Part shown: one piece after another, positions 1 through 64,000 of the stretch
Position numbering within the stretch: the first letter of the stretch is position 1
How the letters are laid out: each line of letters opens with the position of its first letter
Assembly: GCA_964536135.1 (NCBI GenBank)
Contig: CAZHVM010000001.1
Coordinates: 29,268 to 93,267, forward strand
DNA: 64,000 nucleotides
From: an uncultured Candidatus Saccharibacteria bacterium
GTDB taxonomy: Bacteria; Patescibacteriota; Dojkabacteria; SC72
Reading direction: 5' to 3'
The notes under the pieces: model-generated
Database searches by the model: none
Told to the model about the DNA's origin: nothing
What the model saw: only the letters and a program-made list of their open reading frames with translations
Position numbers and translations under genes: made by a program

Positions 1-389
1 TTTGAGTCCGAGAATTTCTTTGAATCTCCTATTCCAATACTAGAAATCTTCTCTAGAAATTCTTCATTTAAAAAACATGCGACTACTACAAGAGGTCCAA
101 AGTAATCTCCCTTTCCTACCTCATCTACACCAAGATGGGCAACAACATCACTGTCATCCTCTCTGTTATTTTTAACTGCAGTAATTATGTTTGTAAAATC
201 TTCACTCCCTTGGAATACCAATTTACCACTAGTGTAAAGGATTACATTGGAACCCTCAGGACTTTTCATCCGAAATTTAGCATATGGATTATTTACGTAC
301 TCCTCTTTCCATCCGTATGCTTCTAGTACATCTTCCGCATTCTCTCTTTGAACTTCATCTAATTGTATAGTGACAGTATTTTGTATCAT

Positions 390-1823
390 CTATTTCTTTT
401 GGTACTTGGTACCTTGGGCTGTATCTAAAATTACATATCCAGCATCTTCTATCTTCTTCCTGTATTCATCTGCTTTAGTATAATCTTTGTTTACTCTAGC
501 TTCATCTCTGAGCTTTGCATACTCCTCAATATCGTTTCCTAGCTCTACTTTTGTATCTTCAATCTTGTCTAGATCTAATCCTAGTACTTTGTCAAAATCT
601 AAGACAGAAGCAAGGATATCTTCCTTCTTTTCGGAAGACTTTAGTAGTTCATTTAGTATGGATAGGACTTCAGACATATTTAGGTTGTTCTCTAAAGCAT
701 CTCTAAATCTTTGAATATATCCTTCTAAAAGATTTCCTTTCTCAGTTCCAAGCTCCTTTACTCTTTTGTTAATATTTAATCTTGCATTTCGAGCACCTTC
801 AAGAGCTTCTTGGGAGAATGTAAGCTTGGTATGGTAATTAACAGATGCAAAAAGATATCTAATGTCTAATGGATCAAATCCTTTTTCTATGATTTCAGGT
901 AATGTGTCTGCATTTTTATCACTCTTGGATAATTTTGCATTATCTTTGTTTACTAGCCATTCATTATGTATCCAATATTTAACTACACCGTGTCCAAAAG
1001 CACCAATGTTTTGAGCTCTTTCATTTGGATGATGCACTGGAATATGGTCTATACCACCAGTGTGGATGTCAAAATATTCCCCAAGAATTTTTGTACCCAT
1101 CGCAGAGCACTCTATGTGCCAACCTGGGAATCCCTCCCCCCATGGTGAATTCCAATTCATAATGTGATTTGCATATTTACCAGTTTTCTTCATCCAAAGA
1201 ACAAAGTCTGCAGGATTTTTCTTCGCAGAATCCACTTCTACTTCATCCCTTACTCCAACTTCCTTCTCTTCTAGTTTCTGACCTGTAAAGATTGTGTAGT
1301 CTGGAATTTTTGTAACATCAAAGTAAAGGGCCTGTTCTGTTTCGTATGTGTATCCGTTCTGCTCCATCTTCTTAATCAGAGATATCATCTCCTCAATGTA
1401 ACTGGTTGCTCTGCACCAACCATACTTTTCAATTTCTTGATGATTTAATTCCGAGGGAATATTCTCACCAATAGGAGTAAGTACATTTAATGCTCTAAAA
1501 TCTTCTAAAACAGTATCTATATATTTATTTGCAATATCTAGTGGTTGTACACCCTCTTGCTTGGCTTGGACATCAAATTTCTCTTCACCAAAATCTTCAT
1601 CGTGAGTCATATGTCCTACATCTGTTATATTCATAACTCTCTTCACATCGTAACCTAGATACAGTAATGCTCTATGAAGAATGTCCCAATTTATATATGC
1701 TCGGATATTCCCAAGATGCATACGGTAGTAAACTGTTGGGCCACAGCTATATATTGAGATCTGCCCCTCTTTTATAGGAACAATATCTACAATCTTTTTG
1801 TCTAGTGTACTGTAAAGCTTCAT
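390..1823 (-). CDS. cysS: cysteinyl-tRNA synthetase
   Basis: Class I aaRS. N-terminal CGPTVY...HLGN (HIGH-type) motif and KLSKS (KMSKS-type) motif; length 477 aa typical of CysRS. Confidence 0.9.
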
Positions 1824-2446
1824 TAAATATCTCTCCTTCCTTCTAATGCTCTCTTTAATGTTAATCTATCTGCATATTCTAGATCTGCCCCCGTTGGAAG
1901 ACCCATTGCTAATCTAGATATCTTTATTTTACCCTCTTTTAGTAAATTCTTAAACAAATCTAGAATATAGTTAGATGTAGCTTCCCCCTCCAGACTTGGG
2001 TTAGTTGCTACAATTACCTCTACTGTATCATTCTCCTTCAAAAGCTCGTCTACCCTACCCTTTAATTCTGCAAACCTAATTTCATCTGCCCCTATACCAT
2101 CAGCTGGAGATATAACTCCACCTAAAACAAAATAAAAACCATCATATACCGCGGAATTCTCAAAAGCTACAACATCCAAAGGCTCCTCTACTACACACAG
2201 CTTGTTCGTTTTTCTTAACTTACTTGAACAGATATCACAAATATCTTTATCTGAAACGTTAAAACATTTACTACAGCTTTTTACTTCCAAATCCATTTGA
2301 GTTAAAGCTTTCGCCAATTTAGTAGCATCTTTGTTTGGAGATCTTAAAAAATGGTAAACCATTCTCGACGCTGACTTAGGACCAACACCTGGTAACTTAC
2401 TAAACTCATCTATAACTTGTTCTACAGATTTTGGAAGTACAGACAT
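1823..2446 (-). CDS. recR: recombination protein RecR
   Basis: N-terminal helix-hairpin-helix (LPGVGPKSA), C4 zinc finger (CSKC...CDIC), Toprim-like C-terminal half. Conserved dnaX-ybaB-recR order. Confidence 0.9.
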   Translation of the reverse strand: MSVLPKSVEQVIDEFSKLPGVGPKSASRMVYHFLRSPNKDATKLAKALTQMDLEVKSCSKCFNVSDKDICDICSSKLRKTNKLCVVEEPLDVVAFENSAVYDGFYFVLGGVISPADGIGADEIRFAELKGRVDELLKENDTVEVIVATNPSLEGEATSNYILDLFKNLLKEGKIKISRLAMGLPTGADLEYADRLTLKRALEGRRDI

Positions 2447-2447
2447 A

Positions 2448-2738
2448 TTATCCTAGCATGCTCTTTAATTGACTCAAATCCATATCTGCAACCATCTCCT
2501 TCTGAAGCTTCTTTTGATAATCCTTAAATGCATCCTTAAAGTGCTTTCTTAATTCATCTGACATATCTGGAGAAAGTAGTTGGTCATCTACACGAAGATC
2601 TTCTAATTCCTGCGCAGCATTCATGTAGAGCTTTACCAATCCATCTTTTGATTCCCCTGTAATTCTCCTCTCTCGAAGCTTCTGTTGCATTTTTTTAGCT
2701 TCACTTTGCATTCTAAGTAGTTCAACTGGATTTATCAT
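2448..2738 (-). CDS. ybaB: nucleoid-associated protein YbaB/EbfC
   Basis: 96 aa, typical YbaB size and charged helical composition; sits between dnaX and recR as in most bacteria. Confidence 0.8.
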   Translation of the reverse strand: MINPVELLRMQSEAKKMQQKLRERRITGESKDGLVKLYMNAAQELEDLRVDDQLLSPDMSDELRKHFKDAFKDYQKKLQKEMVADMDLSQLKSMLG

Positions 2739-2800
2739 TTTTATATGATGAAAATATTAAATATATATTAATATTATATCTCAATTGGGGAAGTTAAACA

Positions 2801-4423
2801 CTACATACCCTCAAAAATTGCTTCGACCTCTTTCTTCATATTTCTACTTGAAGCTTCTTTCTTCTTCGGAGGGGCAGACGGTAGATTCCGAAGAACAAAT
2901 TCTGCTTCTGATTTTCTCTTTGGTTTTACATCTTCATTAACATTACACACTACCTTGCAGTTAACACCGTATACCTTTTGGAAAGTTGTAGATATGATAT
3001 CTCTACTTCTTGGAATCTCTATTCTGTCCTTGTGGAATGCAAAAGGGACTTCAAGAAGAAGAGTATTTTCATCAAAACTAACAACCTTAGCACCACCTAG
3101 AAATGCATACAAATGACCATTAAAAGGCTTAACCTCATTAACAAACTTTTCCCACTTCGCTCTTACATCCTCGACAGAAATGTTTTCATCTATTATATTG
3201 TCTTCTTCTTCCTCCTCCTCAGATTCTTCTGTCGTCTCTTTTGGTTCTTCTTCTGTCTGTTGTATCTTCTTTTTTACATCTGTATTTACAATTTTAATTT
3301 CTTCATTATCTACCTTTGCCATTTCTGGGATTATCATTTCTAAAACAAGCCCTTGGTTGCTTGAATATTTAATCTTGTTTTCTGCGTCCAAAAACAGATT
3401 AATAAGTTTGTGAAGGATCTTTAAATCTGTATCCTTAGCAAAAACATACTCCTTAGAAACCTTTCCCTTTATCTTCTCTACCAACATAGTTCGCAATATC
3501 TCTAAGGCATAGTTTGTAAACTGTTGGAGATTAACACCCTTCTTTTCCAAATTTTCAATTACCTCTAGGGACCTTTTTCCACTTCCTTCAAGTAGGCTCC
3601 TAAGAAGAGAAATTACCAAGTCAAAATCTGGAAGACCAAGAATATCTCTTACATCTCGCTCCGAGATATTTTTAATTCCCTCACCTCTTCCACTGTAAAC
3701 AACATCTAGAAGAGAAAGAGCGTCTCTGTAGCTTCCTTTGGCATTCTGAACAAGTATATCTACTGCTTCTTTTGCAATCTTTATGTCTTCCTTCGCAGCA
3801 ACTTCCTTTAAAAGTTTCTCTATCTCGTCATTAGTACCAAGTCTGAAGTCATATCTTTGGCATCTTGAAAGAATTGTGGGCGGAAGCTTGTGTACATCCG
3901 TTGTTGCGAGAATGAATATGACATGGGCAGGTGGTTCCTCCAAGGTCTTTAAAAGGGCATTGAAAGCCTCCGTTGTAAGCATATGTACTTCATCTATGAC
4001 ATAGACCTTGTACTTACTATCTGTAGGAGAGTATTCAATCTTCTCTTTTAATTCTCTAATCTGGTCAATACCTCTGTTTGATGCTGCATCTATCTCCATT
4101 AAATCCATTAATTTACCAGTTGTTATACCAACACACACCTCACATTCATTACAGGGATTACCATCTTCCTTTGGATGAAGACAATTTACTGCTTTTGCGA
4201 GTATCCTTGCAGCACTGGTCTTTCCGGTACCACGAGAGCCTACAAAAAGATATGCTTGAGATATCTGGTTTGTTTTAACTGCGTTCTTAAGCAGCTTCGT
4301 AATATGCCCCTGACCTATCAGCTGGTCAAAATCTTGGGCACGGTATTTTCGGTAAAGGACTGAAGACATGGTATATACTAGAGTAAATATATATAGGTAC
4401 ACAAGTGAAAAATATTTGCTCAA
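2801..4423 (-). CDS. dnaX: DNA polymerase III subunit gamma/tau
   Basis: Walker A GSRGTGKTS, zinc module CxxC..C..C, AAA+ clamp-loader motifs; followed by ybaB-recR. Confidence 0.9.
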   Translation of the reverse strand: MSKYFSLVYLYIFTLVYTMSSVLYRKYRAQDFDQLIGQGHITKLLKNAVKTNQISQAYLFVGSRGTGKTSAARILAKAVNCLHPKEDGNPCNECEVCVGITTGKLMDLMEIDAASNRGIDQIRELKEKIEYSPTDSKYKVYVIDEVHMLTTEAFNALLKTLEEPPAHVIFILATTDVHKLPPTILSRCQRYDFRLGTNDEIEKLLKEVAAKEDIKIAKEAVDILVQNAKGSYRDALSLLDVVYSGRGEGIKNISERDVRDILGLPDFDLVISLLRSLLEGSGKRSLEVIENLEKKGVNLQQFTNYALEILRTMLVEKIKGKVSKEYVFAKDTDLKILHKLINLFLDAENKIKYSSNQGLVLEMIIPEMAKVDNEEIKIVNTDVKKKIQQTEEEPKETTEESEEEEEEDNIIDENISVEDVRAKWEKFVNEVKPFNGHLYAFLGGAKVVSFDENTLLLEVPFAFHKDRIEIPRSRDIISTTFQKVYGVNCKVVCNVNEDVKPKRKSEAEFVLRNLPSAPPKKKEASSRNMKKEVEAIFEGM

Positions 4424-4451
4424 AGAAGGCTCTGTGCGAAAGGATTATCCC

Positions 4452-6848
4452 CTACCCCCTTGCTTTTATTTTTTCAATTGCTTCGGAAAGCATTTGTGTA
4501 TACAAACCGTACCCAACTGAGTTAATAGTTCCAGACTGATTCTTCCCTAAGATATCTCCTGCTCCTCTAATTTCCAAATCTCTGTTTGAAAGCAAGAATC
4601 CTGAGCCTAAACTTTGAGAATCTCGCAGAGCATCGAGTCTTAAAACAGCGTTTTCCGTTAAAGTATCAAAGAAGAAATATGCATAGGCCTGCTCAAGAGA
4701 TCTACCTACCCTTCCTCTAATTTGATACATTTGTGAAAGTCCCAATCTTGAGGCATCGTCAACAATTAGGGTGTTTGCATTTGGTATATCCAAGCCATTT
4801 TCAATAATCGTAGTACACAAAAGGATGTCTGTTTTCTTAGATACAAAATCTGACATTCTCTCTGAGAGATATTTGCTCCCCATCTGTCCATGTACTACAT
4901 CTACAGCTGCTTTTGGAAACAACTCTTGCAGCTTCTTTTGAATGGACAGGATATTACCAATCCTGTTGTGCAAGAAATATACCTGGCCCTCTCTGTCCAT
5001 CTCCTTTTGGATTGCCTTTACAATACTGTCCCAATTAAAATGTTCAAAACTGTTCACAATATCCTTTCTTCCACTAGGAGGTACTGCCAAAACAGAGATA
5101 TCTCGCACTCCCATAAGAGCCATATTCAAGGTTCTTGGAATTGGCGTAGCCGTTAGAGAAAGAACATTACTGTTAACTCTCATTCCTTTAATCTTTTCCT
5201 TTTGCTTAACACCAAATTTCTGTTCTTCATCTACTACAAGAAGTCCCAGATTTTTAAACTGAACTTCATCAGCAAGCAGAGAGTGTGTACCAACTACAAT
5301 ATCCACGATTCCATTTTTTAGCCCATGCAAGACTCTCTCTCTCTCTACTTCTGTTGAAAATCTTGAAAGACTTTGGATGTTGAATGGATAATTTTTAAAT
5401 CTCTCTCGAAGTACAGTTAAATGTTGTTGTACAAGAATTGTCGTAGGAGCAAGAAATGCTACCTGAAATCCACTATTTACAACTGGGAACATTGCTCTCA
5501 TCGCTATCTCCGTCTTCCCAAAACCGACATCTCCTACAAGTAACCTATCCATGGGCCTTCCCTTTTTGAAATCTTGTTCTATCTGGTCAGTCGCAAGTAT
5601 CTGGTCATCTGTATCTGTGTATTCGAACTGTTTAACAAAGGTCTTAAAACTATCCCTATCTTCGTCTTCGAGGGTAAACACCGACTGCGCAGTCTCTCTC
5701 ATTGCATACAGCATTAAAAGCTCTTTGGCTATCTCCTCTGCACGCTCAGAGGCTTTTTGCGAAATTCTCTTCCAGCTTCCACTGTTTAAGCCAGTAAGTA
5801 TTGGCTTACCTTTACCCGCACCGATATATTTTGTTAATTTTTCTGATGCGCTAAGCGGTACATACAATTTATCCTCTCCTGTGTAGGATATTTCAATGTA
5901 GAAACCTTTGTCTCTTTCTACAACACCTACAAATTTTCCAATTCCATGGTCCTCATGGACAAGATATTCCCCTGGGGTAACCTTTTTCAAAATTTCTACA
6001 CTATTTGGATCCAAACTCTTGTTTACTTTCTCAAAGTTGGAGAGATCTATCTCTCCTAGCACTTCTAAATCTGTCAATACTACAACTTTGTTTCTTTGTG
6101 ATACAAAACCTCTGGTAGAGATATTTCTTTTTTCTGTAAATACTTGGTCTATCATTCCCAAAACATCCTTTTGGACTAATTTCTCAACTCTTTCTCCCTT
6201 GTCTGTGACATACCATATTTTAAATTTCCTACTTCTGAAATTTTTTACAATCTCTTTTAATACCTTAGGATTAGAAAAATTTTCAATACCAGGGATACTT
6301 CGCAATTCTAAATCTACATACTCATCCTCGCTCACCCTTGGGACTATATCTATAATCTCCTCACCAACGGCATCCTCATTTCCCAGATATATTTTGGAAC
6401 CTTCAGAAACAAATACTCTTTCATTTACATCTTTAATCTTTTTTCTTGTTTGAGAATCTACTACAGCCATCTCTTCAATCTTTTCACCCAAAAGACTAAT
6501 TCGCAGGACATTGTTTGTGCTAAATGGCCACACTACAACAACATCTCCTAGAACGGAAAGCTCACCTTCACACCAGACTCTCTCTACACATGTATATCCT
6601 AAGTCAAGAAGATTGGAGATATTGAACATGTCTCCTTTTTTAATTGTGAGAAGTTTCTTCTGAAGATTTTCGCCACTATCTCGAAGGAAAATTTTCTTGT
6701 TTAATATATTTCCCAGAAGTTCGGCAGAGAATTCCAAAAGGTAGGATTCTATACCAGACACTTTTTTAGTCTTTAAAATCCCCTCTTTTATCTCTTTTAA
6801 ATTTTTACTTAGCTCTTTTGTAATATTTACCACGCCATATTTTATCAA
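4452..6848 (-). CDS. mfd: transcription-repair coupling factor Mfd, short form
   Basis: CarD/TRCF RNAP-interacting motif VHEDHGIGKF, SF2 helicase motifs (GDVGFGKTE, DEEQKFGV, SLTATPIPRTL, QIRGRVGRS). At 798 aa it is shorter than canonical ~1150 aa Mfd; parts of the UvrB-homology N-domains and of the C-terminal D7 domain appear absent. Confidence 0.8.
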   Translation of the reverse strand: MIKYGVVNITKELSKNLKEIKEGILKTKKVSGIESYLLEFSAELLGNILNKKIFLRDSGENLQKKLLTIKKGDMFNISNLLDLGYTCVERVWCEGELSVLGDVVVVWPFSTNNVLRISLLGEKIEEMAVVDSQTRKKIKDVNERVFVSEGSKIYLGNEDAVGEEIIDIVPRVSEDEYVDLELRSIPGIENFSNPKVLKEIVKNFRSRKFKIWYVTDKGERVEKLVQKDVLGMIDQVFTEKRNISTRGFVSQRNKVVVLTDLEVLGEIDLSNFEKVNKSLDPNSVEILKKVTPGEYLVHEDHGIGKFVGVVERDKGFYIEISYTGEDKLYVPLSASEKLTKYIGAGKGKPILTGLNSGSWKRISQKASERAEEIAKELLMLYAMRETAQSVFTLEDEDRDSFKTFVKQFEYTDTDDQILATDQIEQDFKKGRPMDRLLVGDVGFGKTEIAMRAMFPVVNSGFQVAFLAPTTILVQQHLTVLRERFKNYPFNIQSLSRFSTEVERERVLHGLKNGIVDIVVGTHSLLADEVQFKNLGLLVVDEEQKFGVKQKEKIKGMRVNSNVLSLTATPIPRTLNMALMGVRDISVLAVPPSGRKDIVNSFEHFNWDSIVKAIQKEMDREGQVYFLHNRIGNILSIQKKLQELFPKAAVDVVHGQMGSKYLSERMSDFVSKKTDILLCTTIIENGLDIPNANTLIVDDASRLGLSQMYQIRGRVGRSLEQAYAYFFFDTLTENAVLRLDALRDSQSLGSGFLLSNRDLEIRGAGDILGKNQSGTINSVGYGLYTQMLSEAIEKIKARG

Positions 6849-6898
6849 TCAAACAAGAATATGTATAATTGAAAAGATAAAATAATAAACAGACAAAT

Positions 6899-8101
6899 AT
6901 GTTTTTAGCACACGGCCCCATTTCGTATCTTGCAAACGAGGTTATTCAGAAGAAAAAGATCTCAAATTTAAAATTCCATGAGCAAATACTGGTAAGTATA
7001 TTGGCAATCCTTTTTGGTATTCTTCCAGATATTGATTTGCTAATACTTCCAATGTTCTCTATTCCACAGTTTTCTCACCACAACTACTTTACCCATGCTC
7101 CTCTGTTCTACATAGGTATATGGTTAATACTTAAACTAAAGGTAGCCATATTCGACAGAATAGTTAACAAGAAAACTTTAGCTGTACTTCATCATGATTT
7201 AATGAATGTAATTCTCAACACCTTCCTCATAGCTACAATGGTGCATTTCCTTGCAGATACACTAACTGGAGGGATCATGTTGCTCTATCCAATTTCTACA
7301 TTCAAATTCAGTATCCTTTCTTCCTTCATGGTACCCAATCTCTTCCAACAGTATTTCCTACTCCCAGATTTCGCCATAGAGTTGGTTTTCTGTTCCATTT
7401 TCTTTGTACATATTTACAAGAAATTTTTCCAAAAGAATATCTTCTTTGATGTTCTTAAATATTTCTTCCTTTCTGCTTCTGCTATATTCCTTTTTGTCAC
7501 CATTTTCTTCAGTACCCAAACCTACAACAAAAATAAGATGTATGACAGTAATGGAAAGGAAAACTACGATGTAGATATGGATGGGTTATATGACAAGAAG
7601 GATATGGATATTGATAATGATGGTGTAGACAACATTGTAGATATTGATCTTAAGAAATTAACACAGGAAGTTAAAGATATTTCTGAGAGTGGGAAGTTAG
7701 CATCGTTTAATACTGGTTCAATTCAGTATATGTTCGGTGGTTTTGATTCATACAGATTACTTTCTCAAGCATATTTCAATATTTCATCTCCAATTGAAGG
7801 AGTTTTGAAAAATACTGTAAAAGAGAGAGAGTACTGGACCAAATTAAGCTATCCTGAGCTCCTGTATGGCTATTTTAACTCAAAATCCCTACTCAAGGAG
7901 TTAGATGTAACTCAAGAGAGTGTTTTAAATATTGGGACCTTAATATTCCTTTTGGACGAAAATGACAAAGTAGTGAATATCGCTTTGGTTGTAGATGAAG
8001 ATAGTGTTGGAGTTGTACTATCACAAGACAGACAGTTAAAAACACATACCTTGCAAGAATTGTTCGAAAGCGAATATACTAGTGTAAAGGTTACCAAATA
8101 A
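6899..8101 (+). CDS. polytopic membrane protein, YdjM-like (DUF457-type) N-terminal half with Asp-rich calcium-binding-like C-terminal region
   Basis: Multiple hydrophobic helices with His-containing motifs (HHNYFTHAP, HFLADTLTGG). C-terminal DMDGLYDKKDMDIDNDGVDNIVDID repeats resemble thrombospondin type-3 / Ca-binding Asp repeats. Family assignment is tentative. Confidence 0.4.
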   Translation: MFLAHGPISYLANEVIQKKKISNLKFHEQILVSILAILFGILPDIDLLILPMFSIPQFSHHNYFTHAPLFYIGIWLILKLKVAIFDRIVNKKTLAVLHHDLMNVILNTFLIATMVHFLADTLTGGIMLLYPISTFKFSILSSFMVPNLFQQYFLLPDFAIELVFCSIFFVHIYKKFFQKNIFFDVLKYFFLSASAIFLFVTIFFSTQTYNKNKMYDSNGKENYDVDMDGLYDKKDMDIDNDGVDNIVDIDLKKLTQEVKDISESGKLASFNTGSIQYMFGGFDSYRLLSQAYFNISSPIEGVLKNTVKEREYWTKLSYPELLYGYFNSKSLLKELDVTQESVLNIGTLIFLLDENDKVVNIALVVDEDSVGVVLSQDRQLKTHTLQELFESEYTSVKVTK

Positions 8102-8654
8102 TATCTACAAGGATTCCTTGTATGGCTTGCTGAATAGTTTCGTCAAGAATTACCTTTTCTTCTTCTGTAAATTTCATTAGTACATAATCTTCACCTTTTA
8201 TACTCTTCTCCTGCCTGTTTTCTACCCCTATTCTTACTCTTTTGAAATTGTTTGTCCCGAGTCTATCTTCTACATTTTTAACTCCGTTATGACCATTTGG
8301 CGATTTCCCAATCTGTATTTTAAATTCTCCAAAAGCAATATCTAAGTCATCGTGTACAAGTACCATATCTTCAGAGATATTCTCTATTTCCATTTTCTTA
8401 ATAATCTTGCTTACAGCATCCCCAGATTTATTCATGAAAGTCATTGGTTTAACCAATACAGCAACGATGGTAGAGGATCTTTTTACAAAGGATATCTCAG
8501 ATTGAAAGGTGTCTTCTACTCTCCATTCAGTAGCATATATATCTTTTTGGTAAAGGAATTTATCCTTAAGAGCTTCCAAGAACATAAAGCCAGCATTGTG
8601 TCTGGAGTTTGAATATTCTTTACCTGGGTTACCCAAGCCTACAATTAATCTCAT
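8091..8654 (-). CDS. pth: peptidyl-tRNA hydrolase
   Basis: N-terminal LIVGLGNPG...Y..SRHNAGF signature of Pth; 187 aa. Confidence 0.9.
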   Translation of the reverse strand: MRLIVGLGNPGKEYSNSRHNAGFMFLEALKDKFLYQKDIYATEWRVEDTFQSEISFVKRSSTIVAVLVKPMTFMNKSGDAVSKIIKKMEIENISEDMVLVHDDLDIAFGEFKIQIGKSPNGHNGVKNVEDRLGTNNFKRVRIGVENRQEKSIKGEDYVLMKFTEEEKVILDETIQQAIQGILVDIIW

Positions 8655-8665
8655 ATTTTCGAAGT

Positions 8666-9082
8666 TTACTTTAAATCTCTAAGTATATTCTCCAATATCT
8701 CCTCCTGTTTTACAAACATATCTTCTTTTTGTTTAGATATGTCATCTAGTTTTGTCTTGTGTTCAAATCCAAGTAAATGAAGGATGCCATGTATGATAAC
8801 TCTAATGAGTTCTTCTTCATAGTTTTCCACAGTCCTTTTTATGTATTTTGGGCATATGTATACTTCTCCGAGAAATCCCTCTGCATCAAGGTTAAAAGAT
8901 AACACATCTGTAACATCATCTACATTACGATATTCTTTATTGAGTCTTTGCATTTCCTTCTCATCTACAAAAATTACATTGATTGTAGATATGTCAAAGG
9001 AGGAAAATTCTTTTTGGAGAGAATTAATAACTGCATTTTCTTGTATAGATATATCGGGCCAATTGAATATCTCTAATTTCAT
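8666..9082 (-). CDS. ybeY: endoribonuclease YbeY (rRNA maturation factor)
   Basis: Zinc-binding HGILHLLGFEH motif; 138 aa. Confidence 0.85.
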   Translation of the reverse strand: MKLEIFNWPDISIQENAVINSLQKEFSSFDISTINVIFVDEKEMQRLNKEYRNVDDVTDVLSFNLDAEGFLGEVYICPKYIKRTVENYEEELIRVIIHGILHLLGFEHKTKLDDISKQKEDMFVKQEEILENILRDLK

Positions 9083-9531
9083 TTGGTTAGTATCTGAATA
9101 ACAAGATTTTTTACTGTATTACCATCTGCTTTACCAGCGGTTTCTTTCATTACAGCTCCCATTAGCTTACCCATGTCACTCATACTAGAGATATTTAATT
9201 CTTTAATCTTGTTATTTATGATTGTTTTGATATCTTCTTCTGACATTAGTTCTGGGAGATATTTCTGCAATATCTCTAATTGGGATTTTTCTTTTTCTAC
9301 AAGGTCGTTTCTTCCCATTTGTGTAAATTGGGCAATGGAATCTTCAATTTTTTTTACTTCCTTTCTGAGGATTCTCTCTTCATCTTGTACAGTCATTTCA
9401 CTTTCTTGAGTAAGTTGAGCGTTCTTAATGGATGCTATTGCCATCTTCAAGATATCGCTAGCATTAGTATTTCCTTCTTTGGAGAAGGTAAACATATCTT
9501 TTCTTAAATCATCTGTGAGAGACATTTGCAA
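9079..9531 (-). CDS. GatB/YqeY domain protein
   Basis: 150 aa helical protein with a GatB/YqeY-like N-terminus; overlaps ybeY start by 4 nt (operon). Confidence 0.6.
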   Translation of the reverse strand: MQMSLTDDLRKDMFTFSKEGNTNASDILKMAIASIKNAQLTQESEMTVQDEERILRKEVKKIEDSIAQFTQMGRNDLVEKEKSQLEILQKYLPELMSEEDIKTIINNKIKELNISSMSDMGKLMGAVMKETAGKADGNTVKNLVIQILTK

Positions 9532-9548
9532 AAGCGTTAAAATTAAGA

Positions 9549-9752
9549 TTAATTTTTAGCTCTTCTTGCTGCACTTCTTCTTCTTCTTTTCATTTTTGCC
9601 CATTCTTTTCTCTTTGCAATATCCCCAAGAGAAGCTTTTACTCTGTATGCTTTTTCTCTGTATGTTTCAAGGATCTTTTCCCTAAGAACTTCTCTGTGAA
9701 GTCTTTTAAGAGCACTATCTATATTTTCGTTAGAATGTACGATTACTGACAT
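9549..9752 (-). CDS. rpsU: 30S ribosomal protein bS21
   Basis: 67 aa, highly basic C-terminus KRRRRSAARRAKN, N-terminal VIV..NE..D.ALKR motif typical of S21. Confidence 0.85.
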   Translation of the reverse strand: MSVIVHSNENIDSALKRLHREVLREKILETYREKAYRVKASLGDIAKRKEWAKMKRRRRSAARRAKN

Positions 9753-9797
9753 ATTTATATATTTATTATGTATGCTCGGTGATTATATCATACCTGT

Positions 9798-11384
9798 TTA
9801 CTTTTTTACTATCTTTTTCTCAAAATTTCTTTTTCTTCTTTCGCTTTGTGTATCTTGTATAGATATGGAGAGTTTGTTTAGGCTATTTTGAACTCTCCTG
9901 AAGCCTGTATCTACTCTGTGTAGATTGAATCCTAGAAGGAGTAGAACTATTCCTGCAACAATCTTCGCAACTGTACTGTCAAAGAGTCCTGTTTGAGGTA
10001 TATCTTGAACACAGTCAACTTTTACTTCTACACTGTCAGAGAAGTTCTCTCCAGTTGTTGGGTATGCTGTCGCTGTATTGATGTATGTCCCAAATGCTGT
10101 TTTAGGAATGACTAGGGTATATGTGTATGTCTTTTCTTGGTCTGAAGTAAATGTCTCTTCTTCGGCTTCCAATTCCCATGTAATATTTCCACTCCCAAAG
10201 AGTCCATCTTCAGAGATTGTTCCAGTTATGTACGAAGCAAGGACTTTGCTATCTAGAGTGTCTACTATCTTATCTATACTTCCAGTACCAGTCCCGGTAT
10301 TTTTTATTTTAATGGTATATATTATCTGGGCATCTCCATTCTCTAGGCATTGTTCTGCTCCTGTTTTAGTTATCGTCCAATCTGGATTTTGTTCTTCCGC
10401 AAGTATACTGAAGGTCGTTGTCAGGGTACAATTTGTACTTGTTGCACCTTTTTTGTCTTTCCAATTTAGATCAAGGGTATATGTTCCAACTGGTAAACAA
10501 TTTGTAGCAGTACTAAGTGATTCTGATAAATCTACTGCTGTAGTAGTTTCATTAGTGAAGGATACTGTTGACCTTGCTGTATTGTTTAATTTTGCCACTA
10601 CAGATGTTTTATCTATACCATCTTTATCTTTAGCTTTCGCAGTATATGTTATTGGGTCACAGTATTTGTAACTACCGGTTGGTTTAGTTAACCATTCCCC
10701 ACTATCACAGGTATTGGAAGAAGTGTCAGGGTTACAGTATCTGTATATCCTTGAGGGATTGTTACAATCCTTATGGTATACGGTACAGTACCCTCCTCGC
10801 GTATATCCACCGGGTAATACACCATTCCAATCTACCGAGGTTCCAGCATCGGAGCCTGAACTACAAGCAGGAGGAGTACAGGTTGTAGGAGGATTCCCAT
10901 TACAAATTGCGCTGTATTGTCCACCGCATTTAGAACATGTACATGTATCACTCATTAATACTTCTGGCCATTCACACGTTTTATCACAAGTCCCTTCTTC
11001 TGGATCTTCAGGGTTATCATCTTTTACACACTTTCCATAGATTCCAGGAAATACACACCTAGCTTTACCATTAACACAATCAACTACTTCTTCCTGTACA
11101 TCAACGTATTTAAAAGATTTTCTACAAGTAAATGTACTCCCTGTACAGTCACTAATTAGCGTATCAGTACAAGAACGTGGCTCACACTTCCACCCAGCAA
11201 CACAACCGTCTTGTTGCGAGCAACATGCTCCAACCCCACCACCAGCTTCACTATCTGTAGGTGCTACAGTATCTGGTTGATTAGTTCTCCATAGTAGATA
11301 TCCTCCACTACCTCCAAGTATTAATACAAAAATAACAATTATTATTATCTTTAATTTCTTTGTTAGTTTTAATCTAATAGCCAT
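9798..11384 (-). CDS. cysteine-rich secreted/cell-surface protein with C-terminal IPQTG sorting-signal-like motif
   Basis: N-terminal signal/anchor helix, about 40 Cys in the first 250 aa, Thr/Ser-rich beta-rich middle. C-terminus has IPQTG followed by a hydrophobic helix and a basic tail (LPXTG-like sortase substrate architecture). Confidence 0.55.
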   Translation of the reverse strand: MAIRLKLTKKLKIIIIVIFVLILGGSGGYLLWRTNQPDTVAPTDSEAGGGVGACCSQQDGCVAGWKCEPRSCTDTLISDCTGSTFTCRKSFKYVDVQEEVVDCVNGKARCVFPGIYGKCVKDDNPEDPEEGTCDKTCEWPEVLMSDTCTCSKCGGQYSAICNGNPPTTCTPPACSSGSDAGTSVDWNGVLPGGYTRGGYCTVYHKDCNNPSRIYRYCNPDTSSNTCDSGEWLTKPTGSYKYCDPITYTAKAKDKDGIDKTSVVAKLNNTARSTVSFTNETTTAVDLSESLSTATNCLPVGTYTLDLNWKDKKGATSTNCTLTTTFSILAEEQNPDWTITKTGAEQCLENGDAQIIYTIKIKNTGTGTGSIDKIVDTLDSKVLASYITGTISEDGLFGSGNITWELEAEEETFTSDQEKTYTYTLVIPKTAFGTYINTATAYPTTGENFSDSVEVKVDCVQDIPQTGLFDSTVAKIVAGIVLLLLGFNLHRVDTGFRRVQNSLNKLSISIQDTQSERRKRNFEKKIVKK

Positions 11385-11385
11385 A

Positions 11386-12528
11386 CTAACTAAACATATT
11401 CTTTATATTATCTATATTAACAATATCCTTAATCATTATAAATAGTACAAGAATCATTAATAAAATAAAACTAGTATTTATTATAAGACTCTCGACCTTT
11501 TCATTAAGATCTTTTCGAAATATACCCTCTATCATTAAAATTAAAACCCTTCCTCCATCTAATGCAGGAATTGGAAGAATATTAATAATTGCAAGTGACA
11601 AAGAAAGATCTGCCATGATACTTAGGAAAGTAATAACTCCGAACTGTTTAAAATAATCTATGAGAAAATATATACCAACAGGTCCCGAAACAGAATTAGA
11701 AAGATCTGAGTAATCTCCTGTCTGTTTGGCTTGCTTAAACATATCTCCCAATCTGTCAGATATCAAAAGCAGTGTGTTTATGACATGTGCAAAACCAGAA
11801 AACACTTTGTTATTCTCGTATGAAAGAATTACATAGTAGTTAGAACTCAGTGAGATACCAATTGTTCCCTCCTCAGTTACATTCACCTTATAATCATTAC
11901 AGGCATCCTCTACACAGATATTCATCTCTACACTTTCACCCTTGTATTGTGCAAGAAGAGATTTAATCTCGTCTGAATATTTAAGCTCTACTCCTCCAAT
12001 ATCCTTTATCTGTCCATTTGCAGGGATTTCTGCCTTGTATGCATTTCCACCTTCTACAACTTCAGCATATTCTACATCCCCCACTATCTCTCTGGTCATT
12101 GTTCCACCAACAGGACTAAATCCTTCAAAATCGTTTGAAAGAGGTATCTTCCATCCCACTGAGGCAATAACAATGAAATATACTGCAACACAAAAAAGTA
12201 TATTCATTGTAACACCTGCGAGCATTACAGCTACCTGTGCTATCTTTGGTTTGTTGTTAAGATTCCCTGGATCATCCTTTATCTCTTTGTGATTTCCAGG
12301 ATCTCCATCACCCATTATCTTTACAAATCCACCAAGAGGAAGAATTCTAATACTGTACTGTGTCCCCTTGTACTTTTTTTTAAAAAGTACTGGGCCAAAA
12401 CCCAAGGCAAACTCATATACCTTTGCTTTAATTGCTTTAGCTACTAAAAAGTGTCCAAGCTCGTGAACAAAGGTCAGGACTCCAATTACAAGGATAAACA
12501 GGAGAATATTTAGAAGTATGGACAGCAT
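11386..12528 (-). CDS. rseP: RIP metalloprotease RseP (site-2 protease, M50)
   Basis: HELGHFLVAK zinc motif near the N-terminus, PDZ-like middle, second S2P motif NILPIPALDGG, multiple TM helices. Confidence 0.85.
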   Translation of the reverse strand: MLSILLNILLFILVIGVLTFVHELGHFLVAKAIKAKVYEFALGFGPVLFKKKYKGTQYSIRILPLGGFVKIMGDGDPGNHKEIKDDPGNLNNKPKIAQVAVMLAGVTMNILFCVAVYFIVIASVGWKIPLSNDFEGFSPVGGTMTREIVGDVEYAEVVEGGNAYKAEIPANGQIKDIGGVELKYSDEIKSLLAQYKGESVEMNICVEDACNDYKVNVTEEGTIGISLSSNYYVILSYENNKVFSGFAHVINTLLLISDRLGDMFKQAKQTGDYSDLSNSVSGPVGIYFLIDYFKQFGVITFLSIMADLSLSLAIINILPIPALDGGRVLILMIEGIFRKDLNEKVESLIINTSFILLMILVLFIMIKDIVNIDNIKNMFS

Positions 12529-12544
12529 ATTTAAAATATACAGA

Positions 12545-13090
12545 TTATATAGTTAGAAGATCTTTTTCTTTTTGGTCCTTCATCTCTTCTATTTTTGTAT
12601 TACTCTCTTTAACAACCTTTTCAATTTCTTCCCTTGCCCTATCTGCTTCGTCTTCGGAAAGTCCAGATACTTGCATATCGTCTAATTCCTTCATATATTT
12701 CTGTCTTACCTGCCTTACAGCTACTCTTCCATCTTCTATCCTTTCTTTCATTACCTTAACATATTCTTTCCTTCTCTCTTCTGTTAAATCTGGGATCTTC
12801 ACTAGGATTCTGTCTCCATCTCTTGCAGGAAGAAAACCCATATTAGCGTTAGTTACAGCTTTTGAGATATTGTCTATAATACTTTTATCCCATGGTTGAA
12901 TGGCAATAGTTTTAGCATCTATTGCGATAATGGTTGCATAGTTTCTAATAGGTGCCATTGTCTCATATGCATTTACAGGTATCTCCTGAACTAGTTCAGG
13001 AGTTGCTCTACCTGTTCTAATCTGAGAAAGTTCATCACCTAAATGATCTAGGCATTTTTGTATATCAACTTTAAAGAGATCTATATCCAT
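12545..13090 (-). CDS. frr: ribosome recycling factor
   Basis: 181 aa; conserved RRF motifs (LSQIRTGRATPELV, IPDLTEERRKE). Confidence 0.9.
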   Translation of the reverse strand: MDIDLFKVDIQKCLDHLGDELSQIRTGRATPELVQEIPVNAYETMAPIRNYATIIAIDAKTIAIQPWDKSIIDNISKAVTNANMGFLPARDGDRILVKIPDLTEERRKEYVKVMKERIEDGRVAVRQVRQKYMKELDDMQVSGLSEDEADRAREEIEKVVKESNTKIEEMKDQKEKDLLTI

Positions 13091-13161
13091 ACGAAATTAT
13101 GTAAATATATTATTTACAAATTGTATATCAACTGAGGGGTATTGTCTAGAAAGGCTTTCGG

Positions 13162-13875
13162 CTATTTTCCGAACTCCCAAAGGAGCATTCTTCTGACTTC
13201 GAGAGGCTCTCCTAATTTCTGAGTCGCCTCATCAAGAAGATTAGAGATTGTCTTAGATTCATCTTTAAACCATTTTTGCTCTAAAAGACACTTCTCAGAG
13301 TAGAATTTGTTTAACTTACCTTCTACTATCTTCTCTCGGATGTTTTCTGGTTTTCCTTCACTCTCCGCTTCCTTCTGAAATATATCTTCAAGTTTTGCTA
13401 ATTCTTCCTCAGAGACACTATCTTTAGAGATATATTCTGGCTTCATAGCTGCAATCTGTAGGGCTAACTCATGTGCAAATATCTTGAAATCTTCATTTCT
13501 AGCTACAAAATCTGTTTTGCATTTTACTTCTACTAAGGCTACCAGTCTCTGCTCTTTACCGTGTACATATGATTCGATTATTCCCTCTCCTATTTCTTCT
13601 ACTTCATCTCCAATTGGTTCATTCCACCCTCGCTCATTAATTAAAACTACTGCTTTTTCAAAATCTTTCCCTGCCTCATCGTATGCTAATTTACAAAGGC
13701 CAATCTTTGCACCAGTTAAATTTCTCAATCTGCTAATTACATCGCTTCTTTCATTGATATATTCAATGGCTTTTGCCATATCTCCTTCGCTTTTGGTCAA
13801 TGCTTCCTTACAAAGCCCCATACCTGCAGATGTTTTGTTTCTTAAAGTTCTGATATCGTCTACTGAGATATTCAT
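13162..13875 (-). CDS. tsf: elongation factor Ts
   Basis: EF-Ts N-terminal UBA-like motif (LRNKTSAGMGLCKEAL) appears twice in tandem (second copy LRNLTGAKIGLCKLAY), followed by a single EF-Ts core. rpsB-tsf-frr synteny. Confidence 0.85.
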   Translation of the reverse strand: MNISVDDIRTLRNKTSAGMGLCKEALTKSEGDMAKAIEYINERSDVISRLRNLTGAKIGLCKLAYDEAGKDFEKAVVLINERGWNEPIGDEVEEIGEGIIESYVHGKEQRLVALVEVKCKTDFVARNEDFKIFAHELALQIAAMKPEYISKDSVSEEELAKLEDIFQKEAESEGKPENIREKIVEGKLNKFYSEKCLLEQKWFKDESKTISNLLDEATQKLGEPLEVRRMLLWEFGK

Positions 13876-13894
13876 AGCAGTAAATATTTTTAAA

Positions 13895-15028
13895 TTATCT
13901 TAAAGATTTTAAAATCTCTTGTGCAGCTTTCTCTCCAATACCCTTAATTTCCTGTAAACTCTTTTCATTTTTCCCAGAAAGATCGCTTATTGTATTAATT
14001 CCTTCCTCTTTTAATGCTTTAAGAATTCTTGTCGAAAGACCTAAATCTTCAATCTGTTTTGAATCCGCTTCTTTCTTAGCTTCTTCTGCCGCTACTATGT
14101 CTGCAGTTATATCCTTTTTAACAACTCTTACAACTGTTCCTTTTGATTCTGCAATTTTTCCTTCTCTAAGTGCCTTCATTCTCTCCCTCTCCTCGTTTGC
14201 CATTTTCTCTTCTCTTTCTTTTTTCTCCAAGAAGTTTCTGCTCATTCTATCTAATACTGCCTCATGATCTCTTCTTAGAGCAACTAAGGAATTACCATAT
14301 TTGGAATTCCCGATTACCTCTCCAAGGACATTCATAATTAGAGTTATACTCTTTAGAGAGTCATCGTTTGCAGGTATTGAGTGTGTAATTAAGTCTGGGT
14401 TACTGTTTGTATCTACCATTGAAATGATTGGGATACCTACTTTGTTAGCTTCTCTTACTGCAATTTTTTCTACTTTACTGTCTATTACAATGATAGCTAC
14501 AGGAAGTTTGTCCATGAATTTAATCCCTTTGTAAATCATGTTGAGTTTTGCAATTTCTTTTTCCATTAAAAGAACTTCTTTTTTAACAAGATCTTTACCA
14601 CCCTGCGCAATCTCCTCTTCCATCTTTACAAGATTTTGGATACTTCTTCTTATGGTTTCAAAGTTTGTAAAAAGACCACCTGGCCATCTTCTATTTACGT
14701 AGAAAGCACCCTTCTCTAGTGCAATGTTTTGAACTATTGAAGCTGCTTGTCCTTTTGTACCAACGATTAAGATATTCCCTGTATTAGAGAGTTTTTCTAA
14801 TTCTTCTACTGCTTTTTTAAGCAATTCTTGTGTTTTAACAAGGTCTATGATGTGAATCCCGTTTCTTTCCTCGTAAATATATTGTTTCATTCTTGGATTC
14901 CACGCACTTTTCTTGTGACCAAAATGGCATCCTGATTGAAGCAATTCTATTAACTCTGGGAATTTAACTGTAGAGACTTTGTTTTGAGTCTTTGTCTCTT
15001 CTACGACTTTTTTTGCTGTTTTTTCCAT
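13895..15028 (-). CDS. rpsB: 30S ribosomal protein uS2 with C-terminal extension
   Basis: uS2 signature LLQSGCHFGHKKSAWNPRM and the core to about residue 250. About 120-aa extra Lys/Glu-rich C-terminal tail ending in a helix-hairpin-helix-like LQEIKGIGEKAAQEIL motif. Confidence 0.9.
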   Translation of the reverse strand: MEKTAKKVVEETKTQNKVSTVKFPELIELLQSGCHFGHKKSAWNPRMKQYIYEERNGIHIIDLVKTQELLKKAVEELEKLSNTGNILIVGTKGQAASIVQNIALEKGAFYVNRRWPGGLFTNFETIRRSIQNLVKMEEEIAQGGKDLVKKEVLLMEKEIAKLNMIYKGIKFMDKLPVAIIVIDSKVEKIAVREANKVGIPIISMVDTNSNPDLITHSIPANDDSLKSITLIMNVLGEVIGNSKYGNSLVALRRDHEAVLDRMSRNFLEKKEREEKMANEERERMKALREGKIAESKGTVVRVVKKDITADIVAAEEAKKEADSKQIEDLGLSTRILKALKEEGINTISDLSGKNEKSLQEIKGIGEKAAQEILKSLR

Positions 15029-15118
15029 ATTTTTCCTTTTATTAATATCTCTGGTGGGTGATATCTATATCATCCAGGAATTGTTCAGAGATATATGAGA
15101 TATATATTAAACGTTAGG

Positions 15119-15147
15119 ATTATACAAAGAGAATGAGGAGAATGCAA
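15119..15147 (-). promoter_or_regulatory. sigma70-type promoter for rpsB (TTGCAT-17 nt-TATAAT)
   Basis: On the minus strand ttgcat tctcctcattctctttg tataat, about 90 nt upstream of the rpsB start; perfect -10 and 5/6 -35 with 17-nt spacer. Confidence 0.6.
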
Positions 15148-15413
15148 GGTTTTACTTGCACTTTATATTGAGAAAAAGCTTGTAAGCGACAGTATCGCCA
15201 CCCCCAATTAAGTGAGATGGCGACTTGTCAAAGGGATACCCTTCCTAAGAAGATGGACTTGCACCATGTAGCATACTGCCCTAGAACTATCGTATGGAGA
15301 GCTTCTACCAACTCTCAACCTTCTTAGATATTGAAGCAAGGAACAGTCTTATGACAAAAGTCTAAAAAGACTGTTCCTTGTGAGGGGGATGCATCCCTCT
15401 ATAATTGTGAATG

Positions 15414-15623
15414 TTACTGCTGGGTCGTGTGAGTATTATCAACTGTCCACCCACCAGAGGGAGAAGGATTTAAATCAGAAGATGTTCTTTCTGAGTTTCC
15501 ATTTCCATCATTACTCCAATGAGTGACATGGGCAGAAGTACCGCCACATCGATCATCACCAACGACCTCTTGCCGACTCCAGTTGGAGCCTGATTTCTCT
15601 TCACCAGTTGCACGGCCAGGCAT
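15414..15623 (-). CDS. small Gly/Ser/Asn/Thr/Trp-rich hypothetical protein (69 aa) inside a GC-rich island; coding status uncertain
   Basis: ATG preceded by AAAGGAGG 5 nt upstream (the strongest SD seen in the window). Codon GC far above genome norm; the region is full of hairpins, so a structured RNA is an alternative. Confidence 0.3.
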   Translation of the reverse strand: MPGRATGEEKSGSNWSRQEVVGDDRCGGTSAHVTHWSNDGNGNSERTSSDLNPSPSGGWTVDNTHTTQQ

Positions 15624-15731
15624 AACAATCCTCCTTTAAAAGAACCCAACATGCTCGTCATGTTGTTTATAATGACTATTTTACTCCAGAAAGAGAGAAA
15701 TGTTAAGTATTATCAAGCCAGAATAGCCAAT

Positions 15732-16364
15732 CTAAGTAATGCTTTTCCACGCCTCTCCCCCAATAACAATATGATCTAGTAGTTTAATACCAACAAGATC
15801 TAATGCTTCCGAGAGCCTTTTTGTGAAGAGTATATCTTCTTCACTTGGACTAGGATCTCCAGATGGATGGTTATGTGCTATTACTACCAAAGCTGCATTT
15901 AATTCTAGTGCTGGCGTTATGATATCCCTTGGTAACACACTAACGATATCCAACGACCCCATACCCACTACCCTCTTATCTAGTACCTCAAACCTAGAAT
16001 TAAGAAAAAGCCCAACTACATACTCCTGCTTTTTACTACCAATATCTCTTAACAAACCATACGCATCTTCAGAATCCTTCACAAAACTCCTCTCACTCCT
16101 ACACAATCCATATACTCTTCTTCCCAACTCCATGCCTGCAAGAATACGCATTGCCGTTACAATTCCAACCCCCTCTACTCCATCGATATCTTCAATACAT
16201 ATCTCCTTACCATTACTCACAACCTTACGTATTCTCTTTACAATACTCCTTGAGATTGAAAGGAAATCTTTCCCTTTTACACCAGAACCAACCAATATTG
16301 CTACCAATTCTGTATCACTAAGACTATCTATCCCTCTCTCAAGGTATTTCTCTCTCGGAAGCAT
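15732..16364 (-). CDS. radC: RadC-like JAB/MPN domain protein
   Basis: JAMM motif HNHPSGDPSPSEED and N-terminal helix-hairpin-helix region; 210 aa. Confidence 0.85.
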   Translation of the reverse strand: MLPREKYLERGIDSLSDTELVAILVGSGVKGKDFLSISRSIVKRIRKVVSNGKEICIEDIDGVEGVGIVTAMRILAGMELGRRVYGLCRSERSFVKDSEDAYGLLRDIGSKKQEYVVGLFLNSRFEVLDKRVVGMGSLDIVSVLPRDIITPALELNAALVVIAHNHPSGDPSPSEEDILFTKRLSEALDLVGIKLLDHIVIGGEAWKSIT

Positions 16365-16409
16365 GTATATATCATAGAAGACATATATGAAATTACTCTG
16401 AATTCTTCT

Positions 16410-17255
16410 TTAAATTCTTGTCCTGTTTACTTTTTCTCTTTTAGAATGTTGTTCTGTATGTTTTTGGTAATACCCTCGAACTTTTTTCTTGTAATTATCT
16501 CCATTCATTTTGAAATATTGAAAAATTTCTAAGTAATACCTTCGAGGTATATCGGATGGCGTATTATAGCCCTTTTCAAGAAGATATTTCTTAATATATT
16601 TCATCTGTTTTTCTGTAAATATCTTCTTTAAAGTATCAATAACGAATCTATTTGTCTGGTTAAATATGTACGAAACAAAATCCCTGTACAGTTCAAATTC
16701 AACCTCAGGATTTTCCCTCTTTACAATCTTAAGTAAAACAATATCTACGCTTGGGACTGGACTGAAATCATATCTATCAAGTTCTTCTACGATTGAGAAT
16801 GTGTATCTTGAGCTTAGAATAGTGGCAATCTGGGTATTAAATGGTTCTCCTAGAAATCTATCTGCCGCTTCTTCTTGTACGAAAAGAAATGCTTCTATCA
16901 AGCTAGAGTCTATGGCCGTTATCTTATTTATAATCTCGGATGTTAACGCAAATGGTATATTACTAAATATTTTGAAATCTTTCGTAGGTAAGTTTGTAAG
17001 AAGAAAATCATCATTTATGAGTTTAATCGGAAGAGAAGAAAGATTCTTGGTTAGCTCTCTAAAATACTTTGTATCTAATTCAAAAGCCGTTACATTATCT
17101 GAATATTTGGATAGTTCTTGTGCTATTACCCCTTTTCCTGCACCAATATCTAATACTATGTCATCTGAGGAGAAAGAGGCATTTTTAACCATCTCCTTGA
17201 GATGATTAGCATTTTTATAGAAATTTTGTGAATAACAGATATCTACCATCAACAA
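16410..17255 (-). CDS. rRNA adenine N6-(di)methyltransferase, KsgA/Erm family
   Basis: YSQNF start, SAM-binding VLDIGAGKG, catalytic KIFSNIPF (NIPY-type) motif. Overall layout is closer to Erm (HSQNF...IFGNIPYNISTDI) than to KsgA but cannot be resolved without a search. Confidence 0.7.
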   Translation of the reverse strand: MLMVDICYSQNFYKNANHLKEMVKNASFSSDDIVLDIGAGKGVIAQELSKYSDNVTAFELDTKYFRELTKNLSSLPIKLINDDFLLTNLPTKDFKIFSNIPFALTSEIINKITAIDSSLIEAFLFVQEEAADRFLGEPFNTQIATILSSRYTFSIVEELDRYDFSPVPSVDIVLLKIVKRENPEVEFELYRDFVSYIFNQTNRFVIDTLKKIFTEKQMKYIKKYLLEKGYNTPSDIPRRYYLEIFQYFKMNGDNYKKKVRGYYQKHTEQHSKREKVNRTRI

Positions 17256-17256
17256 A

Positions 17257-19401
17257 TTATACCACCTTCTTTTTCTTCTTAGCCTTGAAACTCTTCTTAA
17301 TATATTTACACTTTGGGTATGTACTACAACCTATGAATGTTTTACCCCATTTACTCCTTCGTTCTACCAAATTACCACCACACTCTGGACATTTCTCCTT
17401 GAGAAGTAATGGCATCGTCCCTTTACACTCTGGATATTTCTCACAAGCCCAGAATTTACCATATTTGCTATTTTTGAGTAGTAATTTACTACCACACTTT
17501 GGACATTTATCTGGCTTGGCATACTTATTGAAATCTAAACTCTCCTCTCCACCAGAAAGATCTTTCATTCCCTTACATTCAGGGAATTTGGAACATGTTA
17601 AAAACTTACCATATCTTCCGAGTCTCACTAGCATTTCAGAGCCACAGATTGGACACTTCTCTTTGGATTTAGAAAGTATGACAATATCTTCCTTATTTAC
17701 ATCCTTAAGAGCTTTTTCTATCTCTGCAACAAGTGGCTTGTACTGCGCATCTATTACTGGAATATATTCACTCTTACCATTGGCTATATCGTCTAATTCA
17801 TCTTCTACCTTAGCAGTATATTTGTAATCTACTAATCTTTTGAAATTATTTCTTAAAAGATTTGTAACAACCCTTCCAACATCTGTTGGTAAAAGTGCCT
17901 TATCTTCCTTTGTAACATATCCTCTACTTTGTATTGTAGAGATAATGGTTGCATATGTAGAAGGTCTACCAATACCCAATTCTTCAAGCTTTTTAACAAG
18001 TGCAGCCTCTGTATATCTAGCTGGAGGTTGTGTAAATTTCTGTTCTTTTACAAATTTATCCCACTTAAGAATATCTCCTTTTGCTATCTTTGAAACTTCC
18101 TGCAGATCACTATCTCCCTTTCCACCACCAAGTGCTCTTCTGAAACCGTCAAAGAGTGTTTTCTCTCCACCAAGGGTAAATGTATACAGAGGTTTCTTTT
18201 TATCTTTGCTTTCTATATGTATTGTCAATGTCTCTGCTTCTTTCTCTTTCATCTGAGAAGATATTGCTCGTCTCCATACTAGATCGTAGAGTTTGGCTTC
18301 TGCAGGACCGAATTTAGATTCAATTTCTGCTTTTTCAAGGTTTAGATCTGTTGGTCTTATAGCTTCGTGTGCTTCTTGTGCATTTTTACTTCTAGTTTTG
18401 TAGTAATTTGGTTTCTCTGGAAGATATTCCACACCATATTTGTTCTTTACTAATTCTCTTATTCCATCTATTGCTTTTGAACTTAAATTGACAGAATCTG
18501 TTCTCATGTATGTAATTACACCTGCTTGATACAATACCTGAGCTATACCCATTGTTCTTTTGGATGAATATCCCAAGACATTGTTTGCAGACTGTTGTAG
18601 TGTAGAGGTTGTAAATGGTGGATATGCATGTCTTTTAATATTCTTTTTAAGAACATCTACAACTTCGTAACTTCCCTTTCCAAGGAATTCCTCAATATCT
18701 TTTACCTCTTCTGCTTTAGCAGGAATATATTTTTTACCATCTTTCTTTACTAATTTTGCTCTCAGAGTATCCCCGCTTGGACTTGTTGTATCTACAAAAA
18801 ACTCCCAGTATTCCTCAGAGTCAAACGCATCTCTTTCCTCTTCTCTTTCTACAACTAACCTCAAAGCTACAGATTGGACTCTACCGGCAGAAAGACCGTA
18901 CCAAATTTTCTTCCAAACTAACTCTGAAAGTTTGTAACCAACTAATCTGTCTAGAACTCTTCTAGCCTTTTGTGCTTCTACAAGGTTAATATTTATATCT
19001 GAAGGCTTACTTACTGCCTCTAAAATGGCATCTTTGGTTATCTCATGGAATGTGACTCTTTTGGTATTTTTAGCTTTCAGAACTGAATCTACATGCCAAG
19101 CTATTGCCTCTCCTTCACGGTCAGGGTCCATTGCAAGATATACATGGCCCTCTTTTGGAACAGCTCGTTTTAAATCTTGTATTATCTTACCTTTACCATA
19201 TATCGTCTCGAAGAGGGGTTTGTATCCATCTTCTACATCTACTGCCAACTTACTCTTTGGAAGATCAATTATATGGCCTATTGTAGCCATAACTTTAAAA
19301 TCGTCTCCAAGATATTTATTTATGGTCTTCGCTTTTGCAGGAGACTCTACTATTAGAAGGTTTTTATATTTTTTAGTTGATTTTGTCATTTTTATTCGCA
19401 T
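17257..19401 (-). CDS. topA: DNA topoisomerase I
   Basis: Toprim N-terminus (LLIVESPAKAKTI), type IA core, three C-terminal C4 zinc ribbons (CPxCG...C..C repeats). Confidence 0.9.
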   Translation of the reverse strand: MRIKMTKSTKKYKNLLIVESPAKAKTINKYLGDDFKVMATIGHIIDLPKSKLAVDVEDGYKPLFETIYGKGKIIQDLKRAVPKEGHVYLAMDPDREGEAIAWHVDSVLKAKNTKRVTFHEITKDAILEAVSKPSDININLVEAQKARRVLDRLVGYKLSELVWKKIWYGLSAGRVQSVALRLVVEREEERDAFDSEEYWEFFVDTTSPSGDTLRAKLVKKDGKKYIPAKAEEVKDIEEFLGKGSYEVVDVLKKNIKRHAYPPFTTSTLQQSANNVLGYSSKRTMGIAQVLYQAGVITYMRTDSVNLSSKAIDGIRELVKNKYGVEYLPEKPNYYKTRSKNAQEAHEAIRPTDLNLEKAEIESKFGPAEAKLYDLVWRRAISSQMKEKEAETLTIHIESKDKKKPLYTFTLGGEKTLFDGFRRALGGGKGDSDLQEVSKIAKGDILKWDKFVKEQKFTQPPARYTEAALVKKLEELGIGRPSTYATIISTIQSRGYVTKEDKALLPTDVGRVVTNLLRNNFKRLVDYKYTAKVEDELDDIANGKSEYIPVIDAQYKPLVAEIEKALKDVNKEDIVILSKSKEKCPICGSEMLVRLGRYGKFLTCSKFPECKGMKDLSGGEESLDFNKYAKPDKCPKCGSKLLLKNSKYGKFWACEKYPECKGTMPLLLKEKCPECGGNLVERRSKWGKTFIGCSTYPKCKYIKKSFKAKKKKKVV

Positions 19402-19489
19402 CCTAAAAATACAGTATATATTCTACCATTGTCAAACATGTTTATATTTATTACACACCCAAGGAGCATATCTCTACCATGTACAAAGA

Positions 19490-20161
19490 TTATATCCCTA
19501 TTCGTATTTGTTCTCCATCTATTCCCAATATACCAAGGAAATCCTCTATCCCTGTAATTATGTCTGCACCCTGCTTTATTAAACTATTGCATCCCTTTGA
19601 ACTCTCTCTTGTAATATCTCCAGGGACAACAAAAACATCTCTTCCGTATTCAAGAGCAAGGTTTGCAGTAAGTAAAGATCCACTCTCTAAACCTCCCTCT
19701 ATGACAATTGTAGTGTCTGACATACCTGCCAATATTCTGTTTCTTATTGGGAACATCTCTTTCCTTGTTTGCGTTCCTTTGGGAAACTCCGCTGCCACAA
19801 TGCCTTTTTTACATATTTCATCATATATTCCCCTGTTTTGCTCTGGAAAGCCTTTGTCAATACCGCCTGCGATTACTGCTATTGTGCTAAGCCCTTTCTC
19901 CAAGCACATTCGGTGCACCTGGCTGTCTATACCAATTGCTAAACCACTCACAAAAGCTACATTTAATTCCTTTGGAACAAAGGAAAGCAGATATCTTACA
20001 ACCCATTTCCCGTATGTACTCATTGTTCTTGTTCCTACAATTGTAATAAGTCTTTTTGAGAGTATCTCTTTGTTCCCTTTACAGTACAAGACATTGGGAT
20101 ATCTATATATATTTCGAAGATCACTGGGATACTCTTTGTCGGATGCCTTTATGGTGTACAT
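19490..20161 (-). CDS. dprA: DNA processing protein DprA (Smf), short form
   Basis: Rossmann-like DprA core motifs (IVGTRTMSTYG, GLAIGIDSQVHR, IAVIAGGID); 223 aa, lacks the SAM and winged-helix extensions. Confidence 0.8.
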   Translation of the reverse strand: MYTIKASDKEYPSDLRNIYRYPNVLYCKGNKEILSKRLITIVGTRTMSTYGKWVVRYLLSFVPKELNVAFVSGLAIGIDSQVHRMCLEKGLSTIAVIAGGIDKGFPEQNRGIYDEICKKGIVAAEFPKGTQTRKEMFPIRNRILAGMSDTTIVIEGGLESGSLLTANLALEYGRDVFVVPGDITRESSKGCNSLIKQGADIITGIEDFLGILGIDGEQIRIGI

Positions 20162-20196
20162 AACCGAGATTATGTACCTAGATTGTTAAAAATATA

Positions 20197-22197
20197 TTAA
20201 ATCTTTCCCTCTTTAACCATCCACATAATCATGTTTTGCATAATGGCGACAGCATTGGAGCTATGCCCACCATCTTCAAGAAATACTGAGAAAGAGTACT
20301 TAGGCTTGTCATACGGGAAGAAACCACCTACCCATGCATGAGTATTTTCGTAAATTCCTTTGGAATTTACCTTTCCGAACTCTGCAGTACCCGTTTTAGC
20401 AGCCACGACTACCCCCACATTGGCCAACTGCCCCACAGACCTTTTCGGACCGTTCACAGCGGACCACATCCCCTCCTTAGTGGTATTAAAGGCCTCCTTG
20501 GACACCATGTTTTCCTCTAAAAGGTCAAATGTTAGAGTTTCTGTTTCTCCTTGCTCATCTCTAAAAGACTTTGCAACATGTGGAGTATGTAGTTTTCCCT
20601 CGGTAGCAAGAGCTGCCATCCAGTTGGACATCTGGATTGGTGTTACCAGAGTTATTCCCTGCCCAATTACAGAGTTACATGAGTCTCCCTCTGGATACCA
20701 CACAGACTCAAGCCATGGGCTTGTGGTCTCTGCTAAAAGCTTTTTATTGGCTGGAGAAGGAAGTCTACCCGGAGCTTCTCCTGGTACATCTATTCCCGTG
20801 TATTTTCCTATTCCAAACTTCTCTAAGTAAGGATCTAGCTTGTTAATATCCCAGTTTCTAATTAATTCACAAAAGAAAATGTTTGAAGATTGGGCTATAC
20901 CTCCGACAACATTAAGAGGACCATATGCATGATTTTCGAATTCTTGGAAAGGCGCACCATTGGAGAATTTGTATCCATATCTGCTTACGTAAATTGTGTT
21001 TTTAGTTATGGCACCAGCATCCAGTGCAGCAGGTGCAACTAGACTTTTAAAGGTGGAACCAGGAGGCATCTGAACAGATATAGCTCTATTAATGAGTGGA
21101 AGATTTTTGTCACCAAGAAGTTTGGAGTAATCTTTTGTTGAAATACCACCTACGAAGAGATTGTTGTCATAGCTTGGGTATGTAACCATCGCTATAATTT
21201 CGCCTGTCTCAACATCCTCTATGATACCCGCACCGCCTACAGCATCAGCTTTCTTAACACCACTCCTTAGGAAATCGTAGAATTTCTTCTGTATATCTAT
21301 ATCTATAGTTAGATACAAACTATCCCCCGATACAGCCTCTTTTATAACATATTCTTGGTTTGAGATAGACCTTCCAAGAGCATCAACCTCCATTGCTATT
21401 TCACCATTTTCACCTCTAAGCTGTTCGTCATACCATCTCTCTACACCACTTTTGCCAATTGTATCTGTCAGAGTAAAAGATTCCGAAGAAGACAAATCCT
21501 CATTTGTGATATCGCCAGTATATCCAATAATATGTGAGACTATATCCTTGTATGGATAGTATCTTTGACTATCATTATCTATATATATACCTATCAACAA
21601 CTCACTTTTTGACTTTATATCTATCGCTTTTTCATTACTTACATTCTCTGCAATCAATATGTCTGTAAAATATGGACTCTCCTTGTGAACAAAATAAATC
21701 TTTTCAAGAATACTACTGTATTCTCCACCAGCATAGGTCTTTTTCCATGCATCACCAAGTATACCCCCGAGGGTATTGATTGCGTTCTCTAAGGCCTCTG
21801 CCTTTATTGCCCCTCTCTCATCTAGATAATCTCCCATCTTAATGTACAAGTTCATAGACGGAACATTCTCAGCAAGTTTTTTACCATTCCGATCAAAGAT
21901 TGCACCTCGATAAGCAGTTTCAGTCTTTAACCTTATTTGGTTATCATTAGATTTTTTCAGCATTTCTTCTCCTTTCACTATCTGAAGTGCTGTTAAATTC
22001 CCTAGCAGAACAATGAAAAGTATGAAAAAAAGAAAAAAAACAAATATATAATTCCAAGGGCTACTCTTCTCAACAGTGGCAGGCTTAGAGAAGTATTTCT
22101 TAAGCGAAAAACTAAAAGGCTCTAAGCGCCCATTAGAGATCTTCTTTTTTCTTTTAGGGATACTACCTGCTATTTTCTTGGATAGTTTTAATTCCAT
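20197..22197 (-). CDS. mrdA: penicillin-binding protein 2 (elongasome transpeptidase)
   Basis: N-terminal TM anchor; transpeptidase motifs STFK, SSN, KTGT; downstream of mreBCD. Confidence 0.85.
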   Translation of the reverse strand: MELKLSKKIAGSIPKRKKKISNGRLEPFSFSLKKYFSKPATVEKSSPWNYIFVFFLFFILFIVLLGNLTALQIVKGEEMLKKSNDNQIRLKTETAYRGAIFDRNGKKLAENVPSMNLYIKMGDYLDERGAIKAEALENAINTLGGILGDAWKKTYAGGEYSSILEKIYFVHKESPYFTDILIAENVSNEKAIDIKSKSELLIGIYIDNDSQRYYPYKDIVSHIIGYTGDITNEDLSSSESFTLTDTIGKSGVERWYDEQLRGENGEIAMEVDALGRSISNQEYVIKEAVSGDSLYLTIDIDIQKKFYDFLRSGVKKADAVGGAGIIEDVETGEIIAMVTYPSYDNNLFVGGISTKDYSKLLGDKNLPLINRAISVQMPPGSTFKSLVAPAALDAGAITKNTIYVSRYGYKFSNGAPFQEFENHAYGPLNVVGGIAQSSNIFFCELIRNWDINKLDPYLEKFGIGKYTGIDVPGEAPGRLPSPANKKLLAETTSPWLESVWYPEGDSCNSVIGQGITLVTPIQMSNWMAALATEGKLHTPHVAKSFRDEQGETETLTFDLLEENMVSKEAFNTTKEGMWSAVNGPKRSVGQLANVGVVVAAKTGTAEFGKVNSKGIYENTHAWVGGFFPYDKPKYSFSVFLEDGGHSSNAVAIMQNMIMWMVKEGKI

Positions 22198-22691
22198 TTC
22201 TTACTTATCTTTATATTATTCTCCTTACCCCTAGTAAAACTAAGTAATATGTCCACTACATACAAAGCGACTGTGAGTAGCACAGACTTAACACCAGCTA
22301 CCAGAAGCATATTCCCTGTTAAAATTCCCAAATTACCACTAAGGAAAAGTGAGGGTAAAATCAAAATTAAAACAAAGTAAAATGTAATTGCGACAAATTT
22401 GATACCATACCCAATAGCTCCTTCGCTTATATTGAATATAAAAGAGCTTGCAAGCAAAAATAGCAATGGAATACCAACTAGAAGAATATCTATCCCAAGT
22501 GGATAGTGAAATACCACATCAGAAATTAGGGAATATATTACTAGGATTACTGTCAACCATTTAATATCTAACCTTCCCAAAAGCAAGAGAATTAATACAA
22601 AGAAAATTCTAATTCCTAAAGCACTATAAAGGAAACCCTCAGCAAAAAGAGCTCCAATTACCCCTATTGTTATATACAAAATTTTTAACAT
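22188..22691 (-). CDS. mreD: rod shape-determining protein MreD
   Basis: 167-aa polytopic membrane protein between mreC and PBP2; assignment mainly by synteny. Confidence 0.6.
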   Translation of the reverse strand: MLKILYITIGVIGALFAEGFLYSALGIRIFFVLILLLLGRLDIKWLTVILVIYSLISDVVFHYPLGIDILLVGIPLLFLLASSFIFNISEGAIGYGIKFVAITFYFVLILILPSLFLSGNLGILTGNMLLVAGVKSVLLTVALYVVDILLSFTRGKENNIKISKKWN

Positions 22692-22702
22692 TCTTCTTTT
22701 CC

Positions 22703-23530
22703 TTAATTTATTCTTACAAAAACCTTACTTAAAGAGTCATAATCCACTATTGTAGACACAAAGCATGTTCTCGAAATACTTGCAGGATTACTTGAAAGGC
22801 CAACTACATAACCCAAGACTAACATATCTCCTACTGAAGAGTCATTTACAAAGATTATGTCTCCATCACTTATATCTGAATTCATCGTTATATTCTCAAC
22901 CTTTATACCCTCTACTGAGCCATTCATAACACCACGGCTTACTACTTTATTTTTAAGATATCCATCTAGTTCCTTTTCTCCATCATATTTAAGAATACTT
23001 ACACCAAGATATGAATCGTTGCTTGTTGGAAGCTTAATACGAGAGCCAAGCTCATCTGCATACTCCACTATACCTACAAAAAAATTACCAATTACTGCTA
23101 CATCTCCTATTTGAATCCCTGATTTTGTTCCTTCGTCTATTCTTAAGTAATCAATACCGTCATTTTTCAAAACATTTCCCATTACATACTCTCTCTCCTT
23201 GTTTTTTAGACCTAATTGTTTTTTCAATAGCTCGTTTTCTGCCAAAATCTCTAAGTAAGAGGCATCCCCTATCTCGTTTTCTACTATTTGTATCTTTAAT
23301 CTTTCGTTTTCCTCTACTATATTTTTTAAACTGACAAAGTTTTTAAAATAAGAAGATATTCCTTTTCCCAAATTCTCACCTGTCATAAAAATTGGTTCCA
23401 TACTGTAAGAGATTGGATATCTAATGAAATTGGTAACATTTGCCTTATCTAAAATAAGTAGAATTCCACCAAATAATATTACAATTATGGAAAAAATTAG
23501 CTCTTTTTTAAAACTACCCTGAGCATTCAT
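22703..23530 (-). CDS. mreC: rod shape-determining protein MreC
   Basis: N-terminal TM, coiled-coil segment, beta-rich C-terminal domain, located between mreB and mreD. Confidence 0.7.
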   Translation of the reverse strand: MNAQGSFKKELIFSIIVILFGGILLILDKANVTNFIRYPISYSMEPIFMTGENLGKGISSYFKNFVSLKNIVEENERLKIQIVENEIGDASYLEILAENELLKKQLGLKNKEREYVMGNVLKNDGIDYLRIDEGTKSGIQIGDVAVIGNFFVGIVEYADELGSRIKLPTSNDSYLGVSILKYDGEKELDGYLKNKVVSRGVMNGSVEGIKVENITMNSDISDGDIIFVNDSSVGDMLVLGYVVGLSSNPASISRTCFVSTIVDYDSLSKVFVRIN

Positions 23531-23546
23531 TTCTTAAGAGATAATG

Positions 23547-24602
23547 TTAAACAAGCTCTTCCCAAGATTTTTGTATTCTCTCCAACAATTCTATATGGTC
23601 AAGCATTAAAGCTGTTCCTCTAGCTACAGCAGAAAGTGGATCATCTACAATTTTAACTGGAAGATTCAATTCCTGGGAGAAGTATGTATCAATTCCTTTT
23701 ATTAAAGCACCACCACCTGCAAGACGAAGCCCTGATGCAAGTAAATCTTTAAGAAGTTCTGGTGGAGTATCTTCGATTGCGTCTTTTACTCCATCACATA
23801 TCTGGGATATGGAAGACATAATTGCTTCTCTAACCTCAATACTACTTAGTTCTACTGTTCTTGGTAATCCAGTTAGAAGGTCTCTGCCCTGGACACTCAT
23901 CTTTGTTTCTTTTCTTTGGGGTACTGCACTTCCTATGGAGATTTTTACATCCTCAGCACTTCGCTCCCCTATTAATACATTGTATTTCTCTCGAACATAG
24001 TTAATAACGTCCTGGTCCATTTCATCACCTGCAATTCTCATTGTATTATCTACAACAATATCTCCGAGAGAAAAGACTGCAATGTCTGAGGTGCCTCCAC
24101 CGATATCTACAATCATGCTTCCTGAGGCATCTTCTACTGGAAGTCCAGCCCCAATAGCTGCTGCCATAGCCTCTTCGACAATGAATACCTCTCTTGCTCC
24201 CGCCGTTTTTGCAGCATCAAGTACCGCCTGTCTTTCGACTTCGGTTACAGAGGTAGGGACACCAATAATGACTCTTGGTCTTGGAAGTTTAAAGCTTTTA
24301 CCAAAATATCCATGTGCTCTGTGTATGAAATGATGAATCATAGCTTGGGTAGTATCAAAATCAGAAATTACTCCATCTCGTAAAGGTCGCACAGCAGAGA
24401 TATTCGCTGGAGTTCTACCAATCATCTGTCTTGCATCTTTTCCTACAGCAAGGACCATTTTAGTCCTTTTATCTATAGCTACAACGGAAGGCTCGGATAC
24501 AACAATGCCATGGTTTCTCATATATACCATCGTATTTGCCGTTCCTAAATCTATACCTAAATCATAGGTAAAAAATTCTAGTATGGAATTTATCAATTTC
24601 AT
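23547..24602 (-). CDS. mreB: rod shape-determining protein MreB
   Basis: Actin-fold ATPase motifs (GIDLGTANT, EPSVVAID, DIGGGTSD, LAGGGALI); heads the mreBCD-mrdA operon. Confidence 0.9.
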   Translation of the reverse strand: MKLINSILEFFTYDLGIDLGTANTMVYMRNHGIVVSEPSVVAIDKRTKMVLAVGKDARQMIGRTPANISAVRPLRDGVISDFDTTQAMIHHFIHRAHGYFGKSFKLPRPRVIIGVPTSVTEVERQAVLDAAKTAGAREVFIVEEAMAAAIGAGLPVEDASGSMIVDIGGGTSDIAVFSLGDIVVDNTMRIAGDEMDQDVINYVREKYNVLIGERSAEDVKISIGSAVPQRKETKMSVQGRDLLTGLPRTVELSSIEVREAIMSSISQICDGVKDAIEDTPPELLKDLLASGLRLAGGGALIKGIDTYFSQELNLPVKIVDDPLSAVARGTALMLDHIELLERIQKSWEELV

Positions 24603-24659
24603 AGCACAATTCTATCACTTAAAAGGATACAAAACGAGTATTGGGAACAAAAAGGGAGC

Positions 24660-24878
24660 TTACTTTTCTAAAGAATCTTTTCTAAGCTTTTTGTAACACT
24701 TCATACAAACAGAAGCTTTTACTACTGCGCCATCGATCTCTATATCTACTTTTCTTAGATTAGGTTCGAATATTCTTTTTGACTTTGGTGCTTTGTATCT
24801 CCAGCCCACAGAATGTTTGTGTTGGATACGATTACCAGCCATTGTTGTTTTTCCGCAAATGTTGCAAATCTTTGACAT
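24660..24878 (-). CDS. rpmB: 50S ribosomal protein bL28
   Basis: MSKICNICGKTTMAGNRIQHKHS...RKFEPNL matches the bL28 zinc-ribbon N-terminus. The ORF-track start at 24944 adds 22 non-conserved residues, so the internal ATG at about 24878 is the likely start. Confidence 0.8.
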   Translation of the reverse strand: MSKICNICGKTTMAGNRIQHKHSVGWRYKAPKSKRIFEPNLRKVDIEIDGAVVKASVCMKCYKKLRKDSLEK

Positions 24879-24942
24879 AACGGTGGTATTATATTCTAAT
24901 CTTTGGCATATTGTCAAAGATTTAGAACTGATATAATAAGAC

Positions 24943-25563
24943 ATGATAACAACAGAAACATTGTATTGGCTTTTATTCGCTATTCCCTCGATATTAATAG
25001 CTTCTACTGTACATGAATACGCACACGGATTGGCTGCTTACAAGCTTGGAGATCCCACAGCCAAAGCGTACGGAAGACTTACACTTAACCCTCTTAAACA
25101 CATTGATCCCATAGGAGCACTCTCCATGGTTCTTTTTAGATTTGGATGGAGTAAGCCCGTACCAATAAATGAATATAATTTCGAGAAAAGAGAGCTTGGA
25201 ACTGCAATAGTTTCTTTTGCTGGACCTCTTTCAAATCTCATACTAGCAGCAATTTTTGGCTCTATTAATCTAATTTTCCACCCAGATCTTGGGAGTATTT
25301 TCGGGATATTTCTTTTTACATTTACACTAATAAACATATCCTTAGCTATTTTTAATCTAATCCCTATCCCACCATTGGATGGACATAAGATTGTAAGAGC
25401 ATTTCTTCCAAAGAAAATAAGATACTACTGGGAAAAGATGGAAAAGTTCTCATTTCTGTTCATTTTGCTCCTAATTATCCCTTTCTCCCCTATAGGCAAA
25501 TTTGTTCTAGGAGGGATTTCTAGTATCCTAGCGCGATTATTAGCCCTTTTTGGGTTCCTCTAG
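24943..25563 (+). CDS. small site-2-protease-family (M50) membrane metalloprotease
   Basis: HEYAHGLAAY (HExxH in a TM helix) plus NLIPIPPLDGHK (S2P LDG motif); 206 aa with about 5 TM helices and no PDZ. Confidence 0.65.
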   Translation: MITTETLYWLLFAIPSILIASTVHEYAHGLAAYKLGDPTAKAYGRLTLNPLKHIDPIGALSMVLFRFGWSKPVPINEYNFEKRELGTAIVSFAGPLSNLILAAIFGSINLIFHPDLGSIFGIFLFTFTLINISLAIFNLIPIPPLDGHKIVRAFLPKKIRYYWEKMEKFSFLFILLLIIPFSPIGKFVLGGISSILARLLALFGFL

Positions 25564-25813
25564 TGACCCCATTACAGGCCTTTTTTTATTTGTTCCCAAT
25601 ATGAAAATATCGTAAAATATATATGCCCTAGTAGGAATAAAAGGATTCATAGCTCTATATTCAAGAGCTCGGGATTCCAACTATCGCTTAGCTCCGTGGA
25701 GTTAAGTTGAGGAAACCCAACTGTATTACTGAGCTCTATGACTCCATCTTACTGGGGCGTTTTTCCCTTGTATATTGACTATAATTCCCATATATATTAA
25801 ACTTCTCTCAGTT

Positions 25814-25890
25814 GCCGAAGTAGCTCAGTTGGTCAGAGCAACTGTTTTGTAAACAGTAGGTCGAGAGTTCGAATCTCTCCTTCGGCTCCA
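25814..25890 (+). tRNA. tRNA-Thr (anticodon TGT)
   Basis: Cloverleaf: acceptor gccgaag/cttcggc, D arm tagctcagttggtcagagc, anticodon stem actgt/acagt with loop ttTGTaa, T arm tcgag-ttcgaatc-tctcc, CCA encoded. Confidence 0.85.
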
Positions 25891-25895
25891 GGTAT

Positions 25896-25978
25896 GCAGA
25901 GGTGGCGGAGCGGTCAAACGCATTGGACTGTAAATCCAACTCCTTCGGGATACACAGGTTCAAATCCTGTCCTCTGCA
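25896..25978 (+). tRNA. tRNA-Tyr (anticodon GTA), type II long variable arm
   Basis: Acceptor gcagagg/cctctgc, anticodon stem ttgga/tccaa with loop ctGTAaa, 14-nt variable arm, T loop ttcaaat; 5 nt downstream of tRNA-Thr. Confidence 0.85.
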
Positions 25979-26055
25979 TATACCTAAATCTCCTTCTTGC
26001 TTTAATGCAAATAATGTTTAAAATGTATGTATATATAAATTAGATATATTTTTAC

Positions 26056-26769
26056 ATGTCTACACTATTACCTGTCATTTTTGCGATTCTTTCAATTCTA
26101 GGTAGCTTGTTAGTTGTAGGAGGTGTTGTTTACGCGATAATATTTTTTACCAAGAAGAAAAAAGATGAAAAATTCTCTCTTTCTGTAGACTTACTCCTAA
26201 AAATTTATCTTTATGTTATATCCATAGCAACACTCGCTATCGCTGTTATAGGAGGGACAATGCTTTTAAGAGCAGGCTCTTCCTACGCTTTTGGAATACC
26301 CTTTGCCTATGAGACATACAAACCAAACGAACTAATGGATATTGAGGTTAAAGAACCAAACGCCAATACTCCAGAATGTTACGAGGGAGAGAAAACACAG
26401 ATTAATGGACAGACTGTTTGTTTTGATAACGAGAAAGTTAAGCAAGAATTAATAAATGGAGGAACTATTTTCTTCTCAATGGTAATTCTTTTCACCATAC
26501 ATATGATTGGGATTAAGATGATAGAAAAGAAGAATGTTACAGAGTGGTTAAAAAAAACTTATACCTTTTTATCTTTAATTTTGTATAGCTTGGTAGGTAT
26601 AGTAACAATACCTATAGCAATATATCAACTATCTACTCACCTACTCTACAGAACCGAAGATATTACTAAATACGAGGCTCCAGCAACTGCCATTGCAATA
26701 CTGATACTTGTATTACCACTTTGGATCTATTATTTATTAAAAACAACTAAGCTACGAAATAAGAATTAG
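26056..26769 (+). CDS. hypothetical polytopic membrane protein
   Basis: 237 aa with about 5 hydrophobic helices, long uninterrupted ORF, AT-rich native codon usage; no recognisable motif. Confidence 0.5.
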   Translation: MSTLLPVIFAILSILGSLLVVGGVVYAIIFFTKKKKDEKFSLSVDLLLKIYLYVISIATLAIAVIGGTMLLRAGSSYAFGIPFAYETYKPNELMDIEVKEPNANTPECYEGEKTQINGQTVCFDNEKVKQELINGGTIFFSMVILFTIHMIGIKMIEKKNVTEWLKKTYTFLSLILYSLVGIVTIPIAIYQLSTHLLYRTEDITKYEAPATAIAILILVLPLWIYYLLKTTKLRNKN

Positions 26770-26790
26770 ATATTGTATAATTGCCCTGTT

Positions 26791-26867
26791 GCTGGATTAG
26801 CTCAGTTGGTTAGAGCACATTCATGGTAAGAATGAGGTCCTGAGTTCGACTCTCAGATCCAGCTCCA
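26791..26867 (+). tRNA. tRNA-Thr (anticodon GGT)
   Basis: Acceptor gctggat/atccagc, anticodon stem cattc/gaatg with loop atGGTaa, T arm ctgag-ttcgact-ctcag, CCA encoded. Confidence 0.85.
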
Positions 26868-28109
26868 TTATCTCTTCTCCCTGATTAAATCTCTGTAGAA
26901 ATACCCGCTCTTTTTAATTTTTCTCTTTTTCGTTACTGGATCTACCTCAACTAATCCAAATTTGGGCCAAAAACCACTATCCCATTCGAAGTTATCTAAC
27001 AAAGACCAATATGTATATCCCCTTATATCAACACCCTCACTCAACAACCTTTGTAGACAATCAACTGTTTCCTTTATCCACCATTGCCTATATTTGTCTT
27101 TCTCGTCTGCCAATCCATTCTCAGTGATTATTATCGGAATTTTGTATCTTCCGTATATCTCCAAAAGCAAATCATATATAGAAGACGGCTTCATATACCA
27201 ATTCATATCAGAAAACAATCCTTCTTTATGCTTCATAAAAAGCAACTTAGGCTCTAAGTGCATATAATAATTAATACCCAGGAAATCTACGTACTCCCTT
27301 ACCTTATCTAAATAGGAATAAATCATATATCTCTTAAACAACTTGATGAAAGGTTTGAATAAGAAAACATCGCTTTTTAGATAGAAACAATTCTTTGCAA
27401 TGGAGATCTGGTACTCTGGATTCTTTGCTTTTAGTAATTCGTACGCTTTTTTATGTATCTCTACAAAGGTGTGCAGGAAAAGTTTGTTAAATTTAAAAAA
27501 ACTATATTTCTGAGGGGGCCATTTGCCAATTAAATGTGATGCCGCAAATGATTCTGGTTCATTTACTGTAATCCAGTATTTAACATACTTCCCAAGTTTA
27601 TCAGAAACATAATCTACATATTTAAGATATCTCTCAACAAATACCTTGGAAAGCACCCCACCCTTCTTCTCCAACCATACAGGTATAGTCCAATGCCAAA
27701 GTGTTAACATAGGTTCAATACCGTTTTTCTTTAATTCTTCTAGGATATTAATATAGTATGAAATTCCTTCTTCACTGAAGTTATCCTCAGAGGGTTCCAT
27801 CCTTGACCATTCCACTGAGAATCTGTATATGTTTAACCCCATCTCCTTTAAAGATGCTATATCCCCTCTCCAATGGTTGAAACTATCGCAGGAAAGATAT
27901 GAGTTTGATTCAAAATTCTCTTTTGTAAGACCTTTTCTTTTACTTTTTTTTAATAAATGTTCCGACTTCTTCTCCTCCCATTCTGTCCAGTTATTCTCTA
28001 AACCGCCCTCTATCTGATGACTTGCAGTAGCAGCTCCCCACAGAAAATCTTTCGGAAAAGTTTTTGAATTATTCATATACAAGAAGTATACAATATATTT
28101 CTCTACCAA
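26868..28109 (-). CDS. glycoside hydrolase family 1 beta-glucosidase
   Basis: GH1 catalytic motifs: acid/base WITVNEP and nucleophile ITENG, N-terminal FPKDFLWGAATASHQIEG. True start is probably the ATG giving MNNSKTFPKDFLWG (about 28076); the track start is a TTG. Confidence 0.85.
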   Translation of the reverse strand: MVEKYIVYFLYMNNSKTFPKDFLWGAATASHQIEGGLENNWTEWEEKKSEHLLKKSKRKGLTKENFESNSYLSCDSFNHWRGDIASLKEMGLNIYRFSVEWSRMEPSEDNFSEEGISYYINILEELKKNGIEPMLTLWHWTIPVWLEKKGGVLSKVFVERYLKYVDYVSDKLGKYVKYWITVNEPESFAASHLIGKWPPQKYSFFKFNKLFLHTFVEIHKKAYELLKAKNPEYQISIAKNCFYLKSDVFLFKPFIKLFKRYMIYSYLDKVREYVDFLGINYYMHLEPKLLFMKHKEGLFSDMNWYMKPSSIYDLLLEIYGRYKIPIIITENGLADEKDKYRQWWIKETVDCLQRLLSEGVDIRGYTYWSLLDNFEWDSGFWPKFGLVEVDPVTKKRKIKKSGYFYRDLIREKR

Positions 28110-28161
28110 GGGGTATATATGTTAAACATTTCATACACCCCTTGGTGCTACAGAGAAAAGG

Positions 28162-28371
28162 TCAATCATTTCCTATTCCAGTAAACAACTCTCTCCAGAA
28201 AGACTCCCTACGCATTTTTCTTACTTCTCTTTCTGCCCATCCTTCTTCTTTTTTTCTCTTTTGGCTTTCAAAAAAATCAATAACAGAACATACTGCCAAA
28301 GCTATTGAGAAAAGGATTACAAAACAAAACGCTAAAACTAGATCTATGAAAGAATTCCATGCCTTTCCCAT
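28162..28371 (-). CDS. possible small membrane protein (69 aa)
   Basis: One hydrophobic helix followed by a Lys/Glu/Arg-rich tail; no RBS or homology evidence. Confidence 0.25.
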   Translation of the reverse strand: MGKAWNSFIDLVLAFCFVILFSIALAVCSVIDFFESQKRKKEEGWAEREVRKMRRESFWRELFTGIGND

Positions 28372-28431
28372 TTCCCTCTCCCTTCTATTTTCTCTGTATA
28401 AAAAGAGCTAGATTTCATTATATCAAACTAT

Positions 28432-28460
28432 TTGACCTTACCCATAATTTCCCATATAAT
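28432..28460 (+). promoter_or_regulatory. sigma70-type promoter (TTGACC-17 nt-TATAAT) upstream of rpmG/secE/nusG
   Basis: tttgacc ttacccataatttccca tataat, about 50 nt upstream of the rpmG start codon. Confidence 0.65.
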
Positions 28461-28510
28461 ACGCAGTATATTTCCCAATATAGCATTTTTAATTTTGATT
28501 TCCGAGGGAT

Positions 28511-28675
28511 ATGGCAAAAGTAAAAAGAGATATCATAGCTTTGAAATGTACAGTCTGTAACGAAAAAAACTATACAGATTACAAAACTAAGAATATTAAG
28601 GAAAAAATTGAATTAAAAAAGTATTGCTCTAAGTGCCAAAAGCACACAAGCCATAAAGAAACTAAGGTTAAATAA
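28511..28675 (+). CDS. rpmG: 50S ribosomal protein bL33
   Basis: Manual translation MAKVKRDIIALKCTVCNEKNYTDYKTKNIKEKIELKKYCSKCQKHTSHKETKVK has the bL33 zinc-ribbon CxxC...CxxC pattern and KNxxE.LELKKYCPKC-like core. GAGGG RBS 4 nt upstream. Below the ORF-track size cutoff. Confidence 0.85.
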   Translation: MAKVKRDIIALKCTVCNEKNYTDYKTKNIKEKIELKKYCSKCQKHTSHKETKVK

Positions 28676-28694
28676 TAGCTCTTTTAACTAACTA

Positions 28695-28771
28695 GGGCCC
28701 ATAGTTTCAATTGGTTAAAACCGCGGTCTCCAAAACCGCTATTCCCTGTTCGAATCAGGGTGGGCCTGCCA
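28695..28771 (+). tRNA. tRNA-Trp (anticodon CCA)
   Basis: Acceptor gggccca/tgggcct, anticodon stem gcggt/accgc with loop ctCCAaa, T arm ccctg-ttcgaat-caggg, CCA encoded. Classic position before secE. Confidence 0.85.
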
Positions 28772-28784
28772 AAGTATAAACAAA

Positions 28785-28958
28785 ATGAAAATATTAAAGA
28801 ATATATTAACAGAACTAAAGAAAAGTAAGTGGCCAAAAGGCAAAGAATTGCTGGTTCTTTCAATATATGCTCTAGTATTATGTGGTATAATCACCGCTAT
28901 TATATTAGGCCTAGATCTTGTGTTCTACAAGGCTAGAGAGTGGTTCCTTAATCTTTAA
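28785..28958 (+). CDS. secE: preprotein translocase subunit SecE (57 aa)
   Basis: Manual translation MKILKNILTELKKSKWPKGKELLVLSIYALVLCGIITAIILGLDLVFYKAREWFLNL has the SecE KxxWP..KE motif plus a single TM helix. Located immediately upstream of nusG as in nearly all bacteria. Confidence 0.8.
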   Translation: MKILKNILTELKKSKWPKGKELLVLSIYALVLCGIITAIILGLDLVFYKAREWFLNL

Positions 28959-28968
28959 TTAAGAAAAA

Positions 28969-29526
28969 ATGGCTAAAGAAGAAGTTAAAACAAAAGAGAA
29001 TCCAAATGCAAAGTGGTATGTCCTAAATATTAGGACTGGATACGAGAATAGTATTCAAAAAGAACTCAAACAGAGGATTGAAGCTACAGGTATGGAAGAC
29101 AAGATTGTAGATATCCTAATCCCTGTACAGAAGAAAATCTTTGTTAAAAAAGGTAAACAGGATGTAAAAGAGGAGAAGATATTCCCTGGATATGTCCTCA
29201 TAAAGATGGAACTAGACAACAGAACATGGGATTTGGTTAAGAATACAGAGGGTGTAAGAGGTTTCGTTAAGACAGATAGATACCCAAGACCCCTACCAGA
29301 TTCAGAGGTAAGAGCAATTACAAAGTTCATGGAAGTAGAACAGCCTTCATTCCAGAATTCATTCAGCGTTGGAGAAGCAGTAAAGATTGTTGATGGTGCA
29401 TTCGCAGATTTCATTGGAAGTGTTCAGGACGTAGATACTGAAAAGGGTAAGATAAAAGTCCTCATATCTTTCCTTGGAAGAGAAGCTCCTGTTGAATTAG
29501 ACCTAACACAAGTAAGTAAACTTTAG
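28969..29526 (+). CDS. nusG: transcription termination/antitermination factor NusG
   Basis: NGN domain (KWYVLNIRTGYENSIQKEL) and C-terminal KOW motif (GEAVKIVDGAFADFIGSV). Confidence 0.9.
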   Translation: MAKEEVKTKENPNAKWYVLNIRTGYENSIQKELKQRIEATGMEDKIVDILIPVQKKIFVKKGKQDVKEEKIFPGYVLIKMELDNRTWDLVKNTEGVRGFVKTDRYPRPLPDSEVRAITKFMEVEQPSFQNSFSVGEAVKIVDGAFADFIGSVQDVDTEKGKIKVLISFLGREAPVELDLTQVSKL

Positions 29527-29540
29527 TTAAATATATACAT

Positions 29541-29966
29541 ATGGCAAAAGAGATAAAAAAAATCATAAAGATAACTATACCTGCAGGTGGTGCAACAATG
29601 GCTCCTCCAATAGGACCAACATTGGCTCCTTACGGTATAAACGCACAGGATTTCTGTGCTCAATTTAATGAGAAAACAAGAGAGAATAACGGTATTCTTA
29701 CTCCAGTAATATTAACAATCTATGAGGACAGGACATTTGCATTTGAGCTTAAGACACCTCCTACATCAGAATTAATCAGAAGAGAATTAAAACTTAAGGC
29801 TGGTTCTGCAAAGCCAAATCTAGAGAAGGTGGGAAAACTTTCTAAAGAACAAATAATGAAGATTGTAGAGGTAAAAATGCCAGATTTGAATACATCAGAC
29901 CCAGAGCAAGCAGCAAAGATAATTACTGGTACTGCAAAACAAATGGGTGTAGAGGTAGAACTTTAA
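29541..29966 (+). CDS. rplK: 50S ribosomal protein uL11
   Basis: IPAGGATMAPPIGPTLAPYGIN signature; 141 aa. Confidence 0.9.
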   Translation: MAKEIKKIIKITIPAGGATMAPPIGPTLAPYGINAQDFCAQFNEKTRENNGILTPVILTIYEDRTFAFELKTPPTSELIRRELKLKAGSAKPNLEKVGKLSKEQIMKIVEVKMPDLNTSDPEQAAKIITGTAKQMGVEVEL

Positions 29967-29985
29967 TTATACATATATAACCGCC

Positions 29986-30675
29986 ATGAAAAGAGGAAAG
30001 AAATATACAAAAAGTGTAAAAGGTCTAGACAAGAGTATTGAATATACTTTAGTAGAGGGAATTAAAAAAGTTAAAGCACTCTCCTACACTAGCTTTACTG
30101 GTACACTAGAAATGCATGTAGATATTAAAATCCCAAAGGACAGAGATCCTAAATCCATAAAGGGTGCTGTTTCTCTTCCACATTCTTCTGTTAAAAAGGA
30201 AGTAAAAATCGCAGTATTCTGTACTCCAGATAAGGATGCTCTGGCTTCAAAGGCTGGTGCGGATATTGTTGGACTCGACAACCTAGTAAAAGATATTAAG
30301 TCTGGAAAGATAGAATTTGACGTAGCAATTGCTACTCCAGATGTAATGGCAAAGATTGCAATTTTAGGTAAAGAGCTTGGTCCTAAAGGATTAATGCCAA
30401 ATCCTAAGAATGGGACAGTTACAAATGACTTAGAAGGTGCAATTGGTGAATACAAGAAAGGTAAGCAGACATTCGCATGTGATGATTCCGGAGTTATACA
30501 TCTTAATGTAGGTAAACTAGATCTTGAGGATGAGAAATTGATAGAGAATATCCATACAGCAGTGCTAGCATTGGAAGAGATATTCGGGAAATCATATGAG
30601 CAGATTGCAGATAGGATGCATATGGCACCAACAATGGGAGCTAGTGTTAAGATATCTTATAGTAAGCCAGAATAA
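29986..30675 (+). CDS. rplA: 50S ribosomal protein uL1
   Basis: 229 aa, follows rplK; L1 motifs (GKKYTKSVKGLD, FDVAIATPDVMAKIAILGKELGPKGLMPNPK). Confidence 0.9.
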   Translation: MKRGKKYTKSVKGLDKSIEYTLVEGIKKVKALSYTSFTGTLEMHVDIKIPKDRDPKSIKGAVSLPHSSVKKEVKIAVFCTPDKDALASKAGADIVGLDNLVKDIKSGKIEFDVAIATPDVMAKIAILGKELGPKGLMPNPKNGTVTNDLEGAIGEYKKGKQTFACDDSGVIHLNVGKLDLEDEKLIENIHTAVLALEEIFGKSYEQIADRMHMAPTMGASVKISYSKPE

Positions 30676-30696
30676 CCTTATTACATTGTAATTAGA

Positions 30697-30723
30697 AAGA
30701 CCTCGCAAGAGGTCTTTTTTGTT
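30697..30723 (+). terminator. rho-independent terminator after rplA
   Basis: 8-bp GC-containing stem aagacctc/gaggtctt with gcaa loop followed by a T6-T9 run. Confidence 0.75.
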
Positions 30724-30794
30724 ATATATACTCTTTACATTATATACTCTATGGGATAGAATATATCTCGTTGCTCTTTAGGGATTAAAAAACA

Positions 30795-31169
30795 ATGAAG
30801 GGGTTAATAGAGATGAAATCACGGGAAGGAACACTCTTAAAGATAGAAGCAAGAACTTTGTTTGTTAAGGGAGATTATCAGGATCTACTTGTCGTACAGG
30901 ATGAGAATGATAAATTAATTCTCTATTTCGAGACTATTGGCCTTGAAATCCGGTGCGAAAGTAAGAGTAAAAATTTCTCCCGCTATGTAGTATATGAGAA
31001 AGGTGATCCAAGTTTCTCGTTCAATGGCAAACCCTTTGAGCTGGTCGGGTATGACACCTTGGGAAACAATTCTCTTGTCTTAAAGACTAGACTTCTGGAC
31101 TATAAGTTCGCCTTTAAGATTGATACAAAAAACAAGAGACTTCTAAGTGTCGACATACTAATCAGCTAA
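30795..31169 (+). CDS. hypothetical protein (124 aa), inserted between rplA and rplJ
   Basis: Uninterrupted ORF with native AT-rich codon usage; no SD, no recognisable motif; beta-rich composition. Confidence 0.4.
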   Translation: MKGLIEMKSREGTLLKIEARTLFVKGDYQDLLVVQDENDKLILYFETIGLEIRCESKSKNFSRYVVYEKGDPSFSFNGKPFELVGYDTLGNNSLVLKTRLLDYKFAFKIDTKNKRLLSVDILIS

Positions 31170-31401
31170 AAACAATCCACCCTAAAGAAAGACAGAGAGC
31201 GAGCTAATAGTAGCTTGATAGGTGACTTAAGGGCCCATCAGGCTTTTATTTTAATAAATCATCTATTAGCTCCTCTCAGCACCATCCCATTAACATATTT
31301 ACAAACTATCTCCTATAGTATAAAATGTCTAGGCAACAAGCTTACCCAGCTTATTGCTCTTAAAAAACAAACTGAAACACAATCCCTTAAGGAGGGAACA
31401 A

Positions 31402-31683
31402 ATGCTTCAAATCCCTGACCGTAATCACAATCGTAAGAAAAAACATATCGAGGATTGTTCAATTCCCCAGCATGTTAGAAAGCTCATGTCTGACAACGGA
31501 CTTACCTTCCCTGGAAATGGAAAAGTTTCTATCTTTCCCAGTGGGAAGAATTCGATTACAGTCACCATCGAAAATTTTGACGCAAAAGGGAAGTGCAAAA
31601 AGCCGTTTATTAAGGAGATAAATAAGAAATTAAACAAACCTGTCTACCTTAAATTTAAAGATGGCCATTGCACAAATTGTTAA
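31402..31683 (+). CDS. hypothetical small basic Cys-containing protein (93 aa)
   Basis: ATG preceded by AAGGAGG (5-6 nt spacer) and a TTTACA-17 nt-TAAAAT promoter-like element about 75 nt upstream. The track ORF starts earlier (31354) but the SD supports 31402. Five Cys including a C-terminal HCTNC. Confidence 0.5.
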   Translation: MLQIPDRNHNRKKKHIEDCSIPQHVRKLMSDNGLTFPGNGKVSIFPSGKNSITVTIENFDAKGKCKKPFIKEINKKLNKPVYLKFKDGHCTNC

Positions 31684-31801
31684 TTAGCCTTTGCATTGGG
31701 TAGCTTGTTGAAACAGGATGGTGGATCTAAGAGATTCTAAAGAAGCTGAGCTCTGCGCAGAGTTTCTTTTAATCGTTTTCTTAGGTCCACCTGCAATTCC
31801 C

Positions 31802-31830
31802 TTGACCATCCCCTATCCTCCTGATATAAT
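31802..31830 (+). promoter_or_regulatory. sigma70-type promoter (TTGACC-17 nt-TATAAT) for rplJ-rplL
   Basis: cttgacc atcccctatcctcctga tataat located about 85 nt upstream of rplJ; the 230-nt leader between it and the preceding ORF is structured (palindrome ctctgcgcagag). Confidence 0.6.
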
Positions 31831-31915
31831 CCACCTAGTATTAACCAAAGAAACAAGGTACAAAGATAAATCCTTGCGAGGTTAAAATATACATTCAATT
31901 AAAAAATATATAACT

Positions 31916-32437
31916 ATGTCTAAATCTCGTTCACAGAAGACAGAGCTACTTGAGAAATACAAAGAAGTACTTAAAAGTAAGGAAGGATATTTCTTAATTA
32001 ACTCCGACAAAGCAGACACACTAACAACAACCGGACTCAAAATTCAGTTAAAAGGTGTTGGAGCAAACCTAGCAATTGTTAAAAACAGTATATTTAAGGT
32101 AGCTCTTCAAGAAACAGAACAACCTTTAAATACACAAAACTTTGATGGACCTACAGCAATCATATACTTCGATGAAGATCCTACAGCTCCTGCAAAATTA
32201 ATAAAAGAGATACAGAAGAAAACACAACTTTTCGATGCAAGAGGTGGAGTATATGAAGGAGAATTCTTAACAGCAGAGAAAGTAATGCAGTTAGCTGAAA
32301 TACCTTCTAGAGAAGTATTACTTGGTAAATTACTTGGAACTATGTCAGCACCAGTATCTGGATTTATGAATGCGCTAACAGGAAATGTAAGAGGATTAAC
32401 TATGGTTCTAAAGGGCATCTCTGAAAAGAGTGCTTAA
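31916..32437 (+). CDS. rplJ: 50S ribosomal protein uL10
   Basis: 173 aa, immediately upstream of rplL; L10 N-terminal region (KTELLEKYKEVLKSKEGYFLINSDKADTLTTTGL). Confidence 0.85.
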   Translation: MSKSRSQKTELLEKYKEVLKSKEGYFLINSDKADTLTTTGLKIQLKGVGANLAIVKNSIFKVALQETEQPLNTQNFDGPTAIIYFDEDPTAPAKLIKEIQKKTQLFDARGGVYEGEFLTAEKVMQLAEIPSREVLLGKLLGTMSAPVSGFMNALTGNVRGLTMVLKGISEKSA

Positions 32438-32476
32438 CCGAACATTATTTAGTATTTAATTTAAACATATATAACC

Positions 32477-32881
32477 ATGGCAGACGAAAATACAAAGCTT
32501 CCAGAGCTATCTGAGAACTCTAAGAAAGTACTAGCGATAGTAGAGAAGATGACTGTATTGGAACTTGCAGACCTTGTAAAGGTTATGGAGGATAAATTTG
32601 GAGTAAGCGCAGCAGCTCCTGTTGCAGTAGCAGCAGCTCCAGTTGAAGCAGCAGCTCCAGAAGAAGAGAAAACAATCTTCAACATCGTCCTTAAAGAAGC
32701 AGGTGCAAACAAGATTGGAGTTATCAAGGTAGTAAGAGAGATAACTGAGCTTGGATTAAAAGAAGCTAAAGATCTTGTAGATACAGCTCCTCAGACAGTA
32801 AAAGAGGGAGTTAAAAAAGAGGATGCAGAAGCATACAAGGCTAAATTCGAAGAAGCAGGTGCTACAGTAGAATTAGCATAA
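32477..32881 (+). CDS. rplL: 50S ribosomal protein bL12 (L7/L12)
   Basis: N-terminal dimerisation helix, Ala/Pro/Glu-rich hinge ([20 protein letters not shown]), conserved C-terminal domain ([27 protein letters not shown]). Confidence 0.95.
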
Positions 32882-32906
32882 CTATATATTTAAGAATATA
32901 TAACAG

Positions 32907-32933
32907 AGGAGCCACGAAAGTGGCTCTTTTTGT
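32907..32933 (+). terminator. rho-independent terminator after rplL
   Basis: Stem ggagccac/gtggctct with gaaa tetraloop followed by TTTTTGTT. Confidence 0.75.
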
Positions 32934-33019
32934 TATCATTAATTCCCATCGACAAAGCAATATCCAAAGAAGTATAATTATACTGAATCTGCCAATATAT
33001 TAATTTATCAATATATCTA

Positions 33020-33688
33020 ATGGACTACACACCTTTTACTAAATGGGTATTGGACAATGGACTTTCGGAAAGAACATTGGAACTACTCGTAGGAATAGCA
33101 ATAGTTGCTACAATTGTAAGTCTAGCAAGATACCTTTTTGGATCTAAATCATTTGGAATATACGCGCCAGTAATTCTGGCTGTAGCATTTACATATACTG
33201 GACTTAGATACGGGCTAATCATTACTGCCGTTGTTATTGCATCATCCCTACTCTCTCACCTCATACTAAGTAAAATTAGAATGCATTATATATCTAGAAT
33301 TGCAATTAATTACTGCATTATAATAATGTCACTACTCGTTTTCTTCGTAGTAGTAAAAAAATATAACTTAGGGCTACCAAACATGTCTTTAATACAACCG
33401 CTAGCAATAATTTCCATAATTGGACTCTCCGATTTCTTTGTTAAACAACAAATTAAAAAAGGCTTAAAAAACTCCATCCTCGTACTCGCAAGCACACTCA
33501 TCATAGCCTCTTTGGGTTGGTTCATCATAACAAGGGAAACTATTTCAGCCTTCATGATTAACAACCTCTGGATAATCCCTGCCTTAATTGTCGTTAATAT
33601 ATTAATCGGACAATTTTCTGGCCTTAGATTTAAAGACCTTTTGAGATTTAGAACCATTATCCAAGATAAAGAAAATGTTAAAAAGTAA
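33020..33688 (+). CDS. polytopic membrane protein (6-7 TM), first gene of the ATP-grasp cluster
   Basis: 222 aa, almost entirely hydrophobic helices; stop overlaps the start of the downstream RimK-related ligase by 14 nt (translational coupling). Could correspond to the 7TM partner described for RimK-related ligase systems, but this is not verifiable here. Confidence 0.55.
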   Translation: MDYTPFTKWVLDNGLSERTLELLVGIAIVATIVSLARYLFGSKSFGIYAPVILAVAFTYTGLRYGLIITAVVIASSLLSHLILSKIRMHYISRIAINYCIIIMSLLVFFVVVKKYNLGLPNMSLIQPLAIISIIGLSDFFVKQQIKKGLKNSILVLASTLIIASLGWFIITRETISAFMINNLWIIPALIVVNILIGQFSGLRFKDLLRFRTIIQDKENVKK

Positions 33689-35135
33689 GAAGATAAAAGA
33701 AATATTGGGATTAAATAGACGAAACCAAGAATATGTTCGTCCCTTAAATTCCCCCTCATCCAAAAGGATTGCAGACAACAAAATCCTTACAAAGAAAGTC
33801 CTCGCAAGGGAAAATATTAATACTCCTGAAGTTTACAAACTAATTAGAACGAAAAAACAGCTCCAATTCCTAGACTTTGAATCCTTACCAAACAGTTTTG
33901 TCATAAAACCAAACCAAGGGACAGGTGGTAACGGTATCGTAGTACTCTACGGTAAGAAAAAAGGTCAAACAGCCTGGATTAGACCAAGCGGAGAGATAAT
34001 GACCGCAAGGGACATTACAGTACACATAGAGAATATAATCGAAGGAAGATACTCCATGGGCTCTAGAAAAGATATCGCAATCATAGAGGAAAGAGTCAAA
34101 ACGGATCCATTTCTCAAACAATATTCCTACAAAGGAGTCCCAGATATCAGGATAATTGGATACAACCAAGTTCCAATAATGGCAATGATGAGACTTCCAA
34201 CAAAGAAATCAAACGGTACAGCAAACCTACATTCAGGAGCAATATGTACTGGTATAGATATCAGCTCTGGTATAACAACCTACTCTATGCACATGCAAGA
34301 AAAAAGTCTCGTAAGTGACTCGTATGAAATGATAGATTCTACACTAGATTTGAAAGAAAACAGGAAACTCTCAGGGATCCAAATTCCTTACTGGGAGGAG
34401 ATATTGGAGATAGCTGTTAAATGCCAAAAAGCTAGCAAATTAGGATACATAGGAGTAGATATAGCCCTAGATGCAGAGAAAGGGCCCGTTGTTTTTGAAC
34501 TAAATGCTAGACCAGGCCTTGGTATACAGGTAGCAAACCAAGCAGGATTAAGATGGAGACTTGAGAAAGTTAAAGGTATTGAAATTAAAAGTATGAAGCA
34601 CGGTATAAGAGTAGCAAAAAATCTCTTCGGAGGAGAAGTTGAAGAAAGTATTGAAGCTATTAGTGGAAGAAAAGTTGTAAATATTAACGAAAAAATCTTT
34701 CTCTACTATAAGACACCTGTCTCTAAGAAGAAGAATGACCCTCAAAATCGTGAAGCTATAAGAGTATTTGTAGATACAGGCCTAATAACATCCCGTATAA
34801 ACAAAACTCTCGCTTCTAGGATAGGCTTTTTCGAAGCAATTAAATATTTCTACTCCCTCTCTATCCCCAAAAAGTTTGAAAGCTTCAAAGAGGCTCAAGA
34901 ATATATAGATTCTAACCAATCCACCATTATAGGACACCCAGATATCCTAAGAGTCGCCAAAATCGTAGAAGAGGGTGCCATAAAGACAAGACCAGTCATA
35001 TGTGTACATACAAAAATAGCCAGTGAGGAGAAAGAAATAGAGATGGTGGTAACAGAAGATACCACATATAATGTAGTAATAGGAAGAAATGAACTTAAAG
35101 GATACTTAATAGATACATCTAAAACATTTAAATAG
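33675..35135 (+). CDS. RimK-related alpha-L-glutamate-ligase-like ATP-grasp protein with about 150-aa C-terminal extension
   Basis: N-terminal GLNRRNQEYVRPLN...DNKILTKKVLARENINTPEVY region resembles the RimK-related (alpha-L-glutamate ligase-like) family. Central ATP-grasp features (FVIKPNQGTGGNGIVV, DIRIIGYNQVPIMAMMR, GVDIALDAEKGPVVFELNARPG). Confidence 0.65.
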   Translation: MLKSKKIKEILGLNRRNQEYVRPLNSPSSKRIADNKILTKKVLARENINTPEVYKLIRTKKQLQFLDFESLPNSFVIKPNQGTGGNGIVVLYGKKKGQTAWIRPSGEIMTARDITVHIENIIEGRYSMGSRKDIAIIEERVKTDPFLKQYSYKGVPDIRIIGYNQVPIMAMMRLPTKKSNGTANLHSGAICTGIDISSGITTYSMHMQEKSLVSDSYEMIDSTLDLKENRKLSGIQIPYWEEILEIAVKCQKASKLGYIGVDIALDAEKGPVVFELNARPGLGIQVANQAGLRWRLEKVKGIEIKSMKHGIRVAKNLFGGEVEESIEAISGRKVVNINEKIFLYYKTPVSKKKNDPQNREAIRVFVDTGLITSRINKTLASRIGFFEAIKYFYSLSIPKKFESFKEAQEYIDSNQSTIIGHPDILRVAKIVEEGAIKTRPVICVHTKIASEEKEIEMVVTEDTTYNVVIGRNELKGYLIDTSKTFK

Positions 35136-35136
35136 T

Positions 35137-36129
35137 ATGACAAAATATGAAGAATATTTAAAAGAAGCAGGAAATGTACATTTGGCTTACTACCTTGAAG
35201 CTGCAGATGAGCTTGGTATTGAGTACGAGATTGTTGTACGTAGCCTACTCGCTAGATTTACATACCAAGATAAACACTGGTTCATAATCAATACAGTAAC
35301 TCCGCTTACCCCATCCCCAGGAACTACCATTGCAAAAAGAAAATATCTTACAAATCTGGTGCTTAGCAGAGCAGATATAGATGTACCTAGACAACAAGCA
35401 CTTGGAAGTGCCATAGATGCAATCAAATTCTTTAACAAATACAAGAATGTTGTCATTAAACCATCTCAACAGTTAGGTGGTATTGGTGTCACCATGCTCC
35501 CAGAGACTGAAGAGCAGGTTATCGAGGCATACGAAGGTGCATTACAAAAAAGTAATGCAAAAGGAGCAGTAAAAGTACTAGGTGAAGAGTTCATAAAAGG
35601 AGAAAATTACAGATTCCTAGTAGTTGGAGATCAAGTGGTAGGAATAGTATGGAGAAAGGCACCAATAGTTATTGGTGATAGTAAAAACACTATAAGGGAA
35701 CTGATTGATATTAAGAATAAAGAGCGAAGAATGCTCGTATTAAAGCCTATTCCCATCGACACAGAAGTTGAGATAAGACTTCGAAACCAGGATCTTACAT
35801 TGGACTCAATTCCAGAAGAAGGCAAAGAGGTTGTTCTTAGATACAACTGTAACCTAACCACTGGTGGAACTACAGAAGAATGCTCTTCCATAGTTGACCC
35901 ATACTACAAACAACTTGCAGTTTCCGCCGTCAAAGAACTTGGCCTTGAATTTGGGGGTGTAGATATCATTGCACAGGACATTACAAAACAAGATAAGTGT
36001 GGAATTAACGAAATAAACTACAATCCGGGCCTTAGATTACATTACAAGGTAAACAAAGGGCAAATTGTAAGAGTAGCGATTCCAATAATGGAGTATATTA
36101 GAGATAAATATATAAATTCAATCAAATAA
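35137..36129 (+). CDS. cyanophycin-synthetase-like ATP-grasp (G-domain only) amide ligase
   Basis: Strong resemblance to the CphA ATP-grasp module: VVIKPSQQLGGIGVTM, ENYRFLVVGDQVVGIVWRKAPIVIGDSKNTIRELIDIKNKERR, TTGGTTEE, GGVDIIAQDITK, EINYNPGLRLH. No N-domain and no Mur-ligase (M) domain. Confidence 0.7.
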   Translation: MTKYEEYLKEAGNVHLAYYLEAADELGIEYEIVVRSLLARFTYQDKHWFIINTVTPLTPSPGTTIAKRKYLTNLVLSRADIDVPRQQALGSAIDAIKFFNKYKNVVIKPSQQLGGIGVTMLPETEEQVIEAYEGALQKSNAKGAVKVLGEEFIKGENYRFLVVGDQVVGIVWRKAPIVIGDSKNTIRELIDIKNKERRMLVLKPIPIDTEVEIRLRNQDLTLDSIPEEGKEVVLRYNCNLTTGGTTEECSSIVDPYYKQLAVSAVKELGLEFGGVDIIAQDITKQDKCGINEINYNPGLRLHYKVNKGQIVRVAIPIMEYIRDKYINSIK

Positions 36130-36131
36130 AT

Positions 36132-37802
36132 ATGGTCAAAGTAATACAAGGATTAAATCTAGAGAACAAAACTTCCATTATCGAGATTAATACAATTAAG
36201 ACAGATAATTTAGAGAAAATTCTCCGATTAATACACTCCTTTCATCCAATATTCTTCGAAGAATATAAATATGAAGAAAATACACTCAAGATATACTCTA
36301 ATCTGCCCTTCCTTTGGGAAGAGCTAGGTAAAGTACTGGAGCAGGATTTAATATATGACAAAGCATTAGAACAATGCCTAGAGATTATTAGAATTCGAGT
36401 TTCCTCAATGTCCACCATACCCCTACTCTTTGCAGCACATAAACTTGGCTATGAAACAACCCCAACAATGGCTGGGAAAGAACCTTTGTCTTACACACCC
36501 TCTTTTAACCGTCACTACACAATAGGATGTGGAAAAGGCTCAGAAATAATCTACTCCATCTCCTCTTCCAAAGATTCTAAGATTGCGAAAGAGATTCAAA
36601 GAGACAAATGGTCAAGCAACCTTGTTATAGAGAAATTAGGCTTGCCTCTTCCAGCATGGGAAATTATAGATTCGTTCACAGAGATAGAAGAAATTTGGAG
36701 ACATTTTAACAAACCAGTAGTTATCAAACCAACTGGTCTAACAGGAGGAAGCGGTGTTTCAGTAGGAATTAAAACAATCGAAGAGGCAAAAGAAGCGTAT
36801 AAATATGCAAAGGAAATGGTAGATGCTAAACTTAGAAAAGATTGGCAAACCAAGGTAATGATACAGGAACAAGTAAGCGGAGAAGATTACAGGATCCTTG
36901 TTATAGATGGCCATTTAGAAGTAGTGACGAAGAGAATACCTGCATTTGTAATTGGAAACGGTAAAGATACAATAACAAGACTCATAGAAAACACAAACAA
37001 AGATCCAAGAAGGGATACAACAAGCCCAGCACATACATTAAAACCAATTGAAATAGATCAACCCTTAAAAGCATATCTTAAAGAACAAAACCTTGAACTA
37101 GATTCCATCCCAGACAAAGACCAAAAAGTACCAGTTAGAAAGGTTGCAAGCATGAGCCAAGGCGGTATAACTGAAGACTTTACAGATAAAGTTGCCCCTG
37201 AAATTAAAAGCATCGTAGAAAGCATAGCTACCTCTATCCATGCCTTTGCACTAGGTGTAGATGTAATGTGTAAAGATATCTCCAAGCCTTTAACAAAAGA
37301 CAATGGAGCCATACTTGAGATTAATACCATGCCAGAGGCATACCTTAACCTCTTCCCAGTCATAGGCACAGATCGAGGATATGTTGCAGATACATATATT
37401 AAAAAGCTTCTTACAAACAACAAAACAAAGAAGATTGTAGTAATAGGAAATCCTCAGTATGACATCCCTACAACATTGAAACAGAAGAAACTCTTGTCTT
37501 CCTATTTACGAAATGAAAATACCGTAGGAGAATACAAAGATGGAGAAATAAGAATAAACTCCTTAACATTAAACAAAGATTTAACAAAAAGACAGGGTGT
37601 AGAAGCACTTAAACTTAACGCTTCTCTAGATGCAATTATAATTCACCACAGAAATTGGGAAGAAGTAATAAAAGATGGTTTAGGATTAAACAAAATAGAC
37701 CTACTCATGATTGAATCTTCCCTGAAGGAGAACACAGAGTATATGAAAATAATAAAAAGATACAAACGAAAAGGATTAATATCTAAAATTAAAACATTCT
37801 AG
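36132..37802 (+). CDS. cyanophycin-synthetase-like protein: CphA N-domain + ATP-grasp G-domain, Mur-ligase M-domain degenerate/truncated
   Basis: ATP-grasp block aligns closely with CphA (VVIKPTGLTGGSGVSVG, EDYRILVIDGHLEVVTKRIPAFVIGNGKDTITRLIENTNKDPRRD, VDVMCKDISKPL). Where CphA has the M-domain P-loop GTNGKTT this protein has IVVIGNPQYDIPTT and ends about 130 aa later. Confidence 0.7.
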   Translation: MVKVIQGLNLENKTSIIEINTIKTDNLEKILRLIHSFHPIFFEEYKYEENTLKIYSNLPFLWEELGKVLEQDLIYDKALEQCLEIIRIRVSSMSTIPLLFAAHKLGYETTPTMAGKEPLSYTPSFNRHYTIGCGKGSEIIYSISSSKDSKIAKEIQRDKWSSNLVIEKLGLPLPAWEIIDSFTEIEEIWRHFNKPVVIKPTGLTGGSGVSVGIKTIEEAKEAYKYAKEMVDAKLRKDWQTKVMIQEQVSGEDYRILVIDGHLEVVTKRIPAFVIGNGKDTITRLIENTNKDPRRDTTSPAHTLKPIEIDQPLKAYLKEQNLELDSIPDKDQKVPVRKVASMSQGGITEDFTDKVAPEIKSIVESIATSIHAFALGVDVMCKDISKPLTKDNGAILEINTMPEAYLNLFPVIGTDRGYVADTYIKKLLTNNKTKKIVVIGNPQYDIPTTLKQKKLLSSYLRNENTVGEYKDGEIRINSLTLNKDLTKRQGVEALKLNASLDAIIIHHRNWEEVIKDGLGLNKIDLLMIESSLKENTEYMKIIKRYKRKGLISKIKTF

Positions 37803-37804
37803 CA

Positions 37805-38749
37805 ATGAAATATCTAGTAATCGACAAAAGACAGAGAGTGAAAGAAATGGAAATACCTACCGCTTCTTCTAGGATATTGGAGGAGTTAAAAAAGAAAGAT
37901 ATACCAGCAGATTTCGTTTACAACGATGAGATAGAGATGCTTTTCATGGCAGGTTCCACGCAGATTAAAGCAAAGGGAATAGACGTAAAGGAGTACACGC
38001 ACATCATTTTTAGAGGTCATGCACTTCACAACGATAGGGAGTATGCACTAAAAAGATACATCATAGACTACATTGAGCAATATAATAGTGACAACCCAGA
38101 AAAAAAAGTGCTCATACAAAATTCCAAAGCAATTAAGAAATTGCCATATTATAATAAGGTAGCCATTTCTTTACTTTGTTCACAATATAACCTCCCCTAC
38201 TTTCAGACATATTACAGAACAGATGGTAAATATCTAGAGCCTAGAGATATGCTAAAAGAATATCCTTTAATAATCAAAGAGTATGCTGGAATCAATAGAG
38301 TCGAGATAATAGATGGAGAGGAGAAGATTAAAAAAAATGTTTACAAATTAGAAAAAGATGAAGATTTTAAACAAGAGGGATTAAAGGAGCAAGATTTAAG
38401 TAGCTTCTTCTTACAAGAATTTTCCAATACCGCAGAGGATTACAGAATATTTGTTAAATTAGGTAGGGTTGTTGGTGGATGGAAAAGGACTGCATCTAAG
38501 GGGTTTATGACAGTAAATAAGGGAATCTATGAAATGTATAATAATCCCGATAAAGAAATCACAGCTATTGCAGAAAAGATGGCTTCTGTATTAGAGGCCG
38601 ATTTTATAGCTGTAGATTTTATGTATATGAATGGAAAGCCTTGTATACAGGAAATAAGCTTACATCCAGGATTTAAAGCTTATGAGACTAAGATAGAAGG
38701 AGAACCTGTTAACATAGCAGAAGCTATAATAACTGCATTTTCAGATTAG
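37805..38749 (+). CDS. RimK-like ATP-grasp ligase (fourth ATP-grasp gene of the cluster)
   Basis: C-terminal half shows the RimK-type pattern DYRIFVKLGRVVGGWKRTASKGFMTVNKG...ADFIAVDFMYMNGKPCIQEISLHPGFKAYE; 314 aa. Confidence 0.6.
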   Translation: MKYLVIDKRQRVKEMEIPTASSRILEELKKKDIPADFVYNDEIEMLFMAGSTQIKAKGIDVKEYTHIIFRGHALHNDREYALKRYIIDYIEQYNSDNPEKKVLIQNSKAIKKLPYYNKVAISLLCSQYNLPYFQTYYRTDGKYLEPRDMLKEYPLIIKEYAGINRVEIIDGEEKIKKNVYKLEKDEDFKQEGLKEQDLSSFFLQEFSNTAEDYRIFVKLGRVVGGWKRTASKGFMTVNKGIYEMYNNPDKEITAIAEKMASVLEADFIAVDFMYMNGKPCIQEISLHPGFKAYETKIEGEPVNIAEAIITAFSD

Positions 38750-39909
38750 ATTCCTGCCTTTATAAATATCTCCATCCAGTCACTCTTAGTTGGAATCTTA
38801 CCTGCTTTAGGTATTAATCCCTCATCCACCCATTCGCACTGCTTAAAACTAATTTTCCCCGAATATAATTTCTGATACAAAGTAGAATCCTCTTCTAATT
38901 TCTTCATTACTTTTCTTAATCCTCTGAAATAAACAACATCCTTTGCATAAATACCAGGATATGAAGTGTCCGACAAACCTCTCTTCACCCTATATGCTAT
39001 ATCAAAGGCCCCTAGTTTAGAGAAATTACCCAAAAGTACATTGTAAAGCTGTCTAAATGACAGCTCCTCTCCGACATATATAGCCCATGCTAAACCTGCT
39101 TTATTTTTTAGTGATTTCTCAGGTAAAAGACCCATATTATTCTCATTCCATGAAGCTAATCCCTCCTCTATATCTAAATAGCTTGCAAGATTTGGTTTAC
39201 TTATAGCCTCAAATCCACTCTTTTGGCCATAGTACGAACGAAGAGCATGAGTGCCTACCTCATGTATCAAAGTCTTTCTAAGTTGAAATCTACTCTTACT
39301 AATATTTCCATCCACAAGTACTTCCTTCCTCTTAACCCCTACTTTAACTCCATTCTTAGCGATATTTAAAGACTTATTTACAGACCAACCCTCCAGCCCT
39401 AATTCTTTAAATACAACATTAAAAACAGAAACTATTCTGTCATACCCCAACATTTCTGGATCTTTCTCGTTATCTTCCTTTGCCAAATTATATTTCCCAT
39501 ATTTGCCTCGCAGGACTCTAGCTGAATTTCTAAAAAGCTTAGCCGAAGGTTTACCATACCTAGCGACAGAGATATCTGTTACTGCTTCATTGTTCCCTAC
39601 TGCATGCATAAGATCACTTGCTTCTCTCTTTGAATCTATAAGATCTATGTAAAAATTCGAAATCCTTGGATCTACATCTGAGATCTCTTTTACAGCTGAA
39701 AGTTCTTTAAGAATTTCTCTGTTTTTGTTTTTTACTATCCTATATTGAAATTGAGGCTCATATGTCTCTGAAGCAAAAAACTTTTTCTTCTCTGAATTCA
39801 AATTGGTTGGAGTAAATACTAATGCAATTGGAATTTTTAACTCTCCAAGGAGCTTTGTTACTTCCCCCACTTTCATAGTTTTCTTGGCTTTTCTAAAGAA
39901 TATATTCAT
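38746..39909 (-). CDS. HExxH zincin-like predicted peptidase, DUF1704/QEGLA-motif family-like
   Basis: HEVGTHALR (HExxH) followed about 45 aa later by DIEEGLASW (QEGLA-like motif). This family is reported next to RimK-related ATP-grasp genes. Convergent with, and overlapping by 4 nt, the last ATP-grasp gene. Confidence 0.55.
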   Translation of the reverse strand: MNIFFRKAKKTMKVGEVTKLLGELKIPIALVFTPTNLNSEKKKFFASETYEPQFQYRIVKNKNREILKELSAVKEISDVDPRISNFYIDLIDSKREASDLMHAVGNNEAVTDISVARYGKPSAKLFRNSARVLRGKYGKYNLAKEDNEKDPEMLGYDRIVSVFNVVFKELGLEGWSVNKSLNIAKNGVKVGVKRKEVLVDGNISKSRFQLRKTLIHEVGTHALRSYYGQKSGFEAISKPNLASYLDIEEGLASWNENNMGLLPEKSLKNKAGLAWAIYVGEELSFRQLYNVLLGNFSKLGAFDIAYRVKRGLSDTSYPGIYAKDVVYFRGLRKVMKKLEEDSTLYQKLYSGKISFKQCEWVDEGLIPKAGKIPTKSDWMEIFIKAGI

Positions 39910-39943
39910 AGTTAATATTTACATAAATGGAAATAAAAAGGAA

Positions 39944-40963
39944 CTATCTTCTAAACTCTCGGTTAAAGGTAAACTTTCTATCTCCTGCTGCAAGAAGTTC
40001 CAGAGCTATACCCGTGCCTTTTGCTACACAAAATGCTGGATCATCTGCTACATGAGATGGAACACCTGTTGCTTTAGTGAAAAGTCTGTCTAGATTTCGC
40101 AACATTGCCGTACCACCACTCATTACCATACCTCTGTCAATAATGTCTGCAGAAAGTTCTGGTGGAGTTTTCTCCAAAACTGATTGTATACTCTTTATGA
40201 TACTTCTAAGAGGTCTTTCTACTGCTTTGGCTATATCGTTTGAGTCTACAACAATGGATTTTGGCATACCTGCGCCAACATCTCTACCTCTTACTTCCAT
40301 TTCTTTTGGATCTTTTACTTCAAGTGCTGAACCAATCTTAATCTTTACTCTCTCTGCCGTCTGTTCCCCAATTAAAAGACCTTTCTTTTTTCTCATATAC
40401 ATAATGATTGCTTCATTTATGGCATCTCCTGCTACTCGTAGAGAATCGTATTCTACAATTCCGTCTAATGACATAACTGCTACCTCTGTTGTTCCACCAC
40501 CCATATTTATAATCATGTTACCTGAAGATGTATGAATTGGAAGCTCTGCTCCAAGTGCAGCAAGAAGTGGCTCTGGCATAAGGGTTATCTCTTTAGCTCC
40601 CACAGCATTTGCAGCCTTAAGAACAGCTCTTTCTTCCACAGAAGTAATTCCGGCAGGTACGCTTATTACCACATCTGGTTTAAAGAACCTAGATTTACCA
40701 AGTGCCTTATCAAAGAAAAATCTTAGTAATGCTTCAGTCACTCTAGAATCTGCTATAACTCCATTTCTAAGTGGTCTTTTAGCAACAATATTCTCGGGGG
40801 TTTTTCCAATCATTTCTTTAGCTTCGTTACCTACTGCTACTACAGTAAATTTGTTCACATCTATAGCAACAACTGTTGGTTCTACAAATACTATACCCTC
40901 CCCCTGAACAAAAACCACAGAGTTTGCAGTACCTAAATCAATACCTAATTTCTTTGCAAACAT
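39944..40963 (-). CDS. MreB-like actin homolog, second copy
   Basis: Actin-fold motifs GIDLGTANSVVFV, EPTVVAID, NMGGGTTEVAV, MSGGTAMLRNLD; 339 aa. Paralog of the mreB in the mreBCD operon. Confidence 0.8.
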   Translation of the reverse strand: MFAKKLGIDLGTANSVVFVQGEGIVFVEPTVVAIDVNKFTVVAVGNEAKEMIGKTPENIVAKRPLRNGVIADSRVTEALLRFFFDKALGKSRFFKPDVVISVPAGITSVEERAVLKAANAVGAKEITLMPEPLLAALGAELPIHTSSGNMIINMGGGTTEVAVMSLDGIVEYDSLRVAGDAINEAIIMYMRKKKGLLIGEQTAERVKIKIGSALEVKDPKEMEVRGRDVGAGMPKSIVVDSNDIAKAVERPLRSIIKSIQSVLEKTPPELSADIIDRGMVMSGGTAMLRNLDRLFTKATGVPSHVADDPAFCVAKGTGIALELLAAGDRKFTFNREFRR

Positions 40964-40981
40964 AATAATTCAATATTATAA

Positions 40982-41962
40982 CTAGAATCCCATAGCTTCT
41001 AAAACTCTTGCCTCTGTCTCAGATGCTACTCGTTGGGCGTTTTTCTCTCCACTTTCCAAGAGATCGTAAATATATTCATCCCCTTTCCTATCTATTTCTG
41101 CTCTCTTTGCTCTAATTGGTTCCAAGAATGTTTCTATTGCGTTGAACAGTTTTGTCTTTACCTCTACATCACCAACGTTACCTTTTTTATACCTCTCTTT
41201 CAAATCTAAAATCTCTTCTTTATTTGGATTAAAGTAATCATGGTATATAAACACGGGATTTCCGTCCACTTCGCCAGGATCATTAGGATGTATTCTGTTT
41301 GGATCTGTGTACATAGACATAACCTTTTTCCTTACTGTCTCTGTATCGTCCGTAAAATATATGCCTCCTGTAGATTTTCCACTTTTCCCCTGCCCATCAA
41401 GACCAACCACGATATCTCCAATTAACCCCTTTGGTACATTGAAAACTTTCCCATATAAAGAATTAAAACTTAAAGCCAAATCATGAGCAATCTCAACATT
41501 CGCTTCGTTATCCTTCCCAACAGGAACAAGATCTGCATTCATTATTAAAATATCTGAAGCCATTAAAACAGGATATCCCATCAATCCATAAGTAAGCTTA
41601 TAGCCTAAGCCGAGCTTTTCTTTTAACATTGGCTGTCTTTCTAACTCAGGCATTTTAATTAACATTGAAAGAATAGTATTCAATCTATAGATCTGAGGAA
41701 TACGAGATTGTCTATAAAAAGTAATAACCTTCAGATCTAGTCCAAGGCTTAAATAAGTCCTCATCAAATTTAAGGTGTTTTGCTTTATCTCAGACACATT
41801 ATCGAAATGTGTCGTCAAGGCGTGATAGTCAGCAATAAAAATAAAGCTGTCAAAATCGTACTGCCTATCTATTCTATTTTTCAGGGTACCTACATATGCA
41901 GCAATTGGGAAAGTCCCTCCTGTCGCCCTGTCCCCTGTTAAAATTCTTTTCTTATCATTCAT
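40982..41962 (-). CDS. trpS: tryptophanyl-tRNA synthetase with degenerate HIGH-type motif
   Basis: Aligns with bacterial TrpRS (MASDILIMNADLVPVGKDNEANVEIAHDLALSFNSLYG vs [37 protein letters not shown]). KMSKS position reads KSGKS. The TIGN/HIGH position reads FPIAA. Confidence 0.75.
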   Translation of the reverse strand: MNDKKRILTGDRATGGTFPIAAYVGTLKNRIDRQYDFDSFIFIADYHALTTHFDNVSEIKQNTLNLMRTYLSLGLDLKVITFYRQSRIPQIYRLNTILSMLIKMPELERQPMLKEKLGLGYKLTYGLMGYPVLMASDILIMNADLVPVGKDNEANVEIAHDLALSFNSLYGKVFNVPKGLIGDIVVGLDGQGKSGKSTGGIYFTDDTETVRKKVMSMYTDPNRIHPNDPGEVDGNPVFIYHDYFNPNKEEILDLKERYKKGNVGDVEVKTKLFNAIETFLEPIRAKRAEIDRKGDEYIYDLLESGEKNAQRVASETEARVLEAMGF

Positions 41963-41986
41963 AGCTTACATTCTAACAAAATTATC

Positions 41987-43537
41987 TTGTATTATGCTAT
42001 ACTTTTCGAGATGTTAGAAGAACATAAAAATTTAAAAGACAAAATCATCCCCGTTCTACTTTCCATACTCTCCTCTATCATTATATTACTAGGAGCGGCA
42101 ATAATCTATCTATATTCAAGTGGATACAGAATAGATATATTTAAAAGAGAAATAAGTATAACTGGAGTCATAACGATACAGAGTGATCCAAATTTGGCAG
42201 AGATGTATATAAATCAGGAGAATGTTGGAAGAACACCAAGAAGCCATGTACTGAAAGTGGGAGATTATGACATCTCACTAAAGAAAGAAAGTTATAAAGA
42301 TTGGAACAAGAAAATTACTGTTGCTGAAGGAAAATCAACTCCGTTATTCCCATTTTTAGTTTATGACACAACCGCAAGTAAGGAAAAATGGCAGTCTGAT
42401 GGATTGATTGAGAAAATTTGGATGAATGAGACAAGAAACAATATCCTCTTCTTACAAAAAGATTCCAACTCTTCCTACTCGCTATGGGAATACACTATAA
42501 ATACCCCTATATGGGATTTCTCCACAAACCCTTCAAAAATACTCTCTCTAGAGTCAAATAAGATTGCTATAAGTATTTCTCCCAATGGACAGAGAGCAAT
42601 TCTAACCAGTACCGCTTCTGATACGACTTCATTCTACCTTCTCAATACTCAACAATTAAACACCCTAGGAAGTTCTAATCAATTGCCTTTTGGAAGCTAT
42701 TCTAAATCTACAATATCTTGGAGTAAAAACAATCGATATATTGTATTCGATTCTTCTAAAGAACTTCTCTCATACGACATTGAAAAACAAACATTTACAA
42801 CTCTTCTTAAAAAAGATGCTTCTCAAAAGTATATCTGGGATACAGATACAGAAGGTTCTCTATATATAATCGCAGAGATTTTAAGTGATGAGTTAGAAAA
42901 TATCTACACCTACTCCCTTACGCAAAAATCTCTTGCCGGAAACAATACAAAAACTATCATTGAAAAAATATACTTGCAAGGATCTGAAGAGTATATCAAA
43001 GAGTACAGAGATGCTGATGGTATTTGGCAAGAATTTACAAATTCTCCAGAGAGCACACAAAGCTCCGGAGAGATAAATGATTTAGATGTAAACGTAAGTG
43101 CGAAGGGTATGTATATATCAACCTCATTTGCATCTTACTGGTACTTTATTGATACCTCCAAATTTCTTATGATTTCCCCATATCCAACAGAATTACTCTC
43201 CTACTCCCCAGACTCTACAAAATTAGGATACAAGGATCTCAAAGGCTATCAGCTCTTTACCTTTGATAAAGAAGAGGAAGACCATACTGTGAGAATCGGT
43301 TCGAAGATCATAAATAACGTGACAAATAATTTCTTCTGGCTATCAGACTCGACATACATTTACTTCAAAGACGGAAATAATATATTTATATCTGACAAAG
43401 ATGGCGACAACAAATATTCATTAACAGAATCCACAAATATTCTTGAGTACTCAATAAACAACGCTCGAGATATCCTCTATACCTTCGAAAAGAATAGTGA
43501 TGGTAAATTAACCATTGTTGAGAATAAATTTCACTAA
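41987..43537 (+). CDS. membrane-anchored PEGA-domain protein with beta-rich C-terminal region
   Basis: N-terminal TM helix; PEGA-like segment (ITIQSDPNLAEMYINQENVGRTPRSHVLKVGDYDISLKKESYKDW); long Ser/Thr/Asn/Tyr-rich remainder. Confidence 0.55.
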   Translation: MYYAILFEMLEEHKNLKDKIIPVLLSILSSIIILLGAAIIYLYSSGYRIDIFKREISITGVITIQSDPNLAEMYINQENVGRTPRSHVLKVGDYDISLKKESYKDWNKKITVAEGKSTPLFPFLVYDTTASKEKWQSDGLIEKIWMNETRNNILFLQKDSNSSYSLWEYTINTPIWDFSTNPSKILSLESNKIAISISPNGQRAILTSTASDTTSFYLLNTQQLNTLGSSNQLPFGSYSKSTISWSKNNRYIVFDSSKELLSYDIEKQTFTTLLKKDASQKYIWDTDTEGSLYIIAEILSDELENIYTYSLTQKSLAGNNTKTIIEKIYLQGSEEYIKEYRDADGIWQEFTNSPESTQSSGEINDLDVNVSAKGMYISTSFASYWYFIDTSKFLMISPYPTELLSYSPDSTKLGYKDLKGYQLFTFDKEEEDHTVRIGSKIINNVTNNFFWLSDSTYIYFKDGNNIFISDKDGDNKYSLTESTNILEYSINNARDILYTFEKNSDGKLTIVENKFH

Positions 43538-43541
43538 GATA

Positions 43542-43615
43542 CGCATCCGGCCGGAATCGAACCGACAACCTACGCGTTAGGAGTGCGTTGCTCTGTCCTT
43601 TTGAGCTACGGATGC
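43542..43615 (-). tRNA. tRNA-Arg (anticodon CCT)
   Basis: Minus-strand cloverleaf: acceptor gcatccg/cggatgc, D arm gctc-aaaaggaca-gagc, anticodon stem acgca/cgcgt (one A-C mismatch) with loop ctCCTaa, T arm gtcgg-ttcgatt-ccggc; no encoded CCA. Confidence 0.65.
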
Positions 43616-43672
43616 ATGTATAAATATACCACATTTCCAGAAGTAATTTAATTAGCTATGGGATAATAGATA

Positions 43673-46555
43673 TTGTCATTTAATGGTATAATTAAGGTTG
43701 CTATGGAACAAGAGTATATAAAAATAAAAGGAGCAAGAGAGAACAACCTTAAGAATATATCAGTAGATATACCCAAAAACAAGCTTGTGGTATTTACTGG
43801 TGTATCTGGAAGTGGTAAATCTACGCTTGCATTTGACACCCTCTATGCAGAAGGTCAAAGAAGATACGTTGAATCTCTATCTTCCTATGCTAGACAGTTT
43901 CTAGGAGTAATGAAGAAACCCGATGTAGATTCAATCACAGGACTCTCTCCAGCAATATCCATAGACCAGAAAACAACAGGTACAAATCCTCGCTCTACAG
44001 TCGGAACCATTACAGAAATATACAATCATCTTCGACTACTCTATGGGCATATAGGACAACCCCACTGTCCAAGGTGTGGTTCCCCAATTCAATCACAAAC
44101 CATCCAACAAATAACAAATAAAGTGATCAAAGAGATCTCCAACACCTCTGAGGTTACACAGGTTGTTTCACCCATCATTAAAAACAGAAAAGGCGAATTT
44201 ACCGCTCTTCTAAGCAAACTCCTCTCGAAAGGCTTTTTAAGGGTCATTATAGATGGAGATACATACCTTCTTGACGATATAGAGGACATAAAACTAGAAG
44301 AAAACAACAAACATACAATAGATTTAGTAATAGATAGAATAGATTCCACCAAATTAGATAGAAAAAGACTCACAGATGCCATTGAACTAGCAATTACACA
44401 GTCAAATGGTGAAGTAAAGATATTACTTAAAGATAAAGAGCTATTCTTCTCAGAAAACAATACATGTCCGAAATGTGAGATATCCTATCCAAAGATCACT
44501 CCAGCATCCTTCTCTTTCAATGCTCCAGAGGGCGCATGCCCTAAGTGTGCAGGGCTAGGTGTTTTGAAAGAAATTGATGTAAATTTAATATACAACCCTG
44601 CCTTAACAATACTAGAGGGTGGCATCTTCCCATGGAGTAACAGAACTAGCAAAGATTCTTGGACATTGCGAATACTTCAAGGAATAGCTAAAGAACATGG
44701 TTTTAACCTTACTACACCAATCGGTAAATACCCAAAGGAAATTTTCGGCTTGATTTTCTATGGGAATGGCACAAAAGAGGCATATACAATTGAATACACC
44801 AATAGATTTGGTAGAACTAGACTCTATGAAGCCGAATATGAGGGAGTCATTCCAGAATTAGAGAGAAGATACAAGGAAACATCCTCGGATTATGCTCGAT
44901 TCGAGACAGAGAAGTACATGAGAGAGAACGTATGCCCTGTGTGTGAAGGAAAACGACTTAAACCCTACTCTTTAGCAGTTACTATCGATGGTAAGAATAT
45001 AGATGAAATTACCAATATGCCAACAAAAGATGTCTTAACATTCTTCAAAGCACTAGAGCTAAAAGGAAGTAAGAAAGACATTGCAGAACCAATAATTAAG
45101 GAAATTAATCAAAGATTAAATTTCTTAGAGAATGTCGGTTTAAACTACCTTTCGTTATCTAGAAAAGCCAATACACTCTCAGGTGGAGAATCACAAAGAA
45201 TTAGACTAGCTTCTCAAATAGGTACTGGACTTTCAGGAGTCCTCTATGTGCTAGACGAGCCATCTATTGGCCTTCACCAAAGAGATATCTCAAAACTCAT
45301 AACCTCCCTAAAAGATTTAAGAGATGGAGGAAATAGCATAATTGTAGTTGAACATGACGAAGAAATGACAAAGAGTGCCGACTGGATTTTAGATATTGGG
45401 CCATTTGCGGGTAAGCATGGTGGAAGCGTAGTTGCCAAAGGTACTTTAGAAGATATTAAGCACAGCGACTCGTTGACTGCGAAGTATCTCAACAAAGCCC
45501 TCTCTGTCGGGCAAGACATTCCTCAATCAATTCCAAGCACTAGCGGGAAAGAGATTTCTTTAATGGGTATAAAAACTCACAACTTAAAGAACTTAGATCT
45601 AACTATCCCACTAAACCAGCTAATTTGTATCACAGGTGTTTCTGGCAGCGGCAAGTCTTCACTGATAGCAGATACGCTTTATCCAGTACTAGCAAATAGA
45701 ATATCAAGGTCTAAGCTTCAAGAAGGAAAATATGACTCAATTGAGGGTTTAGAGAATGTAAATCAGGTAATTAATATCGATCAGTCTCCTATCGGAAGAA
45801 CTCCTCGCTCAAACCCGGCCACATACACAGGTGTATTTACCCAAATAAGAGAAATCTTCGCCCAAACAAACGAAGCACAAGCCAGAGGATACAAAGCTGG
45901 TAGATTTAGTTTCAATGCAAAAGGTGGAAGATGTGAGAAATGCCGTGGTGACGGCGTTTTAAAGATAGAGATGCAGTTCTTGCCAGACATGTACATAACC
46001 TGTGATGAGTGTAATGGTAGCCGATACAATGACGAAGCACTTCAAATAGATTTTAAAGGTAAAAATATATCTGAAATTTTAAAAATGACAGTCGAAGAAG
46101 CTTTAGAGTTTTTCAAAAATATTCCCTCTATATATCGGAAGCTTTCTGTTCTCAACGAGGTCGGTCTTGGATACATTGAACTCGGGCAATCAGCTCTTAC
46201 TCTATCTGGTGGAGAATCCCAGAGGGTAAAGCTTTCCAAAGAGCTTTCTAAGATGTCTCGAGGGCATACTTTATACATCCTTGATGAGCCTACTACAGGG
46301 TTACACTACTACGATGTAGATAAATTGTTAGTAATTTTAAGAAACTTGGTAAAAAAGGGTCACACAGTAATCACGGTTGAACATAATATGGATATTGTCC
46401 GACACTCAGACTGGATAATTGATCTCGGACCGGAAGGTGGAGACCAGGGAGGCTACATTATTGCTCAAGGGTCAGTGTCAGATATCATAAAAAACAAGCA
46501 AAGTTGGACTGGAAAATATCTTAAAAAATACATTGGTGAAACTTCACGGGAGTAA
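43673..46555 (+). CDS. uvrA: excinuclease ABC subunit A
   Basis: Two ABC ATPase modules (GVSGSGKST twice, LSGGESQR twice), zinc fingers (CPRCG, CPKC...[15 protein letters not shown]). TTG start in track; an ATG 11 codons in ([14 protein letters not shown]) is the more typical UvrA N-terminus. Confidence 0.95.
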
Positions 46556-46746
46556 ACACGATAGCCACATCTTTACTATCACAAAATGACTGGGTGTAAA
46601 AAATAACCCCAATTTGTATTTTCTTTTACTTAAAAATGCTTTTTGAGCAAAAACTGTTGAAAATGCAAAAACTTCAGATCTGTGTAAGTTCAGATAGTTT
46701 TAACGAAATCTTCATTACTCTTTTTTGAAATTTCCTGATGTTCCAC

Positions 46747-46995
46747 TTAGTACGATACTGAAAACACCCATTCTTCCTTACTTTCTTTTCCACAGATAAT
46801 ACACTTGCCCGAGGAGCCGACACCCTCTTTTGTGAGACATCTGGTGGTAGCCTTGGTTTCACTCTTAATCTTCTCCTCACACTCATTGTTACCACACCAA
46901 TGTGCTAGTACAAATCCCTTTTCATTGCTTAGGACACTCTTTAGCTCTTCATATGACCCTACTCTATGGGTTTTTGATACTAACCACAGCTTAAA
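46747..46995 (-). pseudogene. remnant of prolyl-tRNA synthetase C-terminal zinc-binding domain (no start codon)
   Basis: Minus-strand frame translates to ...GSYEELKSVLSNEKGFVLAHWCGNNECEEKIKSETKATTRCLTKEGVGSSGKCIICGKESKEEWVFSVSY*. Matches the archaeal/eukaryote-type ProRS C-terminal domain (AHWCG..ECE.KIK..T.AT.R......C..CGK......FA.SY end). Upstream frame runs into a stop with no Met. Coordinates approximate. Confidence 0.55.
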
Positions 46996-48364
46996 CTATC
47001 TTTCCCTCAAAGCCCCAATGCTGCGCAGCTTTGGCAAGTGCAGAATCTGGATTTTGGAGTATCCACTCATCTATTTTTCCTCTGCCCAACGCAATATCTT
47101 TGGCCTGCACTACCGCTTCTACACCAGCCTCTATACCCCATGGATGTCCTAACACTCCACCACCACACTGTATGATTATGTCCTCACCAAGTTGTTTAAT
47201 TGACTCATCAATAGTGCCTGGATGAAGACCACCAGAAGCTACATGCCATACTGGCTTCATGCCATACCAATTCTGCCCTAGTGTCATTGAACTTGCTGGC
47301 GTTACATCTAACTGTAATGTGTCTCTAATCAATTTTGGCTCTCCATAGTTTTCCATCTTAGTTTTTGGAGCACCACCATGTATTGAATCCACACCTAAAA
47401 GACGCATTAGCTTAGCAATAACTACCATAGACATTGAGAAATCAGCAATAAAGCCTTTGTCATATACTCCAGCACCAGAATCCCTATCAAAAAGACCATG
47501 CATAGCCCTATGTGCATGTATAGCCAATCCAGGATTTTTCAATCTCATTGTATGAACAGCAGAAAATCCAGTAACAACGACATCCAACATCATCCATCTT
47601 CCACCCTGTGCCTTTATACGATCTGTTCTCTCAATCATTGTATCAAAGTTAGAATGAGTAACATTACAAAGGTAGAACTTCTTTTTCCCAGATTTCTTCT
47701 CAATATCTCTTTGAACAGCATGTACAAGATCGCATCTGTCTTCAAATTTGTTAAAAAACAAGCTTGTTAGGTTCTCATCATCCTTAATCCCATGGTAATC
47801 ACCATTTGCAGCAGTAAACAGTACCTTTGCTAATTCGGCCTGCTCTTTGGCTGTTCTACCAACTTTTGGCTTAGGTACAGTACAAAGCAAAGGTCCCTCT
47901 TCCAGTTGCATTTGCTCCCTTACTCCACTGATACCAAACTGTGGACCAGGGAAAGATTGCACAATGGCTTTAGGAAATCGAACATCTAGACATCTAAAAG
48001 CTTTAAGCATCTTCATTCCATCTATATTCCCAACTATACCTGCTAGAAGACCAGACATATTTCCAAGCTCAAAAAGTTCTTTTTTGTAGGCTATCTTGAA
48101 TGTTTTTGTCTTTGGCTCAAGATCAAAAGCTATCGCTTTCATTTTGTCAGCCATCTTTACACCTGAGTTTTTTCCAGAATACACACCAGTCCACGTACCA
48201 GTAGAACTCTCAGCTGCACATGCAGCAGCTACATCCTCAAATTTATCCATACCGATACCATCGGCAAGCTCGATATCTAAAAAGGATATTATGTAGTCCT
48301 CATCGGGATTTTTTGGCTTCCATCCCTTAGGAGCAACATATGATGAATGATTTGAACTAAACAT
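46991..48364 (-). CDS. RuBisCO large subunit, form II/III-like
   Basis: Catalytic signatures present: PKPKVG (KPKLG-type), GDYHGIKDDENL (GxDFxKDDE with the carbamylated Lys), HAHRAMHG, GGGVLGHPWG; 457 aa. Confidence 0.85.
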   Translation of the reverse strand: MFSSNHSSYVAPKGWKPKNPDEDYIISFLDIELADGIGMDKFEDVAAACAAESSTGTWTGVYSGKNSGVKMADKMKAIAFDLEPKTKTFKIAYKKELFELGNMSGLLAGIVGNIDGMKMLKAFRCLDVRFPKAIVQSFPGPQFGISGVREQMQLEEGPLLCTVPKPKVGRTAKEQAELAKVLFTAANGDYHGIKDDENLTSLFFNKFEDRCDLVHAVQRDIEKKSGKKKFYLCNVTHSNFDTMIERTDRIKAQGGRWMMLDVVVTGFSAVHTMRLKNPGLAIHAHRAMHGLFDRDSGAGVYDKGFIADFSMSMVVIAKLMRLLGVDSIHGGAPKTKMENYGEPKLIRDTLQLDVTPASSMTLGQNWYGMKPVWHVASGGLHPGTIDESIKQLGEDIIIQCGGGVLGHPWGIEAGVEAVVQAKDIALGRGKIDEWILQNPDSALAKAAQHWGFEGKIV

Positions 48365-48448
48365 TGGCAGTAAATCTATATATTATACATCTACATATTA
48401 AATCAAACCTCTCCTTTTGTAAAATACCTATCTAGGATATAATGCGGT

Positions 48449-49450
48449 ATGTTTAAAAAATTCGTAGAAAAATATAATCTCCCTTCCTTTAGACTAAAAC
48501 AATTACAAGAGCAGTACTTCATACACAATATCTCCTCTTGGGACGAGCTTACTACATGGTCTAAAGATATGAGGGAAACATTAAAGAAGGAAGTCCCCTT
48601 TTCAAAGCTTGGAAATCTACAAGAGTTTAGCTCCAGTGATGGGAGAACAGTTAAGCTTCTCTCCTACACATATGATGGGTATCCAGTAGAGACAGTTCTA
48701 ATGAGAAACAAGGATAGAATAACCATTTGCATAAGTAGCATGAGTGGTTGTCCTGTTGGATGTAAGTTCTGTGCAACAGGAAGGATGAAGAACAACAGAA
48801 TCCTTGATGAACAAGAGATAATTGACCAGGTGATGTATTTCAAAAGGAAATTAGCAAAGAAAAACGAGAGTGTTACAAACATCGTTTTTATGGGTATGGG
48901 AGAGCCTTTGCTTAACTTGGACAATGTTTTAAACGCAATTAAGATACTTACAGATCCCGAGTTAATTGGACTGGGTAGAAGAAGAATTACTCTTTCTACA
49001 GTTGGATATATAGAACAATTGAAGGAATTCTTTAAAGCAAATACAGGTGTAAAGATAGCAATTAGTCTACATGCACCAAACCAAAGGCTAAGAGAGTTCC
49101 TGATGCCAAAAGTAGCTAAGGACAACAGGTTAGATGACTTAATGAAGGTATTAATTGACTACCAAAAGAAAAAGGGTAAAAAGGTTACATACGAGTATAT
49201 CCTCATAAAGGATGTAAATGATTCAGCAGAACATGCAAAGGAGTTAGCAAAGTTGCTTAAGAACCAGATTTGTTTAGTTAATCTGATTAATTTTAATAAG
49301 TCAGATAATATTCCTTTTGAAACTACAACAAAGAGAAGGGTTGAGGATTTTCAAACTATTCTTAATTCAAGAGATATTAACAATACACTAAGATATTCCC
49401 ATGGTAATGATATATTAGCTGCTTGTGGACAGTTGGCAAGTATTTCATAA
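48449..49450 (+). CDS. rlmN: radical SAM 23S rRNA/tRNA adenine-C2 methyltransferase RlmN
   Basis: CPVGCKFCATG radical-SAM cluster motif; C-terminal catalytic Cys in LAACGQL; 333 aa. Confidence 0.85.
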   Translation: MFKKFVEKYNLPSFRLKQLQEQYFIHNISSWDELTTWSKDMRETLKKEVPFSKLGNLQEFSSSDGRTVKLLSYTYDGYPVETVLMRNKDRITICISSMSGCPVGCKFCATGRMKNNRILDEQEIIDQVMYFKRKLAKKNESVTNIVFMGMGEPLLNLDNVLNAIKILTDPELIGLGRRRITLSTVGYIEQLKEFFKANTGVKIAISLHAPNQRLREFLMPKVAKDNRLDDLMKVLIDYQKKKGKKVTYEYILIKDVNDSAEHAKELAKLLKNQICLVNLINFNKSDNIPFETTTKRRVEDFQTILNSRDINNTLRYSHGNDILAACGQLASIS

Positions 49451-49505
49451 ACTTAAGTTTGATTTCATTAAGAAATCATTTTCCAGAAAAATGTTGTGAT
49501 AAGAT

Positions 49506-49916
49506 TTGTGCATGAAAAATGCTATCATAACAAAAGAAATTGGAGCTTCTCCAAACTATGACGAAAATAAAGTCGGCGATTATTTTGCTGCCCTTGGCTA
49601 CGACATTTTATTTCTCGCTATTAACAAGGCTTTACACCATACATCACCAGATATTGAAATGTGGGGCAAGAAATGGGAGATAAAAACTCCCAAAGAAAAC
49701 GGTAAATACACTATAGAGCATACAATTCAGCATGCTTCCAAGCAGTCTAAGCACATTATCATCGATTTACGTAAATCTAAAATGTCAGAATCAAAAGCAT
49801 TATTAAAGATTCAAAGAGAATCAAGATTACGAAAGGTAATCAAAACTGTATTGGTAATTACAAAATCAAGAGATCTCTTGATTATAAAGGGGAAGTTTGG
49901 TAGCATGAAAGCATAG
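49506..49916 (+). CDS. hypothetical basic protein (136 aa)
   Basis: Uninterrupted ORF followed directly by a strong terminator; no recognisable motif. Confidence 0.45.
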   Translation: MCMKNAIITKEIGASPNYDENKVGDYFAALGYDILFLAINKALHHTSPDIEMWGKKWEIKTPKENGKYTIEHTIQHASKQSKHIIIDLRKSKMSESKALLKIQRESRLRKVIKTVLVITKSRDLLIIKGKFGSMKA

Positions 49917-49961
49917 GAACACCTCCTTTGTCGGATGACTTAGGGGGTGTTCTTTTTTTTT
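49917..49961 (+). terminator. rho-independent terminator
   Basis: 10-bp stem ggaacacctcc/ggggtgttc with 16-nt loop followed by a T9 run. Confidence 0.7.
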
Positions 49962-49987
49962 ATACCTTCTTTCTTATTTGTTTAAAT

Positions 49988-50061
49988 TCGGGGTGACTCG
50001 ATTTGAACGAGCGACCTCTACGTCCCGAACGTAGCGCTCTAGCCATCTGAGCTACACCCCG
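49988..50061 (-). tRNA. tRNA-Pro (anticodon CGG)
   Basis: Minus-strand cloverleaf: acceptor cggggtg/caccccg, anticodon stem ctacg/cgtag with loop ttCGGga (G37), T arm gctcg-ttcaaat-cgagt, discriminator A; no encoded CCA. Confidence 0.8.
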
Positions 50062-50240
50062 TTACTCTTCTCCCCTTTCTTGTAATCTACATACTCCTTG
50101 ATTAAACCGGCTAATAACACAGTAAAATCATCTACATTACCTAACAAAGGTATAGCATCACTTATAAAATCAATAGGAAGTATTAAATATACTAATGCAA
50201 CAATAATTATCCATCTATCCTTAAAGAATCTCTTTAACAT
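50052..50240 (-). CDS. DUF1232 (YkvA-like) small membrane protein
   Basis: 62 aa with LILPIDFISDAIPLLGNVDDFTVLLAGL matching the DUF1232 consensus; overlaps the tRNA-Pro 5' end by about 10 nt. Confidence 0.6.
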   Translation of the reverse strand: MLKRFFKDRWIIIVALVYLILPIDFISDAIPLLGNVDDFTVLLAGLIKEYVDYKKGEKSNGV

Positions 50241-50257
50241 AATATCTTTTTAACAAA

Positions 50258-52027
50258 TTACATCTGATCCACAACCTCTATACCCAAAAGATTTAACCCC
50301 TCCTTCATAGTTACCATCGTGGCTTCAACAAGACTAAGAAGGAATTCCTTGTCCTCGTCCTGAGCATCAAGTATACGAACATTCTGGTAGAAATTGTTAA
50401 ATTTCTGTCCTAAATCGAACAGATATTGGCAAAGTATCGATGGACAATAGCTCATACCGGAGTTAAGCACAACACTTCTGTATTTGCCAATGCGATTAAG
50501 CAACTCCTTCGCATAGGGATTTCCTAAACAGCTACCAACACACAGGCTCCCGAGATTCTTAGAATCCGAATCTCTCAGGAGAGAACTTCCCCTTGCATAC
50601 ACATACAGAAGATATGGTCCCGTATCTCCGTCAAAGCTAATACTTTTTTCAAAATCAAAGATAACATCCTTACCTACCCCTACTTTCAAGAAAGCGTATT
50701 TTATTGCCGCTTGAGCTATCTTTTCAGCACTCTTTTCCTTCTCACCCTTACCATTCTCCTCCATTACAGCAAGGACCCTCTTCTTTGTTTCGTCTAACAA
50801 CCACTGAGCCTCTATTATTTTCCCTTTCCTGCTAGACATTTTCTCAGCACCTGGAAGCTTAACCATACCATGTGGCATATGTACTGTTTTCTCTGCCAAA
50901 TCTTTTCTTAATTTGCTCAAAGCATCTAATAAGACTTTGAAATATCCAGATTGCTCATTACCAGTAATTATTATTGACTCGTCATACTCAACTAACTCAC
51001 CCTTTTTAATAGCCAATCCCAAATCTTTTGCCTCGTAGGTAGGAATTCCATACTTATTTACAAAAACCCTTGTATGCAAACCCTTTTCTTTGTCTCCCTC
51101 GTATATAATTGCACCCTCATCTTCCTTAAATACGCTTCCTACATTGTCCAAAACAATCTTTAAACCACTCTCTCCTACCTCACTTTCGAAAAAGTAATAG
51201 TCAAAAGTAGTTCCTACTCGTTCATATATTGTTTCGAAGTAATCTAAACACCACGATCTTCCCTTCTGGTACATATCTTTAAGATCAACTCCTTCATACA
51301 CAGGAACATCTTTCTTCTCTAACTGAGGAATGAACATGGAGAAAATGTAATAGTTAATAGCATCAATTTCCTTAATTGCAGCTTCATCTTTGTCATCGTC
51401 ATAATACTTAAATCCAAGCATATATGCTTCTCCTAGATACTTTACCCTCTCAATTAGACTTTTCTGCTCTACATCCTTAAAAGACACACCATTCTCTTCC
51501 ATCATCTTGACTATACCCCACAAAGTTTTGGCCACATGAAGACCAACATCCCCTTGGTAGTTTGCTCTCTTTACTGTGGCCCCAAGAGCCTCTGAAAGCC
51601 TCGCAAAAGATTCTCCAACTATGTTGGTATATAGGTGACCAATATGTAGTATTTTAAATGGATTAGCATCTGTATACTCAATTACAATCTTCTTACCATC
51701 TTTACCACCAATGCTTGTAAATTCCCCACTCTTTACCTTACTTAATTCCTTAAGTAAATGCTGGTTTGATACAAAGAAATTTACAAATCCTGGCTTAGCA
51801 GCCTCTACCTTTTCAATATCCTCATCCTTCTCAATTTTACTTACAATATCGTTGGCAATATCCAAGGGATTTTTCTTTAAAATAGAAGACAATCTCATCG
51901 CGATATTGCTTGAATAGTCTCCATTCCCACTAACTCTTGGCTCCTCTACTTCAATGATATCGTACTGCACTCCCATCTCTTTTAGAGATCTTTCAATCAT
52001 TCCCTCTATTTTTTTCTTAATATCCAT
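50258..52027 (-). CDS. argS: arginyl-tRNA synthetase
   Basis: N-terminal Arg_tRNA_synt_N-like domain, HIGH-type motif (NPFKILHIGHLYTNIVGE), C-terminal DALR anticodon-binding region; 589 aa. Confidence 0.9.
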   Translation of the reverse strand: MDIKKKIEGMIERSLKEMGVQYDIIEVEEPRVSGNGDYSSNIAMRLSSILKKNPLDIANDIVSKIEKDEDIEKVEAAKPGFVNFFVSNQHLLKELSKVKSGEFTSIGGKDGKKIVIEYTDANPFKILHIGHLYTNIVGESFARLSEALGATVKRANYQGDVGLHVAKTLWGIVKMMEENGVSFKDVEQKSLIERVKYLGEAYMLGFKYYDDDKDEAAIKEIDAINYYIFSMFIPQLEKKDVPVYEGVDLKDMYQKGRSWCLDYFETIYERVGTTFDYYFFESEVGESGLKIVLDNVGSVFKEDEGAIIYEGDKEKGLHTRVFVNKYGIPTYEAKDLGLAIKKGELVEYDESIIITGNEQSGYFKVLLDALSKLRKDLAEKTVHMPHGMVKLPGAEKMSSRKGKIIEAQWLLDETKKRVLAVMEENGKGEKEKSAEKIAQAAIKYAFLKVGVGKDVIFDFEKSISFDGDTGPYLLYVYARGSSLLRDSDSKNLGSLCVGSCLGNPYAKELLNRIGKYRSVVLNSGMSYCPSILCQYLFDLGQKFNNFYQNVRILDAQDEDKEFLLSLVEATMVTMKEGLNLLGIEVVDQM

Positions 52028-52045
52028 ATTTTTATTCTAACATAA

Positions 52046-52122
52046 TGGCGCACTCGGAGGGATTCGAACCCCCAACCGTCGGTTCCGAAGACCGATGCTC
52101 TATCCAGTTGAGCCACGAGTGC
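52046..52122 (-). tRNA. tRNA-Arg (anticodon TCG)
   Basis: Acceptor gcactcg/cgagtgc, anticodon stem tcggt/accga with loop ctTCGga, T arm ggggg-ttcgaat-ccctc, CCA encoded; 19 nt upstream of argS. Confidence 0.8.
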
Positions 52123-52135
52123 ATTTTTAAATATA

Positions 52136-52209
52136 CGTACCTGGCCGGAATCGAACCGACAACCGTTGGCTCCGCAAGCCAATGCTCTATCCAATTGAGC
52201 TACAGGTAC
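52136..52209 (-). tRNA. tRNA-Arg (anticodon GCG)
   Basis: Acceptor gtacctg/caggtac, anticodon stem ttggc/gccaa with loop ttGCGga, T arm gtcgg-ttcgatt-ccggc; no encoded CCA. Confidence 0.75.
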
Positions 52210-52242
52210 AAAAGAGCTACAAATTTATTAATTCTACCACAT

Positions 52243-53055
52243 TTATTCTAATTCAAATACAATATTCCCCTCCTCATATGTTATTAAATATTGCACATTA
52301 AGCTTTTTAAACATTTCCAATGTTTCATTGTGTGGATGACCGAATTTGTTCCCTTCACCAACCGAACAGATGGCTATCTCAGGTTCTACTGAATTGAGAA
52401 ACATCTCTGAGGAAGCAGTCCTTGAGCAATGATGACCAGCCTTGAGTATATCTACATCCCCAACATCATCAGAAATCTTCTCCTCCACCTCCTTTTCAGC
52501 ATCCCCCGTTAGCAGGATTCTCTTTCCGCCCACTTCTACATCCAAAACAACAGATTCATTGTTAATATTTTCCTCACACTTTGCTTCTACAGGATATATT
52601 ACCGACATCAAGATTTTTCCATACTTCAGCTTGGTTAAAGTATCCACTTTTACAAGTTTCTCTGCGTATTCTTCGAGCATAAACTTGTAAGAAGAAGTAT
52701 CCGTACATGACGGTGAATACCAGATACTATCTACGCTATAATTTTCCAGCACCATCAACAAGCCCCTCAGATGATCATCGTGTGCATGCGTCAATACAAC
52801 TACCTCGATATTTCTATCATACATAGGTATATATTTTGCAAGCTCATATAAAACAGCGTCATCTGGACCTCCATCAACTAAAATTTGAAAATTATCCTGC
52901 TGAATTAAGATTGCATCTCCCTGCCCAACATCAAGGAAAACGGCTACAGGCCCATCACTATGTTTGTTATACTGCATGAAAGTAGCAATTATAACAAAAA
53001 GAACTATAACCCAGTTTTTAAGAATAAATTTTAAGATAGTAATTAGAATCTTCAC
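52243..53055 (-). CDS. comEC: ComEC C-terminal metallo-beta-lactamase domain (separate ORF)
   Basis: MBL-fold motif VVLTHAHDDHLRGL and downstream Asp/His ligands; N-terminal TM helix; overlaps the upstream ComEC channel ORF by 38 nt in another frame. Confidence 0.75.
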   Translation of the reverse strand: MKILITILKFILKNWVIVLFVIIATFMQYNKHSDGPVAVFLDVGQGDAILIQQDNFQILVDGGPDDAVLYELAKYIPMYDRNIEVVVLTHAHDDHLRGLLMVLENYSVDSIWYSPSCTDTSSYKFMLEEYAEKLVKVDTLTKLKYGKILMSVIYPVEAKCEENINNESVVLDVEVGGKRILLTGDAEKEVEEKISDDVGDVDILKAGHHCSRTASSEMFLNSVEPEIAICSVGEGNKFGHPHNETLEMFKKLNVQYLITYEEGNIVFELE

Positions 53056-54676
53056 CTCCTACAGGATAAAAATATATACAAAATAATACAACAACGACAG
53101 CAATAGCGATGGAAATCCACTTTCCATCAACCAAATCCCAATATCCAACACCACTATTACCAATTAACTGTACTACTATCTCCACATATTTAAGCTGTAA
53201 ATTAACGACATACATTAGAAAATGGTTCGATAGAACAAGCCCCAGCACACCAAACAACATAGTCGATTCGATAACAGGTAGTACCAAAGTATTTGCTATA
53301 ACAGCCCACATAGAGAATGTTTGAAAGGTAAAGATAGAGATTGGTAAGGTAGTAATCGTGCAACTGATAGTAGTTAAAACCGTATCCACAAAGAAACCCT
53401 CTCTAGAATTAATCTTAAGTGCATTGGTTATAGATGGCAAAAGATATATAAGACCACCTGTAGCACAACAGGATAATTGAAACCCTACATCAAAAACAAT
53501 CTTTGGATTAAACAGTATGAAAATAAAGATGCAGAGAAAAAACACCACATGTATGCTCCCCTTCCTACCCCACAACAACCCGATTAAAGTTATGCTTGCC
53601 ATTATACAGGCTCTCACTATCGATGCAGATACACCTGAGAGTAGGCAGAAACACCAGATAAACATTATAGACAGGCAAATTCTGATTCTCTTCGGCAGAA
53701 ATCTTAGAAACGAATTCACTACTATAAGCAAGATCGTTACGTTATACCCAGATGCTGCGACAATATGACTTATACCAGCAATGCGTATATTAGATTCAAA
53801 AGATTGACTAAATAGTCTATCTTCACCCATTAAAATGCCTACAAATAGAGAAGATTGAGGCTCATTTATATATTTCTCCACATTTTTAATAATTTCTTGT
53901 TTTAAATCTACCAGACATCTTTGTAAAAAATATTTTTTACTAAAACTATCACACTCCATTTTTGGATATTCCATCAAAAAATATATTTCCCTGTTTTTTA
54001 GAAACTTTTTGTAATCAAAATTCTCAGAAATTTTTGGTTCAACAAGAGTACCAGAAATTTTACATATATCTCCCACTCTAAATTTTTGGAACTTTTCTAC
54101 CTTAATTAAAATATCTCCGGAAATTTCGGGCTCTATATCACCACCCCGTAGTAATCGCACCTCCAAGTTTTGGTAGCTATGCTTTTGAGCAGGTTCAGAT
54201 ACCACCACTCCGTCAAATCCCGTGTAACCTGAAGTGAAACCCACCGCAATATTTGAAACAATTTTTTCCTTGTTCACCACTTTCAAAGAACACACTAGGC
54301 TAAAAGTGGCTACAGAAAAGACAAGAAGAAATATACTCATACCTTTACTAACCCTCTCCCTCCGCCCCCTATTATCCCTATTCATAAAACTATTGTCTTT
54401 CTCTCTTTTAGAGATACACAGAGCTATCGCAACAGTAAGTAAAGTGCAACAAGACATGTAGAACAATCCGATAGTTAGCGCGTTCCAATTGTTTCTCAGA
54501 AAAGGTATCCCGAAGAGAATAAAAAAGAGATGTAAAACAGAAACCAATATGATTTTGTAATCCCATACATAGACAAATAGGCTTACAAACCTCTGAGTAA
54601 AAATTTTAAGAGGATGAAACATTTCAAATACATATTTTGTCCTTAAATTTGTCCAATGTGGTCTGCCCAATTCCAC
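53018..54676 (-). CDS. comEC: ComEC/Rec2 DNA-uptake channel, N-terminal (DUF4131 + competence) part
   Basis: Polytopic membrane protein with the ComEC competence-domain motif (RIAGISHIVAASGYNVTILL) and an OB/DUF4131-like N-region. Confidence 0.75.
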   Translation of the reverse strand: MELGRPHWTNLRTKYVFEMFHPLKIFTQRFVSLFVYVWDYKIILVSVLHLFFILFGIPFLRNNWNALTIGLFYMSCCTLLTVAIALCISKREKDNSFMNRDNRGRRERVSKGMSIFLLVFSVATFSLVCSLKVVNKEKIVSNIAVGFTSGYTGFDGVVVSEPAQKHSYQNLEVRLLRGGDIEPEISGDILIKVEKFQKFRVGDICKISGTLVEPKISENFDYKKFLKNREIYFLMEYPKMECDSFSKKYFLQRCLVDLKQEIIKNVEKYINEPQSSLFVGILMGEDRLFSQSFESNIRIAGISHIVAASGYNVTILLIVVNSFLRFLPKRIRICLSIMFIWCFCLLSGVSASIVRACIMASITLIGLLWGRKGSIHVVFFLCIFIFILFNPKIVFDVGFQLSCCATGGLIYLLPSITNALKINSREGFFVDTVLTTISCTITTLPISIFTFQTFSMWAVIANTLVLPVIESTMLFGVLGLVLSNHFLMYVVNLQLKYVEIVVQLIGNSGVGYWDLVDGKWISIAIAVVVVLFCIYFYPVGGEDSNYYLKIYS

Positions 54677-55280
54677 TCACATTTAACAAGTCCGTTATCT
54701 GTGTATATGGCCTTCCATCAATTATCTTCTGTGCGGTAGAATCGCCCACTCCATTTAGTGTAGTAAGCTGCTCTTTTGTCGCTGTATTGATGTTTACACA
54801 CTCTACTTCCTCATTCTCGGTATCTATGCTTGATTCCGTATCGCTGAAGTTATCTTCCACATCCTTCGCTATAACCGCAAACTCCTGTAGTTTACAATCT
54901 ACATCTTGTTCAAAGGGGATATATATCTTTTGGTTGTTTTTAAGTGGTAATGCTAAGTTAATCTTTCTAGATAGATACTCCTTCGCATAACCTTTCTTAA
55001 GCCCCTTAGATGTGTTTAGCGCATCTACTATTATGGATCCTTCGTCAAAACAGTATACAGAGGGGACATTTACAGCACCAGAGATATCTACTCTTATCGG
55101 ACACTCTGGCTCCCCCTCCTCTATAGGCTCACATTTATTTTCTACAACATACACACTCTGTTCTTTAAGATTATTAGATATCTTTCCAACCTTTGGCAAA
55201 AAGTAGTAAATAGCAAGGGCACCGAGAAAAAAGCCCAAAAGGAAGAACATAATAAATACGTAAATATATCTCCTATTCAT
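54624..55280 (-). CDS. comEA: competence protein ComEA (DNA receptor)
   Basis: N-terminal TM anchor, SLBB-like middle, C-terminal tandem helix-hairpin-helix (VNINTATKEQLTTLNGVGDSTAQKIID...LNVSGIGQTTLDKF). Confidence 0.8.
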   Translation of the reverse strand: MNRRYIYVFIMFFLLGFFLGALAIYYFLPKVGKISNNLKEQSVYVVENKCEPIEEGEPECPIRVDISGAVNVPSVYCFDEGSIIVDALNTSKGLKKGYAKEYLSRKINLALPLKNNQKIYIPFEQDVDCKLQEFAVIAKDVEDNFSDTESSIDTENEEVECVNINTATKEQLTTLNGVGDSTAQKIIDGRPYTQITDLLNVSGIGQTTLDKFKDKICI

Positions 55281-55315
55281 TGGAGATAATATATATTATC
55301 GAGATTAAAAAACGA

Positions 55316-55972
55316 TTAATTCTCCAATATTTGGATTGATTCAACAGTCACAGCATTGACTGGCTTGTCGTCAGAATCCGTAGTTACCCTTTCAATGGAA
55401 TCAACCACTGCAAAGCCTTCTACAACCTCTCCAAATATAGTGTACGAACCATCTAGATTAGACATATTTGCCTGAGTAATGCCAGAACTAGTTATAAAAA
55501 ATTGTGAACCATTAGTATCTGCCCCTGCATTTGCCATACCAAGTGTATATGGTTTGTACTTTCGACTTGTTATCTCGTCGTCTACAGTATATCCAGGGCC
55601 TCCTCTGCCTGTTCCAGTTGGATCTCCTGTTTGTATTACAAAATTTCTAATTACTCTATGGAAGATAACTCCCTCGTAGTATCTCTGTCCAACTAAAAAG
55701 AGAAAACTGTTTACTGTCTCTGGTGTTTCATCCTCAAAAAGGTCTACCGTTATATCCCCAACGGATGTTCTTATTAATGCTTTGTAATTTATGCCCTTTT
55801 CTAGTACGTTTTCTGGTTTTGTAAATTGCATTGTATCTGTATTGATTAAATTATTTGTATCTACAGCTGAGCCTTTCAAAAAGGAAAGTCCTATTACTGT
55901 GGCAACAAGCAAGCCTACTGACAGTAGTAATATTTTTCTGTTTTCTTTTAACCCATCTTTAAGACCTGGCAT
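55316..55972 (-). CDS. secreted cyclophilin-type peptidyl-prolyl cis-trans isomerase
   Basis: Signal/anchor helix followed by the cyclophilin core (FHRVIRNFVIQTGDPTGTGRGGPGY, QFFIT). Confidence 0.85.
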   Translation of the reverse strand: MPGLKDGLKENRKILLLSVGLLVATVIGLSFLKGSAVDTNNLINTDTMQFTKPENVLEKGINYKALIRTSVGDITVDLFEDETPETVNSFLFLVGQRYYEGVIFHRVIRNFVIQTGDPTGTGRGGPGYTVDDEITSRKYKPYTLGMANAGADTNGSQFFITSSGITQANMSNLDGSYTIFGEVVEGFAVVDSIERVTTDSDDKPVNAVTVESIQILEN

Positions 55973-56008
55973 ATTACAGGATACTATATTTATATATTTC
56001 TTTGCAAA

Positions 56009-59000
56009 TTATGGCATATTTACCCACCAGAAAGGTTGTTTCTCACCACTACTGTTAAACCATTTGCCATGCCTCATTACCTGATCCATTGTAGGGCCAT
56101 CAGTACCATAGTCTAGTTGCACCTGGCTGATATAGAAGGTTGCATCTATATCCCAAGTATTAAATATTGCTTTGTATTGGAAGTATTGCCCACTTGATGG
56201 GAAAGTTAGTTCCTCTCCTGTATCGTCTGAAAGATATCCAGAGGTCGACCTTAGATCATCTATCCAGAGATTCCTTCCCTCATCTCCATTTGTAATGTTA
56301 AGAGTCAATAAATTTATAGCATTTACTTGAGTATTTATAGTTCTGTTCTTAATCGGTATATACTCCCTTTGCCATTTGAATACATCTGCATTCACTGTAT
56401 ATCCACCACTTGGAAATGTGGAACCTGTATCCCAAGAAGATACGGTTACAGCTCCTGTGCTAGCGGTTATGGCAGATACAGTACCTTGAGCTATATACTC
56501 TGTACCATCATAGTTTTCCTTTATAATGACTTTTTCGTCTTTGTACAACCCACTTCCTAGCTCATCTAGACCATAAACTGTTGCATCAATATTAAAAGAT
56601 GTATCTCCAGAGCCTGTTATGAGATTACCACTTACCAGAGATGCTCCAAAGTCTATCTGTACTGGGTGAGTTCGTGATTCCATTTCATATACCTGACGAA
56701 TATCTTCAGGGTTTCTAGCAATATTAGATATCCTAACACCATCAATAATTCCATCAAAATAGCTGACATAGTTTGTCATCATTGATCCAATAGTTAAATC
56801 CATTGCTTGAGTATTTGGAGTTACAGTAACACCAGTGGTAACTTTAACAAGTTGCCCATTGTGGTACAATCTTAGCTCATCTTCATCATCATCAAAAACA
56901 CCAGTTAGATGATGCCAAGAATTTAGCTCCAGTGATTCGTTCACTGTAGCATAGTAGTTTGATCCTGCAGCAACTTCAAAACCGAAGCTGTAACCAGCTC
57001 CTGTATTTCCTGCCCAAGAAGCATCATAACAGAGGCTAAGCCAAAAATTATGATTGTATGTTGAAGTTTCTCCGTACCATCCCTTTGTCACTATCCCTCC
57101 ACCACTCTCAGAAACACTTGGTAGACTATCAGGTTTTATCCATGCTTCAACAGTAAATGAAGAACTAAAATCTAAACTGTTGTCATCAAGAATAGTTACT
57201 TGATCTGAACCACTAAAATCAAGCCCATCTCCCATTTTTCCATCTGCCGGGGCTGGATAATCTAGCTGCGTAACAAGAGTTCCCCAGAGAGCTTTTGCAA
57301 CAAGTATATTATATGTCTTTGGTGTGAAGCTAACCCAAGTGGAATTGTTATCATATTGCCATCCGCTATTATATCTTACTGCTATAAAATTATTACTATT
57401 ATTAGCGTATGCTGTTATACTTTGCCCTGAAAGAGAAGGCGAATACATAATATAAAGGGTCGAAGAGACATCTTGTGCAGCGACACCATAATTAATACTT
57501 GTAGGAGATAGCGTCTCCCCTTCTAAAGTTACTATCTGACAGAAGCTATCACCACCTGGGCACGTAATATCCATCTCATAGTTGTTTGCAACTCCATTCC
57601 ACTGGTTCATTATCATTGTTAAGTTAGATGATAAAATTCCATATCTCATTCCATAGTAAGAAGTAATTCCAGAATTCCCTTCCCTACTTTGATCTATATA
57701 TGTCGAACCTTCACCACCTTCATCAAAGTTCCATAGACCAACAGTATTGGTGTCTGGTTGGTAGTTAGAGTACTCTGTTTCTCCCCATATAGTATTCAAA
57801 TATGAACCTGGTCTGTCCCCTGCAACATATATTGGTAATGTCGTTGCGGAAGAGAGATCCTTTTCCTCAATGATTGTATTCACGAATCCATCTTTTCCCA
57901 ATCTATAGGCATTTGCAATTTCATTTGTTGTACGAGCACCGCTTGAAATACGTATTTCATCCACCGAACCATTAAAATAAGCTTCACTAATCTGTGCTTG
58001 AGCTATCTTTAATGCCATACTTGAGAAATTAAATGTCATTGCTGTAGTACTTTTTAATACGCCGTCTAGATAACATCTACCCGTTGTTCCATCAAACGTA
58101 AATGCTACATGGTTCCAAGCCCCAACTACAGGAGTTATTTTACAATTACCAACATCCCAAGCCCCCAAATATATTCCTCCATCGGACTGATGTAAAATAT
58201 GGAAATTACCCGCAGAAGCGCCTCCAAGAAGTAATGGCCACTGCCTTGTTGTGGGGGTTGCTGTTGGTTTTATCCACATCTCTATGGAGAATGGGGTGTT
58301 TCCGAGACTTAATCCGCTAACACTTGCCAAAGATAGATAATCACTGCTTCCATTGAAACTCCTTGCTCCTTCAATCTTTCCGCTATTTAAATATGATGTT
58401 CCAGTTGGAGTTAAATGGTTTCCACTATTACCACTATCTTTGATGTATGCACCACTTCCTCCTCGTTCATCTAAATGCCATAGACCTACAGTATATCTAT
58501 CTACATTTTGCATTCCAGCAGATATTTTCTTACTGTAATCTCCTCCTATTTTAATTATAGAATCACTATTCGTCTGTATTACCTTAGATATTTGAGTACC
58601 CGTAAAATAATTTGCTTGTATTTCATCTTCCGTCCTTACAATACTTGAGATACGGATTTCATCTATTGAGCCATTAAAATAAGCTTCACTAACCTGTGCT
58701 TGAGCTATCTTTAGTGCTGTACTAGATAAATTAAATGTCATCGCTGTAGTGCTTTTTAATGCTCCATCAAGATAACATCTACCCGTTGTTCCATCAAACG
58801 TAAATGCTACATGGTTCCAAGCTCCAACTACAGGAGTCACCGAACACTCTCCACCATTCCAAACTCCAAGGCTGATAGTTCCACTTGTATTATACGAAAT
58901 ATGCAAATTACCTGCAGAAGCATCGCCCAAGAGTAATGGCCACTGCCTTGTTGTGGGGGTTGCTGTTGGTTTTATCCACATCTCCGTGGAGAATACTGTG

Positions 59001-62000
59001 TTTCCTAAACTCAATCCACTAACACTTGCTACAGATAGATAATCGCTACTTCCGTTAAAATTCCTTGCTTTTCCATATGGACCATCCACTATGGTTGTAC
59101 CAGTTGCAGTTCCCGTATTACTACCAACAACATCAGCTACAGATGTACCACTTGTTTCTTCCATTGGCCAATATCCTAAGAGCCCTGTTGTATCAGTATC
59201 ATAAAGATATGGGTTATCGAAACTCTCCCATAGTGAATCACTCCCTCTTTTACTCTTCGAAGACCATCCGCTAGACTCTTTTACATCTCTTCCGGATGTA
59301 TCTGTAAAATTGGTTAACGTTCCATTACATGAAGCACCGCAGCTACCAATCGCACTAGCTGTTGTACCACTTAATTCATTCATCTTCCAAAAGGCAAACA
59401 TACTATCTGAGCTGTATGGCGTTTCTCCATCTGATGTAGAATAGTTTGATACAATTTCAGATGCGGATAGCACACGCGAATAGACTTGAATATTATCAAT
59501 ATTCCCATCAAAATAGTTCTGAGTACCTGGCTCATATCTACCAATAGAAAGGATATTTGTCCCAGAAGCTATCCCCATAGTACCAACAGTACTAACAGGA
59601 CTATTAGCGTCCTCCACACCATTAACATATAGGTGAAGTCCAGTAGCATCATTAGCCTTAAAAGTCGTACATACATGTGTCCACTTATCTGCTACTGCAG
59701 AATTCGATGCACCTTCAATATATGCCGTACCTGATATATATACTTTGTACATATCCGTTCTCCCCGTTTCCTGCCCTATATCATCTTTTAAAAGCATAAA
59801 CCCTTCCCACGCTATGTTGTCAATCTTTGTTAGTATGAAATCATCATCAGAGATTGTGTCATGCTTAACCCATGTACAAACCGATAATTCTGTTAAAGCA
59901 TCAAAACTGTCAACATCCCCTACACTAATATAATCGTCTACACCATCAAGAGCAATTCCACCATCACCATATGATGTCCAATTACTCCATGTACTATTAT
60001 CTGTACTTACCCTATATTGAAACTCAATATTTCCAGCTTGGTAATTGGAAAGTACTTCTGAGTCTGGAAGTGCTCTTGAATAAATTCTTACCAAATCTAT
60101 GTTTCCATTCCAAAAGTCACCTCCAGATCCATAACCTTCTTTCCCAATGGTCAATGCTGTGCTGGTATTAGTTATGCTTTCAGAAAAGGCTACAGAGTCC
60201 TGTAATACACCATTAATATATAATTTGGCATAAGAGCCATCATATGTCCCGACAATATGTTGCCATTCGTTATATCCTTTGGACAAGCCCTCTGGCCAAG
60301 CACTATTTGTGCCTGAAAAAACCCAGAAACGAAAATATCCATCCTCGAAATAAAGACCATACCCGTCTTCCCATATACTGTTTGATTTTGCAATTATTGC
60401 AGGATAGGAGCTACTACCCTTATTAAGATTAACCCATGCTTCAAGTGTAATATTTGTTTCTAGATTCAAATAAGCATTATTAGGAACACTTATATAGTCA
60501 TCAACTCCATCAAACATTACTGCTCCAGATCCCCATCTTCTGTTGTCTGCAGTCCATCCTGTACCTACAGCTGCATCTTGACCAGTGGTAGTCATACTTG
60601 TTAATGTACCATTACATGATGTACCACAGCTACCTCCACTTACCGCAGTGGTACCGCTAGTTTCATTGAAATTCCACTGAGCTACTAATCCAGTTGTACT
60701 ATATGGTGTTTCTCCATCCCCTGTATTTACACCAGATGGTATCCAAGACAATGTAGCTTCTGACATACTACTACCCATATCCATGGAAGAGGAGGTATAT
60801 TCTCCAAAGATATTACCTTCTTCGGCTTCCGTTGGTTTATACCTAATAATTACAATTCCTGAGCCACCAGTACCACCATTGCCTCCCCCTGTTGCACCAC
60901 CACCACCACCACCACCTAGCCCATTGGTACCAGCATTTCCCACTGTTCCTCCACCACCACATGCTCCTGGACTTCCACTAGTAGTACGACCTGACGAGGC
61001 TCCTCCTCCAGCATAACACACAGAAGTTCCTGAAATTGAAGAGTATGCACCGGTACCACCATTGCCTGCTGTTTTATATCCTCCAGTAGTTCCAGCTGCC
61101 CCTGCACCACCACCACCACCACCATTATAAGCCGGTGAGGCTCCTGTTCCACCACCATTATAACCCTGTGAACCTATACCTCCAGAGGCAGTAGAATTCC
61201 ATGCGGCGGCACCACCACCACAACCTCCATTTCCACCATTGGCAGTAGGTGCTTTGCCAGCACCTCCACCATAAGCAGTTATTGTCGAAAACTCTGAATC
61301 ACCTCCGTTTGAGCCAGCTACTCCTCCCGCACCAACCGTGACAGAAAATGAACCTTCTGAAATTACAAATGTTGAATCATATACCATACCCCCTGCACCA
61401 CCACCACTATTAACCAAGCCACCACTCCCACCACCACCACCACCACCAACTACTAAAACTGCAACATCACCCGAACCTGTACATACAAAATCTCCACTTG
61501 CCGTAAATGTGTGAATCTTATAAACACCATCCATAGTCACAGTACCACCAGTACAATTAAAAGCAGAAGTTGGTTGTTCAATTTGTATCTTCGGTCCAGT
61601 TACGGATTCTACACCATTAAATATTCCGCCACTAAAATCTGTAGTATCATCATGTACAATACTAGGATCTATCCTTACAGGAAATACCCTTTCACTACTT
61701 AACAACCATTCTAAACTTACAGTAACCTTTGCCCTGTAGTTATCATTCTCTCCCTCTTCTACCTTTAGTTTTACATCAAATGTCTTGCTATTAATATCAT
61801 CAATAGCAAAGTTTGGTAAGAAATGTGCTAAATACCTACCCTTACTATCCACAAAATAATATGTGCTTGTACTCTGTCCATCAATAGTAAACCAACCTTC
61901 TTTTAATTCAACATCACTATCCATCTTCAAATCAAAAACAAACTCATTAACAGGAAGTGAACATTCCTTGACTTTACAACTATCCTGGTATGCCTCCAAA

Positions 62001-62623
62001 TCTCTAATAATTATCTCCTCTTTCAATCCCAAACCCTTCATTATCTGGTATTCCAAATCTACACCATTTGCAACATCCTTATTCAATACAGTTTGTTTGG
62101 ATACTGGAACCTCTTGATCCTCATATACCCCTATCTCTCGGCCAACATCTATTAATTCTGTAGATGTCTTTATACTATCCGTACCGATTACATCCGCGAC
62201 CAATACAACCTCATCCCCATATTTCTCCAGATTTTCTCCTGTGAGATCCACACCTACTAAAGACATCTCTATGCCATATCTTTCTTTTTTTTGAAAAAGC
62301 TTTGCTATTTTTGTAAAGATATTACCCTTTTCTTTTTCAAAAGGATTATTAGCTGATGTCTGTGCCTCAAACCTTACCCACTGCTTATCTGGTTGTTCTA
62401 CATTACCAAAATCAACAGAGAATTTAGGATTTTTGTTTACCAGATATGCAACACTTCCTTCCTTAGGAACAAATATGTTGTCATTGGGAGATATCCTTCC
62501 AAAGAGAAAATACATAGTAAGACCGATAGCTAGCTGTAGAGAAAGTGCAACAACAAAAATAGTTGTTTTGTACTTACAAAAGAGACTCTTTATTCTGTTT
62601 TTTAAGGCAGATTTTTTCATCAT
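56009..62623 (-). CDS. giant (2204 aa) cell-surface protein with multiple LamG/concanavalin-A-like lectin domains and a glycine-rich block
   Basis: N-terminal TM/signal helix; about 200-aa Gly-rich segment (GGGGGGSGG...GGTGGSGIVIIRY); at least five LamG-like units (FNGSSDYLS...MWIKP...WNHVAFTFDG...YLDG...DEIRIS pattern), two of them nearly identical. Confidence 0.8.
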   Translation of the reverse strand: MMKKSALKNRIKSLFCKYKTTIFVVALSLQLAIGLTMYFLFGRISPNDNIFVPKEGSVAYLVNKNPKFSVDFGNVEQPDKQWVRFEAQTSANNPFEKEKGNIFTKIAKLFQKKERYGIEMSLVGVDLTGENLEKYGDEVVLVADVIGTDSIKTSTELIDVGREIGVYEDQEVPVSKQTVLNKDVANGVDLEYQIMKGLGLKEEIIIRDLEAYQDSCKVKECSLPVNEFVFDLKMDSDVELKEGWFTIDGQSTSTYYFVDSKGRYLAHFLPNFAIDDINSKTFDVKLKVEEGENDNYRAKVTVSLEWLLSSERVFPVRIDPSIVHDDTTDFSGGIFNGVESVTGPKIQIEQPTSAFNCTGGTVTMDGVYKIHTFTASGDFVCTGSGDVAVLVVGGGGGGGSGGLVNSGGGAGGMVYDSTFVISEGSFSVTVGAGGVAGSNGGDSEFSTITAYGGGAGKAPTANGGNGGCGGGAAAWNSTASGGIGSQGYNGGGTGASPAYNGGGGGGAGAAGTTGGYKTAGNGGTGAYSSISGTSVCYAGGGASSGRTTSGSPGACGGGGTVGNAGTNGLGGGGGGGATGGGNGGTGGSGIVIIRYKPTEAEEGNIFGEYTSSSMDMGSSMSEATLSWIPSGVNTGDGETPYSTTGLVAQWNFNETSGTTAVSGGSCGTSCNGTLTSMTTTGQDAAVGTGWTADNRRWGSGAVMFDGVDDYISVPNNAYLNLETNITLEAWVNLNKGSSSYPAIIAKSNSIWEDGYGLYFEDGYFRFWVFSGTNSAWPEGLSKGYNEWQHIVGTYDGSYAKLYINGVLQDSVAFSESITNTSTALTIGKEGYGSGGDFWNGNIDLVRIYSRALPDSEVLSNYQAGNIEFQYRVSTDNSTWSNWTSYGDGGIALDGVDDYISVGDVDSFDALTELSVCTWVKHDTISDDDFILTKIDNIAWEGFMLLKDDIGQETGRTDMYKVYISGTAYIEGASNSAVADKWTHVCTTFKANDATGLHLYVNGVEDANSPVSTVGTMGIASGTNILSIGRYEPGTQNYFDGNIDNIQVYSRVLSASEIVSNYSTSDGETPYSSDSMFAFWKMNELSGTTASAIGSCGASCNGTLTNFTDTSGRDVKESSGWSSKSKRGSDSLWESFDNPYLYDTDTTGLLGYWPMEETSGTSVADVVGSNTGTATGTTIVDGPYGKARNFNGSSDYLSVASVSGLSLGNTVFSTEMWIKPTATPTTRQWPLLLGDASAGNLHISYNTSGTISLGVWNGGECSVTPVVGAWNHVAFTFDGTTGRCYLDGALKSTTAMTFNLSSTALKIAQAQVSEAYFNGSIDEIRISSIVRTEDEIQANYFTGTQISKVIQTNSDSIIKIGGDYSKKISAGMQNVDRYTVGLWHLDERGGSGAYIKDSGNSGNHLTPTGTSYLNSGKIEGARSFNGSSDYLSLASVSGLSLGNTPFSIEMWIKPTATPTTRQWPLLLGGASAGNFHILHQSDGGIYLGAWDVGNCKITPVVGAWNHVAFTFDGTTGRCYLDGVLKSTTAMTFNFSSMALKIAQAQISEAYFNGSVDEIRISSGARTTNEIANAYRLGKDGFVNTIIEEKDLSSATTLPIYVAGDRPGSYLNTIWGETEYSNYQPDTNTVGLWNFDEGGEGSTYIDQSREGNSGITSYYGMRYGILSSNLTMIMNQWNGVANNYEMDITCPGGDSFCQIVTLEGETLSPTSINYGVAAQDVSSTLYIMYSPSLSGQSITAYANNSNNFIAVRYNSGWQYDNNSTWVSFTPKTYNILVAKALWGTLVTQLDYPAPADGKMGDGLDFSGSDQVTILDDNSLDFSSSFTVEAWIKPDSLPSVSESGGGIVTKGWYGETSTYNHNFWLSLCYDASWAGNTGAGYSFGFEVAAGSNYYATVNESLELNSWHHLTGVFDDDEDELRLYHNGQLVKVTTGVTVTPNTQAMDLTIGSMMTNYVSYFDGIIDGVRISNIARNPEDIRQVYEMESRTHPVQIDFGASLVSGNLITGSGDTSFNIDATVYGLDELGSGLYKDEKVIIKENYDGTEYIAQGTVSAITASTGAVTVSSWDTGSTFPSGGYTVNADVFKWQREYIPIKNRTINTQVNAINLLTLNITNGDEGRNLWIDDLRSTSGYLSDDTGEELTFPSSGQYFQYKAIFNTWDIDATFYISQVQLDYGTDGPTMDQVMRHGKWFNSSGEKQPFWWVNMP
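57950..59100 (-). repeat. intragenic tandem duplication of a LamG domain (two copies of about 450 nt, about 690 nt apart, very high nucleotide identity)
   Basis: Long identical runs (e.g. ccgttgttccatcaaacgtaaatgctacatggttccaagc in both copies); encoded repeats differ at only about 20 of about 150 residues. Confidence 0.75.
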
Positions 62624-62625
62624 AA

Positions 62626-64000
62626 CTACAATGATCTGTTGTAAATAATTTGTATATCTCCAACTCTTGCATAACTGTCATTTGCCGAGGACATCTTGAT
62701 AACAAACATACATGTTGTACCAGCTCCAGTACATTCATCCAAGCTCGATCCTGAAATAGTGGCAGTATTCCAAACTCCTGCAGTACTCGAGGCCTGCCCA
62801 GTAGACGATCCATCTACTGTTGCAGAACTTTCTTCATAAACATAGAAATCTAATTTATTATTTGTTGTACCTGTAGCTTCCGTAGCATAATTAAACAATA
62901 CCCATCCACTACCCCATGAGCTGAAATCTGAAGGGAGAGTAAATCTAACACGAACATCATAATCATTTAAAGATGTTTCTGAACTACTCCATTCGTAGTA
63001 ATTCATTGAATCGGAGGATGTTCCTTCGCTGTCAGAAGTCATTACACCTGTGTTGCTTGTACTATCTGCAGAGAGGACTGCCCCTGAATATTCTGCCGAT
63101 AGAGTAATCATATTAGTATAATCTCCCAACGGCACCCAAGCTTCATCGACATAGAATTCTAGACGGTCAGAGGTAGTGTTGTATCTTATTCCTCCCTGAT
63201 ACCCAGTTCCTGCACCTAGTGTTAAAGTGACATTACCAGAAGATCCACCTCCAAAAGTAGCATTTCCTCCAGAATCAACGACAAACATGTCACTGCCACC
63301 CGTTTGCATCTTCAGAAGGTTTCCCCCTGTTCCTGTTTTGTTTACCCAAATACTGTTTGTATCGTTGGCACTATCTACCTGTGCAAGAGCTGGGGCAAGA
63401 TTGATATATCCCAAACCACTTCCGACACCTCCTGCAATAGCTACAGAGAGCTTTAATACTTGGGTCTCTCCAGAGTAGTTATATAATCTTACATTGTTGT
63501 TATCATATATAACTATCCTGTAACCCGTGTTGTAGGTTATAGATATGTTTTCTAATCTTGGATAGTAAGCTAGATTTGTAGTAGTAAATATTACCCTGTA
63601 TTGGATATAATTATTCGGTGTACTTGAAATCGTAGCTCCATCATTATTTGTTAACAATTTTTCTACCCTTACATTATCTAAATATATTGTGTTACTAGAT
63701 GCAGATTGGTTTGTTAATCTTATCTTCGTTACACCATCAATGTCTGTACCAGTAATATCTGAGATATCCCAATATATCTTTTGCCATGTATCTGCCGCAT
63801 CTATAGTAATATCTTCATACTGTTCTGCAGCGGCACTTTCCCCTACCCCAAGTCTTAATGTGTTACCTGTTTGAGAGGCCCTAACCCACGCAGTAACATA
63901 GTCGTAATCGGAGATATCTGTACTGGTTATTGTAGCTTCTGCATATCCTCCAGATGTACTGCTAGTAATTTTGGTTACATTGGTAGCTGTTGCTTCGTCT
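62626..64000 (-). CDS. second large Ser/Thr/Gly/Asn-rich surface protein, 5'-partial (continues beyond window end)
   Basis: Track ORF 62626-63657 starts at a TTG, but the same frame stays open with no stop to position 64000, so the gene extends past the window. Beta-rich low-complexity composition similar to the downstream giant protein. Confidence 0.6.
   Translation of the reverse strand, partial: DEATATNVTKITSSTSGGYAEATITSTDISDYDYVTAWVRASQTGNTLRLGVGESAAAEQYEDITIDAADTWQKIYWDISDITGTDIDGVTKIRLTNQSASSNTIYLDNVRVEKLLTNNDGATISSTPNNYIQYRVIFTTTNLAYYPRLENISITYNTGYRIVIYDNNNVRLYNYSGETQVLKLSVAIAGGVGSGLGYINLAPALAQVDSANDTNSIWVNKTGTGGNLLKMQTGGSDMFVVDSGGNATFGGGSSGNVTLTLGAGTGYQGGIRYNTTSDRLEFYVDEAWVPLGDYTNMITLSAEYSGAVLSADSTSNTGVMTSDSEGTSSDSMNYYEWSSSETSLNDYDVRVRFTLPSDFSSWGSGWVLFNYATEATGTTNNKLDFYVYEESSATVDGSSTGQASSTAGVWNTATISGSSLDECTGAGTTCMFVIKMSSANDSYARVGDIQIIYNRSL

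What the first reader, a model, noticed from the sequence alone, without database searches (positions are those of the whole stretch)
15170..15640. GC-rich, hairpin-dense 450-nt island between radC and the rpsB promoter, containing an SD-led 69-aa ORF
Local GC is around 50% versus about 35% elsewhere. It contains a perfect 14-bp inverted repeat (caaggaacagtctt...aagactgttccttg, 15339-15381) and several shorter hairpins (gcgacagtatcgcc, aagggataccctt, gagggggatgcatccctc). The strongest Shine-Dalgarno in the window (AAAGGAGG, 5 nt spacer) precedes an ORF for a Gly/Ser/Asn/Thr/Trp-rich peptide with one Cys. This could be a structured ncRNA, a horizontally acquired small gene, or a precursor peptide. 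In AT-rich genomes GC islands are usually structural RNAs. I could not match it to RNase P, tmRNA or SRP RNA motifs by eye.
Basis: seen in the sequence. Interest (0 to 1): 0.55.

Follow-up and report, generated by a model that had tools for sequence, protein, structure and literature searches.

The report
Small protein gene plus tRNA-shaped RNA
The GC-rich patch is two adjacent genes on the minus strand, a conserved 69-residue protein gene of unknown function followed by a tRNA-shaped RNA gene that matches no Rfam family; the pairing recurs in several lineages of ultra-small (Patescibacteria/CPR) bacteria, so it is probably a functional unit that nobody has described.

Summary
GC is 45% against 36.6%, not 50 against 35. 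The 14-bp inverted repeat lies at 15337-15380 and is unique in the window.

Everything reads on the minus strand. (1) A promoter-like site, a conserved 5'UTR hairpin and a U-rich anti-SD stem precede a genuine 69-aa gene (15414-15623). Its changes are third-codon dominated. It has about 22 homologue clusters among 5.8 billion proteins and no Pfam, PHROG, PADLOC, NCBIfam or PDB match. AlphaFold gives a four-strand beta-meander. (2) Two 3' hairpins covary. (3) An 84-nt cloverleaf RNA (15244-15327) has an 8-bp acceptor stem, a D-like arm, a T-like arm with loop UGCAAGU, and no anticodon loop. Two more covarying hairpins follow (15188-15243).

The cloverleaf belongs to a family I found in Dojkabacteria, Microgenomates and related MAGs (84, 105 and 117 nt). 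Of its 37 pairs, 21 show compensatory changes. Rfam (E<=10) and ARAGORN find nothing.

Diverged homologues of the small protein sit directly upstream of all three RNA subtypes. Other RNA copies stand alone with their own promoter and terminator.

Best reading: a small-protein gene linked to a trans-acting tRNA mimic that tRNA-processing enzymes release. Function is unknown. It is not a RiPP precursor, an rpsB leader or a tRNA pseudogene.

The parts
15678..15706 (-). Promoter-like site for the small gene: TTAACA, 17 nt, TAAAAT.
   Evidence: Consensus scan, 10 of 12 matches. A TAAAAT/TATAAT hexamer sits at the same place in relatives L007, L017, L013, L001 and L022. Function is inferred.
15647..15665 (-). 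5'UTR hairpin CAACAUG-ACGAG-CAUGUUG. As DNA it is a palindrome, AACATG..CATGTT.
   Evidence: Found by the scan. It is present in all window-type loci, and L007 has a compensatory G-C to U-A change. Its role is unknown; it could be an RNA stabiliser or an operator.
15627..15646 (-). SD-sequestering stem: the conserved GGUUCUUU pairs with the SD AAAGGAGG (15630-15637).
   Evidence: GUUCUUU is conserved upstream of the SD in all three protein subfamilies. Predicted P(paired) of GGAG is 0.67-0.93 in 10 of 10 UTRs, and 0.88 in the window. The regulatory role is inferred.
15414..15623 (-). 69-aa protein gene of an orphan family; acidic; predicted four-strand antiparallel beta sheet.
   Evidence: ORF list. 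Nine homologues at 69-97% identity, all about 70 aa. Substitutions by codon position are 9/12/31 against L017 and 12/10/48 against L022. AF2 pLDDT is 78. No Pfam, PHROG, PADLOC, NCBIfam or PDB match.
15383..15400 (-). 3'UTR hairpin 1: GAGGG-loop-CCCUC.
   Evidence: I7. Kept in 6 diverged loci, 100% paired, with one compensatory pair.
15337..15380 (-). 3'UTR hairpin 2: the perfect 14-bp inverted repeat. It is the gene's terminator-type hairpin. Its U-tract is degenerate here, so read-through into the RNA is likely.
   Evidence: 6 of its 14 pairs show changes on both sides across 6 loci. A U-run follows it in L013 and L021, where no RNA follows. Read-through in the window is inferred.
15244..15327 (-). 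84-nt tRNA-shaped RNA. Acceptor stem 8 bp (15320-15327 with 15245-15252). D-like arm with loop GGUAGA. Short third arm without an anticodon loop. T-like arm AUGG-UGCAAGU-CCAU. Discriminator G at 15244.
   Evidence: CM R1 hit at 64.5 bits, E = 1.6e-17. Family covariation is 98.6% paired, with 21 of 37 pairs changed on both sides. It differs by 1 nt from the copy in L017, where the adjacent ORF is only 75% identical.
15231..15243 (-). Hairpin 3 (AAGGG-UAU-CCCUU), immediately 3' of the cloverleaf.
   Evidence: Identical in window, L007 and L017. With no variation, its structure is untested.
15188..15229 (-). Hairpin 4: 4+7 bp with an invariant 13-nt loop UCACUUAAUUGGG. It is the 3' end of the conserved RNA block and the likely terminator of the unit.
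   Evidence: Window and L017 differ at 8 bases in the hairpin. All 8 are stem bases and they fall in 5 pairs. 3 pairs changed on both sides, 2 on one side, and none is broken. Similarity to relatives ends just after it.
15119..15126 (-). Probable rpsB promoter -10 (TGTATAAT). It marks the start of the rpsB leader and is not part of the island.
   Evidence: Window and L007 are 100% identical from this motif to the rpsB start, while the 50 nt upstream of it have diverged. Promoter function is inferred.

Best explanation
The island is a two-gene module read on the minus strand.

(a) Small protein gene. A promoter-like site drives an mRNA for a 69-aa acidic, all-beta protein. Its strong SD is masked by a short U-rich stem (GUUCUUU with AAGGAG), so translation is probably conditional.

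(b) RNA gene. Behind two 3' hairpins lies an 84-nt tRNA-shaped RNA followed by two further hairpins. The RNA keeps the parts of a tRNA that processing enzymes and elbow-binding partners recognise:
- an 8-bp acceptor stem stacked on a 3-4-bp T-like arm, about 12 bp in all;
- a T-loop of the U-x-C-A-A type;
- a GG-containing D-like loop.
Where a tRNA has its anticodon arm, this RNA has a variable arm with no anticodon loop, so it cannot decode.

Most likely mechanism (inferred). In the window the RNA is made by read-through from the small gene. RNase P cuts it out at the first acceptor nucleotide, and a 3' tRNA-processing activity trims the other end. It then acts in trans as a tRNA mimic. It is functionally tied to the small protein, either as a partner or as co-regulated cargo of one cassette.

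Shown: the gene, the structures, the family and the linkage. Inferred: processing, trans action and the protein-RNA relationship.
For: Protein gene:
- Nine homologues, all about 70 aa.
- Third-position-dominated divergence.
- A conserved SD and anti-SD stem.

RNA:
- A pattern taken from the window and from L022 found 17 loci, all in Patescibacteria MAGs, plus one IMG/VR contig.
- The minimum-energy folds of the 117- and 105-nt forms are cloverleaves.
- On the CM-based alignment 98.6% of cells pair (88.4% in shuffles). 21 of 37 pairs changed on both sides (7.6 in shuffles; at most 4 in slid controls). 7 of the 8 acceptor pairs covary.
- The cloverleaf differs by 1 nt between window and L017 while the adjacent ORF is 75% identical.

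Linkage:
- Protein homologues lie directly upstream of the RNA, on the same strand, for all three RNA subtypes: window, L007 and L017-L020; L025 and L030; L026, L028, L033, L038 and L040.
- The protein family has only about 22 clusters among 5.8e9 proteins, so chance adjacency is negligible.
- Homology across the subtypes is supported by BLASTP at E = 2e-7, 1e-11 and 1e-5.

Trans action and 5' end:
- The other copies stand alone. TATAAT lies 5-6 nt before acceptor nucleotide 1, and a hairpin plus U-run follows the discriminator.
- So the mature 5' end coincides with the acceptor start.
- Linked copies lack such a promoter and would need processing.

Precedent: the tRNA-like module of M. smegmatis YrlA is cut by RNase P and receives CCA (PMC4201824).
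Against: - There are no expression data, so processing, CCA addition and any protein-RNA contact are untested.
- The protein is acidic, which is atypical for an RNA binder.
- Fold searches give only generic beta-sheet matches.
- Several protein loci have no RNA within 3-4 kb (L001-6, L013/14, L042/43, L045), and many RNA loci have no protein. The two can therefore work apart.
- For the window copy alone the cloverleaf (-21.3 kcal/mol) is 4.5 kcal/mol above the predicted minimum.
- The family was collected with a pattern that fixes the D- and T-loop sequences, so conservation of those loops is partly ascertainment.
- hhalign between the window-type and Dojkabacteria-type protein alignments is not significant.
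Confidence: 0.6

Rival explanations
1. The cloverleaf is only a cis-acting 3'UTR element of the small gene. It would act as a tRNA-like 'punctuation' or stability signal that defines or protects the mRNA 3' end, with no function of its own.
For: In the window and in 7 other loci it lies 9-90 nt behind the gene's 3' hairpin without a recognisable promoter of its own.
Against: At least 10 loci carry the RNA alone, with TATAAT 5-6 nt upstream and its own terminator. In some it follows unrelated genes such as NUDIX. In L022 it is convergent with the protein gene. The RNA is far better conserved than the mRNA it would serve.
Confidence: 0.12
2. Protein and RNA form a conflict module carried on mobile cassettes. 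It could be toxin/antitoxin-like, or a decoy against tRNA-targeting nucleases or defence systems.
For: In Dojkabacteria the RNA, with or without the ORF, is one unit in arrays of single-gene cassettes bounded by tRNA-Val 3'-half-like repeats. Neighbouring cassettes include restriction-modification, MazG-like and NUDIX genes. Some MAGs carry two copies or two subtypes. Irregular 8/4 tRNAs have been reported near toxin-antitoxin systems (PMC5389517).
Against: No PADLOC or PHROG match for the protein. No repeats or mobility genes flank the window copy, which sits stably after radC in window, L007 and L017. No toxin-like feature is evident. This is a refinement of the best explanation rather than a true alternative.
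Confidence: 0.15
3. The cloverleaf is a decayed tRNA pseudogene or an integration-site remnant with no function.
For: The D-arm sequence AGUUGGUAGA is typical of tRNAs. tRNA-Val fragments abound next to the Dojkabacteria copies.
Against: Stems are kept by compensatory changes across three subtypes. There is near-identity where flanking coding sequence has diverged 25%. Promoters and terminators are conserved. All three subtypes lack an anticodon loop yet keep the four-way junction.
Confidence: 0.04
4. The structured region is a leader or riboswitch controlling rpsB (S2 autoregulation).
For: It lies upstream of rpsB on the same strand.
Against: In L017 the same RNA precedes an Asp/Glu racemase gene, and in other loci unrelated genes. 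A separately conserved block that begins at a TATAAT lies between it and rpsB, and the 50 nt between the two blocks are not conserved.
Confidence: 0.02
5. The 69-aa ORF encodes a RiPP or bacteriocin precursor.
For: It is small and rich in Gly, Ser, Thr and Trp, and it has a strong SD.
Against: The Cys is not conserved. Invariant residues span the whole length, including the last residue. It is predicted to be a folded sheet. There is no signal or leader. No modifying enzyme or transporter is nearby in the window or in relatives.
Confidence: 0.03

Closest known systems
Non-canonical 8/4 tRNAs (allo-tRNAs and other irregular tRNAs; Mukai et al., PMC5389517)
   Same: A cloverleaf whose acceptor branch is a long 8-bp acceptor stem on a short (3-4 bp) T stem, with a long D stem. 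Some members were proposed to be non-translating regulatory RNAs linked to mobile or toxin-antitoxin contexts.
   Different: Those RNAs keep a 7-nt anticodon loop, and usually a long variable arm that gives Ser identity. This RNA has no anticodon loop in any subtype and only a 4-nt variable region. Its T-loop has G where tRNAs have U55. Neither ARAGORN nor Rfam recognises it.
tRNA-like module of bacterial Y RNAs (YrlA; Chen et al., PMC4201824)
   Same: A non-decoding RNA that mimics the tRNA acceptor, D and T arms. One member is cut by RNase P and receives CCA. It is encoded next to its protein partner.
   Different: In YrlA the ends of the RNA form a Ro60(Rsr)-binding stem and the 'acceptor' is a closed stem-loop. 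Here the ends form the acceptor, as in a real tRNA. The linked protein is a 69-aa orphan, not a Ro60/TROVE protein. There is no Rfam match.
tmRNA tRNA-like domain
   Same: A tRNA mimic without an anticodon; another structure takes the place of the anticodon arm.
   Different: There is no G3-U70 pair (A3-U70 in 20 of 21 distinct sequences), no tag reading frame, no pseudoknots and no encoded CCA. The RNA is 84-117 nt, and ARAGORN and Rfam are negative.
fourU-type RNA thermometers and other SD-masking leaders (applies to the 5'UTR only; from my own knowledge)
   Same: A short run of U (UUCUUU) pairs with AAGGAG through A-U and G-U pairs just upstream of the start codon.
   Different: Temperature dependence is not tested. 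The stem is very short and could equally be opened by a factor or by the ribosome itself.

Membership tests
tRNA (Rfam RF00005 / ARAGORN definition) | Recognised by tRNA covariance or heuristic models. | tested here: not met
   No tRNA hit at 15244-15327 at the gathering score or at E<=10. None for the 117-nt form either. ARAGORN finds nothing. The real tRNAs of the window score 51-77 bits.
tRNA (Rfam RF00005 / ARAGORN definition) | Four-way cloverleaf with acceptor, D, anticodon and T arms. | tested here: met
   The cloverleaf is supported by covariation in all four helices.
tRNA (Rfam RF00005 / ARAGORN definition) | 5-bp anticodon stem closed by a 7-nt loop with U33. | tested here: not met
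   The third arm is 5 bp plus a 15-nt loop in the window. In the other subtypes it is a 45-55-nt irregular hairpin whose apical loop varies in length and sequence. The second base after the stem is A, not U.
tRNA (Rfam RF00005 / ARAGORN definition) | 7/5 acceptor/T branch and a T-loop U54-U55-C56-R57-A58. | tested here: not met
   The branch is 8/4 in the window and 8/3 plus a G-A in the others. The T-loop is UGCAAGU, with G at position 55.
allo-tRNA / 8/4 irregular tRNAs | 12-bp acceptor branch split 8/4 or 9/3. | tested here: met
   8-bp acceptor plus 4-bp T stem in the window copy.
allo-tRNA / 8/4 irregular tRNAs | Anticodon loop and (for Ser identity) a long variable arm; usable in translation. 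| tested here: not met
   No anticodon loop and a 4-nt variable region. Translation activity cannot be tested here.
tmRNA | tRNA-like domain with G3-U70, a tag-peptide ORF and pseudoknots; detected by ARAGORN or Rfam. | tested here: not met
   A3-U70. There is no room for a tag ORF in 84-117 nt. ARAGORN and Rfam are negative.
Bacterial Y RNA (YrlA) | A Ro60/Rsr-binding stem formed by the RNA ends, and an rsr (TROVE) gene nearby. | tested here: not met
   The ends form the acceptor stem. The flanking genes are radC, an rRNA adenine dimethylase-family gene, rpsB and tsf. No Rfam family matches at E<=10. A TROVE gene elsewhere in the genome was not searched for.
RiPP precursor peptide | Leader/core architecture with a cognate modifying enzyme or transporter in the locus. 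| tested here: not met
   Conservation is uniform over the whole length, the Cys is not conserved, and the protein is predicted to fold. No maturase is present in the window or in syntenic loci.
rpsB (S2) leader | Always upstream of rpsB and within its transcript. | tested here: not met
   Other downstream genes occur in L017 and in the Dojkabacteria loci. A separate rpsB promoter block exists.
Intrinsic terminator (hairpin 2, 15337-15380) | GC-containing hairpin followed directly by a U-run. | tested here: inconclusive
   The hairpin is strong and it covaries. The U-run is present in L013, L021 and L017, but the window has CUUCAAUAU.
fourU-type RNA thermometer (5'UTR) | U-rich strand pairing with the SD. 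| tested here: met
   UUCUUU pairs with AAGGAG in 10 of 10 UTRs, P(paired) 0.67-0.93.
fourU-type RNA thermometer (5'UTR) | Temperature-dependent melting and translation. | not testable with these tools
   Needs reporter or melting experiments.

The most novel reading that the evidence does not exclude
The tRNA-shaped RNA and the 69-aa beta-sheet protein are the two parts of a previously unknown system of CPR bacteria. In some lineages it travels as a small cassette. A non-decoding tRNA mimic, matured by the tRNA-processing machinery, would work with or be controlled by the small protein. Its target would be a tRNA-recognising partner such as a tRNase toxin, a defence nuclease, a modification or charging enzyme, or the ribosome.
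Probability: 0.3. Interest if true: 0.8.

Novelty: new variant of a known kind. Interest (0 to 1): 0.62.

Why it matters
CPR/Patescibacteria have tiny genomes and very few described regulatory RNAs. This locus yields a well-supported structured RNA family that Rfam lacks. It looks like a tRNA stripped of its decoding function. It is repeatedly linked to an orphan small protein that matches none of the four protein-family libraries searched.

tRNA mimics that are known (tmRNA, Y RNAs, viral tRNA-like structures) each opened a piece of biology, so a new one in uncultured symbionts is a concrete lead. It is also easy to test: RNase P cleavage, CCA addition, binding assays and metatranscriptome read ends.

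On the practical side, the covariance model could annotate these RNAs in MAGs, and the small gene should be added to gene calls.

Tried and rejected
- Rfam at gathering score on the whole window, and at E<=10 on 14950-15800, on L001 and on the 117-nt form. Only chance-level hits or none.
- ARAGORN for tRNA or tmRNA on the window and 13 loci. Nothing at the element.
- Protein searches in GTDB species genomes found no relative. JGI metagenomes gave only 2 loci. An HMM of the window-type family against 1.84e9 representatives gave one cluster plus P0011; the other three hits are repeat proteins and I treat them as spurious.
- Pfam, PHROGs, PADLOC, NCBIfam and a PDB sequence search found nothing.
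- hhalign between window-type and Dojkabacteria-type protein alignments was not significant. Homology rests on the BLASTP chain through the L025-type protein.
- I considered 5S rRNA (similar length), SRP Alu domain, cobalamin riboswitch (GGUGCAAGUCC resembles GGUGnnAAnUCC), retron msr/msd and type III antitoxins. I rejected them on topology, missing signature motifs, missing partner genes and the absence of Rfam hits.
- I looked by eye for extended complementarity between the RNA and the Dojkabacteria cassette repeat. Only 6-7-nt matches turned up, which is chance level.
- A self-BLAST of the island against the window found no repeats or duplicated flanks.
- Literature searches for a described equivalent found none.

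Full report
OBSERVATION

The stretch 15029-15731 is the intergenic space between radC (15732-16364) and rpsB (13895-15028). Both lie on the minus strand.

GC of 15170-15640 is 45.0% against 36.6% for the window, which puts it in the top 1.6% of equal-sized windows. The 14-nt perfect inverted repeat (15337-15350 / 15367-15380) is the only one of its kind in 64 kb, and 20 shuffles gave none. The minus strand of 15150-15420 folds much better than shuffles (z = -6.0) and better than the plus strand does (z = -3.9).

THE ORF IS A REAL GENE

The 69-aa ORF (15414-15623, minus strand) has nine homologues of 69-97% identity, all about 70 aa. Invariant residues run from P2 to the C-terminal Q69. Nucleotide differences concentrate at third codon positions: 9/12/31 against L017, 12/10/48 against L022 and 10/9/37 against L013.

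The family is tiny. A profile search of 1.84e9 representatives found one cluster plus one distant member. A broader profile found about 22 clusters among 5.8e9 proteins. There is no match in Pfam, PHROGs, PADLOC, NCBIfam or PDB sequences.

AlphaFold2 gives a four-strand antiparallel beta meander with pLDDT 78. Fold searches return only generic sheets. The protein is acidic, and its single Cys is not conserved.

EXPRESSION SIGNALS OF THE GENE

A TTAACA-17-TAAAAT site lies at 15706-15678. A hairpin follows at 15647-15665 and shows a compensatory change in L007. The motif GUUCUUU comes next and is conserved in all three protein subfamilies. In 10 of 10 UTRs it is predicted to pair with the SD, with P(paired) 0.67-0.93. 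I infer that the strong SD is masked and that translation is conditional.

Two hairpins follow the stop codon (15383-15400 and the 14-bp repeat). They are conserved in six diverged loci, 99% paired, with 7 of 19 pairs changed on both sides against 2.9 in shuffles. In loci without a downstream RNA the second hairpin is followed by a U-run (L013, L021). In the window the U-run is degenerate.

THE tRNA-SHAPED RNA

Downstream, 15244-15327 (minus strand) draws as a cloverleaf:
- an 8-bp acceptor stem, CUAAGAAG with CUUCUUAG;
- a D-like arm, GAGAGUU-GGUAGA-AAGCUCUC;
- a 5-bp third stem closing 15 nt;
- a 4-nt variable region;
- a T-like arm, AUGG-UGCAAGU-CCAU.

Rfam and ARAGORN see nothing there.

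In L017 the protein is 77% identical and the ORF 75% identical at the nucleotide level. The cloverleaf there differs by a single base, C to U, which turns a G-C pair into G-U. The following hairpin 4 (15188-15229) carries all 8 of its base differences in stems. They fall in 5 pairs: three changed on both sides, two on one side, none broken. The RNA is therefore under much stronger constraint than the synonymous sites next door.

THE RNA FAMILY

Reading L022 showed a longer relative on the opposite strand. A pattern that joins the shared D- and T-loop sequences found 17 loci in GTDB genomes. All are Patescibacteria: Dojkabacteria, MAGs labelled Saccharibacteria, and Microgenomates. One IMG/VR contig also matched.

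There are three subtypes, of 117, 105 and 84 nt. They differ mainly in the length of the third arm. The 117- and 105-nt forms fold into the cloverleaf as their minimum-energy structure.

I built a covariance model and used it to align 26 hits. On that alignment 98.6% of cells pair, against 88.4% in shuffles. 21 of 37 pairs changed on both sides, against 7.6 in shuffles and at most 4 in slid controls. 7 of the 8 acceptor pairs covary.

Caveats:
- The alignment is fitted to the model.
- The loop sequences were fixed by my search pattern.
- The window copy's cloverleaf is 4.5 kcal/mol above its predicted minimum.

No Rfam family matches the 117-nt form even at E<=10. Four literature searches found no description of it.

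LINKAGE OF PROTEIN AND RNA

Homologues of the small protein (64-73 aa) lie directly upstream of the RNA on the same strand in L025, L026, L028, L030, L033, L038 and L040. The same holds in all window-type loci. In L022 the two genes are convergent and about 220 nt apart.

The three protein subtypes track the three RNA subtypes. Their homology is supported by pairwise BLASTP: window against the L025 type at 2e-7, P0011 against the L025 type at 1e-11, and the L025 type against the Dojkabacteria type at 1e-5. hhalign of the two shallow alignments is not significant. Given how rare the protein is, this adjacency cannot be chance.

The linkage is not obligatory. Several protein loci lack the RNA within 3-4 kb. 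At least ten RNA loci lack the protein.

HOW IT PROBABLY WORKS

Stand-alone copies have TATAAT 5-6 nt before the first acceptor nucleotide. A hairpin plus U-run follows right after the discriminator. The RNA is therefore a transcription unit of its own, and its 5' end coincides with the acceptor start.

Linked copies, including the window's, have no such promoter. They must come from read-through of the small gene's transcript and be cut out.

The preserved parts are those that RNase P, 3' tRNA-processing enzymes and the CCA-adding enzyme use: an acceptor/T stack of about 12 bp and a T-loop/D-loop elbow. The genome must already process CCA-less tRNAs, because 4 of the window's 8 tRNAs lack an encoded CCA. 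The YrlA precedent shows that such mimics can be cut by RNase P and receive CCA (PMC4201824).

No subtype has an anticodon loop, so decoding is excluded. I therefore favour a trans-acting tRNA mimic linked to the small protein. Whether the protein binds it is open, and the protein's acidity argues for caution.

CONTEXT AND RIVALS

In Dojkabacteria the RNA, with or without the ORF, is one cassette in arrays bounded by repeats that resemble the 3' half of tRNA-Val. The arrays are often headed by a real tRNA-Val. Neighbouring cassettes encode restriction-modification, MazG-like and NUDIX proteins. This hints at accessory or conflict functions. It recalls the report that irregular 8/4 tRNAs sit near toxin-antitoxin systems (PMC5389517). 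The window copy has no such repeats and sits stably after radC.

I reject these rivals:
- rpsB leader: the downstream genes differ between loci, and rpsB has its own promoter block.
- tRNA pseudogene: contradicted by covariation and conservation.
- RiPP precursor: no leader/core split, no maturase, and a predicted folded protein.
- A purely cis-acting 3'UTR role is hard to square with the stand-alone copies.

VERDICT

It is a conserved orphan small-protein gene coupled to a new family of tRNA-shaped, non-decoding RNA in CPR bacteria. The anatomy and the family are well supported. The mechanism is inferred.

Noticed in passing
L035:1-4700 (6 copies); also L024, L027, L028, L031, L033, L034, L036, L038, L040:7336-7365 and 7909-7938, L041:364-393: Dojkabacteria loci carry arrays of a ~30-nt direct repeat, T5-AAGTTCCATGCCTGAAAGTGTAGCCCACCA-TT. 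All copies in a locus are on one strand and are spaced 0.55-1.3 kb apart. Each sits between a T-run and a TATAAT, with one ORF (either strand) per interval. The repeat resembles a degenerate 3' half of tRNA-Val. A real tRNA-Val lies upstream on the same strand in L040, L033, L036 and L022. This looks like tandem single-gene cassettes accreted at tRNA-Val, and no integrase is seen in the 8-kb pieces.
   Followed up: partly
window 13895-15028 (-): Ribosomal protein S2 carries a C-terminal extension that matches the RNA polymerase alpha C-terminal domain / helix-hairpin-helix (PF03118, E = 1.6e-16). The same fusion is present in L007 and L018.
   Followed up: no
window 15647-15665 (-) and the equivalent position in L013, L017, L021, L022: The 5'UTR hairpin of the small gene is conserved in sequence as a DNA palindrome, AACATG(N4-7)CATGTT, placed just after the -10 box. 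It could be a repressor operator rather than, or as well as, an RNA hairpin.
   Followed up: no
L031:1-77 and 1752-1868; L025 and L026 (same MAG, CAZLAH01); L037 and L039 (same MAG, CAYMBI01): Some MAGs hold two copies of the tRNA-shaped RNA, and one holds two different subtypes. The RNA is therefore not a single-copy core gene, unless the bins are mixed.
   Followed up: no
window 60550-61500 and 20250-20800: The only stretches of the window that are more GC-rich than the island lie inside long ORFs. One is a Gly-rich segment of a 2204-aa protein with an N-terminal hydrophobic segment. The other is in a 666-aa protein that looks like a penicillin-binding protein. Neither is an RNA gene.
   Followed up: yes
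window tRNAs at 25814-25890, 25895-25979, 26791-26867, 28695-28771, 43541-43616, 49988-50061, 52046-52122, 52135-52210: Four of the eight tRNA genes encode their 3' CCA and four do not. The organism therefore needs both CCA addition and processing of CCA-less precursors.
   Followed up: yes
L041 (IMG/VR UViG_3300001242_001150) 222-338 (-): One copy of the 117-nt RNA lies at the edge of a contig classed as viral, next to a large Eco57I-like restriction-modification gene and flanked on both sides by the tRNA-Val-like repeat. The viral assignment may be wrong.
   Followed up: partly

Follow-up and report, generated by a model that had tools for sequence, protein, structure and literature searches.

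RimK modifies ribosomal protein S6 and, with RimB, acts on S6 poly-Glu, and TTL and the TTLLs modify tubulin; enzymes of the MATCAP/TMCP type act as carboxypeptidases and deglutamylases. CphA-family members that carry an N domain synthesise free polymer, and CphA2 polymerises a pre-formed dipeptide. In Pseudomonas, loss of the RloA proteases is suppressed by deletion of rloB or rloC, and the Rlo phenotypes concern the envelope; RloA itself has a positively charged channel and cleaves poly-Glu. Here we describe a six-gene block (33020-39909) within a 64,000-nt window, the whole stretch of DNA analysed, from an uncultured Candidatus Saccharibacteria bacterium of the Dojkabacteria. A preliminary description had stated that no described system has this gene combination. 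In the literature searched we found no publication on the six-gene block, so the statement holds for the full set; its core (g1 and g2), however, corresponds to the RloABC-type module of Pseudomonas, combining a 7TM protein, a RloC-type ligase and a retropepsin, and that module has been studied genetically. We consider the chances about even that the block is one modular, membrane-associated write-and-trim system for a non-ribosomal peptide chain.

All six reading frames were found where the preliminary description had placed them, and profile searches agreed with its account of a 7TM-like protein, four ATP-grasp ligases and a convergent peptidase. On the plus strand, g1 (33020-33688, 222 aa) encodes a 7TM_transglut membrane protein and overlaps by 14 nt g2 (33675-35135), a fusion of a RloC-type ATP-grasp ligase to a RimB/RloA-type retropepsin. 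After gaps of 1, 2 and 2 nt follow g3 (35137-36129, 330 aa), a stand-alone CphA G-domain ligase, g4 (36132-37802, 556 aa), a CphA2-like ligase, and g5 (37805-38749, 314 aa), a divergent RimK-family ATP-grasp ligase. The minus-strand g6 (38746-39909, 387 aa), a MATCAP/QEGLA-family zinc carboxypeptidase, is convergent with g5 and overlaps it by 4 nt. Median spacings from g1 through g5 are -14, 6.5, 9 and 2 nt across roughly 60-70 species, the g1/g2 value of -14 nt being the median over 63 species. Just 3' of rplL, a terminator-like hairpin (32905..32930, plus strand; 11-bp stem with 5 GC pairs, then a T-run) is predicted to set the ribosomal-protein operon apart from the ligase operon. The sigma-70-like promoter candidate for g1-g5, a consensus match only, lies at 32949..32978 on the plus strand (TCGACA-18-TATAAT; 11 of 12 consensus positions), 42 nt 5' of the g1 start. 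Beyond g6 and 35 nt away lies mreB2 (39944..40963, minus strand), a second MreB paralogue 43% identical to MreB1 (23547-24602), which we treat as context outside the counted system. A promoter-like site is present at 41003-40975 and no terminator was found between mreB2 and g6; g6 appears to be co-transcribed with mreB2 in Dojkabacteria, and not with g1-g5. The window also holds a normal mreB-mreC-PBP2 operon.

The core consists of g1 and g2. In profile searches g1 matches PF14402 7TM_transglut (4.6e-17) and covers positions 311-508 of the 508 in the RloB profile NF052267. With six clear transmembrane segments and one probable one, it is the transmembrane half of RloB and lacks that protein's transglutaminase-like ectodomain. 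The ATP-grasp domain of g2 (aa 15-300, nt 33717-34574, plus strand) matches PF14397 ATPgrasp_ST (4e-69) and the alpha-L-glutamate-ligase-like family TIGR02291 (4e-85), and conservation strings and motifs show its catalytic residues to be kept; for this RloC/ATPgrasp_ST family we found no member with a known product or solved structure. The description of g2 as a RimK-related, alpha-L-Glu-ligase-like enzyme was sound as far as it went, but had overlooked a C-terminal retropepsin domain (aa ~333-483, nt 34671-35123, plus strand). Its catalytic DTG lies at nt 34773-34781 and a second motif, VIGRNELKGYLIDTS, at nt 35076-35120, both on the plus strand; D367 and T368 are invariant. PF05618 is matched by 16 of 36 g2 family members (best E 6.8e-5), the profile's top PDB matches are 9g58 and 9g59 (E ~0.06), and the AF2 model matches phage acid-protease, PF05618-type and retropepsin structures with E-values down to 9e-7 and target TM-scores of 0.53-0.65.

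Both g3 and g4 had been called CphA-like, and both do align to the cyanophycin synthetase profile and to CphA structures. g3 covers positions 166-471 of the 871 in NF010623 (9e-60), matches CphA1 in the PDB (7lgn, 3e-31) and keeps its catalytic residues by conservation strings and motifs. In TeCphA1 the incoming Asp is bound by N394, R323, R458 and G456, and the equivalents of all four are conserved in g3 across 75 orthologues and the sister clade. The full aspartate pocket is thus retained, with recognition motifs NCNLTTGG at nt 35845-35868 and NEINYNPGLRLH at nt 36007-36042 (both plus strand). g4 aligns to profile positions 186-567 of 871 (5e-73), and its AF2 model (pLDDT 88) has CphA2 as best Foldseek match (7ta5; E 9e-40, TM 0.71/0.68 over ~600 alignment columns). 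On the plus strand it comprises an N domain (aa 1-128, nt 36132-36515), a G domain (aa 129-430, nt 36516-37421) and a vestigial M domain (aa 431-556, nt 37422-37799), in which the P-loop remnant GNPQYDI (nt 37446-37466) aligns at the CphA1 P-loop. The replaced P-loop had been recognised in the preliminary description; the CphA-type N domain had not. Catalytic K159, K199, R254, R268, D377, E396 and N398 are invariant. The pocket, with motifs ASMSQGG (nt 37146-37166) and EINTMPEAYLN (nt 37317-37349; both plus strand), has S340 in 100%, E402 in 100% and Y404 in 99% of 78 sequences. Ser occupies the N394 and Glu the G456 position of TeCphA1, and the Tyr, at the R458 position, is a feature in common with CphA2, where Tyr/Phe is found. 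In the set of 150 best representatives, none of the non-family proteins of <700 aa had this Ser/Glu/Tyr signature.

These pockets bear on the idea that the block makes canonical cyanophycin (a poly-Asp backbone bearing Arg side chains), g5 or g2 taking over in trans the lost function of the M domain. The closeness of g3 and g4 to CphA1/CphA2 and the Asp pocket of g3 fit that idea, as does a related uncultivated genome (L094) that carries, besides a RimK-like ligase and an S51 cyanophycinase-type gene, a true CphA1 whose Mur-ligase domain is active. Canonical cyanophycin is nevertheless an unlikely product, because its Arg-binding Glu is kept in neither family: the equivalent of primer-arginine-binding Glu215 (Glu215/D212) is variable in g4 (K25/E21/N11) and Thr in g3. 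Moreover, N394 and G456 have become Ser and Glu in g4, an active M domain is lacking, and the degradative side of the block consists of a retropepsin and a MATCAP-type carboxypeptidase, with no S51 cyanophycinase among the six genes. Canonical cyanophycin made with the missing function supplied in trans is very improbable, in keeping with the earlier argument against canonical cyanophycin.

The RimK-like assignment of g5 stood up, with matches to Pfam RimK (9e-8), rimK_fam (1.4e-13) and MptN (5e-12) and to RimK in the PDB (7qyr, E 0.008); all four ligases are, as had been claimed, ATP-grasp enzymes, and their catalytic residues are intact. The g5 metal-ligand motif QEISLHPG (nt 38648-38671, plus strand) is E-x-S in Dojkabacteria versus the canonical E-x-N in the sister clade. 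g6 matches PF08014 MATCAP (8e-25) and TIGR02421 QEGLA (7e-34), and its alignment to human MATCAP (7z5g, 3e-14) includes both HEVGTH (aa 216-221, nt 39247-39264, minus strand) and EEGLA (aa 248-252, nt 39154-39168, minus strand), which are conserved in the family. It had been described as a QEGLA-like peptidase with HExxH and EEGLA motifs; the first is in fact HExxxH, and the MATCAP identity had been overlooked. No signal peptide was found in g6, and all enzymes of the block appear to be cytoplasmic. Net charge is strongly basic in every lineage for g2 and g6 (medians +19 and +16), although the AT-rich, Lys-rich character of the proteome weakens this observation. Both the E-x-S metal ligand in Dojkabacteria and the apparent transcription of g6 with mreB2 count against a single write-and-trim system.

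A protein C-terminal tail code is a different possibility: Glu/Asp and another residue would be added onto one protein, and retropepsin and MATCAP would erase them, the candidate targets being a ribosomal stalk protein, MreB2 or a protein encoded elsewhere. Among relatives of g5/g2 and g6, the best characterised are RimK/RimB and TTL/MATCAP; both are protein-tail systems, close precedents that tell against a free polymer. Weak TTL Pfam matches occur in 16/36 g2 orthologues, and the g2 model resembles viral TTL-family structures. The stalk protein is suggested by rplJ-rplL, which adjoin g1 even in the sister clade, where they are inverted, and by the L12 gene, which adjoins the core in six other metagenome loci; yet the strong terminator and separate promoter-like site stand between rplL and g1. 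MreB2 is suggested by the co-directional g6 35 nt away, but the two genes are no longer neighbours in the sister clade. Neither L12 nor MreB2 has an acidic or conserved C-terminus, and none of the window's ORFs has an acidic tail. N-domain CphA-family enzymes polymerise free polymer, the universally coupled 7TM partner, with PKD or transglutaminase-like ectodomains in relatives, suggests the membrane or exterior, and a ligase complement differing by lineage would be unusual for a housekeeping protein mark. We regard a tail code as rather unlikely.

The synteny comparison proposed in the preliminary description showed identical gene order in 80/80 related species-level loci of the Dojkabacteria, a CPR class of very small uncultivated bacteria that retains the block class-wide. 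Sister-clade loci, at 30-45% identity, hold the same six genes in a different order (all six in L085-L087 and L090; four before the contig end in L088). In Dojkabacteria and sister clade alike, g5 and g6 are always adjacent and convergent. In the sister clade mreB is absent from the vicinity and the MATCAP gene lies inside the cluster, flanked by g5 and g4, consistent with the earlier inclusion of the peptidase in the system. Identical order in 80 loci, and a gene set that outlasts rearrangement, place this arrangement far beyond what chance would produce. Mere co-residence without common function could be argued from the high synteny of Dojkabacteria here, where synteny extends all the way from rplA to the PEGA-domain gene and takes in unrelated genes, trpS among them. 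It is, however, largely refuted by the sister-clade and metagenome loci, and we give it very little credence: the six genes stay together with different flanks, overlapping or near-abutting frames are conserved, and the 7TM/fusion pair recurs with variable same-type ligases and MATCAP in many contigs. In 61/65 metagenome loci the 7TM gene lies directly 5' of the ligase-retropepsin fusion gene. The core is followed by one to three co-directional G-, CphA- or RimK-type ligases and/or a MATCAP gene in 25/40 loci and stands alone in 15/40, where divergent partners may have been overlooked; some basic function thus does not require the accessory ligases, which counts against the write-and-trim system. 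A MATCAP-type gene lies co-directionally just 3' of the core in four loci, with the catalytic motif present in L100, L156 and L162 and not found in L148. Proteobacterial QEGLA proteins adjoin a GshB-type ATP-grasp.

Four different ligases in a row also recall stepwise assembly as by MurC-F, and the product could be a peptide of short, defined length or a small molecule decorated with peptide, with one residue per ligase: for example a glutathione-like peptide or an osmolyte, a cell-wall peptide of an alternative kind, or amino acids decorating a glycan or lipid of the cell surface. The G domains are near the GshAB C-terminal ligase (3ln7) and the N-acetylglutaminylglutamine synthetase profile, and the envelope-related Rlo phenotypes point the same way. 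So does the Pfam label of the g2 family, 'sugar-transfer associated'. Some Dojkabacteria carry inserted Wzy_C and glycosyltransferase (GT4, GT28-like) genes within or next to the block, but these glycosyltransferase insertions occur sporadically and lie on the opposite strand. The normal mreB-mreC-PBP2 operon implies ordinary peptidoglycan cross-linking, so replacement of the Mur ligases is improbable; g4 has the complete architecture of the CphA2 polymerase, N domain included, and two C-terminal trimming peptidases fit chain-length control better. A short product is accordingly doubtful.

In the write-and-trim system that we propose, the core would pair the 7TM protein g1 with the translationally coupled g2 ligase and its own retropepsin. 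g3 would add Asp to a C-terminal carboxylate, and g4 would extend the chain with a different nucleophile, since its pocket is essentially invariantly Ser340/Glu402/Tyr404; it may join pre-formed units, because the Tyr is common to CphA2. A Glu-type residue would be added by g5. The g2 retropepsin and g6 would shorten the chain from its C-terminus, setting length or turnover, and g1 may tether or export the product. That product would most likely be acidic and Asp/Glu-rich, an oligomer or polymer that is free or exported and not protein-attached; the basis on which we infer Asp and Glu is the g3 aspartate pocket together with the family assignments. The block combines themes of RloABC, RimK/RimB, CphA2 and ligase/MATCAP pairs, and is best read as the most complete version known of a modular family that is widespread, not as a one-off.

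The six open reading frames listed in the preliminary description lie exactly where it placed them, and searches against Pfam and NCBIfam confirmed the family call for each. The first gene, g1 (33020-33688, + strand), encodes a 222-aa 7TM_transglut protein, and g2 (33675-35135, +) matches ATPgrasp_ST and TIGR02291. The next two, g3 (35137-36129, +) and g4 (36132-37802, +; 556 aa), match the cyanophycin synthetase profile at positions 166-471 and 186-567 of 871, respectively, in agreement with their claimed alignment to CphA. They are followed by g5 (37805-38749, +), a weak RimK-family member, and by the convergent g6 (38746-39909, - strand), which matches MATCAP (PF08014) and QEGLA. The genes are tightly packed: g1 and g2 overlap by 14 nt, the following gaps measure 1, 2 and 2 nt, and g5 and g6 overlap convergently by 4 nt. 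By its closest homologs, the window belongs to Candidatus Dojkabacteria (WS6, CPR/Patescibacteria). While g3 and g4 are 33% identical to one another, the remaining ligases are not close paralogs of each other. None of the six proteins reached a curated equivalog cut-off in the NCBIfam scan; against TIGR02068, the CphA1 equivalog (cut-off 850 bits), g3 scored 200.6 bits and g4 239.5 bits. An anti-phage defense role was also considered and rejected, as there were zero PADLOC model matches for the six proteins.

The only membrane-embedded product of the block is g1, with six clear and one probable transmembrane segments. Its PF14402 match (4.6e-17) aligns only with positions 311-508 of the RloB profile, the transmembrane half. 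Between rplL and g1 lie a terminator hairpin and a promoter-like site matching at 11 of 12 positions, and this spacer carries nothing else: we found no acceptor protein or precursor peptide in cis. No open reading frame of the window has an acidic C-terminal tail, and the C-termini of L12 and MreB2, the second MreB paralog beside g6, are not acceptor-like. The g6 gene appears to be transcribed together with the upstream mreB2. Two small open reading frames without assigned function, of 124 and 109 aa, lie between rplA and rplJ (30795-31169 and 31354-31683, both +), and small unannotated genes occupy the same place in the syntenic contig L001.

The preliminary description had the families right, though it missed both a retropepsin domain in g2 and the CphA2-like architecture of g4. 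The best family match of g2 is TIGR02291, 'alpha-L-glutamate ligase-like' (285.6 bits, E 4e-85; curated cut-off 314.2). Its last ~150 residues contain the family-invariant motifs F-M-D-T-G-x-x-T-S-R-I and v-I-G-R-x-x-L-x-G-Y-L-I-D-T-S. Alone, this C-terminus yields aspartyl-protease matches in Pfam only at E ~0.1, and as a profile against PDB its top matches, 9g58 and 9g59, are marginal (E ~0.06). The retropepsin assignment is based instead on the family as a whole, of which 16 of 36 orthologs (best E 6.8e-5) match PF05618, the 'Zn_protease' family of retropepsins to which RimB and RloA belong, and on a fold search against viral structures. In that search, an AF2 model of full-length g2 built with homologs (pLDDT 78) resembled structures of small phage acid proteases, PF05618-type proteins and retropepsins (target TM-scores 0.53-0.65). 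By profile and model, then, g2 is predicted to be a RloC-like ligase and a RimB/RloA-like protease on one chain. We found no signal peptide or hydrophobic segment in g2, suggesting that its retropepsin is cytoplasmic rather than secreted.

The Rlo system of Pseudomonas aeruginosa (PA1768-PA1766) comprises a secreted retropepsin, RloA, an inactive-transglutaminase 7TM protein, RloB, and an ATP-grasp ligase, RloC; RloA has a positively charged channel and cleaves poly-Glu in vitro, and the defects of a protease-less mutant are suppressed by loss of RloB or RloC (bioRxiv 10.1101/2025.03.18.643919). This suppression implies that RloBC make something that needs trimming. The block shares with RloABC a 7TM_transglut protein, a retropepsin of the PF05618 family and an ATPgrasp_ST ligase, whose TIGR02291 match here stays under the curated cut-off, and in both the membrane protein is tightly linked to the ligase, here by the g1/g2 overlap. 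RloB has an inactive transglutaminase-like ectodomain that g1 lacks, and the retropepsin is a separate secreted protein with a signal peptide in the Gammaproteobacterium but is cytoplasmic and fused to the ligase C-terminus in the CPR bacterium, whose block has three ligases more and a MATCAP peptidase besides. The preliminary description held that no system with this gene combination had been described. We found no paper on the six-gene cluster in the literature searched, nor one on a CphA-like enzyme with a non-cyanophycin product, and neither a solved structure nor an identified product for any RloC-type ligase. The domain families of the core are nevertheless those of RloABC. The published survey of cyanophycin genes covered complete RefSeq genomes with CphA1 queries only.

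We next compared g3 and g4 with cyanophycin synthetases, mapping residue roles of TeCphA1 and StCphA2 through pairwise alignments and 75-78 orthologs per family. The G domains of CphA phosphorylate the C-terminal backbone carboxylate and then add Asp, and residue roles in the pocket and in catalysis have been assigned for TeCphA1 (PMC9427784). CphA2 is an enzyme of N, G and truncated M domains in which the G domain alone polymerizes beta-Asp-Arg dipeptides (PMC10273328). CphA2 structures are available as PDB 7ta5 and 8fxh, and the best match to the AF2 model of g4 (pLDDT 88) is Gloeothece cyanophycin synthetase 2, 7ta5 (E 9e-40, TM 0.71/0.68, ~600 columns). This CphA2 structure outranks every CphA1 structure as a fold match, at an identity to CphA structures of just 21-23% in the structural alignment. 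The modeled layout of g4 is thus CphA2-like, with an N domain, a putatively active G domain and a truncated, inactive M domain. The alignments bear out the earlier claims that the M-domain P-loop GTNGKTT has become GNPQYDI in g4, in a truncated domain, and that g3 is a bare G domain, with neither the N nor the M domain of CphA1.

Both proteins retain the ATP-binding lysines, the equivalent of the catalytic Arg309 and the Mg ligands; K159, K199, R254, D377, E396 and N398 of g4 are invariant, and the equivalent motifs of g3 are conserved. As they keep these residues, both should be active. Their pockets differ. In g3, the equivalents of the incoming-Asp residues N394, R323, R458 and G456 are all retained (NCNLTTGG; NYNPGLRLHYK), as in the aspartate pocket of the CphA1 G domain, and g3 probably adds Asp onto a C-terminal carboxylate. 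In g4, N394 is replaced by Ser340 (100%), G456 by Glu402 (100%), R458 by Tyr404 (99%) and His267 by Gly/Ala, so that of the Asp-recognition residues N394, R323 and R458 just R268, the R323 equivalent, is left. A Tyr at the R458 position is common to g4 and CphA2 (PGVYMH in StCphA2). Of the beta-Asp-Arg site that mutagenesis established in StCphA2 (D362, R389, N393, S395), g4 retains D309, R336 and S342, with N393 replaced by the invariant Ser340. The acidic residue that binds the primer arginine, Glu215 in TeCphA1 and Asp212 in StCphA2, is not conserved here: it is K25/E21/N11 in 78 g4 sequences and a conserved Thr in g3. Accordingly remodeled as g4 appears, it would join something other than Asp, and neither g3 nor g4 looks built for an Arg-decorated chain. 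The hosts differ as well: CphA2 is found in cyanobacteria together with CphA1 and cyanophycinase, and the block in Dojkabacteria, with no S51 cyanophycinase inside it. That the product is canonical cyanophycin, which the preliminary description had already doubted, is therefore very improbable in light of the missing Arg-binding acid, the remodeled g4 pocket and the absent P-loop. The signature RKxAS[MV]SQGG + ExNxxPExYLN occurred only in the g4 family and its sister clade (contigs L085-L088 and L090) among the 70 proteins <700 aa found within the 150 best cluster representatives of 1.84 billion. Going by architecture, the members of the g4 family are CphA2-like polymerases whose substrate pocket is invariant but of another make; they are a candidate source of a new biopolymer.

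The two remaining proteins recall enzymes that add and remove acidic residues. RimK adds alpha-Glu to the C-terminus of S6 (RpsF), and RimB trims it; both are cytoplasmic (bioRxiv 10.1101/2025.03.18.643919). Like this pair, the block combines an ATP-grasp ligase with a retropepsin of the type that removes added acidic residues, g5 being of the RimK family and the g2 domain RimB-like. However, both g5 and g2 fall far under the RimK equivalog cut-offs: they score 50.9 and 57.4 bits, respectively, against TIGR00768 (cut-off 143.4), and for PRK10446 (cut-off 331) g2 scores 22.7 bits and g5 has no match. In all, g5 passes the Pfam RimK domain alone and no curated RimK threshold. The block further differs from RimK-RimB in its obligatory 7TM partner and CphA-type ligases, and no S6-type acceptor is evident for it, nor was rpsF identified in the window. 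The metal-ligand motif of g5 is E-x-S in Dojkabacteria and the canonical E-x-N in the sister clade. For g6, the PF08014 match is strong (88 bits; gathering cut-off 27), while its score against the TIGR02421 QEGLA equivalog is 117.8 bits (cut-off 338.65). It aligns to human MATCAP (7z5g, E 3e-14) across the N-terminal PTN...KFF...Y.PQF, HEVGTH and EEGLA, and the catalytic motifs are conserved in the family. The EEGLA reported earlier thus stands, but the zinc motif is HExxxH (HEVGTH), as in human MATCAP, and not HExxH.

MATCAP/TMCP carboxypeptidases, which are also deglutamylases, trim acidic C-terminal tails (PMC10499314). The pairing of eukaryotic TTL/TTLL ligases with MATCAP (TMCP1/2) parallels the block in joining an ATP-grasp ligase acting on a C-terminal carboxylate to a metallocarboxypeptidase with HExxxH...EEGLA motifs by which the added residues are taken off again, although the substrate there is tubulin, which is not the case here. 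A similar pairing occurs in proteobacteria, where QEGLA proteins accompany GshB-type ATP-grasps. The Vibrio QEGLA protein consists of FGase and MATCAP, and that of Pararhizobium, which has an N-terminal extension of ~275 aa without a Pfam match, adjoins a separate FGase gene and a GshB-type ATP-grasp. The FGase region is absent from g6, and comparison of the ligases ruled out that g5 is an ortholog of the QEGLA-linked GshB-type ligase. Both g2 and g6 are strongly basic across all lineages (charge medians +19 and +16), as are g4 and g5 of the sister clade.

The gene order rplA-rplJ-rplL-g1-g2-g3-g4-g5-g6(-)-mreB(-)-(trpS)-PEGA is identical in all 80 of 80 species-level Dojkabacteria loci, with operon-like median gaps between g1 and g5 of -14, 6.5, 9 and 2 nt. 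Because the whole region is syntenic, this alone is ambiguous as to whether the block is one system. The synteny comparison suggested in the preliminary description becomes decisive in the sister clade, distant relatives found by a search of cluster representatives, whose proteins are 30-45% identical to those of the window (L12, 59-62%). Here the same genes stay together in another order: g1-g2-g3-g5-MATCAP(-)-g4 in L090, the same with two inserted genes in L085-L087, and g3, g5, MATCAP(-) and g4 visible up to the contig end in L088. These loci have a different right flank, no mreB and an inverted rplJ-rplL, and they retain both the Ser/Glu/Tyr pocket of g4 and the Asp pocket of g3. The grouping of the same genes in rearranged loci argues that the block is one system; with the recurrence of its core in metagenome loci, it leaves coincidental synteny a negligible prospect. 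The rplJ-rplL genes adjoin the 7TM gene even when inverted (L085 1615-2658, L090 3508-4455), and L12 adjoins the 7TM/fusion core in L155, L161, L164, L165, L169 and L172 as well. Either the adjacency reflects an ancestral slot for insertions, or it hints at some connection with the ribosomal stalk.

Additional genes are inserted in or beside the block in some Dojkabacteria (L074 9007-9984; L075 11655-13887; L035 4883-7516; L070 15036-16379; L008 13436-17216; L027 5565-6716). Examples are, between g3 and g4, a C45/AAT-family NTN hydrolase; between g4 and g5, a GT4 with an alpha/beta hydrolase, or an AAA_14/DUF4143 ATPase; between g5 and g6, a 7TM histidine kinase; between rplL and g1, an HTH protein with a GT28/MGDG-synthase-like gene; and between g6 and mreB2, Wzy_C. 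L001 and L009 have an HD-domain gene between g5 and g6. Beside g6, MreB2 (39944-40963, -) stands alone at a gap of 35 nt (median 18 nt, 58 species), placing an actin-like protein next to a homolog of a tubulin-tail carboxypeptidase; MreB2 lacks an acidic C-terminus, however, and in the sister clade the two genes are no longer neighbors. Its paralog MreB1 (23547-24602, -; 43% identical) heads a canonical mreB-mreC-(mreD)-PBP2 operon (20197-24602, -) encoding MreB (PF06723), MreC (PF04085), a probable MreD (22188-22691) and a class B PBP (PBP_dimer + Transpeptidase). The window thus encodes ordinary cross-linking of peptidoglycan, and this normal operon makes it unlikely that the block replaces Mur ligases or builds an alternative cell wall.

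Elsewhere in the window, a RuBisCO large-subunit homolog (RuBisCO_large_N + catalytic domain) is encoded at 46991-48364 (-); genes of this kind typify the form II/III or III-like enzymes that have been reported from CPR bacteria. A 2,204-aa protein (56009-62623, -), encoded near ComEC (53018-54676), has a Gly-rich domain along with five Laminin_G_3 (ConA-like lectin) repeats and probably acts as a giant surface protein or adhesin. Adjoining mreB2 is a 326-aa TrpRS (40982-41962, -); archaeal-type TrpRS/TyrRS have been reported in some CPR bacteria (PMC5370408).

With the fusion protein as anchor, a scan of metagenomes recovered at least 481 relatives. Among the best 80 loci, the 7TM gene immediately precedes the fusion gene in 61 of 65 cases. 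Where at least 5 kb of downstream sequence was available (n=40), this core stands alone in 15 loci, some of which may hide partners too divergent for the tblastn queries, and is directly followed by one to three co-directional genes in 25. The partners are RimK-type only (7), G + RimK (4), CphA-type (3), G (2), g4-type (2), MATCAP (2), RimK + MATCAP (1), CphA + G + RimK (2), CphA + G (1) and CphA + MurC + RimK (1). In a shorter locus, L156, the core is likewise followed by MATCAP in the same direction; the MATCAP genes of L100, L156 and L162 retain HExxxH...EEG(L/M)A, for which L148 gave no match. The slot between rplL and mreB is occupied in several loci with fewer ligases, e.g. L164 and L165. 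In the G-only relative L091, a PKD-PKD-7TM_transglut protein, a RloC::retropepsin fusion and two G-type ligases lie between ruvC and ruvA. Since the core recurs with variable ligases and sometimes MATCAP, the block of the Dojkabacteria is the most complete form seen of a modular system with a core of 7TM and RloC::retropepsin. Parts of this core may already have been predicted: the Pfam families ATPgrasp_ST and 7TM_transglut reportedly originate from a 2009 survey by Iyer, Abhiman, Burroughs and Aravind (Mol BioSyst), older than the CPR genomes, which is said to have joined RimK-like ATP-grasps, 7TM-transglutaminase proteins and peptidases, retropepsin-like ones among them, into predicted systems for peptide synthesis or peptide tagging.

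The slot next to ruvC that holds the three-ligase cluster in L091 is taken up, between ruvC and ruvAB, by a canonical-looking cyanophycin cluster in the low-GC metagenome contig L094 (7001-12463). Its CphA1 comes in two pieces, a protein of 671 aa (N, ATP-grasp, Mur_ligase_M) and one of 199 aa (Mur_ligase_C), and the cluster further contains a C26 peptidase, a gene of the S51 cyanophycinase family and a RimK-like ligase. The search of cluster representatives also returned giant proteins of 1,467-1,965 aa (P0253, P0255, P0257, P0258, P0260, P0263) in which two or three ATP-grasp modules resembling CphA-G are joined to acylphosphatase, PGA_cap (CapA), AMP-binding, LPG_synthase_C or YheCD domains. 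These look like uncharacterized multi-ligase megaenzymes. The contigs of two further proteins, P0386 and P0256, are too short for gene context.

As the relatives of these proteins converge on acidic C-terminal chemistry, we propose that the ATP-grasp ligases would extend a peptide chain stepwise at its C-terminal carboxylate. Asp would be added by g3, Glu-type residues by g5 and probably also g2, and a different unit by g4, which like CphA2 may use a peptide formed beforehand. The g2 retropepsin and the MATCAP enzyme g6 would trim the C-terminus, and g1 would tether or export the product. Both product and acceptor we infer entirely, and with roughly even confidence we favor an acidic oligomer or polymer, either free or exported, over a protein tail. 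This preference follows from the CphA-type polymerase architecture of g4, from the constancy of the 7TM partner, which has ectodomains in relatives (PKD in L091, transglutaminase-like in RloB), from the variation in ligase complement between lineages and from the lack of an acceptor-like C-terminus nearby. The adjacency of rplJL, the weakly TTL-like character of g2 and the precedents of RimK and MATCAP would suit a C-terminal tail on a protein, which the g4 layout, the lineage-variable ligases and the want of a nearby acceptor render rather doubtful. Less probable again is a small defined peptide, or a glycan or lipid decoration, to which the sporadic glycosyltransferase and Wzy insertions and the Pfam name of g2 could point. 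For the favored free or exported polymer, a tentative and more specific picture is an unknown natural polyamide that is Arg-free and cyanophycin-related, with an Asp/Glu backbone, possibly branched. Here g3 would supply Asp, g4 would join units via its Ser/Glu/Tyr pocket, g5 and g2 would add Glu-type residues, and the chain, its length set by two peptidases, would be passed to or through the 7TM protein as a core component of the Dojkabacteria cell.

The block is real, lineage-wide and mechanistically suggestive. It unites the Rlo system, linked to antibiotic tolerance and biofilm in Pseudomonas, with cyanophycin-type polymerases and with MATCAP-type carboxypeptidases, so far known from the tubulin code. 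Being compact and soluble except for g1, it is convenient for in vitro reconstitution, through which the products of the RloC family and the role of bacterial MATCAP homologs could be identified. If the proposed polyamide is real, the variable ligase sets of related bacteria would represent lineage-specific polymer compositions, and the product of the RloBC-type core in Pseudomonas and Vibrio would be revealed. CPR genomes are small and encode little biosynthesis, yet every Dojkabacteria genome sampled spends ~7 kb on these four ligases and two peptidases; the product is therefore probably important, whether in the envelope, in storage of scavenged amino acids or in regulation.

Follow-up and report, generated by a model that had tools for sequence, protein, structure and literature searches.

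Cyanophycin synthetases are the closest described relatives of the gene analyzed in this study. CphA2 (PDB: 7TA5 from Gloeothece citriformis; 8FXH and 8FXI from Stanieria sp.) is a characterized enzyme with an N-G-truncated-M architecture (PMC10273328), i.e. a single active G domain is followed by a truncated, inactive M domain without a P-loop. In StCphA2, the residues T163, D212, R308, D362, R389, N393 and S395 bind cyanophycin or β-Asp-Arg: R308 touches the bound cyanophycin, and changing the analogous GcCphA2 residue abolishes activity; D212 forms a salt bridge to the Arg side chain; N393 is essential; D362 and R389 have been probed by alanine mutation (PMC10273328). The backbone amide of a Gly (G455 in StCphA2) holds the primer carboxylate in CphA (PMC10273328). 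As for CphA1 (PDB: 7LG5, 7WAC), its N domain measures about 160 aa and carries, in 83% of its members, a metallopeptidase site, Cx19HxxEH, and an H267A mutant of SuCphA1 has served as a G-dead control (PMC9262961).

Two further systems share parts with our locus. The C-terminal ATP-grasp module of GshAB (PDB: 3LN6, 3LN7) belongs to the same ATP-grasp subfamily as our target and covers about 370 of its 556 residues; GshAB differs, however, in its tripeptide product, its N-terminal glutamate-cysteine ligase domain and the lack of N or M flanks. The RloABC proteins of Pseudomonas aeruginosa, together with RimK and RimB, have the following components in common with the gene cluster described below: the PF14402 7TM protein, a ligase of the ATPgrasp_ST/TIGR02291 type, a retropepsin-like protease and a RimK-like ligase. 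The Rlo components of Pseudomonas act in one pathway – deletions of rloB or rloC suppress the defects of the rloA protease – and the RloA protease cuts poly-Glu, provided that 8 or more Glu follow one another (PMC12239564). Our literature search found no paper on the target family or its gene cluster.

The target gene is located at 36132..37802 (+ strand) of the window, which is the whole stretch of 64,000 nucleotides that was analyzed. Its ORF begins with ATG, ends with TAA and encodes a CphA2-like ligase of 556 aa, consisting of a reduced N region, a CphA-type ATP-grasp G domain and a truncated, apparently inactive M domain. A CphA-like ORF at this place had been proposed in an earlier note made from the sequence alone; the proposal is borne out, and all strings quoted for it are present (RIPAFVIGNGKDTITRLIENTNKDPRRD, DISKPL, IVVIGNPQYDIPTT). 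A whole-chain fold search with the AF2 model of the protein (pLDDT 83.8) retrieves GcCphA2 (7ta5) as the top match (E 8e-39, TMq 0.71, TMt 0.68). The Foldseek matches include CphA, GshAB, RimK, Ddl and LysX; GshAB reaches a TMq of only 0.45-0.52, the G domain being the sole part in common with the target. In full-length profile alignments, the similarity to CphA-type proteins extends to query aa 528-530. The layout corresponds to that of CphA2, with a single G domain that is predicted to be active and a P-loop-less M domain; the target differs in a shorter N region, a smaller pseudo-M domain (about 125 aa versus about 150 aa), the position in a clade of its own and the occurrence in Dojkabacteria (CPR) rather than in cyanobacteria.

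The G domain (aa ~106-430; 36447..37421, +) is an ATP-grasp domain of the CphA/GshAB clade. The earlier note had aligned this half with cyanophycin synthetase, and the similarity is indeed far beyond chance: the NCBIfam model NF010623 (CphA) matches with E 4.7e-73 (query 130-523 against positions 186-567 of the 871 in the profile) and TIGR02068 with E 6.3e-71, and a PDB sequence search yields CphA1 7wac with E 6.7e-44 and CphA2 8fxh with E 1e-43 (CphA2 entries range from about 1e-43 to 1e-41). Pfam ATP-grasp families match as well. The scores against the two CphA models, 246.7 and 239.5 bits, nonetheless stay far below the curated cutoffs of 877 (NF010623) and 850 (TIGR02068) for CphA1 membership. 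The domain is homologous to that of CphA1 and collinear with it, sharing the motifs RIPAxVxGxGKxTIxxLIExTNxDPxR and DISxPL; the latter reads DISKPL at aa 382-387 of the target. The start of the region equivalent to G-omega, RIPAFVIGNGKDTITRLIENTNKDPRRD (aa 268-295; 36933..37016, +), stands opposite CphA1 RVPAHVVGNGKSTIAELIEETNRDPQRG. K199, K241, E246, D252, R254, D377, E396 and N398 are invariant across 22 family sequences of 56-91% identity, E396 and N398 lying within EINTMPE (aa 396-402; 37317..37337, +), which ends with the family-invariant E402. From general knowledge of ATP-grasp enzymes, we take these residues to be the Lys of the VVIKP strand (K199), the second Lys (K241), the hinge Glu (E246), the DxR pair (D252/R254) and the Mg ligands (D377/E396/N398). 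The conservation of catalytic G-domain residues, which had been recommended as a check, is hence confirmed for the ATP-grasp core of the family. A large loop with Ser, RKVASMSQGG in the target (aa 336-345; 37137..37166, +), is confined to the target family and distant relatives among the 150 best representatives.

The pseudo-M domain (aa 431-556; 37422..37799, +) corresponds to the initial portion of an M domain of the Mur-ligase-like type. IVVIGNPQYDIPTT (aa 435-448; 37434..37475, +) occupies the place of the CphA1 P-loop (ILxVTGTNGKTT), with GNPQYDIPTT where CphA1 has GTNGKTT; in the HMMER alignment, target KKIVVIGNPQYDIPTT lies opposite CphA1 RIPILSVTGTNGKTT. Further downstream, IIIHHR (aa 502-507; 37635..37652, +) is opposite AVLETAR of CphA1, whereby the Mg-binding Glu of Mur ligases becomes His. 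The replacement of the P-loop, KxIVVVGNxxxDIPTLL, is itself conserved: the family consensus is IVVVGNxxxDIPTL, with V436, G439, D444 and T447 invariant. The loss of a working P-loop, pointed out in the earlier note, is therefore part of a wider picture, in which the M domain is truncated and appears catalytically dead. The same note had the ORF ending about 130 aa past IVVIGNPQYDIPTT; it does end soon after, but the distance is 108 aa and the whole pseudo-M domain measures about 125 aa. That the C-terminal ~130 aa might be unrelated to the CphA M domain had also been considered. The region is, however, collinear with the M-domain start (KIVVIG/RIPILxVTG, IIIHHR/AVLETAR, GLGF/GLxF), and a profile-profile comparison (hhalign) with CphA-like proteins that lack a P-loop relates it to their truncated M domains with 97% probability (E 3e-11). 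The homology is based on the full-length alignments, the collinear motifs and the link via truncated-M proteins, not on searches with the isolated domain: no PDB entry is matched up to E 10 by an HMM built from just the C-terminal domain, and Pfam gives nothing meaningful for the isolated N and C segments. Compared with CphA1, the target lacks the P-loop, the Mg-binding Glu, the distal M-core and the M-lid, so that a side-chain (Arg) ligation should be impossible. Because the M domain seems dead while the catalytic G residues are kept, the view of the earlier note that only G-type ("backbone") ligation is possible is a reasonable one. A role in structure or oligomerization, as in CphA2, is the probable reason for the persistence of the pseudo-M domain.

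What had been regarded as a retained N domain is retained in part only. The N' region (aa 1-105; 36132..36446, +) is composed of two beta-hairpins and four helices, with Q6, G7, N9, H38, F41, W62 and M93 invariant. Its aa ~71-105 are the sole stretch with a confident alignment, which is to the final helices of the N domain in CphA; the region as a whole is about 55 aa shorter than that domain. The Cx19HxxEH site of CphA1 is missing: a search of the target for HxxEH found no such motif, and the global profile alignment, in which about 50 aa are deleted, places F60/E63/E64 opposite H79/E82/H83 of the CphA N domain. Searches with the isolated N' profile and with the N' model did not recover CphA.

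Full-length members of the family occur in at least 80 species-level genomes (553-575 aa, 42-91% identity), nearly all of them titled Dojkabacteria/WS6 or, generically, Patescibacteria/Saccharibacteria; all 80 genome loci come from Dojkabacteria/Patescibacteria MAGs. Match lengths of 2.47 kb in tblastn searches most likely reflect the joining of a weak match in the upstream G-only paralog and not a longer gene. In a neighbor-joining tree of G domains, which carries no support values, the target family forms its own clade apart from StCphA2 and the relative P0187. The separate G-only gene mentioned in the earlier note is confirmed directly upstream, at 35137..36129, but its interpretation as a product of subfunctionalization is not. 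The G domains of the two neighbors share 33% identity, about as much as either shares with CphA1; they fall into separate clades, and both genes, along with two more ATP-grasp genes, are fixed next to each other throughout the lineage. The identity and the separate clades speak against a recent duplication.

The target is the fourth gene of a cluster of six, which together encode four ligases, two peptidases and one membrane protein. Gene 1 (33020..33688, +) encodes a 222-aa membrane protein that matches only the 7TM part of RloB (PF14402, E 4.6e-17), without the transglutaminase domain. Gene 2 (33675..35135, +; 486 aa) combines an RloC-like ATP-grasp ligase (PF14397, E 4.3e-69; TIGR02291, E 4.1e-85) with a C-terminal retropepsin/RimB-like domain. 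The protease assignment is weak – a DTG at aa 367, aspartic protease Pfam matches with E 0.07-0.2, and a weak PF05618 match in the L086 homolog – and no retropepsin turned up when the PDB was queried with the sequence of its C-terminal portion. Gene 3 (35137..36129, +; 330 aa) is the stand-alone G domain of the CphA/GshAB type, which keeps the Asn in its loop (RYNCNLTTGG). A RimK-like ATP-grasp ligase of 314 aa (gene 5; 37805..38749, +) follows the target, and gene 6 (38746..39909, - strand; 387 aa) encodes a metallopeptidase of the MATCAP/QEGLA family, with HEVGTH at aa 216 and EEGLA at aa 248. Genes 1 to 5 are spaced by -14, 1, 2 and 2 nt, and gene 6 is convergent to gene 5 with an overlap of 4 nt. 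Among the sigma-70-like sites in this region, TCGACA-18-TATAAT (11/12; 32949..32978, +) is the best; it is immediately preceded by a terminator-like hairpin (32905-32930), which lies downstream of rplL, and the 7TM gene starts 42 nt after it. This site is likely the operon promoter. The order of the cluster is identical in all 83 loci that have it, many of which stop at a contig edge; differences consist of missing flanking genes and a few duplicate ORF calls. Relatives at 37-39% identity possess the same six genes in rearranged order. The cluster is fixed throughout Dojkabacteria. Compared with rloABC, it is larger by three ligases and one MATCAP-like peptidase, and the target itself has no counterpart there – it is added to the module rather than being a defining member. 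The retropepsin domain is presumably cytoplasmic, because it is fused to a ligase, unlike in rloABC.

Some public records name members of the target family "cyanophycin synthetase". This label, the top structural match to 7ta5, the common layout with a truncated, P-loop-less M domain and several residues of the binding site speak for a genuine CphA2 that makes cyanophycin: R308, D362, R389 and S395, all of importance in StCphA2, are conserved as R254, D309, R336 and S342 in the alignment, and T163 has a conserved equivalent in S94. We nevertheless consider a genuine CphA2 very improbable. The position of D212 is variable in the family (Glu in 20, Thr and Lys in 6 each, Asn in 4 and Gln in 3 out of 42 sequences); N393, which is essential in StCphA2 and is an Asn in both CphA1 and CphA2, is replaced by an invariant Ser340; A453 and G455 correspond to Met and Glu, the latter being the invariant Glu402. 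Since several residues through which CphA2 touches cyanophycin or the dipeptide to be added are replaced, a cyanophycin-type substrate is unlikely, and an enzyme with Ser in place of Asn393 may have a different chemistry or reduced activity. (The position of SuCphA1 His267 is Gly or Ala in the family, but the same loop also varies between CphA1 and CphA2.) The separate position in the G-domain tree and an N domain that, as a whole, is without detectable homology add to the differences. CphA2 is moreover described as a cyanobacterial enzyme partnered with CphA1 and cyanophycinase (PMC10273328), whereas the target stands beside genes of the Rlo, RimK and MATCAP types, and neither cphA1 nor a cyanophycinase gene was seen in the 83 loci, which extended about 8 kb to either side.

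A different product, a defined di- or tripeptide such as an osmolyte, would be expected if the target were a small-molecule ligase similar to GshB or NAGGN synthetase and not a polymerase. The G domain does match the models of GshAB (E 1.5e-47; Foldseek E 3e-23) and N-acetylglutaminylglutamine synthetase (E 1.9e-31), and Rlo genes have been tied to osmotic stress tolerance in Pseudomonas (PMC12239564). Yet CphA models score higher than that of GshAB (247 versus 163 bits), the N' and pseudo-M flanks are features of the CphA1/CphA2 polymerases and not of GshB, and the retropepsin type found in the cluster cuts long poly-Glu in Pseudomonas, so that a peptide or polymer is the more fitting substrate; a small-molecule ligase is, in our opinion, unlikely. 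Still further from the data is a decaying or non-catalytic CphA remnant, i.e. a pseudoenzyme or scaffold, which we regard as extremely improbable even though the catalytic motifs of M are lost, its C-terminal lobe is missing, the N region is shortened and N393 has become Ser. All canonical ATP-grasp catalytic residues are invariant, the gene is full-length in all the genomes counted above, and the substituted positions are fixed rather than drifting, because the substitutions are themselves invariant in the family. Between the target and its nearest homolog (dS 0.86), dN/dS is 0.054 overall (N' 0.070, G 0.038, pseudo-M 0.076), i.e. purifying selection acts on every part, and these ratios speak against a pseudogene. 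The suggestion of the earlier note that we are dealing with an evolutionary intermediate or degradation product of CphA does not hold, given the maintained length, the conserved replacement motif, the dN/dS values and the precedent of CphA2.

The target is probably an active, well-conserved, peptide-bond-forming enzyme of the cyanophycin synthetase lineage. On balance, we favor the view that it is a functional ATP-grasp ligase of CphA2-like build that carries out one step in an Rlo-like system for building and trimming a peptide or poly-amino acid; the link to Rlo biology is suggested by the domain homology of the neighboring genes and the conserved gene order. The data show the homology of the domains, the loss of catalytic motifs from M, the conservation of the family under purifying selection and that of the cluster; from these we infer catalytic activity, a structural role of pseudo-M, the pathway and what kind of product is made. 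By analogy with CphA G domains, the enzyme would activate a peptide or poly-amino acid chain under construction by phosphorylating its C-terminal carboxylate with ATP, and an incoming amino acid or small peptide would then be joined via its amino group to the activated chain end. The target would thereby contribute one step of an ATP-dependent, non-ribosomal assembly of a peptide, poly-amino acid or peptide tail; its trimming would fall to the two peptidases, and its handling at the membrane to the 7TM protein. An acidic product is probable, and this product is probably something other than cyanophycin. A bolder proposal, which is tentative and rather unlikely to hold in full, sees in the cluster an undescribed machine that combines four ligases, all of the ATP-grasp type, with the 7TM protein and two peptidases, namely a retropepsin-like endopeptidase and a MATCAP-like carboxypeptidase. 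In it, the target might polymerize the backbone processively, and the remaining ligases might take over from the lost Mur-type M domain by decorating or capping the chain; the result could be a new non-ribosomal acidic heteropolymer or a protein-tail modification that is dealt with at the cell envelope, the bacterial equivalent of the cycle in which ligases and MATCAP act on tubulin tails.

CphA2 showed that a cyanophycin synthetase can persist with a dead M domain and work by its G domain alone. In the target family, this design is fixed in CPR bacteria with small genomes, the substrate pocket is remodeled, and the gene is locked in a multi-ligase operon. P-loop-less CphA-like proteins are thus not a cyanobacterial oddity, because they are numerous and belong to several clades. 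For annotation, caution is advisable: genes of the target type should not be called "cyanophycin synthetase". As a streamlined, strictly conserved and expanded version of an Rlo-like system, the cluster provides a second handle on what such systems make.

A gene on the + strand (36132-37802) encodes a 556-aa protein whose central ~325 aa form a G domain of the CphA type, apparently competent in catalysis, judging from matches to CphA models and structures and from invariant ATP/Mg residues. In NCBIfam, the protein matches the cyanophycin synthetase models NF010623 (E 4.7e-73, query 130-523 against profile positions 186-567 of 871) and TIGR02068 (E 6.3e-71), with a score far under the curated cyanophycin synthetase cutoffs (247 vs 877 bits); GshAB (1.5e-47) and NAGGN synthetase (1.9e-31) are the next matches. 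The top PDB sequence matches are structures of CphA1 (7wac, 6.7e-44; 7lg5, 8.8e-43) and CphA2 (8fxh, 1e-43; 7ta5, 7.5e-41). When 22 family members sharing 56-91% identity are aligned, K199, K241, E246, D252/R254, D377, E396 and N398, which we take to be the ATP/Mg residues of ATP-grasp enzymes, are invariant. These results confirm the CphA-like G domain described in an earlier note, and each sequence string quoted there is found in the protein at the position named.

The C-terminal part is a truncated M domain, hereafter pseudo-M. A HMMER alignment places KKIVVIGNPQYDIPTT opposite RIPILSVTGTNGKTT of CphA1, and aligning the C-terminal parts with MAFFT brings out four collinear blocks: KIVVIG opposite RIPILxVTG, VGEYKDGEIRIN opposite VGYTxTDxxYI, NASLDAIIIHHR opposite DPTVEVAVLETAR, and GLGF opposite GLxF. 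Another sequence takes the place of the P-loop; the Glu in the LETAR block, a Mg ligand in Mur-type ligases, is changed to His, and the chain stops ~50 aa beyond this position. The proposal of a dead P-loop and a truncated M domain thus holds. In profile-profile comparisons, the C-terminal segment of the family matches the truncated M domains of P-loop-less CphA-like proteins (probability 97%, E 3e-11), and these match CphA1 M domains (98.7%). Full-length alignments of the family with CphA1 and with CphA2-like proteins are confident up to query 528-530. From these alignments we regard the homology of pseudo-M to the CphA M domain as real, yet weak in isolation, since the profile of the C-terminal segment alone has no match in the PDB.

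What is less straightforward is the region ahead of the G domain (N'), which comprises ~105 aa (128 aa if counted to where the HMM match begins) and not 160. As an isolated profile, N' reaches a probability of only 4-5% against CphA N domains and has no match among PDB sequences. Full-length profiles aligned at default settings match from query 71-73 onwards, opposite position 137 of CphA1 and 143 of CphA2-like proteins, and the last two N-domain helices are therefore common to the family and CphA. Greedy or global profile alignment reaches residue 1 and pairs the family-invariant LQGxNxxS with the N-terminal LxGPNxWS of CphA, implying a ~50-aa deletion; this N-terminal match (P about 0.01) was reached by 0 of 60 column-shuffled controls. 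The same alignment puts F60/E63/E64 opposite H79/E82/H83 of CphA1, the metallopeptidase motif of its N domain (PMC9262961). N' would accordingly be a shortened form, derived from the CphA N domain and lacking the peptidase site, which is only partly demonstrated. The earlier observation holds for the most part, but its statement that the N domain is retained is overstated.

The N-G-truncated-M architecture is not new, because CphA2, a characterised enzyme with N and G domains and a truncated, inactive M domain, already has this layout and polymerises beta-Asp-Arg with the G domain alone (PMC10273328). A full-length AF2 model of our protein (pLDDT 83.8, pTM 0.83) finds CphA2 of Gloeothece citriformis (7ta5; E 7.9e-39, TMq 0.71, TMt 0.68) as its top fold match, followed by structures of CphA1 and of Stanieria sp. 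CphA2 (StCphA2; 8FXH/8FXI). GshAB, with only the ATP-grasp module in common, reaches TMq 0.45-0.52; the excess of 7ta5 implies that in the model at least one flanking domain superposes on CphA2 besides the G domain.

Within this design, the family is distinct. When 1.84 billion representatives are searched exhaustively with HMMER, full-length matches (P0121-P0129) score 404-645 bits. Distant relatives measuring 515-543 aa (P0131, P0132, P0134, P0136) score 238-278 bits, and proteins of CphA1 length and other P-loop-less proteins (570-740 aa) only ~140-177 bits. Among the best 150 representatives, RK[VA]AS[MV]SQGG is restricted to the family and the distant relatives, whereas CphA1 and CphA2-like proteins have A-N-[LIV]-S-x-G-G at this site. 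In a neighbour-joining G-domain tree (no support values), the family forms its own clade, apart from StCphA2, CphA1 and at least two other P-loop-less clades. Residue mapping shows that R308, D362, R389, S395 and T163 of StCphA2 are kept. In contrast, D212, which forms a salt bridge to the cyanophycin Arg side chain (PMC10273328), corresponds to a variable position (E 20, T 6, K 6, N 4 and Q 3 of 42); N393, whose change to Ala abolishes activity (PMC10273328), is an invariant Ser340; and A453/G455, backbone contacts to the primer terminus (PMC10273328), are Met400 and an invariant Glu402. By this mapping the substrate pocket is remodelled and then fixed, which argues for a substrate other than cyanophycin.

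Truncated-M relatives of CphA are present in several unrelated contexts. The 585-aa P-loop-less protein P0191 of another clade (L087 7001-8758; L088 1353-3110) lies directly 3' of a CphA1-like gene (882 aa) that has Mur_ligase_M and Mur_ligase_C domains, and upstream of another ATP-grasp gene, P450, OEP and ABC export genes, surroundings that look like a biosynthetic gene cluster.

The earlier note had read the protein as an evolutionary intermediate or degradation product of CphA, subfunctionalised with its G-only paralog. An intermediate or decaying status is contradicted by the family itself: a homologous-protein search yields hundreds of homologues of 553-575 aa with 56-91% identity, those with names being Dojkabacteria/WS6, and scanning a single genome for each GTDB species yielded 80 loci, all from Dojkabacteria or generically titled Patescibacteria MAGs. 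In the 22-member alignment, the sequence at the P-loop position is conserved (KxIVVVGNxxxDIPTLL, with V436, G439, D444 and T447 invariant), and omega against the nearest homologue, L005 (dS 0.86), is 0.054 overall, 0.070 for N', 0.038 for the G domain and 0.076 for pseudo-M. The neighbouring gene (35137-36129, +) does encode a CphA/GshAB-type G domain (330 aa; E 9e-60 to CphA). Its product shares just 33% identity with the G domain of our protein and sits on a separate long branch of the neighbour-joining tree, and the two genes are adjacent throughout the lineage. These observations speak against two halves of a recently split CphA as well as against subfunctionalisation, and the pair are old, distinct paralogs. 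The earlier interpretation is partly right on function, with chemistry by the G domain alone, and wrong on evolutionary status.

Many GTDB records with a Dojkabacteria-type locus (L004-L083) are titled 'uncultured Candidatus Saccharibacteria bacterium', some 'Microgenomates' or 'Patescibacteria group'; such titles look like generic placeholders and not true taxonomy. The ~2.47 kb tblastn match spans at these loci most likely include a joined weak match in the upstream G-only paralog.

The gene is the fourth of five tightly packed + strand genes (spacing -14, 1, 2 and 2 nt). The first (33020-33688) encodes the 7TM part of RloB (PF14402, E 4.6e-17); only this part of PF14402/NF052267 is matched (profile positions 56-247 and 311-508), and the transglutaminase domain, inactive in Pseudomonas RloB, is missing. 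The second (33675-35135) is an RloC-like ATP-grasp (PF14397, E 4.3e-69; TIGR02291, E 4.1e-85) with ~170 additional C-terminal aa that carry a DTG motif (aa 367) and weak aspartyl-protease Pfam matches (E 0.07-0.2), while its L086 homologue has a weak match to RimB-like PF05618. On this basis a ligase and a retropepsin-like protease appear to be fused, in a presumably cytoplasmic protein, whereas Pseudomonas RloA is a separate secreted enzyme. The fifth gene (37805-38749) is a RimK-like ligase, overlapped by 4 nt by a convergent sixth gene on the minus strand (38746-39909), which encodes a metallopeptidase of the MATCAP/QEGLA family (DUF1704) whose HEVGTH and EEGLA motifs are intact (PF08014, E 7.9e-25; TIGR02421, E 6.6e-34). 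A terminator-like hairpin with an 11-bp stem (32905-32930) directly 3' of rplL and, less than 20 nt past it, the best sigma-70-like site of the region (11/12; 32949-32978) suggest that the ligase operon would be transcribed apart from the ribosomal protein genes.

Two unannotated ORFs of 124 and 109 aa (30795-31683, +) are situated between the genes for L1 and L10; the same spot in L001 and L002 also holds small family-less genes, of other sizes and strands. Over the window (1-64000), GC and AT skew are negative until ~28 kb, near zero or positive over ~28-38 kb, where the + strand ribosomal and ligase genes lie, and then negative again, probably an effect of gene orientation and not a replication landmark.

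The order L10, L7/L12, 7TM, RloC-like, G-only, CphA2-like and RimK-like, followed by the convergent MATCAP-like gene and MreB, is the same in 83 of 83 loci, many of which end at a contig edge; only missing flanking genes and a few duplicate ORF calls differ. In relatives with 37-39% identity (P0131, P0134), the six genes are kept in rearranged order, with the homologue of our gene downstream of the MATCAP-like gene and L10/L12 divergent. Such persistence of the set despite rearrangement is good evidence that the six genes are functionally linked. At these loci (L084, L085, L086) the cluster still lies beside the now divergent rplJ-rplL; its linkage to L10-L7/L12 outlasts the inversion.

MATCAP-family enzymes take the terminal residue off acidic tubulin tails, and ATP-grasp ligases next to a MATCAP-type carboxypeptidase bring to mind the cycle of ligases and MATCAP on tubulin tails. 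The retropepsin gene rloA, the transglutaminase-7TM gene rloB and the ATP-grasp gene rloC of P. aeruginosa belong to a single pathway: protease-mutant defects are suppressed when rloB or rloC is lost, RloA cuts stretches of 8 or more Glu, and a poly-Glu-like RloC product that needs trimming has been suggested; RimK adds poly-Glu tails (PMC12239564). From these parallels we infer that the theme of the cluster is to make acidic peptides or tails and to trim them. The CphA2-like protein would most plausibly use CphA-G-type chemistry, converting a chain's C-terminal carboxylate to an activated acyl phosphate, which an incoming amino acid or peptide then attacks, and pseudo-M may be a structural or oligomerisation element, like the G/M interface of CphA2 (PMC10273328). 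The whole mechanistic reading is by analogy, and a literature search found no paper on the family or the six-gene cluster. Overall, this protein follows the known CphA2 design in a new form that spans the lineage, and the Rlo-type, multi-ligase cluster of six genes is a more interesting object than this gene alone.
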